Origin: Chiloscyllium plagiosum
Lineage: Eukaryota
Length of the DNA: 64,000 nucleotides
Direction of reading: 5' to 3'
Assembly: GCF_004010195.1 (NCBI RefSeq)
Contig: NC_057718.1
Location: 58,247,704-58,311,703 of the forward strand
In this document: one piece after another, positions 1 to 64,000 of the stretch
Position numbering within the stretch: position 1 is the first letter of the stretch
Layout: each line of letters starts with the position of its first letter
Position numbers and translations under genes: made by a program
Notes under the pieces: model-generated
Databases searched by the model: none
Told to the model about the DNA's origin: nothing
Seen by the model: the letters and a program-made list of their open reading frames with translations, nothing else

Positions 1-115
1 AGTGGGGAGTGAAGACAGGGGGTGAAGAGAGGGAGGGAGTGAAGAGAGGAGTAAGAAGATTGCGGTGGGTGAAGAAAGCAGGTTGAAGAATGGGGGTTGT
101 GAAGAGCGAGGGGTT
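1..115. repeat. Purine-rich low-complexity repeat (GGGAGTGAAGA-like units), cut by the window edge
   Basis: GTGAAGA/GGAG motifs recur several times at roughly 13-17 bp spacing. Confidence 0.6.
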
Positions 116-164
116 TAAAATATTCCTTTATAGTTTATATTCAAGCCACTTCACCTAGGTTACT

Positions 165-349
165 GAAATAAGAACAAAAATGTCATGATAGTTTTCAGCA
201 TTTCAGGCAGCAACAGATCAAAGGTCATTGATCTGAAAAATGAACTGTCTATTGTTCCACAGACGTGGATCAGGTGCTACCTGACCTACTGAGCATTTCC
301 AGCGTTTTCAGTTTTCCGATTTCTAAAATCTGCTGGGTTTTGCTTTTGC
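165..349 (+). mobile_element. Old PLE terminal-repeat derivative (short inverted arm, sense arm, tail) with a decayed hammerhead
   Basis: ctacctgacctactgagcatttccagc resembles the arms at 16273 and 40205; aaggtcattgatctgaaa is a helix II + GAAA remnant; a partial inverted arm (tcaggcagca) lies upstream. Confidence 0.6.
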
Positions 350-480
350 ATTTGTTAATTCATTACTATTTATTTCTCTTGAGGAACTGATTGGCTTGAA
401 GTTTGCTTTTCTCATCATTAGTCTTTTCCACCTTGTTCATTTTTTTTGTTTTATATTTCCCTTTCCCTTGACAACAGTTG

Positions 481-790
481 GAGTCATAGAGTCATACAGC
501 AGAGGAACAGGCCCTTCAGCCCAATTCATCCATACGAAGCAGGCTTCCTAAACCAAACTAGTCCCATTTACAGTATTTGGCCCATATCCCTCTAACTCTT
601 TCCTATCTATGTACCTGTTTAAATAATGTAATTGTAGCCACCTCAACCACTTCCTTTGGCAGCTTGCTCCATAAACACACCACCCACTGTGCAAAAACGT
701 TGTCCCTCAGATGCTTTTAAAAACTTTTCCCTCTCATCTCAAACCTTGCCCTGTAGATTTGGATTCCCCTACCCTGGTGAAAATACCTTT
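481..790 (-). mobile_element. CR1/HER1-like LINE 3' end
   Basis: Reverse complement of the (CTATGACT)n tail (gagtcatagagtcata) followed by the 3' UTR also seen at 6787, 43526 and 53367. Confidence 0.85.
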
Positions 791-795
791 GCAAC

Positions 796-920
796 TTCTG
801 ATGGAAGGTCATTGACATGAAATTGGTTTTTCTCCAAATATGCTGTCTGATTGAGTGTTTCCAACATTTTAATTTCTTTTTTATTTCAGATTTCCAGCAT
901 CTGCAGTAGTTTGCTTTTGT
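796..920 (+). mobile_element. Degenerate PLE terminal repeat with hammerhead remnant and tail
   Basis: ctgatggaaggtcattgacatgaaa, then the tail tcagatttccagcatctgcagtag. Confidence 0.6.
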
Positions 921-1380
921 ATTCACTGTCCTCTAGATTATTGTTAACATTTGTACATGTAAGTGAATGTTTGCTCCTTAAACCTTTCAAAAATCTAACA
1001 CTTTTCAAATAAAACGTAGCTCACTCAGCATCCATGATACTTGGTCCTCTAGCTGGAATACACTTGTTCAGGTGACTTGAGGTCTATCCTCATTTTCTAG
1101 GCTGGATCTTATCCAGGGTGTGGCAATGCTGATTCTCATTCATGGGATAAACTAGACAAACTCAGATGTGCAATATGACAAGAGAGCATTTTTAACCAGC
1201 ATACCTTACACACTGGATCACACCAGACTGCTTTGTGGCTCCAAAATAGAAAACTGTACCCTTCTCAGTATGAAGTTGTCTTTTGCCAGGAGGAATTCTG
1301 GTGAAATTATATTCTTCCAAAGTGGTCTCAAACTAAACCTTATGAAGAGCTGTATGAAGCATAGCACTATAGTGACGAGA

Positions 1381-1559
1381 CAAAAACAGGTAATGTGTAG
1401 TTAATGAACATAACAAACAGTTCTCAGTAAGGGTCGATGGATCTAAAACTCTAACTCTGATTTCTCTCTTCAGATGCTGTCAGACCAGCTGAGCTTTTCC
1501 AGCAATTTCTGTTTTTTGTTTCTGATTTCCAGCATCTGTGGTCCTTTCAGTTTGTATTT
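1381..1559 (+). mobile_element. PLE terminal-repeat insertion with 15-bp TSD
   Basis: Flanked by actatagtgacgaga (1366-1380) and actatagtgatgaga (1560-1574); contains gctgagcttttccagcaatttctg and the tail ctgatttccagcatctg. Confidence 0.75.
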
Positions 1560-2589
1560 ACTATAGTGATGAGATTCTGGATATGTCATGATATTAGAGC
1601 TGACAGGTTTCAGACTTGTTTTAGTAAGAATATTCAAACTGCCTAATTAAGGATTCATACATCAACTTTACAGAAATATAATTTTAAAGCATGGAATTTC
1701 TGAGAATGTCATTCTGAATGTGGGTCCTTGGGAATTATGGAGAAAAAATATATAATCCCATTTTTCATTAAATTGAGTTTCACTACTGGAAGATTTTAAA
1801 GCCTGTTGCGTAGAGGATGTGCTTTTTGATTACTTTATGTTTTTTGCTCTGCTTGGGAATTGGGAGATTTGGAGAATGGACAGGGAGGTAGAGTCAAGGC
1901 CAAGGATCAGCTCTGATCATTTTGAATGGCAGCTGTATGATCTATTTCTACTCCTAATGTTGTGAGGTGACAAACAGTAGATATATCACCATGGTGTGCA
2001 CTGCAAAAGAACATCTCTACAGGATAATGATAATGCATTTGTGAATGTTCAGGTTCTCATTATTGTTTACATGCATTTTATACATGTGTGTTTAATCATT
2101 TTTTTACTGATCTTCCCTCTTGGTGACCCTTCAAGTACTTGCTGAGCTTCTGCTTATTTCTTTAGACTTCTTGTGCCCAGTAAAAGATCACCTTTTTAAC
2201 AGAATCTATAGTACCATTACGACCCTGTTCAGAATGATGATGAAAATGTATTTAGCAGAAATTTTTTTTAAGGCATATAGGGAGGATTTGTTTGTGAAGT
2301 GGAGCAAATTTAGGTACCTGATTAATCCTAAAAGTAACCTAAAGTGGATTTTCTGAAATCATGCTGCCTGCTATTTCCCTTTTGCAGGTATAGTTTGGAG
2401 ATGTGGGTGAATCTCCCATGCTACTGATGGGCAACTAATTGAAACATTCAAATTGATCATTAGGTACCGTTTTCACCATGCATTCTTACTTTACCAGTGA
2501 ACTGACCTATTTCCCAAGCTGCCAGCTATTCACCAGGGTCACCGAGATGTCTGCATAAAGAGGATTGCACCTTCAGAGAAACTGACATG

Positions 2590-2800
2590 CTGGGAGAGCT
2601 TTAATCAGGTTTGGAATGACATCACTGTTCCTTTGCTATGGCTGGGTCAAAGTTCAGGAAATCCCTTTCCATCAATATCATGGGTCTATCTACACCACAT
2701 GCAGAGCAAGTCAAGAGGCGAGTCCACCGCCACTTTCTCCAGGGCCATGAGGAATGGGAAATAAATGGTGGCCGAGCCAATGCTGTTCACATCCCATAGC
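2590..2800 (+). mobile_element. 3' end of a LINE, probably the family at 23390-24945
   Basis: gctgggtcaaag...ccactttctccagggccatgaggaatgggaaataaat resembles the tail gggcaattagggatgggcaa of the SINE at 39565. Confidence 0.5.
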
Positions 2801-3059
2801 AGTCACGTCACCTGTCTTTACCTTCACGGAGTGGCAGTGGCACTTCCTTGCTGCCAGGCTTGCCAATAATATGGGAGTAGTTTGTGCAGCTCAACCTTGG
2901 GCTTCTGAAGAGGAGCAAGAGGAGTATCAGCACCAGAAGCACCAGCATTAGCAGAAGTATGAACCTCAGTTGCCTCAGATGCTCAGGTTTATATATTAAG
3001 TTGTTGTGGTCATTCGCAGTCCCAGGGAACACTGGGCTCGAAGACCTTACATTTCCTGT

Positions 3060-3134
3060 ATCGCTGCTTTTATGACCTCTCTGAAAGGAAAGCCAAGGAC
3101 AGCATAACCTTGTTAAATGAGCAGCTTCATCACA
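3060..3134 (-). repeat. Truncated 3' LTR of the gypsy element
   Basis: Matches about 8667-8738; starts with TG on the minus strand right after the G-rich PPT. Confidence 0.85.
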
Positions 3135-3150
3135 CCTCCCCCCCCCTAAA
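3135..3150 (-). promoter_or_regulatory. Polypurine tract of the gypsy element
   Basis: Minus strand reads a G-run ending in GAGG immediately before the LTR TG. Confidence 0.8.
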
Positions 3151-3312
3151 AAAAGATGAACTATCAATATCCAAAGACTGCTTCATGTTAAAAGCCCTTA
3201 ATCTTAATTGTTAATACTCTATAATATGCACATATGTTACATTGACTATAAACATGCACTACTACATTCCGTTTCAGTCTGTTTTACTCCTGCTACTGAA
3301 TGCCTATGTTTT

Positions 3313-3735
3313 TCATTCGAGTCTTAACAATATGTCAGTAATCACATTTTCTCGTCCTGTCACGTGCACAATTTTCACATTGAATGGCTGTAACAACAAG
3401 CTCCATCTAAACAGTCTGGCATTTTTGTCCTGAAGTTTCTCCACAAGCGTCAATGGGTTATGATCAGCGTACATGATTGTCTCAGATATGTTACTCATAA
3501 CAGAAACATTGCAATGTTGTAACGGCAACACCAAGCTCAAAGTCTCCTCCTCAACTATTGAATATTTCTGCTGATGAATGTTCAATTTCCTGGAGAAATA
3601 CCCGAAAGGTCTTTCTACCATTTTGTCGTCTTCCTGCAAGAGTACAGCACCGACATCCACGCCACTTGCATCAACAGCCACCTTGAATAGCTTTGCATAA
3701 TCAGGTGTGGCTAATATTGGGGCAGTGGTTAACAC
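3313..3735 (-). pseudogene. Gypsy pol RNase H domain
   Basis: LFKVAVDASGVDVGAVLLQ...YFSRKLN..QQKYS..EEETL...ADHNPL...RLFRWSLLLQPFNVKIVHVTGRENV. Confidence 0.92.
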
Positions 3736-4620
3736 AGCTTTCAGACTGTCAAATGCCTTCTGACAGTCCTCTGTCTACTGAAACTTCTTGCCTTTCTTTA
3801 ACAATTCAATGAGTGGAGTAGCCATACTGCTAAAATTTGGCATGCATTTTTGATAAAATTCACTCAATTCTGGGAACCGTAGTACTGCTCTTATTGTTGA
3901 TGGTATGGGTAACTCCCCAATTAACTTTGTTCTTGCATCCTATGGGGCCATTTATCCATATCCAATAACACGGTCCAGGAAGGTGACTTCGGCTTTGGCA
4001 AATTCACTTTTAGCCAGGTTTATCACCAAGCCGACCTCCTGAAGTCGAATGAGCAAGTCTGATAAATGTTGCATATGTTCCTCCCATGTGTGACTCAAAA
4101 ATCACCAGGTCATCTATATAGAGACACAATTGGATAATTGAACAGTGACCTGACTGGTTAATCTCTGAAATGTGATTGGCGCATTTTTCATACCAAATGG
4201 CATGACTTTAAACTGATCCAGTACATTCGGTGTTACGAAAGCTGAAATTGCCTTCACTGTTTCTGACAAAGGTACCTTCTGGTATCCTCCAACTTAGAAA
4301 TATATGTTGCTTGTCCCACCCTCTCAACACAATCTTCCAAACACAGAATCGGATATACATCAGACTTTGTAACTACATTGATTTTGCGATTAGTCCACAC
4401 ATAACCGTTGGATACCATCTGGTTTTGGCATTATTATTGTGGGTGAGCTCCAGTCACTATAACTCATTTTGATTATATCATCTTGGAGGATACATTCAAT
4501 CTTCTTTGGAATCTGTGCCAACTTTAGAAAGTTATGCCAATAAAGATGTTGCATAATCGGAACAGCATCTTCTATATCTACATCATGCATAATTAGGTTA
4601 GTACTTCCCAGTTTATTTCC
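3736..4620 (-). pseudogene. Gypsy pol reverse transcriptase domain (disrupted)
   Basis: Minus-strand SDWSSP...KPDG..RLCVD (4390-4450), MPFGMKNAPITFQR (about 4161-4203), CLYIDDLVIF (about 4098-4127). Confidence 0.92.
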
Positions 4621-4784
4621 ACATATTTCCCCATGTGATAGTAATAACTCTTTCGGGTCATTTCAATTTTCCTCTGGAAGTTACCTCAACTATTTATCCC
4701 AATTTTTGACAAGTTCCTCATTCTTCAATTTAATTTGACGGCAGTTGATTTCAGAATCTTCTGAACTTGGTTCTTCATTTTGTG

Positions 4785-6110
4785 TCATAACCAATAACAC
4801 ATTCTCCTTTGTCCTTCCTTCCCTGTCAAATACCATTTGAGCATATTCGCATGACACACTCTGTGAGATTTCTTTCTGTCTGGAGTCCCTATCAAATAGT
4901 TCACTTCACTCAATTTCCTTTCCACTTGATTAGGTCCACTAAAACTTGCTTTTAAAAGATCACCTATCACTGGAAGTAACACTAACACCTTATCTACGAT
5001 AGCAAAATTGCAAATTTTTGATTGTTTGTCTGTTTCCTGTTTCATTGTATTCTGTAATACTTTTAAATGCTGTCTAGCCAATTCTCCCCATTCAATTTAC
5101 TCATTCCCATAAATTTGACACATAGTCCAAATATGTGGTCTCTAAATTCTGACTTACCGAGTTCTCCTTAATCAATTTTAGTGGTCCTCTCACATCATGC
5201 CCAAAAACTAATTCCAATGGACTGAATTTGGTCGATTCAGTTGGTGCATCTCTGATTGTAAAAAGCACAAATGGAATTCCCTTACCCCATTCATCTGGAT
5301 AGCCTTTACTATGAGCTCTCAACATGGTCTTTAATATCTGATGCCACCTTTCTAGTGCTCCTCTGGATGGTACACAGTAGATTTGACTTGTTTATTCCTA
5401 AACTGTCCATAACTTCCTTGAATAATTTTGATGTGAAGTTAACCCTTGATTTATCGGTAGTCTGATTCTAGTGAAAACTTTGAGTAATTCCTTGACCATC
5501 CTTTCAGCTGTGATATTGTGTAATGGACTGGCTTCTGAAAATTTAGTCGATACTTACATTATTGTTAACAAATACTGATTCCTAACAAATACTGATTCCT
5601 ACTGTTTTTTAAGGTAGGGGTCCTACTCAATCAATTAAGACCTTTGTAAAAGGTTCCTCAAATGCAGGAATGGATATTGTACAGTCTAGTGCAGCTTACT
5701 GGCCTCCACTGTGCTTTTTGTTACCACTCCAACAAAATTCAATGGTTTATCCTGTTTTCCTACATCTGGCTTTCCAGTGCTTCTCCGAACCCATCAACAC
5801 TGATTTCATGTGGCTGGTTTTATTACTGCCCGTGGTTTTCCAATTACATGACAAGTATGACAAGTCTGGCAAAAGTCAACTACATCCTTGTGTAGTCCAG
5901 GCCAGTAAAAATATTTTTATATTTTAGCTTGCGTTTTTCTCACTCCTAAATGACTCCCTAGTGGTAGCTTGTGCACTACTCGCAACATCTCCTTTCTATA
6001 ACCCACTGGCAATATGACTTAATGAACTTCTGCCCATTTCTCATCTGCCTAAATACGTGATGGTCTCCATTTCCTCATTAAGGCATTATTTTTAAGATAA
6101 TAACATTCAG
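4785..6110 (-). pseudogene. Gypsy integrase (disrupted), located upstream of RT
   Basis: FCQTCHTCHVIGKP zinc-finger half (about 5830-5875); ESTKFSPLELVFGHDVRGPL; C-terminal GPY/F-like FSGPNQV...LSEVNYLI...VCHANMLK. Confidence 0.88.
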
Positions 6111-6455
6111 GGTTACATTCGGATTATTTTCTGTGTATGCCTTTTGATACAATTGGTTTAAATTTTCATCTTACTGCTGTAACTCAGTTAATTTATCGGA
6201 GCTAAAGAGGTCTGCTTTGTCATCTATCTGCTCCTGGTTTGTGTCAACCATCTGATCAAACAAGGTCTCTGCTAATTCCACTTCAACTTTCTTATCTGTA
6301 TTCTTTGATCACTCCTGTTTCAACTGGTGACTTTGTGATCTTGTTATCACACAGTCCAGAAAGATTTCCAGGATGTGTGTCCTGCAATAGTTCAGTTACC
6401 TGAAGTTCCACTGGCTTTTCAACCACAATAGGCAGCACTCCTATCTGTGTACCAG

Positions 6456-6776
6456 CTAATGTGTATCATTAGCAAGGACAAGTTGTATTCCTGGAGCTGA
6501 GAGTTTGTTCAGTACTCCTACCATGACTTCTCCGCTCTTCACTGGACACTCTAACCTCACTTTACATAATTGAGTGCTTTTTGTCTCACTGTGAATTCCT
6601 GTTACGAACACTTTTTCTAACAATAGTCCTTCAGAGGTACATACCTCCTCATCTTTCAACATCACAGATTGACAGGATCCTGTAATTCTTAATATTGTGA
6701 TCTGTTTACCTGCTGCTCCTGGCCTATGTGAGTTAACTTTACCTTCACATGTATATGGTTTAAGAAGATCTGACAC
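6456..6776 (-). pseudogene. Gypsy aspartic protease remnant
   Basis: ITILRITGSCQS is a mutated ILRDTG active site; the C-terminal LVLAND matches the ILGND motif. Confidence 0.75.
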
Positions 6777-6786
6777 TTCTTTCTTA

Positions 6787-7185
6787 GAGTCATAGAGTCA
6801 TAAAGATATACTGCACAGAAGCACACCCTTCTGTCCAAAACATCCATGCTGACCAGATATCCCAACCCAATCTGGTCCCACTTGCCAGCACCCGGCCCAT
6901 ATCCCTCCAAGACCTTCCCATTCATATACCCATCCAGATGCCTTTTAAATATTGCAATTGTACTAACTCCACCAGTTCCCCATGCAGCCCAATCCACACA
7001 TGCACCACCCTCTGCATGAAAAAGTTGCCCATTAGGTCTCTTTTTTATATTTCCCCTCTCACCCTAAACCTATGCTGTCTCATTCAGGACTCCCCCACCC
7101 AGGGAAAAGACCTTGGCTATTTATCCTATCCATGCTCCTCGTGATTTTATAAACCTCTGTAAGGTCACCTCTCAACCTCCGATGC
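6787..7185 (-). mobile_element. CR1/HER1-like LINE 3' fragment nested in the gypsy element, TSD TTCTTA
   Basis: RRLRGDLTEVYKI CR1 ORF2 C-terminus, tail repeat, ttctta at 6781-6786 and 7186-7191. Confidence 0.9.
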
Positions 7186-7199
7186 TTCTTAACCAGCCT

Positions 7200-7990
7200 C
7201 TGACCAGCTTGTACATTCTGGTGCAGCTTTCTAACCTCCACTGTGCTTTTTGTTACCACTCCAACAAAATTCACTGGCTTATCCTGTTTTCCTACATCTG
7301 GCTTCCCAGTGCTTTTCCCAACCCATCAACACTGTGATTTCATGTGGTCTACTTTATTGATGTTAAACACAAAAACCTTTTTACTTCTCTTTCCCCTTCA
7401 AGGGTTTCCTTTTTATCCAGTGATGTAATCCTTATGACCGTCACCAAGATCTACCTTTCCACGTGAGGATTTCTCTTTTCCCTAGTTTCAATCCCTCACG
7501 GATTGAAATTGATTTTGGAAGCCACACTTTCCTAATGGACCAACTCATAAACATCAGCCATTTCAGCTGCTAACCCCTGCTATTTTAAATCTCAGCACTT
7601 CCACATGAGTTTTGCACAACTTCAGGAAGTGAATTTTTGAACTCCTGTCTAAGTGCCAATTTCTGAAGTTCAACCTCCCCCCTTTCTCCTTTTTTCTCTC
7701 TTCTCCTTTTAATCGTAATTCAAACTGATTCATTTCTCTTGCCCTCTCCTTATCTTTTGCCTCTAACTGAAGCTGCTTCATTTTCTATTGAATTTTAGTC
7801 ATCTCTAAACATTCAGATGGGCACTTCCAGCAAATTTAAATGCTGAACTATTGCTGTAATTATCTCTCCTTTCCTCATGGGAGGAGGCAGCTCCAACTCC
7901 AGCTTGACTGCTAATTCCAGAAACTTGGCCTTAATGACCTTTTGGAATGTCACTTCTAACCACCTGCAGAAAACTCTTGATTACCAAAAG
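7200..7990 (-). pseudogene. Gypsy gag remnant (coiled-coil region and decayed CCHC knuckle)
   Basis: MKQLQLEAKDKERAREMNQFELRLKGEE; NKVDHMKSQC knuckle remnant at about 7330-7360; lies between the PBS and the protease. Confidence 0.7.
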
Positions 7991-8111
7991 AGCAATCCCA
8001 AGAACTGTTTAAACCAACCAAAATCAACACCCGGAACAAAAGACACTAACACCTACCACTCGCTGCCTTTGAGGGCAGCAACCCTGATCTCAAATTGGAA
8101 CGATAGAACAA

Positions 8112-8131
8112 ATCCTGCAAAGAGCCCTCAA
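8112..8131 (-). promoter_or_regulatory. Degenerate primer-binding site, tRNA-Pro-like
   Basis: Minus strand ttgagggctctttgcaggat just after the LTR end resembles TGGGGGCTCGTCCGGGAT. Confidence 0.55.
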
Positions 8132-8133
8132 TC

Positions 8134-8738
8134 TGTTGTGGACCAGACTATTGTTGTAAGCATGTGTAACACGGATATTTTGGGATGGATGGAGCTGGTC
8201 AAACCATTTAGTTTTAAACAAAACAGAGTTTACTTACAAGATTACCAATTGAAACACAAAAGAGAACAGAATACAGAATAACTTTACCTATCCGAAAACC
8301 CAACTGATTATCCAAACTTAACGCTGCTATTCCCAATTCTTGCAACGATCCCCATAAATACCCTTTGGCACAAAAGGTAAAGTCAAACATAGGGTCTTAC
8401 AGGAGAGAGAGAGACGTGGCAGCATGGAACACCCTCTTCCATGAAACTGTTCCTTAGACTGGCAGCCTCAAACTGCCTGACTGCTTTCAGTGAATAGCCA
8501 GACTGCTGAAGACCAAATTAAACCAGAGACAAGCTGAGCTGAGAGAACTGGCCTCTTTCATTGTATAAGTGTTTTCTTTAAAACTTAAAAGCCTTTTTTC
8601 TGAGGCAGTATCTGTTAGCTATAATCAAATTGGCCCCAAAACCCATTCAAACCAGAGTTTTCAGAATCACTGCTTTTATGTTTCTCTGAAAAAAAGCCAA
8701 GGACAGCATAACCTTGTTAAATGAGCAGCATCTTCACA
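8134..8738 (-). repeat. 5' LTR of the gypsy element (about 605 bp)
   Basis: Bounded by TG...CA, adjacent to the PBS; the terminal ~70 bp are repeated at 3060-3134. Confidence 0.85.
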
Positions 8739-9659
8739 ATATATTGTGTGATAAATAAGACATTTTTATGCAGAACATCTGAATTCTGTGGAGACAACAA
8801 TACTCTTGCATGCTATGTGTATGGTTCCATTTTATGATTCTTGTCAGTGGGTTTTAAGGCAGGGTTTTGTATAATACAATGCCTGGCCTGCCTACTTGGA
8901 GCTTACCCATGAACTCTAATCCTTCTCTCATTTTATGGAGGCAGTGGCGACATCAGCTGGCCCAGCTACCCTCAGGTTTTCTGAGATCCTTAAGTAATCA
9001 ATGAGTGGCCACTTAAATGCCCTTCCTAACTCTGTCACAATTATTACCCACAGCGGGGAGGCTCCACACTAAGCAGGTAGCCGACAGCTTTTATTGGTGA
9101 GCTGGTGTCTGAAAAGGGGAGATTTCCTTTGGAGCTCCCCATAACATTATTACTCATTTTAACTGCAAACCCCCAGCCTCTCCTCGAACAGATATCCCAG
9201 CCAGGCTCTGCTGCTATTCCAGATTTACAGTCAATCCAGCTTCCATTAGTTCCTCTTCTTTAGGGATGTCTTGCTAGAATGGCCACTGTTTGAACATGAC
9301 GCAGCCAGGACTAAGAGCTGACTACTTTTTAAGGCCAATTTTCTTAGCACCTCACTAAACAATAAATGACTGTTGGACAGCCTGTGTTGGAGTTCCCTGT
9401 TGACTCTTCAACTGACTGATGAGCAGAAGCTCTTCATTTGAAAAGTTCTGTCCAACAATACTGTGGAACTAATTTGCACTTACTCGACTTTGAAATAACA
9501 CTTATGAAATATAACTGGAAACTGGCAGAAGTGGGAGTTAGCATCAAATCAGTGAACATACTGCTGGTTTCCACCTCATCAGCATCTTCCCCTACATGCT
9601 CCATAATTGTTTGAGGCACCTTTGATTTGGTCGGAACCTCATGAATGTAACAAAGAATT

Positions 9660-10280
9660 GTACAGAATATAGAACACAATTGAAACATGTAGCACAACTT
9701 GTTAGTGCTGGCATGTGTACATCCATCTGCCTCAGTCTACCAATGTATCTTTCAGTTCTGTTCCTACTTGTGTACTCATCTAATTTTCTTTTTGAAAGCA
9801 TCTAAGCAATTTCCCTCAATCACTTCTTATTAAAGTTGTATGTTCAAACCACCTTATGAATAAATAAATTATATTTTAGTTCCCTTTTGGATTTATTCGT
9901 GACTACCTGCGCTTTTGGGCCATTAGTTTTCGTTTCACCCACAATGGAAACATTTTCTCCACATTTATTCAGTCCAACACATTGATAATTTTCGAGATTT
10001 TTATCAGACCATCAATAATTAGCTCTTTCGATCTTTCTCCAAAGCTGTAATGTGTTGATCCTTGTACAATCCTTGTAAATCTATTTTGCACTTGTTCCAA
10101 TGCTTTTTTGTCTCCATCATATAATGGAGATCCAACTTGTGCACAATACACAATGGATGGTCTGCCCTGGGTCCTGTACAAGTTCAATATCAATTTGTTA
10201 CTTTCAAACTTTATAGCCGTAGAAATAAACCATTGCTTTTTGCCCATTTTAAATTGCTTTGCTGGCCTGCAGTATTGCTC
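9660..10280 (-). mobile_element. Old CR1-like LINE 3' fragment
   Basis: LILNLYRTQGRPSIVYCAQVGSP...ALEQVQNRFTRIV matches the CR1 ORF2 C-terminus. Confidence 0.75.
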
Positions 10281-10771
10281 TTAATTGTTTGTCCTTTTCT
10301 GAAATGTCGGTAATGCACTAATTAATATATATCATCCATGTTAAATATCATTTACCACTTAATTGCCAAGCCTTTGCAGTTTCAGGAGAATCAGGTCTGT
10401 TAAACAGGTCTATGTGGTACCCACACTCCCTTCAACATTCTGTATCATTCATTTTACTTGAAGTTAGTTCAAGTAACCAATATCTTTGTGAATTTGATAA
10501 TTTCCTGCCGAGAAAGTAAAGATGATTTAACCAACCAGCTTCATTTAAGTGCTGCCAGTTAACCTTCCATCCACAATCAGTTTAAGTAGGCAAAAAACAG
10601 GCAGCCAAGAATCATATGCTGAACTGTGGAGAAGATGGGCCTTTTTGGAAGCTCTGCCTAAAGGAAAATGCATGTTGAAGTAGTCTGGGAGATGTGAGGA
10701 CTTTCATAGGATCTGTTCTCTTCCTCCTATAAAGCAAAGCCTCTGACTTACCTGAAGCATCCCTAAGAAAT

Positions 10772-11434
10772 AGAAACATAAACAGAAATTGCTGGAAAAG
10801 CTCAGCAGATCTGGCAGCACCTACAGAAATCAGAGATAACACTTTGGGTCCGGTGACCCTTCCTCAGAACTGATGGTAACTCGGAAAAATTTGTTTTTTC
10901 ATGCAGAAGATAGGGGATAAGAGGGTAACAATAGATGGAAATACAGCTCAAAGAGAGAGAAGGACAGTTGGACAGACAAAGGAGTAGATAACGGTCAGCC
11001 TAGGCAAATGAATAGCTATTAATGGGGGACTATTAGTGACTAACAATGGATTGGCTGTAATAACAAACCATGTGATAGCAAGGCCTGGTGTGTGGACGTT
11101 GGTGTAAGTACATGGGAAAAGATGCCTCAAACCCTAAAATTGTTGAACTCGATATTGAGTCCAGGAGGTGTAGAGTTCACAGGCGGAAAATGAGGTGCTG
11201 TTCTTTCAGCTTGCACTGAGCTTTGCTGGAATACTGCAGCAAGCCTGAGACAGAGATGTTGGCTGAAGAACAAGGCGATGTGTTAAGGTGATAGGACACG
11301 GAAAGCTTAGGGTCTTTTTTGCGGGCAGAATATAAGTGTTGTGTGAAGTGGTCACCCAGCCTATGCTTCATTTCCCCAAAATAGAGGAGACCACATTTTG
11401 AGCAGTGAAGGCAGTAAACTGGATTGAAATACAT
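10772..11434 (-). mobile_element. Penelope-like element 3' end: GIY-YIG endonuclease remnant, UTR and terminal repeat with decayed hammerhead
   Basis: VYCLHCSKCGLLYFGEMKHRLGDHF...KLKEQHLIFRL, then a frameshifted GLNIEFNNFR; minus-strand CTGAGGAagggtcaccggaccc at about 10845-10867. Confidence 0.9.
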
Positions 11435-12529
11435 TATGCTTCATGAACTGATGAGCAAGCTGATCTTATTGGAATAGTGTGTTCCAGCATCAAGTAGAAA
11501 TAAATACAACAACAGAAGTCTGCTCTACAGACTATGCGTAACATACAATATCATCAACAACAACCTGTATTTATGTAAGGCAATGAAAAGCAATAAAACA
11601 TCTCAGGGCATTTCACAGAATTGAATTGTGAAAGAAAATTTGATGCCAAGCCACATAAGTTGTGTTGGGTTTTACAATATAAAATCTGATATCAGCCGTC
11701 CATCAGGTATTCGAGAACACACTCACAGGAGGCAGGAATGAAACATTTCGAGACATTGCAACAGCAATCACATATAGAGAATTGTTGGCAGCCAGAATCT
11801 GGTCTCCTGAACCCTCACCAAACTAGTCAGGATTTTAATTCAGGAAACTGGGCTAAATTTCAACTTGATATCATTAGAAAATATGTTTATTGCTAATGGT
11901 TAGTTTTAACATTTTCATTACCTTACAGGAAGATTTCTTTCCCTTTTATTTAATGAATGCTTCACTTTTTGTGAGATTCAACTGTTGTCTTTTTGATAAA
12001 TTTTTGACTGGAGTCTTTGGTATTACTCAAAGAACAGAGAGCTGTTCTAATATCATCTCTTATTAACTGTTAAGTGAGGCCATTAGGACTCTGGAACAGC
12101 ACAGCAATGGTACCATAGAGTCACACATCACAAGGTATAATTAGCACAGTGTGGGCAAGTTTAGAGTACTCTCTGGAAGAAGCTTGCAACACTCTAAAAT
12201 GAGAACGAGTCGTGGCAGTGTGTAAAGATAGATTATTCCTTACTCTAAGTCAGAGCCTGGTATACTTATTATTTATCAAGTACAGTAGTATTTATTATTA
12301 AAGTATAATAAGTAACATTATTTTGAAGCATAAAGATAGTCTTGACTTTGCCTTCTCTACTGCTAGTCTGTGTCAAACACAAACTCATATTTTGGCATCA
12401 CACCACATGGTAGAAGATCTAACACACAAAAGGAGCTGTCTGTCATATTTATTAATTTGTATGGAAACATGAAAGCTGATGTAAAAAATTACATCCAGTC
12501 CTCTCCAAAACAAACTGAAACTCGCAGAA

Positions 12530-12792
12530 GCATGACAGTGTGAGCAGATGCTAATCGACCTTTTGGGTCTGCACCAACTCTGAGGACCAACTGACCCAGC
12601 CACAGACCCTACACTATCCCCATAACCCTGTATTTACAATGACTAACCCACTTAGCCTGTACATCCCTGGACATTACAGGGCAATTTAGTATGACCAATC
12701 CGATTAATCTGCACATCTTTGGACTGTAGGAAGAAACTGGAGCATCCAGTGGAAACACATGCAGACATGGGGAGGATGTAGTCCACACAGTA
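12530..12792 (-). mobile_element. HE1-like V-SINE, diverged and headless
   Basis: gcacatctttggactgtaggaagaaactggagcatcc is the reverse complement of the central domain seen at 61806. Confidence 0.8.
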
Positions 12793-13089
12793 ATGGAGGC
12801 CACAACAGCAAATCCAGGTCATACCAGTCTAGCCTAGGTTGAACATAATAATCATGGACTTAGATCTACTTAGTTACTCTTGAACTGAACTCTCTTTCAT
12901 CTTAGAAGTAATAGACAGTTCACAAGTTTTTGCAATCTGACACTTACAACACCTTTTTAAACACTTTTGGGAGACCCAGAATTTACCCATGATGAACTCA
13001 GAGACTGCTATCATTTTTTCCAACCATGAACACCTTACACCATCACCCCAGTTTAGGGCCCCTCTTTAAATCTTTAATCACTGCACTTT

Positions 13090-14560
13090 TTCATTAGGCA
13101 GATCTTTGAAAAACGCAATAAGAAAACCAGAGTGAGCACCTGGCAGATTTGATTTGCTGCTTGTTCTGTACCATCTCCACATTGGGAACCGGGCACCAAC
13201 ATCTCAGGGCATGGTCTGTGGGCACAAGGTGCGCACACATCCCACATCCATGGATATTGGCTTCTGACATATGCCAGACTCCAAGAGCCCTTATGGCACA
13301 TTTCCAATCCACTTACAGGATGTTTCTGTAACTTCAGTACTGCAACTTGAACTGACCTAGCAACTCCCATTAGGATCCAGTTAACGTGCTCAGGGACACA
13401 CACCCAGCTCATTGACTGAACCAGGCTACATCTCCAAGTTTTTCATTCACTGTCAAAGCTCTCACTCACTTTGACCCTACTTCAATGTTCGTTTGCTATT
13501 TTGTGCCTTTCCCCCTTAGTCAGAGATACCAGGCTCATATTACTGCTGTTTTCCCATGGTCTTTGACACAGACACAAAGGCAGGAAGCCTGTCATAGTTC
13601 TCAGTCGGCCTCAAGTCAAGTTAAGGGGGACAGCCTTTGGTTTCCTGCATACAAGGGCAAAGGCATCATCTGATACTGGTTCAGGTCCTGCTTGGGTGGT
13701 CATCCATAAGGGTGAGGAGCCAAATGACAGGAGCACACCACCAGTTTGATTCTTGATGCTCCATTGTGGGCTGTTTTCCTCATGGACTCTGAGAGAGGCC
13801 AGCTGAAAGAGAGGAATCATGGGAGTTGAAAGTTGGTGGCGCAGCTTTTACTGTTGGTACAGGTAGGGGAGTGTCCAGCATGGGCAGGTAGGCACTACAG
13901 AGAGTGTTTAGATTTATTGCTATTGGGGGTTATGGTGGGTGAGAGTATATGCAGAAGAGATTTTGAAGGCAATAGTGACAGTGATAGAATCTTGTTGGGA
14001 GATGATTACATTAGTAGAGCTAGAGTGAGTGTGAGGTATCAGAAGGAAGATGGTGGAACTTACATTGGCAGAGTTGAGAACAGAAGTGACTCCTTCCTAC
14101 CTTGCTGAGCATCCCTCCAGATGGCTAAGACTGCTTTAACCCAGGTGGCAAACGTGGTCCAATGGAGATCTGGTGTTGTGGCCTCCACTGCTGGTCCTTA
14201 GGATGGTGGAAGTTTGCACCATATCATCCAGGAGGACCCAGGACACTGACAATAAAGCAGGGTGTCAACTTGATCATCACCATGCAGGGAAACTCTGGAC
14301 TGATGGTATATGTATAGTGCACAAAAGGCTTTTAAATATGTGTAGAGGCAAAGGAAGCTGGTGAATTCTGGGATATCCACTTCGTGGTGAGTTGTTCCAA
14401 GAAGTGGTAAGATGGGGCACAAACCAGGCGTCGCAGACACCATGGGGCAGGGTACGTAATTAACGAGGCAAATTTGGTAAAATAAGGAGATAAAACTCAC
14501 TGGCTTCATGGCAACAACCCGTCTAAATACTCAACACAACCTTGAACTTAGTCAAGATAT
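13090..14560 (-). mobile_element. PIF/Harbinger-type relic with a degenerate Myb/SANT-like coding segment
   Basis: Inverted homologue of 24975-26410; the minus strand at about 14060-14265 resembles a SANT domain and ends at a GTAAGT donor. Confidence 0.55.
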
Positions 14561-16272
14561 CCTAAGGTTCAGCCAAATGATATAAGTGGTCAGTGCCTCA
14601 CGTGATAGTGGCTATCACAGCAGTTAAGAAAACACAGAACATAACTGAAGGCTTCCTGAATGGCTGACCGCTCTTCCAAGAAAGTAGTAAAATTCTCACC
14701 TCGAAGCAATGAATACTGGTCCCAGCATTATATTTCTCTGGGGCAGCAGTCAGCACTGTGGCTGGCTTCGTCCTCAGATTTTTACCCGGGAGGCCAGGGA
14801 TGATGGCATCCCAAAAACATCCAACCCCAAATATGCAACATCTGAACTTATATTATCAAAGCAAAATATGTGGCAAATAAGTGGTTCTTTATAAAAAGCC
14901 ATATTAACAATGATGAATGCTGTAGGTGCGTATCCAGGCTTTTGTCTCTTTAATTAACAAAGACGCTTTAGTTTGCAATCAGTGTTTACCTTGTCAGTTC
15001 ACAGATACATTTTAAATTTGACATTATTTATCTGTTCATCTGTTTTATTTATGTTATTTCCTTACATTTCTGTGCAGCATTTTTGTCTCTTTGAGATTCC
15101 AAGCTCTTTATTTCTGTGATCATAAAATGTTTCAACGGACTCCTGTATTTGATGTCTTGTATGTATAAAAGCAACAAAAGCAGAGACTTGTCCTTTTTTG
15201 GTTCTCTGCCAATATCTTTTTGATGCTGATCATGTGAATTATATTGTCGAATTGTTCTCTATTTTCTTTTGTGGAATTTATTTTGCTGAATAAGTTATCT
15301 GAAATACTTGGACCAAGGATAATACCAAACGTGTACTGAAAATCACACCAAATGTATCAGCATTTTTTAAAGTAATGTACAATAAATGTCATTAAAACCA
15401 GATAATTGATGGGCACACTAATGGCCCTTAAACTAGTGCACATTAATACACACCAGCTATTTGGTACCAAATCACTTACAAAGTGCGTCACCTGTTGCAG
15501 AAAGAAAAAGGCCACAGAATGTTGGTTTGCCTAAATAAAACCTCAGCGTTATTTTATATGTGTCTTGGGTGGATGTTAATTAAACAGTGTCGTTCCCCTT
15601 TTATCATGTTTAAGACATACAGAAGAGTTGCTGTTATCCAACAAGCATTGGATAGGGTGGTGCCTGTAAATAAAAATAAAATGCCAGCTATCAGGGATTT
15701 ACTACAAAAGTAAGAGGTTAAAAAGAAAACTCTATTGACTCATGTAGTATTGCTTTTGAGCATCTCAGAAAATAAAAGCTGATAGTTGGAGACAATAAAG
15801 ACACCATTTATAAAGCTTACTGGAGAAAGCAATAATTAAGACACTATTAATAGCAAGGAAAGCGATGGATGATGTGAAAACAAATCCTTCTCTGTGCTTG
15901 TCACACTGTGTTCTCCTATGCAGCACTTCCTGGCTGGTTACAAAGATGCATTTTTGCAAACAGCTCAGCCACCTACCCTGTTGGCTCAATAAAGGGAAAG
16001 AAGTAGAAGCCAGAAAAACATAAATAATTTCAAATGAGGAATATCACCTTCAATGAAAAGTCAAATGGTTTAAAGTGTATTTAGTTTGTGGATATCAAAG
16101 GGTGGGAATGATATTAGAGATTCTGACTCATGAAGCATTTTGGTTGCTATGGTGCTAGATAATGTAAATCTTACTCTAGTTGGGCAGGCAGGCATTCCCT
16201 ACATGTCTTCAGGAATGTTGATGGTCTTTTGTTACATTTGCAATCATTGAGGATTGACTTATATATGGAATG

Positions 16273-16493
16273 AGCTGAAAATGTGTTGCTGGATCAGCGC
16301 AGCAGGTCAGGCAGCATCCAGGGAACAGGAGAATCGACTTTTCGGGCATAAGCCCTTCTTCAGGAATCCTGAAGAAGGGCTTATGCCCGAAACGTTGATT
16401 CTCCTGTCACCTGGATGCTGCCTGACCTGCTGCGCTGTTCCAGCAACACATTTTCAGCTCTGATCTCCAGCATCTGCAGACCTCACTTTCTCC
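16273..16493 (+). mobile_element. Palindromic PLE-derived mini-element with paired hammerheads and 14-bp TSD
   Basis: Inverted arms centred at 16366, a ~34-nt tail, and ttatatatggaatg at 16259-16272 and 16494-16507. Confidence 0.92.
16363..16402 (+). ncRNA. Minimal type I hammerhead ribozyme motif
   Basis: ggaatc CTGAAGA a GGGC ttat GCCC GAAA C GTT gattct; helix I ggaauc/gauucu, palindromic ACGU helix III, GUU triplet. Confidence 0.75.
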
Positions 16494-16567
16494 TTATATA
16501 TGGAATGACACAGACTGTGGTATAAAATGTCAATTTTTGCATATAGTAAAAAGGATCATGTCGACCA

Positions 16568-16690
16568 CTGAAGAAGGGTGACTGGAGCCAAAATTTCTCT
16601 CTGCAGGTGCTTTCAGACCTGCTGAGATTTTCCAGCAATTCCTGTTTTTGTTTTTGATTTCCAATATCCGCAGTTCTTTCGGTTTTTTGT
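16568..16690 (+). mobile_element. Degenerate PLE terminal repeat (second subfamily) with tail
   Basis: ctgaagaagggtgactggagccaaaa, then cagacctgctgagattttccagcaattcctg and the tail. Confidence 0.7.
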
Positions 16691-16959
16691 TTGGGAGCAT
16701 GTCAGTGTTGTTGGTAGTGATATTTGAAAGAACCCATGTTGGTTTACATGTGAGAAGACATTTGGTATAAACAAAATGAGATTAGACTTTTTTTTCATGA
16801 GTAGATGCATTGTAGTTGGGAGAGAGAGGAATAAACTGTTTGTATCTTATGATCAACAATGTTTAGAGATGATAGTTCTAATATTCTCCTCTGGTACTGT
16901 TTTCCTCTCCTCAAAACCTGCCATGATCTGACTTACCAGAGAAACACAATGATCCTTCT

Positions 16960-17430
16960 CAGACTTGTATGGCCCAGAAAGGAGGCTATTTGGTCATTGT
17001 GTCGGTGGTGATCAACAAAGATCTGACTGTGCAAATCCTACTTTCCAGCTCTTGGTCCATAACCCTTGATGTTAGAGCACATGAATGTCAAATACTAATC
17101 CAATGTTATGAAAGTTTCTAACTCAACCACTCTTTCAGGCAGTGAGTTCCAAACTCCCACCATACTCTGGTTGAAAATGTCTTCTCTTCAACTCCCCTCT
17201 TAGCTTTAACCCTGACCTTAAAGATTGGTTATTGACCACTGTACTAATGGAGAAAGTGCCTTCCTATCCATTGTATTTATTCCTTTCAAAATCTTATGTA
17301 CCTTGATCAGGTGCTCTTTCAATCTTCTTTGCTCTCAGATAAACAATCACAGCCTATCCAATCTTTCCTTGTAGATCAGACTTTCCAGTTCAGATAGTGC
17401 CCTGGTAATCCCCTCTTCACCCTCTGAAGT
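16960..17430 (-). mobile_element. Old CR1-like LINE 3' fragment
   Basis: caaccactctttcaggcagtgagttccaaactcccaccatactctgg and aacaatcacagcctatccaatc are CR1 3' motifs in reverse. Confidence 0.7.
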
Positions 17431-19911
17431 GTCAATGTTAAACCATGTCTTCCCATTCTTCTTGACCTGGCTTTAGACTTTGACATGTTTGACCAGACCA
17501 TGCTCTTTCAATGCCTTTCCTCTGTTTCTAATTGACTGCCTTTGCTTAACTTGTTCCCACTTTTCCTCTCAAAGCCAGAAAATCATTTGCAACTATTTCC
17601 CTTCCTGTTCCTTTAAGTCATGGAGTATGATAAGGAACTATCTCCTAGCTGTCTTCCAACTTAGCTATGTAGCACCCCTCAACAACTGATCTGTAAATGT
17701 ATAAAGTTCCAAATCCATGCTAATTACCCAGCTTGTTATGTAAAAAAAACCTAAATTCATCTGCTTTCATACCAAAACGTTTCCAGATGTTGGACAATAT
17801 ACCATATTAATAACATTACATTTGACCTTTCATATTATATACTTTTTCTATTTTTTTAAGATTTTATTTTTATCTTTAAAATTACTTTTAATCTAATTAT
17901 TTTTAAGATTTTGGGCATGTGAGCTGCAGCTTTCAATGTCTTCTGAAATCTTTTACATCATTTGTGACATTTCTGTCAAATGAAAGTATAATGATTGCAC
18001 CTTTTTAATGGCTCACATTTACTGAAACTGTATACATAATAGTAACAAGTTCTCAAGCAGAATTAAAGCAAGCTTTTGTGTGTGCATTTAGCATGACCCC
18101 TTTCTTCCAGATTTCATGGGGAGGCATGGGGAAAGATGATTTCAGAGCAGGAAGTGTAAATAGCATGCATAGAAAGTATACTGTACAGAAAACAATATTT
18201 TCTGTATTCTTCCCCGAGCCCCATCTGTTGCCTGAAAACTGATGTGATTTGACTGTGATATATCATCCATATAACAAAACCCTTCTGCAATTTAACTCGT
18301 TATCCTTGTGTAAAATATAGAGCGTTATTCTCATAATTAAGATAAATAAAATTAACCACTAATGCTACATTTTGAAGGATTTTATAAACAATCTGGTTTG
18401 CTATTTCAGGAAAATTGTGACGATTATGCACAAATGTAATTGTGAAACATTTGCTTGCTTATAAAGTTACATACATAATTAAAGATAATTTTCTTTGGAA
18501 TATCATTCAAATTCCCACAGTGGCTGAAGATTCATTTATAATACAAGGCTTTGGGTACATTACATTACTGCTAACCTGCCATCAAATGTCTAGCGTGATA
18601 TTATAATAAATGTTATCCAGTAATGTTCACCTCCCAAACAGCATATTTTACTGAAATTATAAATGACATTATGTGTAAACGGTACACAGAGCACGTCATA
18701 AGCTCAGTGCTTTATTGTACCAGCATTTCATCTGTACCTTTTCAGCACAGAAGAAGCTTCTATGAATCCTAATGAGGTTTCTATCTGTCACTCGAAAGAC
18801 ATCCAAATAAATAATTTCTGTGCTTGTATTTTTCCAGCAATAATTTCAGACTCTTCAATGTGAAAGTTATGGGTTGTAAAATATGTCACTGATTGAAGAA
18901 GCAATATGTCTGTCAGTGCCCAGAGGTTGAGTGTTTAATGTAAGCAGTATTTCACATTCTCCTGGGACGCAAATCAAGATGTCAGAATTGCTGCCTCTTG
19001 CAAGCCCAACATTCTGTATGATCTAAGGAATGTTTAACCTGACTTTCTAGTGATTTGATTGACTATAAGTCACCTCAGATCATCAAGCAAATATTTAAGG
19101 TATGAACAAAGTTTTTAGTTGATTCCAGAGGTTTTATAGGCTGGCAATTAATTCCATTAACTTTCTGGCTACTGTGTCCTATGCTTCTCTACAAATTGTA
19201 AGTGTTTCTATGGCCTAAATTAATTAGAGAGGCAATTGAATAATTTCAGTTATTTACTTGTTTTAATATCTTTTGTTTTTAAATTGGGACTTTAAATTCT
19301 AGATAACTGGCTTATACACTTGCTCTTGTGTTCAGTTAGTTTAAATCGAGGATTGATTAAAAGTACACTCTCAGTAGGCCTGCTGCCTATATTCTAACTT
19401 GCACATGGTTCTGTTTCCCCATCTCTCATCTATGCTAGATCAGTTATCATGCAGGCTTCAAGGGGCAAAGAAGTGGCTTGGGGGCATAGGGAGCATGAAG
19501 GAGACATGGAGCACTGGATAGTGAGTGCATATGGAGACATATCTGCAGGGTTAGGAAGTTTCTCAGTACAAACATCCAGTCTTGACAGGAAAAATCCAGC
19601 TCATTGTATGACGAGTTTGAATCCAGGCTTTAAGGCATATCCCATTACTGCTGCTCCTCTTTTATACATGAGCTGTCTTGTGATCATCCTGAATGAAATT
19701 ACTGTTGTTATGATCATAGAGAAGATAATCAAATTTAAAGTATCTTCTCGTTAGGGACAGTAACTTTTTCTATTTAAAGTTGACCAAATGGGAAATCCCA
19801 AATGCTTACTAAGAGAATAAAGCTGCAACAATCTACAATATGCACACAACTAAGACTCCAATGTTCAGCATTAACATGAGGTAAATATGAGTAAGCAAAT
19901 GTGTGTGGTCA

Positions 19912-20106
19912 AAGAACATGGGAACTGCAGTAGGCCATTCAGCCCCTTGAGCCTGTTCTGCCACAATGAGGTTGTGGCTGATCTGTGGCCTATATCCCTT
20001 AATACCTTTGCTTAATAATAAAAAAAATCTACCTAGGTTTTAAAGTGAACAACTGATCTCGCATCAACTGCCTTTTGTAGAAGATAGTTCCAAACCTCTG
20101 CCACCC
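19912..20106 (-). mobile_element. CR1-like 3' UTR fragment
   Basis: gtaggccattcagccccttgagcctgttctgcca...atagttccaaacctctgccaccc. Confidence 0.65.
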
Positions 20107-20829
20107 ACAGTTCCCACAGACTCCATGTTCAGTAGCCAATTTGGTGAAGGTAGATTCCACAAATTTGTCAGCTACCCCTCAGAGATTAATGGCACTAGCG
20201 GACACCAAATCTCATTAAGACTGTGTCTCCTTTGGAAGGAATTCTGATTCTTCACACTTGAAAGTCTAGCTTCAAAGCTTCCTCACACTCTAACTCATCA
20301 CAGTGAATAATCATATCCTGGAAGTTCAAACCTTTGGCATCCTTTGGATTCTCAAGGCTGTGTCCCAGTGTCGACTCACAAAACAAATTCTAGCTCCTTC
20401 ACAAACAACCAGCTTCTCTAAGCTGACACTACTCTGAGGGTTTCTCTGAGCTCCATTATTTCTCAGTGAGAAAATGCTGCATGTGGGTTTCCAGGGACTT
20501 CTCCAGCCCGAGCTATCTAGAGTCTGCTAACATCAGCACTCTCACAATTGCAAAGTCACATGCAGTTTCGTAATCCAACCTTTTTTTAGTGATTAACCTC
20601 TCAAAGCAATGTAACCACAAGCTTCTAAAGGTAGGAGACATTAAGGTGCTTCAGTTGCATTTATTCTACATCTTCAATTAAATTTTAATTCCTAAATAAA
20701 AAAAAGTACTGAACCATGAAGTAAATATTTACAATCTATGACAACAAGCTTTTTCCAAAGACACAATAGCTGGGACCAGTGGAACTTTGACAGTCAGTGG
20801 CTGGTGAGCCCAGATGGGGGGGTAGGCGA

Positions 20830-21440
20830 TGGGGAACTCAGACCAGTTTGGGGGAGAGGGTGCCCTTGTGGGGATGTGGGCCCAGTGTGGGCAAGAGGCT
20901 GTCCTCATGGGGAGTGTGTGCCCAGTTTGGGAGAGAGAGTACCCTAATGGGAGTGGTCTCCCCCAGTGTGGGGGAGCGAGTGCTCTCGTGGGGAATGCGG
21001 GCCCATTGTGGGGGATAGGGTGCCCTAGTGGGGAGTGCGGGCCCATTGTGGGGGAGAGAGTATCCTAGTGGGAGTGTGGGCCCAGTGTGGGGGAGAGAGT
21101 GCCCTAGTGGGGAGTGTGGGGAAGAGAGTGCCCCATGGAGATGTGAGCACAGTGTGGGCAAGAGGCTGTCCATGTGTGGAGTCTGGGCCCAGTATGGAGT
21201 GGGGGGAGTGCCCTCTTGAAGACTGTAGGCCCATTGTGGGCAAGAGGCTGTCTGTCCGTGTGGGGAGTGTCGGCCCAGTGTGTGGGGGGAGGGGGGGGGA
21301 AGGGTGCCCTAGTGGGGAGTGTGGGCCCATTGTGGGGGAGAGGGTGCCCTCGTGGAGATGTGGGCCCAGTGTGGGCAAGAGGCTGTCCTTGTGGGGAGTG
21401 CAGGCCCAGTGTGGAGGAGAGGGTGCCCTCGTGGCGAGAG
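20830..21440. repeat. G-rich minisatellite, unit about 40 bp, about 15 copies
   Basis: gtgggcccagtgtgggggagagggtgccctagtggggagt alternates with the variant gtgggcccagtgtgggcaagaggctgtcct. Confidence 0.92.
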
Positions 21441-21734
21441 TGGACCTTATTACTCTTGTGTCAGTATGTCTGATTCTGGTATAAATGTTCAAGTTGAAGG
21501 GTACAGCATGTTGTTATTACCTAGCACATGATTCTTGTGTAGTGGAAGATAACTTTTAATATTCGGTCTTAACCATGGGAAATGTCCACATCCAGCTAAG
21601 AAATGATTTGCAGCCCTGAATTAGATAAATTCAACCAAGCTTGGAACTCATTGCACTAAAAAGATTGGGGCCATAATGACTTAAGAGGTTAGAAGGTAGA
21701 AAATGAGCATGAAACAACAGCTTTAATTAGCTAA

Positions 21735-21910
21735 AGAGACAGGTAACCTCACAACCTTTAAAAAGTACTTGGATGAACACTTGAAGTATCATAATATTCA
21801 AGGCTATGGGCTAAGTGCTGAAAAGTGGGACTAGTATAGATTTATTGTCATTCTGGAAGTACAGACCTCAATGGGCTGAAAAGCCTCTGCTGGATGGTAT
21901 GATTCTATGA
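21735..21910 (+). mobile_element. CR1-like 3' UTR fragment
   Basis: tttaaaaagtacttggatgaacacttgaag...caaggctatggg...atgggctgaa...tatgattctatga. Confidence 0.7.
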
Positions 21911-23389
21911 ATTGGAGTCATGCAATAATTTCAGTAAAACCAATCTGGAGTGATATTTTGTTTTATAAATTAGAGCTCAATGAGTCTAATCACCTTTGGT
22001 TAATTCTGGTTTCAAGATCTATATATTTCCTCCGATGAAAGATCTAAAAATCTTTTTGAAGATATTCAAGACCATTGCATTTTATCATGGATATGTGTGG
22101 AGTCAATAGAGATTCTCTGGCCTCAATTTATCTGGGACTGAATTCAATTTTGCTGAGGTTTAGTTGCAGCTTCTATGTTCGGTTTCCAGTTCACTGAGAA
22201 GAGAAGCAAAGTAAATGATAATTGATTTATTTAAACAGAGAATACTGACTGCATCTTTTGCCACATGGAATGTGGGTGAGATTAAATCTCACTTTAATTT
22301 TGTGAGGGCAAAGATCCTGGAATATGAGATAGTTTGGAGTTAGTGAAGACAATTGTAGCGGTCCTCCCAGACCCTCATGCATAAGAAAATCAACAGAATT
22401 GGCTGAGAAACATTGAGAACACAAGAACAGAGGATTGAGGCAGTCATAGTCTAGAAGTATGAAAAATGTCTTATCTCAGAGAATAGTTTGCACTGAGAGC
22501 ATTAAAGTGAATTCCTGATGATTATGGAAAATACTTTTGTCCGGTACCTACAGAAATTTAAGGTTGATGTGTCTTATAAGGAAAAGGCTTGGGGGAAATA
22601 AGTACAAATGAGTGCATAACGTGCAGTTATAAGCTTTTATTTTGTTTAAACCTTTCAAATACAATTTTTTTTTGTTTATAAAACAAAAGCCTTGTGGTGT
22701 ATTCCTATTGGTTAATCACAGGATGTCTGGATTTCTTTTTAAATATTAATAATTCCTAACAGGATTGTGATAAGCAACACATGGGTGCCAGTTTTGCAGC
22801 AGCTGAATAAAAACAGCTGGCGCAGACATGGGGCAATCCATAGTGCAGAGTGACAACTAAACTTTTGAAATTGCTTGAGACACTCTATATTAGAGTAGAG
22901 GGTAGAGGAGGTTGGACCTGATGGCCATCATTGATAACACATATGCTTCACTGCCACGTTCAAAATCACATGACATTCCTTATTGAGGATTAGTGTCTAT
23001 AGACTGACAATCAGATAGCTATGTATGGTAAAAGATGAATACAAGGAACTTAACAATTCAATCAAAATTCCTGTTTGTAGGCTGACAACAATAATACCTC
23101 TGGCAGTAACATTTTGAAGACAATAAGAAATGAGTGCAAAACAAAATGACAAAAGATACCCAGAAATGATAATTTAAACATCGTGGCTGAATGACATCTC
23201 AGAAAGAAACTGAGGACCAAGGAACTCGACAGCTTTATGCATTCATTTTCAGATCAGTCGTGTTTTGCTTTCCTCCGATTATACAAAGATTATGATTTAT
23301 TTTGAACATACTGTACTACCTGTAAAAGTAAAATCTCTGGCTGTGAATTCTAAAATCTGCAAAATATAATTGTTTGGAGACTGAAATTA

Positions 23390-24945
23390 TCAGTGAACAT
23401 TCCAATTTCTGACCTTATACTGAAGGGTCATTGCGTAAGCAATTGAAGAGTGTAATATCTCTCTCAACTTCATTTTTTTTGCTATGTGTGGACCAAACCA
23501 GCAATGAGGTCAAGAGTTGAATAGCCCTGTCAGAACCTAAACTGAGCATCTGCAAGCAAGTTATCACTAAAACGTGTCACTCGATAGCACTGTTGCCATG
23601 ACATTCCATCACTTCGCAATGATCAAGAGAAGATTGGTGGTGCAGCAATGGGCTACATTGAATTTGTCCTGCTCTTTGTGAATGGGCCATATCTAGGCAA
23701 TTTTCCACATTGCCGAGTAAATGTCAGTATGACAATGTGTTGGAGGAGCTTATGTAGGGGCGGGACAAGTTCTGGAGCACTCCTCTTCAATACTATTGCT
23801 GGAATGTTGTCAGTGTCTATGGCCTCCAGTATCTTTAATTGTTTCTTGGTGTAACATGGAGTGAATCTAATTGGCTGAAGATTGGCATCTGTGATGTTAA
23901 GGGTCTCCGAACAAGGCCGAACTGAGTATCCACTCAAGGCTTCTGCCTGAAGATTGTTGCGAATGTTTCATTCTTGTCTTTTGCAATGATGTGCTAGGCT
24001 TCCCCATCCTTGAGGATGGAAATATTTGTGGAGGATCCACCTCCTACTGTTAATTGTTTAATTGTCTGCCACTAGTCTTAACTGGATGTGGCAAAACTGC
24101 AGAGATTAGATCTGATCTGTTAGTTGTGGGATTGCTTAACTCTATTTATTGTGCGCATTTTTGTAAATAGTCTTACGTAGTAGCTTCACCAACTCATTTT
24201 TAGGGTTTGCCTGCTGGTTTTCAGGCATTCTGTCCTGCTGTCTTCATTGAATCAGTTTGCCCTGCCTTGATAGCAATGGCACAATGTGGGATATGCCAAA
24301 CCTTGAGGCTACAGTATGTGCTTTAATGCAATTCTCCTACTGCTGATGGACCCCAGCTTGAGTTTGTATATCTGTTTAAAACCTATCCCATTTTGCATTG
24401 TAGCAGTGGCACGCAATGTGCTAGAGGGGGCGCATAAAATGAAGACTGAACTGGTCACTACAAGAACTGTGCAGTGGTCACTTCTACAGATAATTTCATG
24501 GACAGATGCATCTGCAACAGGTCGATTGGTGAGGGCAGGTTGATATGGTGAGAATCTGGACAAGTATGTGTGTCCTTCTTGTTGTCTCCTTCATCACCTA
24601 CTGGAGATTCAGTTCGAGCAGCTCTGTCCTTTAGGATTCAGTAAGGTCAGTCAGTAATAGTGTTGTTGAGCCATTCATGTGCTGGATACTTAAGTGCCCT
24701 ACTTATAGTGTATTTTGTACTCTTGCCATTCTCAGTGCTAATTTTGAGTGCTGTTTAAGTGTTCCAATGGAGGGGTATGGACTCCCCAGCTGGAGAGGGG
24801 ATAGAGGTGTAGGGGAAGAAAACAGCATCAGTTAGAAGTTTTTGCGCTCCTGTTTGATCTGATGCCATGCAATTTCATGAGGCTTGGAGCCAATATTGAA
24901 GACTCCCAGAGCAGCTTCTTCCCTACAAATGGCACTGTGCCTCCA
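23390..24945 (-). mobile_element. Degraded LINE ORF2 (endonuclease linker and RT N-terminus)
   Basis: ITDANLQPIRFTP...DNIPAIVLKRSAPELVPPLHKL matches the GPDxIP..VLK..APEL non-LTR RT N-terminal motif; an SDHCTVLV endonuclease end motif is present in the 24309-24563 ORF. Confidence 0.8.
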
Positions 24946-24974
24946 CTGAACTTTTACAGGAGTTTTGCAATTCA

Positions 24975-38330: not shown

Positions 38331-39564
38331 TATAAATGAATTCTTCTGCTTCGTGTCCTCTCTTTCATTTGCAGATAGTACAGGCTCATTATAAAGTTTC
38401 ATAGTTACTGGTTAAAGGCAACAGCTTACAGCAACTAATGGGAAAAGTAGTTAACTTTCTATTTAAATAAATAGAATATTTGAAGTACTTTAAATACTTT
38501 TACAGAACTTGTTCTTCCAACAGTCTGGAAAACTTCTGCCCCTCTATTGTCTACATCCACAAGCTGTTCAACTGCCAGGAACTAATTACAGTTGTCATCA
38601 TATCATCATTCTGATGATTTCTGGCATCCAGAACCGATCACAATTGTACAAACCGAACAGCTACCTGCTGCCAGCAATTCCCACACTGCACCACCCCTCA
38701 CACCTGTGCCATGATGTCATACCTCTCCTTCTCCACTGTATAGCAACAGTGAAAATACAACTCCGACTGAATTTGTGTCATTCGTTTGCAAAGTGCAGCA
38801 ATTCCTTCTACAGTTCTTGGTTTTGAAAACATTATTTTTCCTACTTTAGTTCACAATCAAAAATAAAGAAAATTATAAATACAGTGGGCATTCAGAAATA
38901 GAGCACTTAATTCAGTCTTTTAAAAGACTGTTCTTGTTAAAACTGTGTTTGCAAACTCTACATGCTCGCATACTCTTAAACTTACAATCTTTTTCTGCCA
39001 CACTGATTATCATTACCTTTGATGGAGACCCTTTCATTTACTTAATAATCTGCTATATAATCCTTCTCTCCCTGCATTTAGTTTACTTCTTCCTCCTTCT
39101 TTACTTCCAGTTCCAACTGCAGAGGGGTGATAGCATATAATTGTGCTGGTAATCCATGTGGAACTGTATTGCAGAGATGTATAACTATTTATAGAAAGGA
39201 TAACTTTGACTTCATTGTCTGTTCCCATCTTTAAAATTTAAATACTGTGAGTCTTTCGCTCTTCAGCCTATTTGTAATCCATACAAATGACCTATAGTCA
39301 CAGAACAAAACAAGTACAGACTTGATAAGCATTAAAGAATGATAATAAACTGAAATGGCATTTTGCTTCAGTTACACATATAGTTAGCTTCTGACTACAG
39401 GATTCCTTTGATGTCTGATTATTCAGTATGTCATAAAGGCTGCTTTTTAAGGCAAAGTTCCTGTACTTTATGATTTTGATAATTTCAATTCCTAAAGCTA
39501 AATTGGTGACAACTAGGTTTTATCTTCCTTCTCAGATTCAGACAAATGTATTTAAATAATGTAG

Positions 39565-39838
39565 GGGAGACAATGGCCTAGCAGTATTATCACCAGAAAC
39601 CAGGTTTGAAATCCATTGCAGCAGATGGCAAAATTTGAATTCAATAAATTTCTGGAATTAATGGCCTAATGATGACCATGAACCCATTGTCAGTTATTAG
39701 GAAAAACAACATCTATTTCCTTTAGGGAAGGAAATCTGCCATCCTTGCCTGATCTGGCACACATATGACTCTAGACTCACAGCAATGTGGTTGATTCTTT
39801 GGGCAATTAGGGATGGGCAAAAAATGAATTAAAAAAAG
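39565..39838 (+). mobile_element. tRNA-derived SINE with a LINE-type 3' tail
   Basis: Head caatggcctagcagtatt...ggtttgaaatcc; body ttagggaaggaaatctgccatccttgcc; tail gggcaattagggatgggcaa followed by an A-run. Confidence 0.6.
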
Positions 39839-39971
39839 ATGAACTCACACCTTCCACCTAAACGCTAATTCCAATCTGATCTGAACCTGTCTGGGTGAGA
39901 TAAAAAGGTCAAGTTCACAATTCAGTACAACTCAGTATCCTTTCAATTGTTTGTTGTCCCATTGTGTGCAG

Positions 39972-40185
39972 AGGGGTTGGTTGGCTGAGTTAACTACCCA
40001 TCTGGTTTGCAATGCAGACTGATGCCAACAGCATGGGTTCGGTTCCTGCACTGGCTGAGATTATCATGAGGGCTATCTTTCTCAATCTCTCCACTCACCT
40101 AAGGTTTAGTGACCCTCATGTTAAACCACCATCTAATGAGAGAGCAGACCTATGGTCTGGTAAGTGTATGGTGACTTTCTCTTTG
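39972..40185 (+). mobile_element. SINE-like element with a tRNA-like head
   Basis: ttggctgagtt...aacagcatgggttcggttcc (B-box-like); a related head lies reversed at about 33630-33690. Confidence 0.45.
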
Positions 40186-40204
40186 CCTGTACCATGGATA
40201 ACAT

Positions 40205-40426
40205 AGCTGAAAATGTGTTGCTGGAAAAGCGCAGCAGGTCAGGCAGCATCCAGGGAACAGGAGAATCGACGTTTCGGGCATAAGCCCTTCTTCAGGAATT
40301 CCTGAAGAAGGGCTTATGCCCGAAACGTCGATTCTCCTGTTCCCTGGATGCTGCCTGACCTGCTGCGCTTTTCAGCTACCACATTTTCAGCTCTGATCTC
40401 CAGCATCTGCAGACCTCACTTTCTCC
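40205..40426 (+). mobile_element. Palindromic PLE-derived mini-element with paired hammerheads and 13-bp TSD
   Basis: 94-bp arms (40205-40298 and 40299-40392) with the inner 75 bp perfectly complementary; 34-nt tail at 40393-40426; TSD ccatggataacat / ccatggagaacat. Confidence 0.94.
40295..40334 (+). ncRNA. Minimal hammerhead ribozyme motif (mirror copy on the minus strand at 40263-40302)
   Basis: CTGAAGA (40302-40308) a GGGC ttat GCCC GAAA C GTC gattc; helix I needs a one-base bulge. Confidence 0.75.
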
Positions 40427-41829
40427 CCATGGAGAACATACAAATGGAACTAGCTGCTTCAATTTCAAGCAGTACCCACATATGCTATTTACATTATCTC
40501 TCCTCATTTTAAACAGAGCTCACCCTGATGATTGCTCAAGTGAAGAATGTTCTCATGTCCATGGGGGGTTTGATCAATCCCATCCACAGTTATTCTGTAT
40601 GTCATTCTATCCATTTTTAAACAGGACTTTTTGTGAAATGAAGATCAGATCGAACACATTCATTGTCAGAAATCTGGACTCCTATCATTTGAATCTTACA
40701 TCCTTAACCTTGAGTCAGCTCCAAGTCTTGTGCTTTTGAAGAGCCTTTTAACCAAATTAAAAATATATTGGAGAAATTCTGGGCTTAACAGTGCCATTAT
40801 TGAATAAGTTTTAACTTTTTAAAAAAAAATTGACATTAACATTTCTGAGGACTGTGACAAGTCACCCAGACTTAACAGAACCTCCCAAGAATAATTTTCT
40901 AAGTCCTGTAAACGGCTTGACCATGGGGGTCCAAGGGTTATGAAGTCACTTACACAAGAAACTCAAATTGTTATGTATACTGAGTGCTGCACTATTTCTT
41001 GGTTAACATGTTCATGAAATCAATCTATCATGTCAGTACCTCTATACAAATCATTTCATTCCATTCCACAGCTCATTTAAAAGTTAATTTAAAGATTCAA
41101 AGTCCTGTAAATCTCTGGGTTATGAAATGTGGCCCATTTCTGATATTATCTATTTGCCAGTTGCCTTTTCAATAAAACCATATGACTCTTTAATGTTCGC
41201 CCACTTCCCATTAGATATTTTTTTGCTGAAGACTGACTATCTTAATAACAGGGGCATTTTTTTATCAGACAAGTTTAAAGTAATAAACCACATTTAAGCA
41301 AAGGGAACAAAAGTTACCAGGAATGTAGAAAAGTAAATGTTGTGTCCCTATGGTAATTTATGTTTACATTAATAGTTCTCTATAACAAAGTGTTGTAACT
41401 TATTTAGTGACTTGTGACATTAAGTCCACTCCACATGGCTACAGATAATCTCATGCTGCCTTGCAATTACTTTTCAAATCTGTGCAGAGAGGGATTTTTT
41501 TAAAGTAAAATGAACCTGCTAGGAAGACAATCTTGAAAATATACCATTTCTCAAGGTTACTGATTTATGGTTAACATGAGAAAAGTGAATGATTTACAAA
41601 GTTTTATCATTGGGTTAAAAATCCAGGAATCTGACATAATAAAGGTAGAATTTATCTTATCTAGTTAATAATAATGAATATTAGTAATTTATGAATATAG
41701 AGAATTGTGAAACTAAAGTTCAAAACCCTGTGTAATAAGAACAAAACATACTTGGTCAATGTAAATTATTGTTCTAACTTGTCCTTTGAACCATTTCAAG
41801 GAGACTGAAAATTACATGCGCTACAATGC

Positions 41830-42243
41830 ATCAGTCATGGGTCAGTTGGTAATATATTGGCCTTTTCAGAAGATTATGAATTGAATACCATTCCAGAAAT
41901 TTGAACTGACCCTCCAGTATCCAACTGAAGAGATGGTGTACTGTTGGAGGTGCCATCTTTCTGAAGAGATATTAAATTAAGGCTCTGTCTAGTCTTTTGA
42001 ACAGTGTTATCATGGCACTACTTTGAAGATCACCATGGGAGGCATTCCCAGTGTCCTGATCAATAGGAATCTATTAATCTACATCACAAAAAGACTATGT
42101 GTATCTTATAACATTGCCATTTTCAAATTGGCTATCATTTCCCTATGCTATGAAAATGACTTCAAAAGTATTTTATTGGTTGTAAAGTGCTTTGGGACAT
42201 CCTGAGATAATGAGAAACCATCAACTAATTGTAAGTTCTTCTC
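41830..42243 (+). mobile_element. Deu-domain SINE (SacSINE1/AmnSINE1-like), old and full-length
   Basis: tRNA-like head, Deu core gtactgttggaggtgccatctttctgaagagatattaaa, tail ggttgtaaagtgctttgggacatcctgag. Confidence 0.75.
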
Positions 42244-43525
42244 ACTGCAGGGATGAACAAACAGTAAGTATTTTACTTAGGTCTTATTAGTTGAAGGAAC
42301 AATGTTAACTAGCTAGAGTAATCTAGGTTTCACCTTAAATTGTGGATGGTCCCAGAAAAACAGTCATGGTTTAATACCGTGGAATGTGGAAACAGTACAT
42401 TCAACCCACAGAATCCACACTATGACACCAACAACTCACACAAATGTTGCTACTTGGTTTTGAACTAAGATCCTTTTGCATGCTCAGTGAATGAAATAAC
42501 CACAATAACCAAATTTATCTGCAGAAACAGAGCTCAATTTGCCCTTTCTTTGCCAAGGCTTAGGGCCTATCTAATTGCAATGGGTAGGCAATAAGACCGG
42601 AGAGTCTGAACAAGAAGAGGCATCTGTCAACATGACAACGTAGAGTAAATTTCATGATAGTGAAAGGTACAATGAACACTAACCAGTTATGTAGAATTAC
42701 AATTACCAGAGCTGACATGTCTGTGTCCAGCAAGACTTCATACTAGACTACTCAACTCTCTACCCAAAGACTGTGTGGCACCATCAGAGTGTGTAGAACA
42801 ATTTTGACTGAATTTCTACAATACAATAATAATGACGAACAAAGAGATGCAACCTCTTTTCTTACCAGACTGGAAAAAAAATACGTTTTAGAACACATCT
42901 ATTTAGGAATCTGTCCCAGTTTACTAACTCATGAAGGGGCAAATTTCATTGATCATGAGGTTCCAGCTCAAAGAGGCTGGAAATTGTGTAACATTACCAA
43001 CTGTGTTAAAGGAAAAAGTGAAAAAGTGCAAACAATGATAAGTTGGAATTAATAATAAATCTTACAGTCAATGCAAGCACAGACAGTGATGGCTAACAAT
43101 CCAATGGATATCATACAAAATTAATACATGGGAAATCAGATTTTTAACCTATGAAAGAAAGGATGCTGGAATGCTGTGCTGTGTGACAGGCACTTACGAA
43201 TATGATGCTGAAATTTATCAATAATTTCTTGTGTAAAATGAATGGACTTTTATGAACAGTAATGTTCAGTGTTTATGGATAAGTTGCACAGATTCAGTAA
43301 CCATTTCAGTATCATGTACATATTGACTAAACAAATTATTTCCAATTTTCTTGTATGCTATTAAATATTATGTTGATGCTTAATTGTCAGCTTTGCAAAA
43401 TGAAGTGTTACTATGAAAATTTCAATAGAAGGGTGATTATAGAGGATCACTGATTTAGAGCATGAAAGCAATAATTCAGGTTAAAAAAACAAACACTGCA
43501 TGACAAATTACTAATCCCTTCATAT

Positions 43526-44075
43526 TATAGAGTCATACAGATGTACAGCATGGAAATAGACCCTTCGGTCCAACTTGCCCCTGCTGACCAGATATCCCAA
43601 CCCAATCTAGTTCCACCTGCCAGCATGTGGCCCATATATTCCAAACCCTTCCTATTCATATTCCCATCCTCATGCCTTTTAAATGGTGCAATTGTACTAG
43701 CCTCCACCATTTCCTCTGGCAACTCAGATCATATATGCACCACCCTCTGTGTGAAAACGTTGCTCCTTAGGTCTCTTTTATATCTTTCACCTCTCACCCT
43801 AAACCTATCCCCTCTCGTTCTGGACTCCCCCACCCCAGGGAAAAGACTTTGTCTATTTGTCCTATCCATGCCCCTCATGATTTTATAGACCTCTATAAGG
43901 TCACCCCTCAGCCTTTGACGCTCCAGAGAAAACAGTCCTAGCCTATTCACCCTCTCCCTGTAGCTCAAATCTTCCAACACTGGCATCACCCATGTAAATC
44001 TTTTCGAAATCCTTTCAAGTTTCACAACATCTTTCCGATAGGAAGGAGACCAGAATTGCATGCAATATTCCAACA
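43526..44075 (-). mobile_element. CR1/HER1 LINE 3' fragment
   Basis: EYCMQFWSPSYRKDVVKLER...LGLFSLERQRLRGDLIEVYKIMRGMDR followed by the UTR and tail. Confidence 0.95.
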
Positions 44076-44655
44076 GTTATGTTTTGTATTATAGGAATTA
44101 GTAAATTATGCTGATTATTCTTAAAATTAAAAATATGCATTAGGTTGGAAATCAATGGATAAATTGCTTATACTTTTCACCACTTAAGTTCTGCTTTCCA
44201 GATTTTGGAAAGAGATACAATTTGATTGAAATTCTTCTGTTGTGCATTAGTTTAGCTTATATTATTCTCTTTTTTTCAGATCACTGAATGTCTCACATAT
44301 ATCTATTTTATAAAGTAGCAAAATGGGAATTAAGTTGCTTTGCAATTAATGTAAATCTTAAGTTATTATAAGTGCATAAAACCTTTCAAATATGGTCAAT
44401 AATTACTGTTCGTTCATTTGAAGAACTTGCATTTTCTTAATTTATTTGGAAATGTATAGTAAGATAATGAATTCCAATCTAATTTTATTACTGCTTTTTG
44501 CAATAGCATCATTTAGTTTAATGTAAAAATAATGAATTACATGATTGCCTCTGGGACTGGAAGAGCCAGATCTCAGGGTTAAAATGGCTGCAGGTATGGC
44601 CAACATGATAAGATGAAGGCAGTGAAGGTATGCAAGATTCTACAGGTGAAAATTT

Positions 44656-44940
44656 GGGGCGGCACCATGGCTCAGTGGTTAGCACTGTTGCCTGGATTGG
44701 GTGACTGTCTGTGTGGAGTTTGCACGTTCTCCCTGTGTCTGCGTGGGTTTCCTCCCGGGTGCTCCAGTTTCTTCCCACAGTCCAAAGATGTGCAGGTCAA
44801 GTGAATTGGTCATGCTAAATTGCCCATGGTGTTAGGTGCATTAGTCAGACGGAAATGGGTTTGGCTGGATTATTCTTTGGAGGGTTGGTACGGACTTGTT
44901 GGGCCAAAGGGGCTGTTTCCACACTGTAGGGAATCTAATC
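44656..44940 (+). mobile_element. HE1-like V-SINE with an internal deletion in the head
   Basis: ggggcggcaccatggctcagtggttagcactg...tgtgtggagtttgcacgttctccc...aatctaatc. Confidence 0.92.
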
Positions 44941-45019
44941 AAAATATAGAATTCTTTCAATGGTTATGGAGCCAAATGAGGATACAGAAATAGATTTGAC
45001 GGAGAAATGATGGTATTTT

Positions 45020-45290
45020 GACAGTAGGATGAGAATTTTAAAATTGAGGTGATGTTAGACCAGGAACCAATTTAGATCGGTAAGCACAGGGTGATTAGAA
45101 TTTGGTGTGGTTTAGAATAAAAATGATGGAGTTTTGGATGAGTTCAAGTTTATGAATTTGAAAGGTGAGAGACCAACTGTTGAAATAGGCCTTGAGGGAG
45201 CTTGGAAGAGGGTTTTAGCAATAGATGGTTTGAGGCAGGGGACGAGTCAAGTAAGGTTATGGAGGAGAAAGCAAAAATCAGATAATGTTC
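45020..45290 (-). mobile_element. L2-like LINE fragment
   Basis: aggatgagaattttaaaattgagg...gagttttggatgagttcaagttta resembles the reverse complement of 46440-46700. Confidence 0.55.
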
Positions 45291-45473
45291 AAAGACCAAA
45301 GAGAGAGTAGACTTGTATTATTAAGATTGTGATTTGCACAGTGCAGTTACATTGGAAAATATGTAATGGTTGAAGCAACATGTTAAGACTTATGAAATTG
45401 TGATGCATTCTCATTAAAATGTGAAAATTCAATAATTGACTGTTCTGACGGACAACAATATAAACATATTTCA

Positions 45474-45823
45474 GTTGAAACTTTATTGCTGGAACAGCAC
45501 AGCAGGTCAGGCAGCATCCAGGGAACAGGAGATTCGACGTTTCGGGCACAGGCCCTTCTTCAGGAATGAGCAGAGAGTGTTCAGCAGGAGAAGATAAAAG
45601 GTAGGGAGGAGGGACTTGGAGGAGGGGAGTTGGAAATGTGATAGGTGGAAAGAGGTCAAGGTGAGGGTGATAGGTCGGAGTAGGATGGAGGCGGAGAGGT
45701 CAAGAAGAAGACTGCAGGTCAGGAAGGCGGTGCCGGGCTGGAAGGATCCGGCTGAGACAAGGTGGGGGGAGGGGGGATGAAGAAACTGGTGAAGTCCAAG
45801 TTCATCCCCTGCGGTTGGAGGGT
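45474..45823 (-). mobile_element. Young PLE 3' fragment (GIY-YIG C-terminus, UTR, terminal repeat), TSD CATATTTCA
   Basis: Minus strand translates TLQPQGMNLDFTSF; its terminal ~92 bp closely match the palindrome arms; catatttca at 45465-45473 and 45824-45832. Confidence 0.9.
45532..45567 (-). ncRNA. Minimal hammerhead ribozyme motif in the PLE terminal repeat
   Basis: attc CTGAAGA a GGGC ctgt GCCC GAAA C GTC gaat; intact core, 4-bp helix I, palindromic ACGU. Confidence 0.8.
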
Positions 45824-46099
45824 CATATTTCACCAAAGTTTATTTCCAAAGTACAATAGGAGATTTATCTCTGTAACTGCTGACAAATACGAATGTTGCA
45901 TTACGTGAAAATTGCATTGCCAATCTAGTTTATTATCCCCTCAGTTTATAGTTTCATTCCTCCATATGTACACGCAGAATGATGCTTTTCACCAGCTATG
46001 TTTAACCATGCTGTCAAGCTACAGAAACTAGCTCTGTTAAAACTTGATTACAACCCTTAATTGCACCTCTGTACAAGGGCAGCCTACCTGTTCCTCACT

Positions 46100-46720
46100 T
46101 ACAAGTTGTCACTTAGCAAGATGTAATGCCAAGTTCTACCTGTACACTGATGACAACCAGCTTTACCTCACCACCACATCTTTGATCCCTCCACTGTCTC
46201 TCTCTGATGGTAGGCTGCTCATCTGATATCCCGTGCAGGATAAACTTCAATTTTCTCAAATTACTCATCAGAAAAATCAAAGCCATTTTCTTCAGCTTTC
46301 ACTAAAACCTCTGATGCCTATTCACTAATTCCATTCTCCATCTTGGCCACTGTCTCACACTAGACTGTTTGTAACATTGACTTCCTAGTTGATCTTGAGC
46401 TGAGCTTCCATATCCTCTCCATCACAAAGGTCATTAGCTTCCACCACTGTGACATCTCCCTATCGCTGCTTCATCTTATTTCTTAGCTCAGAAACTCACA
46501 TTCAGCTGTTGCCATCTCTGGCTTTGATTATTCCAATACTTTTCACCTAACTTTCAGCCTCTTAACTTGCAGTTCATCCAAGTCTGTATTGTCTACATGC
46601 TGAATAGTATAAAGTCCATTGTATCATTTGTCCTTGTGCTCACTGGCCTATGTTGGTTCCTCATCCAGCAACACCTTGAAATTTAAAATGCTCAATCCTC
46701 ATATTCAAATAACATACTAA
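46100..46720 (+). mobile_element. L2-like LINE RT fragment
   Basis: FYLYTDDNQLYL (cf. FHxYADDTQLYL) followed by the typical downstream L2 region. Confidence 0.75.
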
Positions 46721-49670
46721 TTGACATCTTTTACTAAGTTTTTACTAATCCTAATAAAACTTTCTTTGACCTAACACAATTTTTTTTTGTCTGACTATGC
46801 CCCACTATGTCCTTTGTGACATCAAAAATTCTTTATGAATGCAACTTATCACTGTACTTAAAATCTATTGTCAAAGATTACCCAGAGACCATTAATATAA
46901 GTGGGTGAAGGAGGTGCTGACTGGGTTCCTTATGTGAGTTGCTCTGTTATAGTCAGTACTCCCCTGAAGAAGCAAAGTGATTGAATAACTGAATTGGAAT
47001 CTGCACATTAATCTTTTGACTATATTGTATCTGATCATGGATACAATATTAAACACTTGTCCAGATTGAAAGCTTTTCAGGGAAACTGCAAGTATGAGCC
47101 AGCCATCACAGCTACATAATTGTGGAAATATGAATACTTTTTAAAGCTGTACAAAACTGTGAGAGAGAGTACTGCTCAAGGTATTTGTGTTCAGTAAAAT
47201 GTCTGTTTTGTATGCAAGTTCCTACATTGGTGGTCTTTATATCAATGCATGAGCCACCAATCAGACATGCAACCCTTACCTGGAAGTTCAGAAACCTGGA
47301 AGAACAATAATGAACTTTGATGACTACTAAAACCAACATATCTACCTCTCTCTTTAAACCACAAATAAAAAGCATCTCGGTTGGATCTGAATTCAATACA
47401 AGAAGAGCAATATCAGAAAAAAGTACACATTTATTGTAGATCAATTGAATAAATTAAGACTTAGGCATTGCACTTTTTCCCTGTTGCCTGTGGGCTTGCC
47501 AGCATTATACTGATGAGACTGGAGCTCTATTTTTAGATGTCCTGTATGCTGCCTATTTTAGCTAAAATTTACTGTCACCATTAGTTAGCTAAACAAAAAG
47601 AGAAAATGGAAGCAAAATGATATTGTCTTCATGGAAATTTATGAGAGCGGCACGTTTTTCTTACTGATTTTTCCATCTCCTCTCAATGTAGCTCAATGTG
47701 TGTGTACTTACAAAACACGAGGCTAGGAAAGTAAAATATATAAACACAGAGATTGATCGAAGTTTGTAGAAAATGAGTATAACTTTCAACTTTCCATCTC
47801 TAAGTTCTGACTTTGAGACTAATCATGTACCATGACTGCGGTGAGCATGAGCTGCATGTTTATTTTTAGGACTTATTGAATTTCAAAGTAGTTCTTGTGA
47901 CTATTCACATCAAAGAAATAATGGGATCATGACTGATCTGAATTAATAATCCTGATAATATAGAGAAAAATAATCATCCAATTCCTAGATTGGTATAGTG
48001 CAATTCTGACAACCAGAATGTTTTTTCCGCATTTAGGTCTACTCTAAATGCTAAGTATCTTTCTTCACCTTTTGTCGAATTGTTTGATAGGGTGAAAGCA
48101 TTGCTGGTGTTGTGTATACAATGATGCTAACCACTACCAGAGCATGATTGGGATAGTTTGCTGCTACCACCCTCTTTCTTTGTCTGGGTCTGAGGGCTGT
48201 CTTAAAAAACCAGTCCTTTTCCCATTACAGTCCACAATCAAAAATAAAGAATAATAAAATGAAATGTTCTTTATACAGGCAATTTTACTCCTCCTGCCTT
48301 TTCTTCCTAATGTGATTATTTATTCTTTTTACTTTGAAGGTTTAATTTTAATTCCTTGGTATTTCAATACTGCTTTTATTCTTGGTCCCAACTAGGTTCT
48401 GTTGATTCTTTCAGCAGAAGCAATTTTATTTTATTTTCCTTGCTGTTTAACTCTTTGGTTAGCAACTATATCTCTGTATTGGTTACTGGGAATTTTCCTG
48501 CAATTTTGCAGTCAAGATGGAGGCTTCTTATCTTCTACAGGTAAAATATATGTTTTGCACTGGCGAAGTTGTCAATTTAACAGCTTAATAATACCTGTTC
48601 TTTTTCTATGAGCATTCCAAATAAAGTTCAGTGCCTGCAGTACCACTAAATGTTTCCTACCTGGGTAGCTGAAATTATGGATCTCTCACTCTTCTCGTAC
48701 ATTCAATAATCTTAGTATCATTTTTTTGTTAGACCATGTCTGTTTAGACTTTTAAATCATTCCCTTGTTGCCTAAATTCCTGGCTTCACAATCTTACCAG
48801 TGCTATGACCTTGGTTTAGATTACTTGCGTAGCCACGGATTCCCCTACTGCAATCATACCTCATCCTATCTGCTTACCATGGCTGCAGCACTTGTTGTGA
48901 ACTTAGATTTCTGTTTTAACTTCTAGCCTTCTCAGCCAGTCCAGTAGCATTAATCTGAAGTTTTCCTCTTAAGAAAGATTTGTGTTATTGCGCGATAGCT
49001 ATGAGGTACAAGTTACATTAATAAGGTAAACATGGTTTTAGCAACTGTTATGAGACTTGAGGTATAGGTATTCACTCTACAAAGTTCAGCCTTTGCCTCT
49101 TCCAAGTGCTTATGCCATCATCAGATTGGGTGGAGCTTTCTGCATTCTCTTAAATTAACCCTTTCAGAATTGTTACTTTATACAACAGCTGACTAGGCAA
49201 GTATTTATTGCACATCTGTGGCACTTGTGAATCAATTTCTTAAGCCTTTGCAGTCCATCTGATGTGTGTACAAGTAGAATGCTGTTGAAGAGGAAATTCC
49301 ATGATTTAGACTTGGTGACCGGAATAAAAATATAGTTAAAGTCACAACTGCATTTGACTTAGATGTATAAACAGGAAAGGGTCATACAGGCATAATGTTC
49401 TGTAATCTGGGTTAAACACATAATAACATTAAAAGTACATGAAGAAGTCAACTACCTTTGAAACGGTTATAATACTATTCAGTAAACATTGCAAAATGCA
49501 GTGAAGTTGAGGTTTACTTTGAACCTAAGGAGAAGTGATGTAATAGTTTTGAGTCAGATCCAATTTAAGAATTACCCAAGTATAAAACCACCACCATTAT
49601 TTTAATAATTCTATGTTTTGAATGAAGTTATAATCCTATTTATATAGTATAATACTTAGTTATACACTTA

Positions 49671-49976
49671 GGGGTGGCATGGTGGCTCAGTGGTTAGCAC
49701 TACTGCCTCAAAGTAACCCGGGTTTGATTCCAGCCTCGGGCAACTGTCTGTGTGGAGTTTGCACATTCTCCCCCTGTCTGTGTGGGTTTCCTCCTACAAT
49801 CCAAAGATGTGCAGGTTGGGTGAACAGGCCATGCTAAATTGCCCAGAGTGTTAGGTGCATTTGTCAGGTCTAAATACAGGGTAGGGGAATGGGTCTGGGT
49901 GGGTTACTTTTCAGAGGGTCAGTGTAGACTTGTTGGGCTGAAGAGCCTGTTTCCATACTGCAGGAATCTAATCTAA
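49671..49976 (+). mobile_element. HE1-like V-SINE
   Basis: ggggtggcatggtggctcagtggttagcactactgcctca...gggtttgattcc...aatctaatctaa. Confidence 0.92.
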
Positions 49977-50242
49977 GTATTATGACCCACTAGGACAACG
50001 TGCCATAAACCATATCCCAATGTTCTTCATTGGGATTATTTTGAAGTATGCATTTTAGTGTTTAATTCACTGTCACAGTACCTCAATTGACCTGTCTTTT
50101 AGACCAAGGTCGATAGAAAACATGTACTGAAAAGAAGAACTGTTTTTTATTATAAGTAATGAGTGAAATAAACCAATATAAACTATTGGCATATGACGCT
50201 TCTAACCAAAACTCTAATCCCCTTATAAATGTGCAACGTGCA

Positions 50243-50244
<2 letters not shown>

Positions 50245-50280
<36 letters not shown>

Positions 50281-50312
50281 CACAGACACACACACAGACA
50301 CACACACACACA
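50245..50312. repeat. Compound (CT)n(CA)n microsatellite
   Basis: Directly visible. Confidence 0.95.
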
Positions 50313-51389
50313 AAGTGTGCACCTTCCCCTCTATACATGAACCATATCAGAGATTTCAGTCAACACGTCACCTTTTCACAAAGTGTCTGTCTCCTTCCTT
50401 TACTTGCACTCCATGTAAACTTCCCTGAAAAACCTTGTCACAACTTACTGCACTTAAATACTATTCTTTTGACAACTGTTAAGGGATCTATCTAACTGTG
50501 CATTCCTAGATTTACAGAAATCCTTCTCATCGGCATCCAGAGTGGGAACAATATGTTTCCCATAATGATCCTCAATGAACAGTTCTACTGTGAAACGTCT
50601 GTGTTTTTTCATCTATTTTCAGCACTCTCGTCTTCAGCTACATTAAGTTTATTTCCACCCTATCTATAGTTTTACATCTTCCCCCGCAATAAAACACGTA
50701 CTTAAATTACTTTTTCTCACTCCAAAAACTACCCTGATGGCCATCATCCAACTTGCAAGGTAACCACCGAGTTCCAGTTCATCAGCTGGAGTCTGCCTTG
50801 TTTCGTGTGGTCTGTCACTGGAAGTGTAGGATCAGAATCCTCTTCAATTGGACTTTCTAAAATGTAAAAGACAAGAAGAATAAATCTCACAGCAAAGTGT
50901 TGCAAATAAGAGCAATTCTTGGCACAAATACAGAGAAGTGAAATACAGTCAGTGACCTAGCATGAGATTTTCAACATTATCTGACTGCAATCATGGCACA
51001 ATGGTGTAGGGAAATGACATTTCCTGCCTTTGCCTGATGCAATCCTAAAATTGATCACCTCATGCAATAGCATTGGAATTTGGTCATTGTTTCTGCAATG
51101 AGTTTCCATTGAGGAAGGAAATGGAGAATTTAAACATTCACCCATCTAAGGGCTATTATTTTATGCGATGCTATTTTCAAACCGGAGGCGAGGTATTGTA
51201 AATCGAAAATGCTGTATAGACCTTTAATTCATGTTCACCTGACCGTAACTGGCTAAACTAGATGAAATGCACCAGGAAGATCAGCTCTCAGACACCCTGA
51301 TCGACAGGAAAATTGTCAAGCATATAAATCGATATTTATATGCTTGACGTAACTTTTTATAAAAAGGGGTGAAATTGAAGTGCCTGGAT

Positions 51390-51655
51390 TTGAAAGTGAG
51401 AAGAGAAAGATTTAAAGGGGACCTGAGGGGCAATTTCTTCACACAGAGGGTGGTTCATATATGGAATGAACTGCCAGAGGAAGTGGTAGGTGGATGTACA
51501 AGTACAACATTTAAAAGACATTTGGACAGGTACATGAATAGGAGAGGTTTAGAAGGACATGGGCTAAATGGGACTATTTTAGGTTAGGAACCTGGGTCAA
51601 CATGGATGAATTGGACCAAAGGGTCTGTTTCTGTGCTGTATGACTCTGTGACTAC
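51390..51655 (+). mobile_element. CR1/HER1 LINE 3' end
   Basis: KVRRERFKGDLRGNFFTQRVVHIWNELPEEVV, then the UTR and tgactctgtgact tail. Confidence 0.9.
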
Positions 51656-52419
51656 GACTAGGACTGCAGTTAGAAGAAGCATCAGAATCAGTCAGTGTGA
51701 TTCTGACGTATAATCAATGATGGATTGACCAGCCATGTTGGAGATTATAAATGTTCCAAACAAATCATTGAATCTTGTCTGGAGGGGTCCGCACTCAGGA
51801 ACATAGGTCAGAAACAGGAGCTGAAAGGTCAAGGTAATCTAAGGGTAATCACCAAATCCAGGAGGTTTAGGACAGAAGTAGATCAGATTTGGAGAAATGC
51901 CAAGGTTTTTCTCCTCATATATTAAGATGATTTTATGTGTTTCGGGTAGGAGCCAAGCTTAAATTGTAGGGAGATTTAAACTGGACACACCAATCAAAGT
52001 GCTATGTGGCTTACACTGGTTTAAGAGGTTTTTAATCAGTTATTAGGAGGTTCGTCGTTGAGCCAAATGCAATATCTCAGATTTTATTATTGTGAAATCC
52101 TAATAATTGTTAGAGGCGGATCAGGAATGGGAACTATTTACAGACATAAAGGAACTTGTTAATCAAAGGAGGCCACGTTTGGTCTCTGGGTAATTCAAGT
52201 CCTCCTAGTATATGCATCACCATCCAATTTCGTGGACAATGGTGATGGATCTGATTTGTTCAATGGTTTAATTAGTAGATGCTGCTTTGTCTCTCTGGTG
52301 TGCTGGGGAGATACAAGAACCAACGCATAAAGGCCCAAGTAGCGCACAATTCCATGATAGATAGCTAGACACCAATGACATGTAAGAATCAAGGAGCACA
52401 CTCAACCAAAGGCTTTTTG

Positions 52420-52594
52420 GGGCCACCAACTTTGGTTGGACATATTCTGGGAGATGTTGTCACATGACCTACCATCCTAAGCTGTCCATATTCCAGGCTT
52501 CTGGTGACTGCCCAACAGTGCAGCCTCGTGGAGGCTTGCCTTCCTAAGATTCATCAACTGTCCCAGTTTTGACATTTGAAAATCTGGTCATCCC
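52420..52594. mobile_element. Possible hAT (Blackjack-like) non-autonomous fragment
   Basis: The right end reads agggatgaccagattttcaaatgtcaaaactgggac on the minus strand, resembling TAGGGTGACCAG termini; the left end is weak. Confidence 0.3.
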
Positions 52595-53366
52595 TGACCC
52601 AATCTCCACATTTCAATCCACTCCCTCCCCACCCACACCCTCCCATCCCTATCACCTGCTGCCCACCCCACCCCACCACCCCCTGCAATCTCTTAAAATG
52701 TGCAATGACAACATCCATAAATGTGCTACTGAAGACTTCCTCAATTGTGTGGATGTGCATTCGGGATGCTGTTCAATTGCCAAAACCAGAAATTCAAGCT
52801 GCTGTCAATGATATCTCTTCCTGCTCTTGTGGTTATCCAGGACATAGTTGATGAGAGACTGTATCCTGTTCTGTTCAATAACCTACAGTCTCTTCTCTCT
52901 CTGCTGACCACACCAACTGCTGTTCTTTTCATCTCTCCTTCTGGTAAAAAAGTTTGAAGTGAGCAAGTCGTTACTATTACCATAGCTGTTCTTGTTTCCC
53001 AATGTGAGAATTTTGCTCCTTGCTCAGCAGTTCCCTTGACTAATTCAGGTGTGGTATCAGCATTTGGAGTTGATACTTAATTGTAACAGGATAAAGAGTT
53101 TGAATTTCCTATTGGACATGTTAATGATTTCCAATTATGCTTTTTCTCATACGATGCAACACTATCTCTGTTACCACTCTAATACTCCACAATGTTGAAG
53201 CCACATATCAGGCCACCCCTCCCCCCCCCCCCCCCCCCCCCCAATTGCTTTTATATAAAATGGAGACTCAAGCTTGTTGACAGAAGAACTTGAAAAGTCA
53301 CATTCAATCACACAGTTGTAACACCAGCCACATGGTCACCTTATTTAATTCTGATGAAGAGTCATC

Positions 53367-53728
53367 GAGTTATAGAGATGTACAGCATGGAAACAGACCC
53401 TTAGGTCCAACTCATCCATGCTGACCAGGTATCCTAGCCTCATCTAGTCCCATTTACCATTTGCCGCATATCCCGCTGAAGCCTCCCTATTCATATACTC
53501 ATCCAGATGCCTTTTAAATGCTACAATTATACCAGCCTCCACCACTTCCTCTGGTAGTTCATTCCATACACACTCCACCCTCTGTGTGAAAAAAATTGCC
53601 CCTTAATTCCCTTTTATATCTTTCCCGTTGTACTCTGAGGTAATCTTGGTGTCATCTGCAAACTTACTAACTATACCTCCTATGTTCACATCCAAATCAT
53701 TTATATAAATGACAAAATGTAGTGGACC
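53367..53728 (-). mobile_element. CR1/HER1 LINE with an internal deletion, abutting the ERV LTR
   Basis: The 3' UTR is joined directly to [28 protein letters not shown]. Confidence 0.88.
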
Positions 53729-54217
53729 TGGGGGAGGAGGGGGAACTGGATTCTCAGTTCTGCGACCGGTCAGTAAACACACTTTGTCCATCACACAAGC
53801 AATTGTTTATTCTTTGAAATGGCCAGGTCAGTAGACTCTGATCTGCCCAGACATATGAATACTCCGGGATCACCAAAAAAATCCGATGACTTACAGGGTT
53901 TGCATAGGGTTTATATACATTGTTCATAGTCAAGCATGGAGCATGATCATTTGGTAACAACCAAATCAAATTCTCTGAAGTCTGCGTGCACTTTTGTCTT
54001 AGCCTATCATGGATTTTTTTTTAAACAACTTGTTCTCAGAATTGTATTTGTCCTGCCTTGTGGTTAGGGTTCAGCCGTTACTTCTGCAATTAATTGGATC
54101 TACAGCAGTCTGTGGTTTCTTGTTTCTGTCTGGTTTAGTGCAATTTAACAATGCAGAAGCCATTTTCTGCAGCTCCTTCAGCTATTTTGTCCTATCTCCC
54201 AGATGCCCACACCCTCA
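53729..54217 (-). repeat. ERV 3' LTR (about 490 bp)
   Basis: Starts TGAGGG right after the PPT aaagtgggggaa (54218-54229); TATATAAA at 53910-53917, AATAAA at 53806-53811; ends CCCCCA. Confidence 0.82.
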
Positions 54218-54258
54218 TTCCCCCACTTTGATTGCACTGCGATCACTAAAAGGCAAGG

Positions 54259-56448
54259 CTAATCCAAACAAATGCCCTTCAAGGTGTTCCAGCCATCAGC
54301 ATCCTCTAGAGCAGAACCACCACCTTTGCTGCTCACCTGGTCACATTTATCATCGCCATCAACATGTGTGGGTGAGCCATCGGATCGCAAAAGGAGCATC
54401 TTCTGGGGTGAGTCTATATCGCTAAGGGAGCTCATAAGTTTAGCAATTAAATACTTAATAATAACAATACCGACAAACAGACCAAAGAGAATGATTCCAA
54501 TATGCATAGCTAAATTGATAAGCCAATTGTACCAAGAGCCTGATCCACAGTCTCCTCAACTGGTCCCTTCAGTAATTCTGTCAAGGAACACTTAGATCTC
54601 ATCTTGTATCTTTGTAATATTACCAGTGTGATTGGGAATGTCCATAATGCATTTGTCTTGGACAATTGTACAGACCCCACCTTCCCAGGCTGGTATATAC
54701 TTTAAGGTGAACTGCTTCTGCATAGAGTAAAGACGCAGATCTGATAATCCCAATTTAATCTGTTCCAGAGCCTCTTTGATCTTATTTCCTAGAATAGTCC
54801 CAGATGAGGTAATTGCAGTTCTTTTGACTTATTACCCCCCGCCGATCCTCCCAAACTCAGGATTCCCTAGCTTATCGAATGTTCTGTATTGTCACCCAAT
54901 CCCTTGGGATCCTTCCAGTTGGAGCAAAAGTCGGCTGAGACCGAATGTTGCATCCTCCAGAGGTGAAGGTTCCATCGAGTTGTCCACCGGCCAGGGCAAG
55001 GTACTGTTGTGGGAACAAGGGCTCCGATAGCAACCTTATGGGGAACATATTTGCCATCAAGAACAAGAAAATTGGCAGCTTTTTCTTGGCTGAAGAAATA
55101 ATAGCCTGGTTTGGTGTATACGAGGGAGGGTTTGTTAAAATAGATTACTGAAATGGTCAGGTCTACAGGAGTAAAGGGCCAACATTTTGCAAGAGGCACC
55201 ATTTGAGCACCATAAGAAATGGGCAAAGTGACTGCTGAGCGCTCGGACTGTATGGTAGATAATGGTCCTCAGAATTCTATTCCCATTAGGCTCTTAGCTC
55301 TATTGCACGTGGTCTTGGTGACAGTATCAGATTCTGAAAAGAGAAAAGACCTATAAACATGAAAGGGAAGGGCTCCGTTCTGGGTCCGTACATGGAGATG
55401 GGTATAATTACTTATGCCGCATAAGGCCTGTTGTACTCCAGCCAGTGGAATTCAAGCTGTTTGTATGCACGGGCAGGAGGTATAAGGCCCCTTTGTTTTA
55501 CATGAATGGACAAGACAATTCTCAAATAGGCAGGAGATGTTATGTGGAACATGAACAATTGCATGCCCATAGCCAGTTTCATCAAAGCAATTCTCATACG
55601 ACCCTGCAATAGAATTAGAAGTTGTCAGCAAACAGGTGGCAGGAGGGCTAATATGGTGTCGGAGGGTCAGCAGTCAGGAGCCTGACGAATAGATTGGGAT
55701 CGGGGACTGGAGAAGGGGCAAATAAATTATCTACCGATAGAAAGGAGTAACGTACTACTGACTCTGGGATGAAGAGTGTCCTGTGGGCCTGTATAAATAC
55801 GTTTTTTGTGGATTGAGGTGTTTTCCCAATCAGGCTTCTCTTTTCTCGAGTAGGTCCATCCTGCAAAAAGGGACGGTGCTCCCGGGCCTCCTTAAAACAT
55901 TCACCATAGGAACGGGGTTGATAATTTCTATCCTCACTCGGCTTCTGTCTGCAGGTAAAATCAAAAAGACAAGTTTGGTACTGACACGGTAATTTCCACT
56001 AATTTCTACTGTCCAGGTGGACCATACGGTCTTTCTGATGTAAAAATCCATTGCAATAATCAATCTTAGTCAAGCTCCACACATTAAAGGTGTCTGGTCC
56101 GGTGAACTGCACCACATCTCCTCGGCATTGGTGGTAGATAATCTCGGATCATTCCGGATCGCATCGATGTTTAGTGGCTTTCCCCATCAGGATGTTGTAT
56201 GTGATCAAACAGGTCAGTAAGTAAGGGACCCACTTGTCCCTCCTCTTAGTTCAAGTGTCTGGAATAAGATTAGCATTAAAACAATGGCAAAATTCAAAAA
56301 CCCAAATAGAGCCATAGATTGAGATCGTTTCAGCCCCAAGACGTCTAATCATTCGCTTTATCGGGTAAAACTGCTTGTGGAATGAGCACCAGCTATCCTG
56401 AGGTATTCTCTCCTCTTCTGCCCCCTTTTGATTGGTGCGGCCAATCAA
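54259..56448 (-). pseudogene. env: ERV envelope (disrupted)
   Basis: Signal-like WVPYLLTCLITYNILMG; decayed cleavage site RMQH/SV; fusion-peptide-like GILSLGGSAG; heptad/ISD LSDLRLYSMQKQFTLKY..WEGGVCTIVQDKC; TM anchor WYNWLINLAMHIGIILFGLFVGIVII. Confidence 0.88.
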
Positions 56449-57680
56449 TTTATAATGATGCAGGTGGACGCTGCCGAGCGACCAGAGACTTTGACTGCTG
56501 TAGGGGTGGTAAGTAAAACCTGGAAGGGGCCATCCCAGTGAGGTTGGAGACCCTTGTGAGTCCAGTTCCTGATGAGCACAAACGAACCAGGCACCACCCG
56601 TGACGAGGCTGAAAGGGAGAGAACATCGCCATAGACTGTGTGCATCTGGGAGTGAAAGGCACTCACAACGTTAATTAGAACAAGAAATAACAAAACATTT
56701 TCTCGGTCATGTGGTGGATGTGGACTGAGGAGGGAGCCGAATCGTTCCAAGGAGTATGGAGCGGGCGGCTGTAGAGAATCTCAGTTGGAGATAGTCATGT
56801 CTTGCCCACAGGTGCGGATCACATCTGGAATAAGGCCACAGGGAGCAGCATAACCCAGGAGAGGACAGTCTCAGCCATTACTTTGGCATGTTTAGTCTTA
56901 AGAGTCTGGTTAAAACATTCAACAAGGCTGGCAGCCTGAGGACGATAAGCACAATGCAATTGCCAATGAATAGAAAACTGGGAACAGAGCTCTTCATTAA
57001 TATAACCCACATGGTGCAGTCCATTGTCCGAGCTAATGCAGTCAGCTATACTGAAGCAGGGAATAATTTCCTTAAGCAAAATCTTCACCACAGTCTCAGC
57101 GACAGTGTTGGTAAGAGGGTAGACTTCAATCCACTTAGAAAATACATCAACAATAACCAAAATGTATTTATAATATTGGCATTTACTCAACTCAATGTAA
57201 TCCAGTTGGAGTATCTCAAAAGGACTGCCAGGTGAAGGGTTATCTTCCCCTGATCACAGGGCACACTCTTGCCACGGTTATACTCCTGACAGATCAAGCA
57301 ATGGCCACTAACTCTCTGAGCCAACAAACTGCAGGTGGGCATGCCACCAGGTGTTCAGAAGTAAGTCACTAACCCCTCTGGCACCACCATGAGTTGTGCA
57401 ATGAACACATTCAATAATCCATAGAACAAGATCATCAGACACACAAGTTTGACCCACGGGAGTAGTCCAGAGTTGAGTGTCAGTGTCATACACACAGTCC
57501 AACTTGGACCATAACAGCTTATCAGTGTCAGGGGCGTCCCCCTGAAGTTTAACAACATCTTGGAAGGTTGGCACTAATTTATTTGAAGTAGACTGGTTCT
57601 TGTTAGAATTTGTAGGCTGCCTCATCATTCTGGACACAACCATAAGATCCCCTTTAGAGGCTGCTTTTCAGATGGCGCCA
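56445..57680 (-). pseudogene. pol: ERV pol 3' part (end of RNase H linker and integrase)
   Basis: HHCC (VHCTTHGG...CLICQEYN), DDE (LQLDYI, ISSDNG, LVECFNQTLK), YILVIVDVFSKWIEVYP, C-terminal LQPHWDGPFQVLLTTPTAVKV. Confidence 0.93.
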
Positions 57681-57774
57681 CAGATTATTATCCAGAATAT
57701 TACTGTTTACTGTTAAGATTCTGAGATCTACACTCCTCATCCATCAGAAACATCCTCCCCATAATGTCCATATC

Positions 57775-58520
57775 CAAGATGGTGACAGAGTAGCAGAGTT
57801 GCATGTGGAGTCTTGCCCAGGATTCATTCGCTTCTGCATGCTTTCTTTCATTTTATTTCTGCTGCTTTTCTTTTTTTTCATTGTTTTTGGATTTCTTTGT
57901 GGCAGTTAGTCGGCAAAGTTGGCATGGCAGCTAGACACAGAATAGCCGCTCCTCATGGTGACTGGAGGCGGCAGCAGTAGTGGCAGTAGAGACATCCTTC
58001 TGATGTTTGGATCTGGCAGCGGCAAAGCTCCTCCAGCGATCGGAGATGGCAGTGGACTTTTGAAGATGGGAAGGCAACATCTCAGAGGAGGGAAGTTGGC
58101 GCAGAATTCTTAGTGAGACTGGCAATGGCAGTCTGATCTGGTAGTGCAGCCAGGGTCTCCTGGTTGCAGTAGGCCTCGAGCAGGGAATCCTGGGTTGGTG
58201 AGCAGCAGCTGCAATGGCGGCAACATGACATGCCCAGAGGCACGACTCCTAGCTGTGGGAGAAGATGAATCTAGCAGTCAAGACATGGCGCTTAAAGATT
58301 GGTGACTCCTGTGTTGGTGTATCTGGGGCAAGTGCGATGGAGGAGGGGTGGTGGCACAGATGTCGTTGGCGAGCCAGCTCAAAACTCTCAGTTATATCTT
58401 TTATCCTTTTTATTCTTAAATTATTCAAAATAATGCAGGATTGCAGCAAATGTTGAAGCGTTTAACTGTATTTTACTGTCTTATTCACTGTAAAAATGCA
58501 AGTGACAATAAATAAATAAT
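57775..58520 (+). mobile_element. Non-coding retroposon with a GC-rich body and Rex/Babar-like tail
   Basis: Starts caagatggtg; ends gtgacaataaataaataa, similar to the tail of the LINE at 38005. Confidence 0.45.
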
Positions 58521-61500
58521 TTATATTAATTTTGCTGTGGCTTGGACAAATAACCTGCAAGGATTTGCTTTCCTTTTCTGCAGCATTGCAGTCAACAGCA
58601 ACATTTTGGAGCAGATTATTCCTGGCTAATCCAGGAATGCAGATCATAAGCCAATACAATTTGGGTATTTTGAAATCACAAAACTGCTTTCATGAAATAT
58701 ACTTGATCCCCCAGCAAGGTCTGAGACCACTCCTACGGTGATACCGAAACTGTAACGAGTAAGAACCATTGTTCTTTACTGTGCTACTTTCCTATTACTG
58801 CCATTGTGGATATATTTCTAACATGTTCAAAGTTCTACATCTCATTTGCAGCACATCCCCTCTCTTTTCTTCTGCAGTTTCTCAGTGGCACCAGTACAAA
58901 CTCAGTGACAAACAGGCTGGCCCCACAAGACCTGCCCTCTTCCACCTCTGAGGAAGATAGATCAGCAAGACTCCTTCCTTCAATCCCCTCCTCCGCATAA
59001 CAAGCTCAGATACTGATACCTTAGTGGTATTTTATCTGGATTCATACCAGAGCACCTGCCTGTGGGTTCTTCTCTGCCATGTCTCCACAGCAGTCAGTGG
59101 AATAAACACCCCAGGTCACTGGCACTCAGAGTACTGCTGGAGAACAGGCGCCTGGTAGAAGTAATCCAACAACTTCATTCAAATGCACAAGCAGACACAG
59201 GAGCAGCAGGGAGCTTTGTTCCAGGCACTGGGTAATCTGACACAAAGGTTCCACAACCCCACCATCACTTAGGCTGTGTTGTTTCTGGCACATCGTTGTC
59301 TGGTTGCTTCTTCGGGCAGGTTGGTGGCTCTCTTGGAAAGCCAAGTCCAACTGTCTCAGATCAGCTCCTGCACCATGTGCAGTTTATGGGAACTTAGGCA
59401 ACAAGGGTAAATCTTTCCAAGATGCAATATATTACTTGTGCAGCACAGCCATTAGTGGGATTAGGATCTGGAGGAGCAAGTGGTGAGTTGGATTCACCAG
59501 GGAACTGCTCTGACTTCCATGGTGGGAATTGTCACCACTTAGTTTCATTTCTGTGGCTGGGGCAATGGGAAAACATAAATTAATGAAGCCAGCATAGGCA
59601 ATGATGACAACAGACCTCTTGCTGCTCACCGATGAGAATCTCATCTTGATGTTCAACTCTTGGATGGAAAGCGGGTCATATTTGCTCATGATGGTGAGAT
59701 GCTCCTTGCTGGCATCTCTTGTGACTTTTTCCAACTTTCTTACTATGACCCATGGCACTCAGTAACTGAGAACATTCCACCCATGGAATTCTGATGGTTC
59801 TTATGGTCATATTTTGAATATTCCATCATGGGTCTGTTGGCTGCTATCCAGTTAATATTATTAGTGCTGCATTAGTTAATCAAATCTAAATGTACAGTCC
59901 GTCAACAGGATTTGAATTGCATTAATCTTCAGAGCTAGTCATATAAGGGAGTTGCAATGTCCTCAGTGCTGATTGTAAATCATCACTCCTTACCACACAT
60001 GAACACAACATTTCCCTCACTCATACATGAAATGAAAAATTTGCCTACATAATGGAGAATTATTTCCTTCACTGAGAATATTCCCATAGTTGAGAAACTC
60101 AGTTTCCAGTTGGACTTTGAAAACTAAAAGATGTCAGAGTTAGCGTGGATTATAAATCACAGGAGCAGGATGCATTACATTTATTTCTCAGACATACCAA
60201 GGAAATATCTAACACTGAATCAGAATGATTAAGAAATCTCCTGAGCATCTATTGGATCCTAATCATCTCTGAGCTGGACTCAGAATTAAAACATCTTGCT
60301 ACAATGCAAGAAATTTATGAAACAAGGTGGAAGACAAAAGAACTCGTTAATTAGAGAAAAACCACCAATTAGAAGCAGGCCTCATATTTGCAAGTGGGGA
60401 CCGACCTGCATTCAGTGTTGAATGTGTAGCTAATCTATCAAAACATATTGGAATATTTTCTTAACACATAGTTCGTTGGATTTTATATAAAATCAGACCA
60501 TTGCTATTGTAGGTTTATGTGTGAATATTCTGACTGCCTTATGAAGTGATCGTATTCTATAAATGCCATTTTTTAAAATGTGAAGTCGGACAGTTATGCG
60601 GAGTAGAAATCTCGCCAGATTGGTTTGTTTTTGGTCCCAGAGTCAGTATTGCACAGTAGCACAGAACTAATCAAGAGGCACAATCAATACACTTGCTCAC
60701 AGGCTCTCATTAAGATAGAATAAATGAGCTCCAGTGTAGCATACTCACAGTATTGTCTTACCTGGAGTATGAATATCAGGTTGTTTTGATTTCAATTTGA
60801 AGTCAACTTATGCCTGTAGGCAAGTACTCAGCAGAGCTGCCCAAGGAGAACTGTCAAGGTCAGTCACACCCCAGGTACTGCGTCCTCCTTTCAACCTTTG
60901 GAGATCTTAGATTGGGAGGTCAATAGAAGAAGCAAGATCTTCATCCCACCAAGGGATTGGAAATTGTCCAGGCAATTTGTTCAGCAGCAGTGAGCAGTAG
61001 AATGGGTCAGTAAACAAACTGTGTCCCGTTGGCATGGGCGCAATGTCTTGCCTGACCAACTTGGCTAAAGGGAAGACATTTAACTCCTTATTTACTTTAC
61101 TGCATAACTCTACACTACCGGATTGCTAACTTTCACATGCTTCAATTTACACATATTAAAAAAAAAAGTCTTGTCAATCATATCATGCAGTTAAGGAGGC
61201 CTAAGAATCATTTTAATTTATAGCAGTGATTGAATTTCTTGCATACTTACAATGCAGCATATGCAACATCAATTTAGTGGATGAAAACTAAGTAAATTAT
61301 AATCACTTTTCTACGACTTGTAAGAACCATGTGTTTTTTTGTGTCTTGAAAAATTGGGGATTGCAAGGAGAAAGAACTGTTCTTAAAAGCAAATATTTAT
61401 CAGAATGGTTATAAAACTTCACAACGAGGAATTCAATGCACATTGTGAACTCTATTTTTTGTGTCTATGAGTTCCTGCAATGTGCAGATGTTTAGGTGCT

Positions 61501-61805
61501 GTGGAGTTGATTATAATTGAAACTGAGTGGTTCTCAGCTGGCTGAGCAGGTTGGAACTAGAAGCAGGTTACAGAAACACAGATACAAAGAGAGCAAAATG
61601 TGTGTTGTTTCCTCCAGTAGAAACTGCCAGTTCTCTGCAACAAAAAACTAAATTTAAACCCAAAGAAAACCAATTGCCTTTCCTGCAGCACCTGCCATGA
61701 ACTGGCACTGTTCAAGTGAATCAGTATTTTTTACAGACCAGTGAAACCTTCCAAATAAAGACAACTGAACAGGGCCTGGTTAGATGAAGTAGGATCATCT
61801 GAAGT

Positions 61806-62110
61806 GGGCGGCACGGTGGCTCAGTGGTTAGCACTGCTGCCTCACAGCGCCGGAGACCCGGGTTCAATTCCCGCCTCAGGTGACTGACTGTGTAGAGTTT
61901 GCACGTTCTCCCTGTGTCTGCGTGGGTTTCCTCCGGGTGCTCCGGTTTCCTCCCACTGTCCAAAGATGTGCAGGTCAGGTGAATTGGCCATGCTAAATTG
62001 TCCGTAGTGTTAGGTAAGGGGTAAATGTAGGGATTTGGGTGGGTTGCGCTTCAGCGGGTCGGTGTGGACTTGTTGGGCCGAAGGGCCTGTTTCCACACTA
62101 TAATCTAATC
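61806..62110 (+). mobile_element. Full-length young HE1-like V-SINE
   Basis: A box tggctcagtgg, B box ggttcaattcc, V domain, CR1-type tail ttgggccgaagggcctgtttcc, (TAATC)n end; CpGs largely intact. Confidence 0.95.
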
Positions 62111-62419
62111 ATTTCAACATCGGAATCAGGAAATAAAGACCATTGAACTGACTTTCCAGCTTTTTTCCACCTTCATTGCTAGTTTACATTCCTTATTCGT
62201 TTGACTATGTGTGTAGAGCTATTTTAAGAAAGTTGTCAGGACACTGAGACATTTAGTGAAAAACGAAAACTGTCCCATTAAGGCTGGGTCATTTGGTCAC
62301 TTTGAGGTCAGTCAGTTGAGAAGAAACTATAGGTAGTGAGGAGTCCCTGATCTCTAACCAGTGTTTAGTTTTGAATATAGGTGAAAGTTCATTTGGAGAG
62401 TCAGGCCCAGGGCTCTGCA

Positions 62420-62810
62420 TAAATCCAGCACGGTGCAAGGGTCAAGGACATCACTGAACAGTTGCACAACATCCCAAGGAGTCAGAAAGTACAGCCAGCA
62501 TTTGTGGTCCATATTGGTACCAATAAATGGAGAAATTTAGTGTGACAATTAATATTTAGGGAGCTAAATAGGAAGTTAATGAGTAGAAGCTCAAAAGTAA
62601 TAATCTCTGGAATACGCCCAGTATTATGTACAGGTGAGTACAGAAATAGGAGGATAGAGGGGATGATTGCATGACTGGAGAAATTGTGCAGGACAGACAG
62701 CTTTCACTTCTTGGAATTTTTCCATCAGTTCTGGGGGAGATGGAGCCTCTTTAGGCTGGACCCAATCAGAATTGAAAGTAATTTTCTTGTGGGGAAATTT
62801 GCTGAGGAGG
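62420..62810 (+). mobile_element. CR1 ORF1 SGNH-esterase-like remnant
   Basis: ggtgcaagggtcaaggacatc (GARVKDI), gtggtccatattggtaccaat (VVHIGTN), tcaaaagtaataatctctgga (SKVIISG). Confidence 0.7.
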
Positions 62811-64000
62811 GTTCACTTGGCTGTGAGGTAGATGCCAGGAAGTCACACTAGAGAAGAATACCAAGGTACAAACAATATTGTAGTGTAGCTCTAGAATAGG
62901 AAATATTTATTCAGTGGATTCAGCATAAGAGGAAAAATAATAAAGTCTAACTTAGGGTTACAGTACTGTATGTTGTTGTGGGTAAATCACAAGTTACCTT
63001 TACTTCGGCTACTTATTAAGAAATCTCACAATCAATTACTGAAACAATGATCTAAACTTTATTGCATGTAGCAACCAAATAAGACCTCTCAAGTAAACAA
63101 GTTAAACCTCCTAACTTGGCTATTACCTAATTATGGTCGATGTTAGCTGCAATTCTAACCCACAGATGAGTCTCTGGCAGTGTTCAGGGTTTGATCCTTG
63201 TGCAGTGTTGTCTTTCGAAGTCCTGCTGCTGAATTATTCTCATGTCAGATTCTTCTCCAGTTTTTCATCCTTCAGGTTTGTGATGTGATATTATTGATGA
63301 CTCTTTAGATTCTCTCATCCAAAATATTGCAAGTCTACAGCTTGCCTTCTTATCAGAAGTAGCTTCTTTGTTCCTTGTTACATAAAGCTGAACCGTCTGC
63401 TTGAAAACATAGCTTTCCTGCAATTAAACCCAAAACGTTTCTGCAGGGCTTGTAGCAATAAAGCAGTCCATTAACAAGCAGATGTCAAAACAATTTTGCT
63501 TCGATTCCTTCTTTTTCCAGGCATGGTTAATTGCTTTCAATTCTTGTACAAGTTTGTTGTTGTCCCATAATAGTTTATTCCAGAGATATTGCTGCTTCTT
63601 TCCTTGTAAGAGTTTATCTTTGTTGATTATTTCAATCTATGACCAGTTATTAAAGTCTTGAAGTTTATAATATCACAAAGTGAGCATTTATTAGTGTTAT
63701 GAAGCAGATAGCCACATTGACATATGATGCTGTGATAATATCAGAGACCTTGCTCAAATAAAGGGTATGAAATATTCCTGGGTTGGATGGCTCAGGTCTT
63801 CTGATGGGACAATAGTCATTGCAGCAGCTTGGGTTGAAGGTGCATATCAGGACCATGTGGAAATCCCAATGCAGTTGAACCCACTGGAATAGCCTGGGGA
63901 GTTGAAACTCTGATGGGCAATTGCTCAGCATCTGGAATCCTCTGAAAAACTCCCCCAACCCTGAGATAAACTTAGAGACTTTGAATAGTTCCCACCAATC

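Follow-up and report, generated by a model that had tools for sequence, protein, structure and literature searches.

Introduction

The typical insertion unit of Penelope-like elements (PLEs) consists of an inverted 5'-truncated copy, a tail of 30–40 bp at one end, and a target-site duplication (TSD), as set out in the available passages of Arkhipova et al. (2013; PMC3846280) and Craig et al. (2021; PMC8557442). The concept of the tail follows the same passages and those available of Frangieh et al. (2024; PMC11167929). A purified PLE protein of the anole was shown to nick and extend both target strands (Frangieh et al., 2024; PMC11167929). Reverse transcription of PAc (Poseidon of Anolis carolinensis) starts at two adjacent internal sites, and the tail corresponds to the interval between them; in the same in vitro system, mutation of the hammerhead leaves insertion normal (PMC11167929). 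The minimal hammerhead ribozymes (min-HHRs) of PLE pseudo-LTRs, in the available passages of Cervera and de la Pena (2014; PMC4209133), have the core CUGANGA...GAAA, a minimal helix III, a helix I of about 4–5 bp, and a palindromic ACGU that permits dimers, and dual motifs on opposite strands 100–700 bp apart are mentioned in the same passages.

PLE integration is poorly understood, and the host genome studied here offers thousands of young TSD-bounded junctions as data. We analyzed a locus within a stretch of 64,000 nucleotides of shark DNA (the window) and compared it with its relatives in that genome. The insertion at 16273-16493, hereafter copy 1, is very probably a fold-back insertion, truncated at its 5' side, that derives from the pseudo-LTR of a PLE, the end that bears the hammerhead; it was likely made anew at integration, when reverse transcription was primed from both nicked strands of the target, at two different start sites on the element RNA.

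Structure of copy 1 and its hammerhead motifs

Copy 1 is a mirror-image insert of 221 bases, flanked by a 14-base target duplication (Table 1). Its two arms (93 + 93 nt, with 1 nt between them) are 95% complementary; an inverted-repeat report gave arms of 94 nt (16272-16365 and 16367-16460), the outermost pair of which is a chance extension into the duplication. The TSD is exact over 14 bp; inclusion of the boundary bases c and a, which are ambiguous, would lengthen it to 16 nt. The module of the family was numbered m1 to m127, with m1 at 16367, the predicted cut after m30, the end without a tail at about m93, and the end of the tail at m127; the inverted arm was aligned to module positions 1-94. 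An open frame of 26 amino acids runs from an ATG at m49 to the end of the tail.

Table 1. Features of copy 1 and other members of the family in the window.
Feature	Position	Strand	Basis or remark
Left TSD, ttatatatggaatg	16259..16272	.	Exact direct repeat adjoining the element; 11/14 bases A or T
Inverted arm without tail	16273..16365	-	Module m93 to m1; outer end at the putative no-tail start site
Minus hammerhead, CUGAAGA-A-GGGCUUAUGCCC-GAAAAGUC	16336..16363	-	Descriptor match; predicted cut after base 16336
Plus hammerhead	16363..16402	+	Descriptor match and local fold; core 16369-16396 ending in GUU
Plus helix I, 5' strand GGAAUC	16363-16368	+	Spans the junction
Central unpaired base of the palindrome	16366..16366	.	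Single base between the arms; centre type GAATC
Direct arm, module m1-m93	16367..16459	+	Alignment to the module
Plus core CUGAAGA	16369-16375	+	Hammerhead core
Plus unpaired A	16376	+	5' of helix II
Plus helix II, GGGC/GCCC	16377-16388	+	A-GGGC UUAU GCCC; forms in the local fold
Plus GAAA	16389-16392	+	Core
Plus ACGU palindrome	16392-16395	+	Kept on the plus strand
Plus U17	16396	+	Predicted cut directly after this base
Plus helix I, 3' strand GAUUCU	16397-16402	+	Pairs with GGAAUC
34-nt tail, right side only	16460..16493	+	Interval separating the two putative start sites of reverse transcription
Right TSD, ttatatatggaatg	16494..16507	.	Exact direct repeat adjoining the element end
Copy 2	40195..40426	+	Same build; centre GAATTC; tail on the right; 13-nt duplication with one mismatch, ccatggaTaacat / ccatggaGaacat
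Third member, longer, non-palindromic, tail absent	45473..45700	-	Alignment to the module

Each strand of copy 1 reads CUGAAGA-A-GGGCUUAUGCCC-GAAA, followed by CGUU on the plus strand or AGUC on the minus strand, and the NUH triplets are GUU and GAAAAGUC, respectively. A min-hammerhead descriptor gave 7 matches in the window, where chance would give 0.97, and none of 100 shuffles yielded as many; the matches at 3571 and 9416 were rejected because helix II is unconvincing, and they fit the chance expectation of about 1. By its sequence, the copy 1 motif would fit the definition of the PLE-type minimal hammerhead, having the core, the unpaired base, a near-absent helix III, and a short helix I. 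Searches with the Rfam hammerhead families returned nothing at the gathering score in the window and nothing at E<=10 in 361 nt. The Rfam hammerhead models include helix III, and the minimal PLE type is without one.

The earlier note on this DNA, made from the letters alone, had described a TSD-flanked palindrome bearing one hammerhead motif per strand, and this is borne out by the arms, the exact 14-bp repeat, and the descriptor matches. It had also reported a GUU triplet on the plus strand and the loss of the ACGU palindrome from the minus strand, both of which we confirmed (plus CGUU, minus AAGU). The helix I of 6 bp that it took to be supplied by the junction is real in copy 1: on the plus strand, GGAAUC across the junction can pair with GAUUCU over 6 consecutive positions (one a G-U pair), as against 2 contiguous pairs for the minus strand and likewise 2 in the non-palindromic context of the parent. 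Copies 1 and 2 have the same build, as the same source had it, and their centres, both read directly, are as it gave them (caggaattcctg in copy 2 versus caggaatcctg in copy 1). The third member of the window extends upstream of the hammerhead into the 3' untranslated region of the parent element.

At m30 of the plus motif, which lies at a CpG, copy 1 has T where the family majority has C (214/229 arms), and at m27 of the minus arm it has A where the majority again has C (194/229 arms); these two bases are read as probable private changes that followed insertion. A transcript of the whole element would fold into one hairpin of -182.6 kcal/mol, against -137.2 kcal/mol with the hammerhead helices enforced, whereas a local transcript of 66 nt is predicted to fold as a hammerhead at its minimum free energy (-15.8 kcal/mol). 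The hammerhead fold is thus preferred only by a short local RNA, and the whole-element RNA favors the hairpin by about 45 kcal/mol. Because each transcript carries one motif, the dimer form cannot assemble in cis and needs a partner molecule. The two hammerhead motifs are likely passengers carried from the pseudo-LTR, not a new kind of mobile ribozyme.

Size of the family and forms of its insertions

The genome searched was the host's own (3.56 Gb). The 221-nt query gave 1,392 first-look candidates, and all 40 scored places were full length at 89–100% identity. The palindromic junction pattern GCCCTTCTTCAG-N0-14-CTGAAGAAGGGC occurs at 6,292 genome sites, versus 0 for the reversed control, and an exact 25-mer of the tail at 49,529. 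Other copies run upstream of m1 into a common sequence (...cctcat|TCCTGAAG), for which 932 candidates were found.

Two samples were taken by position, so that likeness to copy 1 played no part in the choice. Sample A comprises the first 50 palindromic junction sites on one contig (C1), and sample B the first 40 tail sites, which represent 39 insertions. Exactly one tail was present in 47 of the 50 copies of sample A (on the right in 27, on the left in 20), two tails in 2, and none in 1. The short arm mostly ended at m88-100, with ends at m41-76 in six copies. A TSD of 12–16 nt with at most one mismatch was found in 30/50 copies (mode 15 nt, 14 copies); 10 of the remaining copies had shorter matches, and none was found in the other 10.

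Fold-backs accounted for 21 of the 39 insertions of sample B. Sixteen of these resemble copy 1, with inner ends near m0, and five are asymmetric (L095, L097, L115, L117, and L127), with arms that span different ranges of the module, e.g., m76-126 joined to m91..-125 in L095. Ten of the 39 are simple copies without an inverted arm that start at m-10..+7; four insertions are truncated at m45-88, and four extend to m-41..-234. The 5' ends in this sample therefore range from m88 to m-234, and the form of copy 1 is the commonest landing form of the family (16/39).

A junction pattern placed at the hammerhead cut site (within 14 nt) matched 170 sites, as compared with 6,292 for the pattern upstream of the core, and among the first 50 of the cut-site junctions listed, only 4 coincide exactly with the cut. 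None of the 39 insertions of sample B starts as a simple copy at m31. We therefore rejected hammerhead-cut RNA as the usual template; cleaved RNA rarely becomes the inserted template.

Relationship to a Penelope-like element

Some members of the family are much longer than copy 1. In the fold-back L032, which is bounded by a 14-bp duplication, the arm bearing the tail measures 382 nt and the other 539 nt; the long arms of L032 and L038 encode about 68 amino acids. This stretch matched shark and skate proteins at 57–85% identity (E 1.7e-15 to 8e-12). One of these homologues, P0003, contains RVT_1 at 69.1 bits (cutoff 29.6); the GIY-YIG Pfam scores in the homologues are weak (16.9–21.7 bits, the highest in P0002) and lie under the cutoff of 22.6. 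In P0002 and P0003, the coding fragment aligns to the stretch that immediately follows the GIY-YIG N-motif, and Pfam gave no match on the C-terminal fragments of 51-52 amino acids alone. The interiors of loci L038 and L041 are runs of N. Judging from the homologues of the coding stretch of L032 and L038, the parent element probably encodes a reverse transcriptase, and the module is very probably the end of a PLE. In longer copies it is physically joined to a 3' untranslated region and to the C-terminal part of a protein of the RT/GIY-YIG type.

The insertions show the traits of PLE insertions, namely an inverted 5'-truncated copy, a one-sided tail of 34 nt, a short and variable TSD, and a series of 5' truncations. 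No coding continuation after the tail was found in 146 downstream flanks, three of which share a sequence of about 40 nt. A limited literature search found no published description of this shark PLE family.

Origin of the mirror half

Within a copy, the arms agree in their subfamily variants. In sample A, 39 of 49 arm pairs were identical at 12 diagnostic sites, and mismatches between paired arms numbered 15/537, as compared with a mean of 184 and a minimum of 121 in 2,000 shuffles of partners. The centres differ inside one haplotype (e.g., 11 copies with 11 centres), and the same centre types recur across at least six subfamilies or haplotypes. Read along the tail-bearing strand, the commonest centre is GAATC in 6 copies and GATTC in 3. 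A GAATC/GATTC centre is found in only 3 copies among the 29 further loci that resemble copy 1 most closely. Replication of the palindrome as a unit would transmit both the centre and the side of the tail, which these copies do not do; each insertion therefore forms its mirror half de novo. Stubs and long copies fall into the same haplotype classes. An independent lineage of TTAT-loop palindromes without long relatives was rejected, as TTAT haplotypes are found in the long copies L105, L108, L110, L127, and L095.

We propose that one target strand would prime at the distal site, m127, and so acquire the tail, and that the other would prime about 34 nt upstream, at about m93, and acquire none. 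Both cDNAs would then reach about the same 5' limit near m0, just upstream of the CUGAAGA box, and their 3' ends would be joined with little or no homology, leaving a variable centre. The resulting copy would be dead on arrival. Simple and fold-back copies share the 5' limit, which suggests that the usual template RNA begins near m0. The sequence TCATTCC at m-3..+3 bears what we take to be a resemblance to an initiator motif, and the limit is probably the 5' end of an RNA initiated there in the pseudo-LTR, as judged from DNA ends only. The ribozyme in the pseudo-LTR is thought to be a protein-assisted or dimeric processor of the element RNA.

From the strict rule of one tail it follows that each strand uses a different one of the two start sites. 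In vitro, the sites are used alike on both strands (PMC11167929), and the rule is therefore not predicted from the in vitro work alone. It is possible, and we put it forward tentatively, that the junctions record a coupled asymmetric double priming, in which one strand uses the distal site and the other the proximal site on the same short pseudo-LTR RNA, which would begin just upstream of the hammerhead core. On this view the smallest unit that a vertebrate Penelope element can mobilise, and the one that it uses most, would be a transcript of about 127 nt in which the hammerhead is left uncleaved.

The same PLE by-product might arise by snap-back, in which one cDNA, begun at the tail site, would fold over and serve as its own template. 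Self-priming at palindromic junctions is favored in the available passages of Arkhipova et al. (2013; PMC3846280), and it would agree with the arm-copied filler held by some centres (e.g., GAAGGGCTT) and with the 5-nt inverted snippet at which the simple copy L098 begins. We nevertheless consider snap-back unlikely. The arms of the five asymmetric fold-backs (5/21 in sample B) cover different ranges, so that neither can have been copied from the other, and this favors two independently primed cDNAs. The short arm, moreover, ends at a defined position (m88-100) beside the duplication and does not run on to where the first cDNA ends; copies with two tails are rare (2/50); and both strands were extended in vitro (PMC11167929).

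Diversity of the centres and the role of helix I

The 50 copies of sample A have 33 distinct centres: GAATC in 10, GAATCATTC in 5, GAATTC in 4, CCATTC in 2, and 29 singletons. Several of these centres carry filler copied from the arm. GAATC is over-represented (10/50), while the companion class GATC, expected where both arms end one base shorter, is absent (0/50). The joining step thus has a bias for which priming from both strands, our best explanation, does not account.

The earlier note had suggested that the junction supplies helix I and that the position of the centre may accordingly be constrained, to be checked by looking for an enrichment of helix-I-forming centres among genomic copies. 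The 50 copies of sample A gave no support to such a constraint. Six contiguous helix-I pairs were found in only 11 of the 100 strand readings (10 copies), and the mode was 2 pairs (48/100), as in the parent. A recognisable hammerhead core is lost in 15/100 readings. Selection on centres would have nothing to act on, since they are not inherited. Simple copies start at the same place (10/39), so that the position is set by the end of the template and not by the pairing of the ribozyme. We read the helix I of copy 1 not as a constraint but as a by-product of a junction type that is frequent.

It is accordingly highly improbable that copy 1 is a self-propagating, non-autonomous ribozyme element whose junction supplies helix I and in which helix-I-forming centres are favored. 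The continuous 6-bp helix I of the plus strand, the hammerhead fold of the 66-nt transcript, and the rank of GAATC as the commonest centre are what such an element would lead us to expect. The diversity of the centres and the mode of 2 bp do not agree with it, however, nor does the occurrence of GAATC in at least six subfamilies and in both orientations relative to the tail (6:3), or its presence in so few of the loci nearest copy 1 (3 of 29). The 5' end that it would have to explain is common to simple copies too, the whole-element RNA prefers the hairpin, and a transcript with one hammerhead forms no dimer in cis.

To the reading of copy 1 as a MITE, or as a hairpin-RNA or microRNA gene, we give practically no credence: it has in its favor a palindrome with a flanking duplication and matches of 42–47 bits to Rfam microRNA hairpin models, but these matches lie far under the gathering thresholds of 80–97 bits and reflect the perfect hairpin only, for which reason a microRNA identity was rejected, and the one-sided tail makes the ends asymmetric, the TSD length (mostly 12–16 nt) and the centres vary, and the series of 5' truncations and the continuity with an RT/EN coding region are traits of retroelements.

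Comparison with known systems

In L1 twin priming, the second target strand primes the same RNA and an inverted 5' part results. The two parts of such an L1 insertion cover different, adjacent stretches of the RNA, whereas both arms of copy 1 cover the same stretch, and it is for this reason that copy 1 is a palindrome. Near-perfect palindromes of about 190 bp of this kind may be sources of hairpin RNA and of assembly gaps.

Non-LTR retrozymes are likewise PLE-related, hammerhead-bearing, non-coding, and present in high copy number, according to the available passages of one report (bioRxiv 10.64898/2026.07.22.740005; see also PMC7229834). They consist of units repeated directly in tandem, with the ribozymes all on the same strand, and a circle can be excised from them. 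We rejected a retrozyme for copy 1, in which the motifs are inverted, one per strand, and no unit is bounded by two cut sites of the same strand.

The motifs resemble the min-HHRs of PLE pseudo-LTRs in the core, the unpaired base 5' of helix II, the almost complete lack of helix III, and the short helix I (Cervera and de la Pena, 2014; PMC4209133, in the passages available). They differ in that helix II of copy 1 has 4 bp, as compared with 6–8 bp in the examples of those passages, and in that the putative motifs of copy 1 lie 5 nt apart from core to core, with one arm lacking the palindrome and the other having GUU as its triplet.

PAc is similar in its use of both strands, in its two start sites with the tail as the interval, and in a target rich in A and T. 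PAc does not require hammerhead cleavage in order to insert, which is mirrored here by the 170 cut-site junctions as compared with 6,292 upstream. PAc belongs to another family, and our copies come from a host genome of the elasmobranch type; they use the two sites strictly one each (47/50), whereas no strand difference is reported for PAc (PMC11167929). The junctions agree with the two-strand, two-site priming observed in vitro and add to it the rule of one tail (47/50).

The closest likeness is to the EN+ PLE insertion unit, which in the available passages of Arkhipova et al. (2013; PMC3846280) and Craig et al. (2021; PMC8557442) shows the same head-to-head inverted truncated copy, one-sided tail, and variable TSD; a hammerhead in the pseudo-LTR and heavy 5' truncation are, in the same passages, also common to both. 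Copy 1 differs from this unit in that it keeps only the last ~127 nt, so that the whole insert is a palindrome of 221 bp. Copy 1 is a well-formed, ordinary dead-end product of a known class of retroelements.

Other family members and probable remnants in the window

Besides copy 1, the fold-back stub of a Penelope-like element (PLE), the window holds a longer, non-palindromic member of its family, which extends from the hammerhead upstream into the G-rich/C-rich 3' untranslated region of the parent, the longer PLE carrying the module (Table). In its hammerhead, loop II reads CUGU rather than UUAU, and the stem is retained. Two older pieces are likely to be remnants of tails from related Penelope elements. 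No convincing helix II was found in either of the two additional matches to the loose hammerhead descriptor, which are consistent with the chance expectation of ~1 hit.

Table. Features in the window (module position m1 = window 16367)
Feature	Window position	Strand	Module position	Remarks
Longer PLE family member	45473-45700	minus		without tail
Older, diverged pieces	1473-1538, 10789-10819		match ~48-110	76% and 87% identity
Loose hammerhead descriptor matches	3571-3611, 9416-9447
Open frame from ATG at m49	16415-16492		m49-m126	26 aa

Family copies elsewhere in the genome

A shared ~40-nt sequence (aaagattttaacctactgcgaatcc...) lies 3' of three of the 146 tails (L019:1843-1882, L056, and L063), and in L019 and L036 it also precedes a module on the upstream side. 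This sequence could be a repeat that the element prefers as a target, or a piece of a composite or tandem arrangement. One copy, L067 (G000:C1:13016343-13016872), is a palindrome with two tails whose arms differ at 3 of the 12 diagnostic sites and come from different subfamilies. No target duplication was found at this locus, which may have arisen from two RNAs in one event or from two head-to-head insertions. Runs of N directly adjoin or interrupt the copies L038, L041, L023, L109, L120, and L126, where the fold-back repeats may have broken the assembly.

Open frame in the module and tail

The frame that starts at the loop II ATG meets a stop at the start of the tail, the one-sided 34-nt stretch of copy 1; the frame from the ATG at m49 has no stop through the tail end. 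In some published PLEs, the first ORF residues are included in the pseudo-LTR and tail, an arrangement which the m49 frame resembles.

Follow-up and report, generated by a model that had tools for sequence, protein, structure and literature searches.

A palindromic stub in the genome of Chiloscyllium plagiosum as a probable dead-end insertion product of a Neptune-type Penelope-like element

Organization of the palindrome and its relatives in the window

The window analysed here is a stretch of 64,000 nucleotides of Chiloscyllium plagiosum (contig NC_057718.1), taken from a host genome of 3.56 Gb. It harbours a palindrome of 222 bases at 40205-40426, in which two mirrored arms of 94 nt each (40205-40298 and 40299-40392), perfectly matched over their inner 75 bp, are followed by an unpaired tail of 34 nt (40393-40426). 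The unit is flanked by a 13-bp duplication with a single mismatch (40192-40204 versus 40427-40439). Positions within the arm are numbered from +1, the A of ATTC directly before the CUGAAGA box (40298 on the + strand, 40299 on the - strand); in the parent element, this base is the A of an initiator-like TCATTCC. The features are as follows.

40192..40204, + strand: left copy of the 13-bp target-site duplication
40205..40299, - strand: short arm, repeat +1 (40299) to +95 (40205)
40264..40299, - strand: mirror minimal hammerhead, from the sequence
40295..40302, no strand: palindrome centre, GGAATTCC
40298..40333, + strand: predicted minimal type-I hammerhead, by eye against PMC4209133
40298..40426, + strand: tail arm, repeat +1 (40298) to +129
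40393..40426, + strand: tail of 34 nt, repeat +96 to +129
40427..40439, + strand: right copy of the target-site duplication
16273..16493, + strand: second, independent palindromic stub with its own duplication, centre GAATC
45473..45823, - strand: young sister subfamily, copy truncated at its 5' end; element 3' end (about 260 nt), then one arm to +95

Upon re-reading of the sequence, the arms, the tail, the duplication and one hammerhead motif per strand were all found as the original prediction had described them. At the centre (40295..40302), the short and tail arms share two bases, AT, an overlap that is expected if two cDNAs ending at +1 anneal. We infer that +95 is the first reverse-transcription start and that the tail is the stretch between two such starts; the tail of PAc, the Poseidon element of Anolis carolinensis studied in vitro, is defined likewise (PMC11167929). 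The proposal that read-through would yield a long hairpin was borne out by folding: the whole palindrome gave -184.9 kcal/mol (z -23.7), a value equalled by none of 200 shuffles, while a single arm folded no better than its shuffles (z 0.1). To the left of the palindrome lies a SINE-like stretch with A- and B-box-like letters (39975-40180, by eye); ARAGORN found no tRNA gene in the 64-kb window, this stretch included. A G-rich minisatellite with a period of about 20 to 40 nt occupies 20810-21437.

The second palindrome, 24 kb away, had been presented as a copy with the same ends and nearly the same centre. Its outer ends are indeed identical to those of the 40205-40426 palindrome, but its centre differs (GAATC as against GAATTC) and it carries another subfamily letter at +73, in both arms. 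A third arm, absent from the original prediction, lies at 45473-45567 on the - strand and is attached to about 260 nt of retrotransposon body. It belongs to a young sister subfamily, the 40 best matches showing 99-100% identity across about 350 nt, and longer relatives of this copy (45473-45823) code for a reverse transcriptase (RT) thumb and a GIY-YIG domain. More diverged relatives of the outer part of the arm occur at 1460-1562, 10774-10827, 16593-16694 and 26432-26483 of the window (families D7, D16 and D18) and are probably older Penelope-like ends.

The arm belongs to a Neptune/Nematis-type Penelope-like element

The coding part of the parent was read from a sister subfamily that is about 90% alike in the arm. 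One locus (L052) holds an open frame of 324 residues, the stop codon of which lies 158 nt before the hammerhead. The protein (P0001) comprises an RT thumb, a CX4CxxC linker and a GIY-YIG nuclease with a CCHH pattern, with a CxxC between the IIY and YIG motifs. Against the Pfam GIY-YIG family it scored 22.4 bits (E 1.5e-4), just under the cut-off of 22.6, and its Atlas matches to RT/GIY-YIG clusters were 0.96-0.97. A DKG motif (KPADKGG) is present in the N-terminal pieces of L032 and L091, both from related subfamilies, and Pfam returned no family for the DKG-bearing N-terminal piece. Within the subfamily of the 40205-40426 palindrome itself, the body is attached in L066, L085 and L090.

A CX2-5CxxC linker between RT and endonuclease is a feature of Neptune and Nematis (PMC8557442). 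The GIY-YIG domain, the CCHH pattern, the Cys linker and the DKG motif thus identify a Neptune/Nematis-type Penelope-like element by the features given in PMC8557442. Judged from these motifs, the arm is the terminal repeat of an EN+ Penelope-like element, and the linker fits Neptune or Nematis alike; an RT core was readable in none of the loci examined, so the clade rests on motifs. The Penelope-like origin proposed originally is therefore upheld by an ORF with GIY-YIG, CCHH and Cys linker that precedes the arm.

Among the loci examined, no copy had the repeat running through +129 into the ORF. L032 shows body, arm and then ORF sequence across an apparent deletion, and two further candidates for a partial tandem had no visible repeat-to-ORF junction. 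We infer that the arm forms the 5' end of the ORF-bearing RNA. In some family copies, L002 and L070 among them, a frame beginning with the ATG at +51 extends without a stop across the tail (by eye; window 40298-40426), so that the ORF may start with the tail, as it does in other Penelope-like elements. Inverted arms, tail and duplication are likewise seen at L091:2836-3175, in an older subfamily whose core reads CUGAUGA; each arm there includes about 60-80 nt of body.

The palindromes are genuine insertions with heterogeneous centres

A duplication of at least 8 bp flanked 27 of the 30 palindromes selected by query, with a median of 14, and 7 of the 11 that were unselected, with a median of 13; shifted controls gave 3 of 30 and 0 of 11. 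Of 28 usable copies sitting in older repeats, 5 had an empty paralogous site among the loci examined, in which the duplicated sequence is present once. Duplications and empty sites together confirm that these are real retrotransposed insertions, as had been proposed.

Close-centred palindromes number at least 8,132 genome-wide (exact pattern, all subfamilies with that core). Among 50 of these that were listed, 34 different centres were counted by eye after merging reverse complements: GAATC in 10 loci, GAATGATTC in 5, GAATTC, the centre type of the 40205-40426 palindrome, in 3 and CCATTC in 2. The other 30 are singletons, and many of them repeat short pieces of nearby sequence. About 15 of the 50 listed centres hold short copies of helix II letters, resembling the templated inserts of end joining. 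The GAATC and GAATTC centres recur with +47C, with +47T and in the sister subfamily. The original prediction took the palindrome itself for the mobile unit and expected a uniform centre genome-wide. The centres proved heterogeneous (34 kinds among the 50 listed), which makes it unlikely that the palindrome moves as such, and the claim is further weakened by identical centres on different subfamily backgrounds and by single and body-attached arms that have the same ends as the palindromes.

Alignment of 42 palindromes gave a similar result. The +47 variant was present in both arms in all 13 carriers, and single-arm differences common to several copies were mostly CpG changes. The +73 variant was found in both arms of one carrier and in only one arm of two; the latter may reflect two template molecules or point mutation. 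The shared centre and shared arm asymmetries of a non-autonomous family with a palindromic master were not found among the copies. It is well supported that each palindrome was formed anew from element RNA.

A target motif was considered because CAT preceded the short arm in 28 of the 30 best copies. This was traced to selection, since the query contained those letters, and no CAT motif was seen by eye in unselected copies. L003, L006 and the flank of L074 are separate insertions at the same position of one older repeat, differing in centre and in duplication length; L003 and L006 were query-selected with flanking letters. The underlying repeat looks CR1-like.

Arm starts pile up at +1 and often carry an extra G

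Exact genome counts fell from 33,157 for +5..+32 to 19,672 for +1..+32 and 10,299 for -3..+32. Retention was thus 59% at +1 and 31% at -3, the latter requiring 7 parental bases ahead of the core, as compared to 92% and 86% expected from mutation at a mismatch rate of 2.1% per base. The first 30 matches represent 28 distinct insertions, two pairs being both arms of one palindrome. Body was carried by 7 of these 28 unselected insertions and the other 21 start between two bases before +1 and +4, 14 with an inverted partner and 7 as single arms. For the sister subfamily (11,532 matches, with a pattern that excludes G at one upstream place), the parental upstream letters were kept in 39 and missing in 61 of the 100 matches listed (by eye). 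The parental TCATTCC at this place fits the initiator consensus YYANWYY.

The base at -1 was scored in the 4,959 matches that have A or C at -2, a requirement by which GG centres and parental copies without mutation drop out. The first 100 had C in 51, G in 36, A in 8 and T in 5. G accounted for 36 of the 49 non-parental bases, as against 0.24 expected from the composition of the loci (p 5e-13); with an expectation of 0.5 the excess still gave p 7e-4, the listed matches coming from the first contigs only and the p-values treating loci as independent. About 14 of the 100 have a G readable from the partner arm and two are point mutants of body copies (by eye). Contigs from an independent DNA run also had G or TG at joints to +1/+2, in three listed joints. 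The sequence upstream of the G is heterogeneous by eye, which ruled out a subfamily with a fixed G at -1. A splice acceptor at +1 was likewise rejected, there being no AG at -2/-1 and no common upstream exon.

In L1 and SVA, an extra G at the 5' joint is attributed to copying of the cap (PMC11702581, PMC3287187). Annealing of two cDNA ends in silico, with or without the cap base, produced GAATTC, GAATC and GAATGATTC, the three commonest centres. This agreement supports a cap and does not prove it, since simple trimming of the ends before joining, with no cap base involved, would account for these centres as well. Against a strict start at +1, the parental C outnumbers G at -1 (51 vs 36), and the start may be spread over -1/+1; the 51 include mutated body copies and templated inserts. 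In RNA from one polyA single-cell run, 2,258 reads matched on both strands and 91% continued into unlike sequence. They showed no start or end peak, polyA single-cell libraries being ill suited for this, and a second RNA run had 0 reads matching the repeat. Such reads are compatible with read-through of embedded copies and speak neither for nor against the start site.

Arm ends and their pairing

In 13 of 14 unselected pairs, one arm ends between +87 and +99 and the other between +124 and +129, the remaining pair being interrupted and unscorable. Ends near +95 and near +129 each also occur alone, the former in single-arm and body-attached copies. In 8 of the 14 pairs (L062, L065, L074, L075, L076, L077, L088 and L089), the start of the tail arm lies deeper in the repeat than that of the short arm, and each arm thus has bases missing from the other; L076 and L088 combine a full short arm with an inverted tail-only partner. 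Such non-nested arms exclude fold-back of one cDNA, unless the palindromes lost their centres later. Loss of this kind can occur once a palindrome has inserted, and it could account for part of the arm asymmetry.

Beyond +129, 62 distinct flanks were compared; T came first in 45, TC in 24 and TCAAAGA in 5. These common letters indicate that the RNA template continued past the copied part.

In L001-L030, the duplication often overlaps the outer end of the short arm by 1-3 bases (A, AG or AGC), which suggests short primer-template pairing at the +95 start, unlike PAc, the start of which is reported without homology. Mixed insertions, with one arm carrying at least 300 nt of body and a partner starting near +1, were seen at L034 and L047 and suggest two binding sites or two RNAs per event.

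The hammerhead motif and its uncut templates

The + strand motif consists of the helix I 5' strand (40298-40301), CUGAAGA (40302-40308), helix II (40310-40321) and GAAA (40322-40325), with the predicted cut after 40329. Core boxes, helix II, a bulged base before helix II, a palindromic helix III remnant and a short helix I, all features of the minimal type-I form, were recognised by eye. Helix II folds, and helix I pairs at 3 of 4 positions here and at 4 of 4 in the sister subfamily. The assignment made originally thus agrees by eye with the description in PMC4209133, but no hammerhead model was among the 11 Rfam matches up to E=5. Hairpin-type and microRNA matches in the same search were set aside as chance, as they merely reflect the palindrome hairpin. 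The label of a double hammerhead holds insofar as each strand has one motif, but any single transcript has only one in the sense orientation. Minimal hammerheads need a same-strand dimer (PMC4209133), which two motifs on opposite strands cannot form.

Junctions at the predicted cut (+33) were estimated at about 150 and those at the control site +37 at about 70, each from 100 listed matches; there were 266 matches at +33, with 42 point mutants among the 100 listed, and 142 at +37, about half of them point mutants (both by eye). The twofold excess at +33 is partly explained by five bases there that repeat the G-plus-start sequence. Non-parental joints at +1 exceed 2,000 in the A/C-at--2 set alone (estimate from 100 listed). 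The ribozyme cut was therefore rejected as the source of arm 5' ends, +33 junctions being rare as compared to those at +1, and it follows that the hammerhead templates were almost all uncut, as for PAc, which uses uncut RNA in vitro (PMC11167929). RNA reads of one polyA single-cell run showed no read-start peak for cleavage at GUC.

Proposed mechanism and alternatives

Arm end positions, the spectrum of centres, the extra G, the duplications and the parentage were read directly from the copies. We propose, with a probability of roughly 0.7, that the palindrome arises as a dead end when a Neptune-type Penelope-like element inserts, being formed anew each time from an RNA with a capped start at +1 by priming from both nicks. 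The element RNA would begin, capped, at the initiator-like A just before the hammerhead (+1), and the element protein would make staggered nicks about 13 bp apart. Reverse transcription would then be primed on both strands at two internal RNA sites, near +95 and near +129. With the bound site at the RNA 5' end, both cDNAs would reach the cap, and stop there, at a length of 95 to 130 bases, the cap itself often being copied into one extra base. Microhomology of 1 to 5 bases would then allow a head-to-head joint between the two ends, together with trimming or short templated inserts. Priming of one strand only would leave a single arm, an RNA continuing upstream would give long arms, and the hammerhead would be carried along uncut. 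The start site with its cap, the priming of both strands and the order of these events are deductions from the junctions.

Alternatively, both strands might be primed as above, but on a short capped transcript of arms already inserted, which would move in trans in the manner of a Pol II SINE; what is mobile would then be the arm, and every cycle would produce the palindrome afresh. Each inserted arm would keep +1 and the downstream promoter elements, and short arms outnumber body-attached ones about 2 to 1; moreover, the Penelope promoter is internal (PMC2377424) and pLTRs are enough for trans mobilisation in a rotifer (PMC3846280). We nevertheless regard this as unlikely, as flanks after +129 often share parental-looking letters, which stubs lack, PAc requires RNA extending 172 nt into the ORF, past its start sites (PMC11167929), the +47 and +90 variants occur in body-attached copies too, and few arm variants are common to several copies. 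On the preferred reading, some two thirds of the products are probably copies of the element's own capped 5' leader; it is similarly doubtful that, beyond this, the palindromes act as divergent promoter pairs and their single-arm transcripts are re-mobilised. If such re-mobilisation took place, a short Pol II element would be re-made into a palindrome every cycle, with the stub start sites pointing outward from the palindrome centre. Fold-back self-priming, in which one cDNA or an antisense template folds and is copied back as the mirror arm, would explain why the arms agree at +47 in 13 of 13 carriers; the GAATC centre can be drawn as a 3-nt loop, and such an origin, with an antisense template, has been published for head-to-head palindromes (PMC3846280). 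The bases unique to each arm in 8 of 14 unselected pairs, two of which have tail-only partners, make it quite improbable, as do the GAATTC centre, which leaves no loop, the use of +95 as an ordinary single-arm end and the extra G on the sense side, which fits a capped sense template.

The model of the original prediction, a fixed palindromic master that is transcribed and retrotransposed whole while its centres diversify by instability, has now become very improbable. It can draw on the constant outer ends, the clean duplications and the few common centres, and loss of the centre is known in long palindromes. Against it stand the occurrence of the same centres with +47C, with +47T and in the sister subfamily, the largely CpG nature of single-arm differences common to copies, the 7 of 21 short insertions that are single arms with the same 5' end, and the non-parental G at -1; a transcript of the whole unit would also be a hairpin of -185 kcal/mol. 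Finally, the pile-up at +1 could mark a reverse-transcriptase stall or an RNA break before the hammerhead fold and not a transcription start. The position coincides with the 5' edge of helix I and a D. virilis intron ends at the same place (PMC4209133). However, a stall would not add a G, there is no AG acceptor at -2/-1 or common upstream exon, and the ribozyme cut site, +33, is not where ends accumulate, so we consider a stall or break hardly credible.

Significance and comparison with known systems

The origin of Penelope inverted repeats and tails has been called undefined (PMC8557442). Here, the junction statistics of tens of thousands of young stubs point to both-nick priming on capped sense RNA, at the two start sites that PAc uses in vitro. 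If this is true, the start site of a Penelope-like element and the priming of its sense strand from both nicks can be read from DNA alone. The model makes exact predictions for the PAc in vitro system (a capped template and the expected centres) and predicts a transcription start. It also offers a possible reason for tandem copies, as nothing but stubs would come from monomeric RNA. In annotation, palindromes of this kind should be listed neither as MITEs or microRNA precursors nor as a mobile family of their own.

An inverted pLTR with tail and duplication is the typical Penelope layout (PMC3846280, PMC8557442, PMC2377424). EN+ Penelope-like insertions show the same head-to-head inverted repeat, one-arm tail and duplication (PMC3846280, PMC8557442), as well as a pLTR with an initiator-like motif and hammerhead, the optional tail there being 30-40 nt. 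What differs here is that most copies are bodiless, that they number thousands and that they end within a few bases of one position. Penelope palindromes have been attributed to self-priming on an antisense template, or their origin was left open (PMC3846280; PMC8557442).

PAc shares with the present copies two internal starts that bound the tail, cutting and extension of both strands and the use of uncut RNA, and it is predicted to be a dimer (PMC11167929). It belongs to the Penelope/Poseidon clade, whereas the parent here has a Neptune/Nematis-type Cys linker, and inverted products and cDNAs ending at the cap are not treated in the main-text sections of PMC11167929 considered here. L1 twin priming is alike in that the opposite nick primes a second synthesis, and the resulting inversion has a clean duplication and is joined by microhomology; an extra G there indicates that the 5' end is complete (PMC11702581, PMC3287187). 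The two pieces of an L1 inversion, in contrast, come from different parts of the RNA, and the position of the second start varies, whereas the present copies have two fixed starts at a distance of 34 nt and overlap each other.

Non-LTR retrozymes are also short, non-coding and derived from PLE terminal repeats with a type-I hammerhead (10.64898/2026.07.22.740005; PMC7229834). They are head-to-tail tandems with two same-strand hammerheads, whereas the stub is head-to-head with one motif per strand. Retrozyme identity was accordingly rejected, as it needs at least two same-strand hammerheads in tandem. In Schistosoma mansoni, dual minimal hammerheads lie on opposite strands 100-700 bp apart; by analogy these pairs are probably the same kind of inverted product, and PMC4209133, in the sections considered here, mentions them in a single sentence without junction analysis. 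The passages of PMC6155905 and PMC5753468 that were consulted hold nothing on palindromes, and our literature search, covering main-text passages, found no description of cap-terminated palindromic stubs or of twin priming in Penelope-like elements. The insertion pattern is one known for Penelope-like elements, here in its shortest and commonest form; the junction statistics of the arm starts, the extra G and the arm-end pairing are what the present analysis adds, and the joints appear to record the RNA start.

What the first reader, a model, noticed from the sequence alone, without database searches (positions are those of the whole stretch)
45465..45832. Link between the palindrome and a coding PLE: same arm fused to a GIY-YIG C-terminus
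Seen: a minus-strand fragment encodes TLQPQGMNLDFTSF, followed by a UTR and a hammerhead with a different loop II (CUGU rather than UUAU) and a matched helix I (AUUC/GAAU). It ends at the same AG(C/T)TGAAA boundary as the left arm of the palindromes, has no tail, and has a 9-bp TSD. Inference: a closely related PLE family is the source and likely mobiliser, and this boundary is a defined initiation or termination point of reverse transcription.
Basis: partly seen in the sequence, partly recalled or inferred. Interest (0 to 1): 0.72.

Follow-up and report, generated by a model that had tools for sequence, protein, structure and literature searches.

The report
Truncated Penelope retroelement copy, shark-like genome
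This is the cut-down tail end of a Penelope-type jumping gene, inserted recently enough that the empty site still exists in another sample; it ties the nearby small palindromes to that element family, in a way already described for such elements.

Summary
Window 45474-45823 (minus strand) is a 5'-truncated copy of an endonuclease-bearing Penelope-like element (PLE), probably Neptune: last 34 codons of the GIY-YIG ORF, 151-nt UTR, minimal hammerhead, terminal module, 9-bp TSD. A contig from a second organism is 98.6% identical, runs upstream in frame into EEERLIFRLG (the GIY-YIG end motif) and downstream into the tail that the palindromes carry. A DNA run holds the empty site with the 9-mer once, so the TSD is genuine and the insertion recent. 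The fragment is a sister subfamily of the palindromes (8 fixed differences in 95 nt), not their direct template. The shared boundary is best read as the inner of two reverse-transcription start sites flanking the optional tail. This was shown in vitro for a Poseidon PLE (PMC11167929), and inverted pLTR plus one-sided tail is standard PLE anatomy (PMC3846280, PMC8557442). A genome-wide end histogram could not be made. The scan has noted this element kind many times on other DNA of this genome. New member of a known kind; modest interest as a recently mobile Neptune-type family.

The parts
45465..45473 (+). Target-site duplication, left copy (CATATTTCA); its last A is shared with the element's 3' boundary
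   Evidence: empty site in run X1 with 9 letters fitting both sides
45474..45823 (-). 5'-truncated, tail-less copy of an EN+ Penelope-like element (350 nt plus the shared base)
   Evidence: X15 contig: 351 nt, 5 differences
45487..45504 (-). Conserved small hairpin UGCUG-N8-CAGCA, 14 nt inside the tail-less boundary; candidate protein-binding or start-site signal (inferred)
   Evidence: the only consensus structure found on 11 arms; weak, -2.9 kcal/mol, 1 of 5 pairs with a two-sided change
45532..45567 (-). Minimal type I hammerhead: helix I AUUC/GAAU, CUGAAGA, unpaired A, helix II GGGC-CUGU-GCCC, GAAA-CGUC; predicted cut between 45536 and 45535
   Evidence: not detected by Rfam; cleavage not tested
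45568..45718 (-). Pyrimidine-rich 3' UTR between the stop codon and the hammerhead (151 nt)
45719..45823 (-). Last 34 codons and stop of the PLE ORF (end of the GIY-YIG domain plus a proline-rich tail)
45824..45832 (+). Target-site duplication, right copy
16273..16493 (.). Palindrome 1: inverted tail-less arm (16273-16365), centre, direct arm, 34-nt tail (16460-16493); 15-16-bp TSD at 16259-16273 and 16494-16508
40205..40426 (.). Palindrome 2: same layout, centre one base longer, identical tail (40393-40426); 14-bp TSD with one mismatch at 40192-40205 and 40427-40440
10770..11440 (-). Older, decayed copy of a related PLE family: GIY-YIG end (11180-11440, broken further on), UTR, degenerate hammerhead, tail-less end; ends approximate

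Best explanation
The fragment is a recent insertion made by the RT/GIY-YIG protein of an endonuclease-bearing PLE, most likely of the Neptune clade. Shown here: the fragment is the 3' end of such an element; it lies in a 9-bp AT-rich duplicated target whose empty form exists; its family also has the tail; it is a sister subfamily of the palindrome arms. Inferred, by analogy with the Poseidon element tested in vitro: the protein binds the terminal module of the sense RNA, the endonuclease makes a staggered cut in AT-rich DNA, and reverse transcription starts inside the RNA at one of two sites, the inner one (AG(C/T)TGAAA boundary, no tail) or the outer one 34 nt further on (tail included). Here it started at the inner site and stopped after about 350 nt, inside the ORF. 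The palindromes are the same chemistry run from both nicks: one cDNA from the outer site, one from the inner site, each stopping at the front edge of the hammerhead and joined head to head. They are therefore ORF-less PLE insertion products of a sister subfamily rather than a separate kind of element.
For: In-frame EEERLIFRLG upstream and tail downstream in one 510-nt contig at 98.6% identity (X15). Profile of 58 whale-shark-type PLE proteins scores the peptide 14.3 bits, E 0.004, second of 2913 window peptides; 0 of 2000 shuffles reach it, best 1.7. Relatives of that family carry RT motifs (Pfam RVT_1 precomputed on 20 of 28 long hits) and a CX2-5CxxC linker (26 of 28). Empty site in X1; X1's word share 0.90 matches the 0.91 expected if only the empty allele is present. 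Among the 40 of 161 variants shown, the stop variant keeps a stop and all 3 variants in the first 14 codons are third-position. Raw-read depth falls steadily away from the boundary, 231 to 36 over UTR and ORF, Spearman -0.90, the polarity expected if copying starts at the boundary. 3 of 3 young tail-less ends and 2 of 2 tailed ends coincide; of 6 older arms 4 have a tail and 2 stop within about 6-8 nt of the equivalent place. No site separates left arms from right arms, while at the polymorphic site 45495 both arms of palindrome 1 have C and both arms of palindrome 2 have A; the two centres differ by one base and further fold-back joints at 45567 to 45555/45556 occur in X1 and X21. Literature: two internal RT start sites bound the tail (PMC11167929); inverted pLTR plus one-sided 30-40-bp tail is typical (PMC3846280; PMC8557442).
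Against: The 34-aa peptide alone finds nothing among 1.84 billion representatives or in Pfam, and a profile of 27 distant full-length PLEs gives it only 3.4 bits, outside the E<=5 list (still above all 2000 shuffles). No RT of this exact subfamily was seen; the linker was seen only in relatives. No genome was held, so the end histogram rests on 11 window arms and on 20 of 750 loose-end rows; the 96 X1 contigs leaving at 45473 mix tailed and tail-less copies (agreement 0.44, roughly 14-22% tailed by a crude estimate) and neighbouring positions were not shown. The two old tail-less ends are ambiguous by several bases. No pile-up of read starts or ends was found in the poly(A) single-cell run (table 6), though such libraries would hide it. 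The start region is not a clear AC-rich stem-loop as in the Poseidon element; folds are no better than shuffles. The arm-allele argument is weak: both pairs agreeing has chance 0.43, the observed CC plus AA 0.03. The depth gradient mixes several subfamilies. X6 neither confirmed nor excluded the empty site.
Confidence: 0.8

Rival explanations
1. The palindromes are a non-autonomous family with their own master copies, transcribed as a hairpin and moved in trans by the PLE protein (the plain 'mobiliser' reading).
For: Two copies in 64 kb share layout, tail-less left boundary and an identical 34-nt tail; pLTR-only mobilisation in trans is described in the rotifer (PMC3846280) and retrozymes are proposed as non-autonomous PLE derivatives (10.64898/2026.07.22.740005).
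Against: No left-versus-right diagnostic site; arms share alleles within a copy; centres vary. These are not tandem repeats, so they do not meet the retrozyme definition read.
Confidence: 0.2
2. The boundary is a termination or resolution point: copying runs on an antisense or self-primed template and the endonuclease trims the intermediate at either side of the tail.
For: Antisense self-priming was proposed to explain head-to-head palindromes (PMC3846280 Discussion); the tail was ascribed to EN-mediated resolution (PMC8557442).
Against: The other end of this copy lies at an arbitrary place inside the ORF, and depth decays away from the boundary, as for 5' truncation of sense-template copying; the later in vitro work maps start sites to the tail edges (PMC11167929).
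Confidence: 0.12
3. Hammerhead self-cleavage sets the ends of these insertions.
For: The motif is complete in this subfamily with a matched helix I; a processing role was proposed (PMC4209133).
Against: The predicted cut (45536/45535) is 63 nt from the tail-less boundary and about 31 nt from the frequent 5' ends at 45566/45567; no read ends pile there; hammerhead mutants did not affect insertion in vitro (PMC11167929).
Confidence: 0.05

Closest known systems
PAc, Poseidon PLE of Anolis carolinensis (Frangieh et al. 2024, PMC11167929; read: abstract, main text, start of methods)
   Same: Hammerhead in the terminal repeat, optional 30-40-nt tail with two sharp edges, AT-rich targets (TSDs here 64-80% AT), C-terminal GIY-YIG.
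   Different: Different clade (relatives here have the CX2-5CxxC linker); no clear AC-rich stem-loop at the boundary; ORF start relative to hammerhead and tail not located here; palindromic ORF-less products are not what that paper treats.
Penelope insertions of Adineta vaga with inverted pLTR, optional 31-bp tail and 8-10-bp TSD (Arkhipova et al. 2013, PMC3846280; read: passages and Discussion); general scheme in Craig et al. 2021 (PMC8557442; passages)
   Same: Direct plus inverted pLTR, palindromic junction, tail at one end only, TSD around the whole unit, 5' truncation.
   Different: Low copy number there, very high here; here the inverted pair occurs with no ORF between.
[quoted passage not shown]
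   Same: Type I core, unpaired base before helix II, G-C closing pair, 4-bp helix I, palindromic CG in place of helix III; mostly solo; some pairs on opposite strands.
   Different: Opposite-strand pairs there are 100-700 bp apart, here back to back; sharks are not named in the parts read.
Whale-shark PLE protein fragments (EukProt EP00061, e.g. P0002, P0026, P0032) and Chiloscyllium punctatum XP_072438985 / XP_072440417
   Same: Same C-terminal motif (LG[ST]LQPxGxNxDFTSFxISPPP); RT, linker and GIY-YIG motifs in the family.
   Different: A sister family (PNGLNVDF versus PQGMNLDF); the Chiloscyllium proteins lack the endonuclease end, so they could not be tied to this fragment.

Membership tests
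EN+ Penelope-like element | C-terminal GIY-YIG endonuclease | tested here: met
   In-frame EEERLIFRLG upstream in the X15 contig; profile match E 0.004, 0 of 2000 shuffles; relatives score at or near the Pfam GIY-YIG cut-off (4 of 5 scanned). The catalytic N-terminal part of this subfamily's domain was not seen.
EN+ Penelope-like element | Telomerase-like RT in the same ORF | tested here: inconclusive
   Present in long relatives (20 of 28 with RVT_1) but no full-length copy of this subfamily was reachable.
EN+ Penelope-like element | Terminal repeat (pLTR) with minimal hammerhead | tested here: met
   tandem pLTR-ORF-pLTR arrangement itself not seen.
EN+ Penelope-like element | Optional 30-40-nt tail at one end | tested here: met
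   34-nt tail on both right arms, absent on left arms and on this copy, present in the X15 copy.
EN+ Penelope-like element | TSD and 5' truncation; inverted copy at the 5' end | tested here: met
   9-bp TSD with empty site; 14-16-bp TSDs round the palindromes.
Neptune clade | CX2-5CxxC zinc-finger linker between RT and EN (shared with Nematis) | tested here: inconclusive
   Present in the sister family (P0002, P0003) and in 26 of 28 long relatives; not visible in the fragment.
Neptune clade | RT phylogeny with reference Neptune elements | not tested
   No RT of this subfamily and no labelled reference set were available.
Non-LTR retrozyme | Head-to-tail tandem units each with a complete hammerhead, no coding sequence | tested here: not met
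   Single copy with ORF remnant; the palindromes are inverted, not tandem; definition from 10.64898/2026.07.22.740005.
Hammerhead ribozyme (function) | Self-cleavage after the UH site | not testable with these tools
   Sequence features met; no read-end pile-up in one unsuitable library.

The most novel reading that the evidence does not exclude
A Neptune-type PLE is still mobile in this shark-like lineage, and its protein uses both target nicks and both internal start sites in a single event: one cDNA primed at the outer (tail) site, the other at the inner site with a single target A pairing to a template U, both halting at the front edge of the hammerhead and joining head to head. That would explain the long-puzzling inverted pLTR with a one-sided tail without an antisense template, extend internal initiation beyond the Poseidon clade, and offer very many young, partly polymorphic copies on which to test it.
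Probability: 0.3. Interest if true: 0.55.

Novelty: new member of a known kind. Interest (0 to 1): 0.27.

Why it matters
As an element it is ordinary: PLE ends with hammerheads, optional tails and inverted repeats are described. Its value is as material. The empty site shows recent mobility, and the abundance of young copies could test in vivo whether the two-start-site mechanism found for one Poseidon element also holds for Neptune elements, and how head-to-head pLTRs arise, a point left open in the papers read.

Tried and rejected
Rfam found no hammerhead family, only microRNA-like hairpin scores far below gathering on palindrome 2; rejected. phmmer with the 34-aa peptide: 0 hits; Pfam: 0. 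The Chiloscyllium protein P0088 lacks the endonuclease end and gave no meaningful match. Pattern scans: 0 in metagenome contigs for the hammerhead pattern; with a 20-nt arm word 17 metagenome, 9 prokaryote-genome and 0 viral loci, all 26 only 20-27-nt chance matches; rejected. No RNA holder was listed by the run finder; the laid poly(A) run has many matching reads, but on both strands and mostly running on into unlike sequence (95%), so they are copies inside host transcripts and no evidence of element transcription. Single-strand folds were no more stable than shuffles. An ORF start in the terminal module (MLPDLL or MPETS frames) was considered by eye and dropped: frames stop at or near the tail and the loop II start codon is not kept. 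A 7-bp TSD candidate for the old copy at 10770-11440 is within chance. The zinc-finger flags were discarded because the pattern also hits the endonuclease's own cysteines. Paper searches for a shark Neptune description, PLE twin priming, or elasmobranch PLE polymorphism gave nothing on point; the whale-shark genome paper only lists Penelope as present (PMC8455134, one passage). Repbase and Dfam were not available, so the family may well be catalogued. The supplements of PMC11167929 yielded 7,325 characters with none of four terms; its Fig. S1-S2 images, and the preprint's closed supplements, could bear on the comparison of start sites and on shark families.

Full report
Observation. The stretch is as described. 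On the minus strand, 45823-45719 encodes 34 residues beginning TLQPQGMNLDFTSF and a stop, followed by a 151-nt UTR, a hammerhead motif at 45567-45532 and a 60-nt terminal module ending at 45473. CATATTTCA flanks it on both sides; 6 of 5000 random pairs did as well. The last 95 nt match the arms of two palindromes at 16273-16493 and 40205-40426. The fragment and both left arms stop at the same base, while both right arms run on through an identical 34-nt tail. The hammerhead has the features listed for metazoan minimal hammerheads in PMC4209133; my descriptor expects 0.01 per 64 kb by chance and finds 2, this copy and the right arm of palindrome 1, the other arms failing on helix I. Rfam does not see it.

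Is the peptide a PLE end? Alone it is too short: no hit among 1.84 billion representatives or in Pfam. The window holds an older related copy at about 10770-11440 with 87 open codons of a GIY-YIG domain. That query led to 58 short proteins, of which the 3 looked up are from the whale shark, and through an alignment to 28 long proteins: 20 of 28 carry RVT_1, 26 of 28 a CX2-5CxxC linker and 23 of 28 end in a PxG(L/I/M)N motif. The whale-shark proteins end EEQHLIFRLG-SLQPNGLNVDFTSFKISPPP, in register with the fragment. A profile of the 58 ranks the peptide second of 2913 window peptides (14.3 bits, E 0.004), with 0 of 2000 shuffles reaching it. A profile of 27 distant full-length proteins gives only 3.4 bits. 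The linker marks Neptune and Nematis (PMC8557442) and the vertebrates sampled in the 2026 preprint held Neptune and Poseidon, so Neptune is the inference; it was not tested by tree.

Reads and contigs. I laid 4 of the 24 listed runs. In X15, from another organism, one 510-nt contig covers 45473-45823 with 5 differences, none in the arm. Behind 45823 it continues with 30 shown letters that read EEERLIFRLG in frame (hand translation); before 45473 it continues 35 nt, 29 of the 30 shown equal to the palindrome tail. In X1 a 4428-nt contig at depth 4.3 joins 45464 to 45824 with 9 letters fitting either side and no other difference in the flanks: the empty site. X1's word share, 0.90, is what the empty allele alone predicts (0.91). 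X1 may be the same species or a very close one. X6 gave no joint either way. Depth inside the element is 10^5-10^7 against 3-10 in the flanks; the tool warns that this is no copy number, but the family is plainly very abundant. Among the 40 variants shown of 161, the stop variant stays a stop and the three variants in the first 14 codons are all third-position.

Relation to the palindromes. Eight positions separate the fragment from all four palindrome arms, and X15 shares the fragment's letters, so these are subfamily differences, not decay. The palindrome-type letters are the majority in the genome runs (60-68% of X1 depth at 45533, 45549, 45551), and a linked-looking set of UTR variants at 45571-45590 shows at least one more coding subfamily. 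Whether that one carries the UUAU arm could not be phased. No site separates left from right arms; at the polymorphic site 45495 both arms of one palindrome have C and both arms of the other have A; the centres differ by one base, and other fold-back joints appear in X1 (1 contig) and X21 (4 and 5 reads).

The boundary. Of 11 arms in the window, 6 have a tail and 5 do not; the 3 young tail-less ends coincide to the base, the 2 old ones lie within several bases and are ambiguous. Loose ends in the runs cluster at 45473 (96 contigs in X1, a mixture of tail and unrelated flanks), at 45486-45487 (related families, whose consensus decays into AT-rich letters near the equivalent place) and at 45566-45567, the front edge of the hammerhead (106 and 87 contigs, 209 reads, low agreement); only 20 of 750 rows were shown, so this is not a histogram. 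Raw-read depth falls from the boundary towards the ORF. In the three young tail-less ends the TSD's last base is the A that the template offers (chance 0.027; n is small). The predicted ribozyme cut matches neither boundary.

Mechanism and prior knowledge. PMC11167929 shows for a Poseidon element that the protein cuts both strands of AT-rich DNA, extends both, and starts reverse transcription inside the RNA at two sites, with the tail being the sequence between them; hammerhead mutants do not matter. PMC3846280 and PMC8557442 describe inverted pLTRs, palindromic junctions and a one-sided tail as usual PLE anatomy, and the former proposes antisense self-priming instead. The fragment fits initiation at the inner site followed by early termination. 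The palindromes fit priming from both nicks, one at each site; that step is my inference, and my searches found no paper stating or testing it, in a library that lacks most subscription journals, Repbase and Dfam. That the host is a shark is inferred from the nearest named proteins.

Verdict. Real, correctly read, and of a known kind; 103 earlier notes in this genome fit the words Penelope and hammerhead. What this locus adds is a direct link between coding end, arm and tail in one subfamily, and an empty site that shows recent mobility. Interest 0.27.

Noticed in passing
window 10770-11440 (-): Older PLE copy of another family with 87 open codons of GIY-YIG, UTR, degenerate hammerhead and tail-less end.
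   Followed up: yes
window 205-356, 791-926, 1416-1563, 16560-16689 (+) and 26423-26530 (-): Five more decayed terminal modules of older PLE families with 5-bp helix II variants; four keep a tail homologous to the young one.
   Followed up: partly
window 16363-16402 (+): In palindrome 1 the junction itself supplies the 5' strand of a 6-bp helix I for the right-arm hammerhead, whereas isolated UUAU-type arms have a mismatched helix I. Single case; could be chance or a reason for the centre's form.
   Followed up: no
window 45567 to 45534 / 45524 / 45521 (table 5c): Several contigs in X1 and X6 have joints from the hammerhead's front edge to places near or past the predicted cut site; kind of joint not shown. 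Unexplained; may be short tandem hammerhead units or asymmetric fold-backs.
   Followed up: no
window 45605: A 13-nt deletion in 10 of about 200 RNA reads, not listed in the DNA contigs; probably a subfamily variant.
   Followed up: no
window 3316-3774 (-) and 56822-57253 (-): LTR-retroelement remnants: RT-RNase H (E 3e-26) and integrase core (E 1e-12) by Pfam.
   Followed up: no
window 33159-33476 (-): Weak RVT_1 match (E 8e-4), probably a LINE remnant.
   Followed up: no
window 20810-21437: G-rich minisatellite with a unit of about 20/40 nt.
   Followed up: no
window 44677-44941, 49716-49960, 61856-62103, 37612-37845, 12679-12779: Five copies of a SINE-like repeat; resemblance to shark HE1 SINEs is recalled, not tested.
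   Followed up: no
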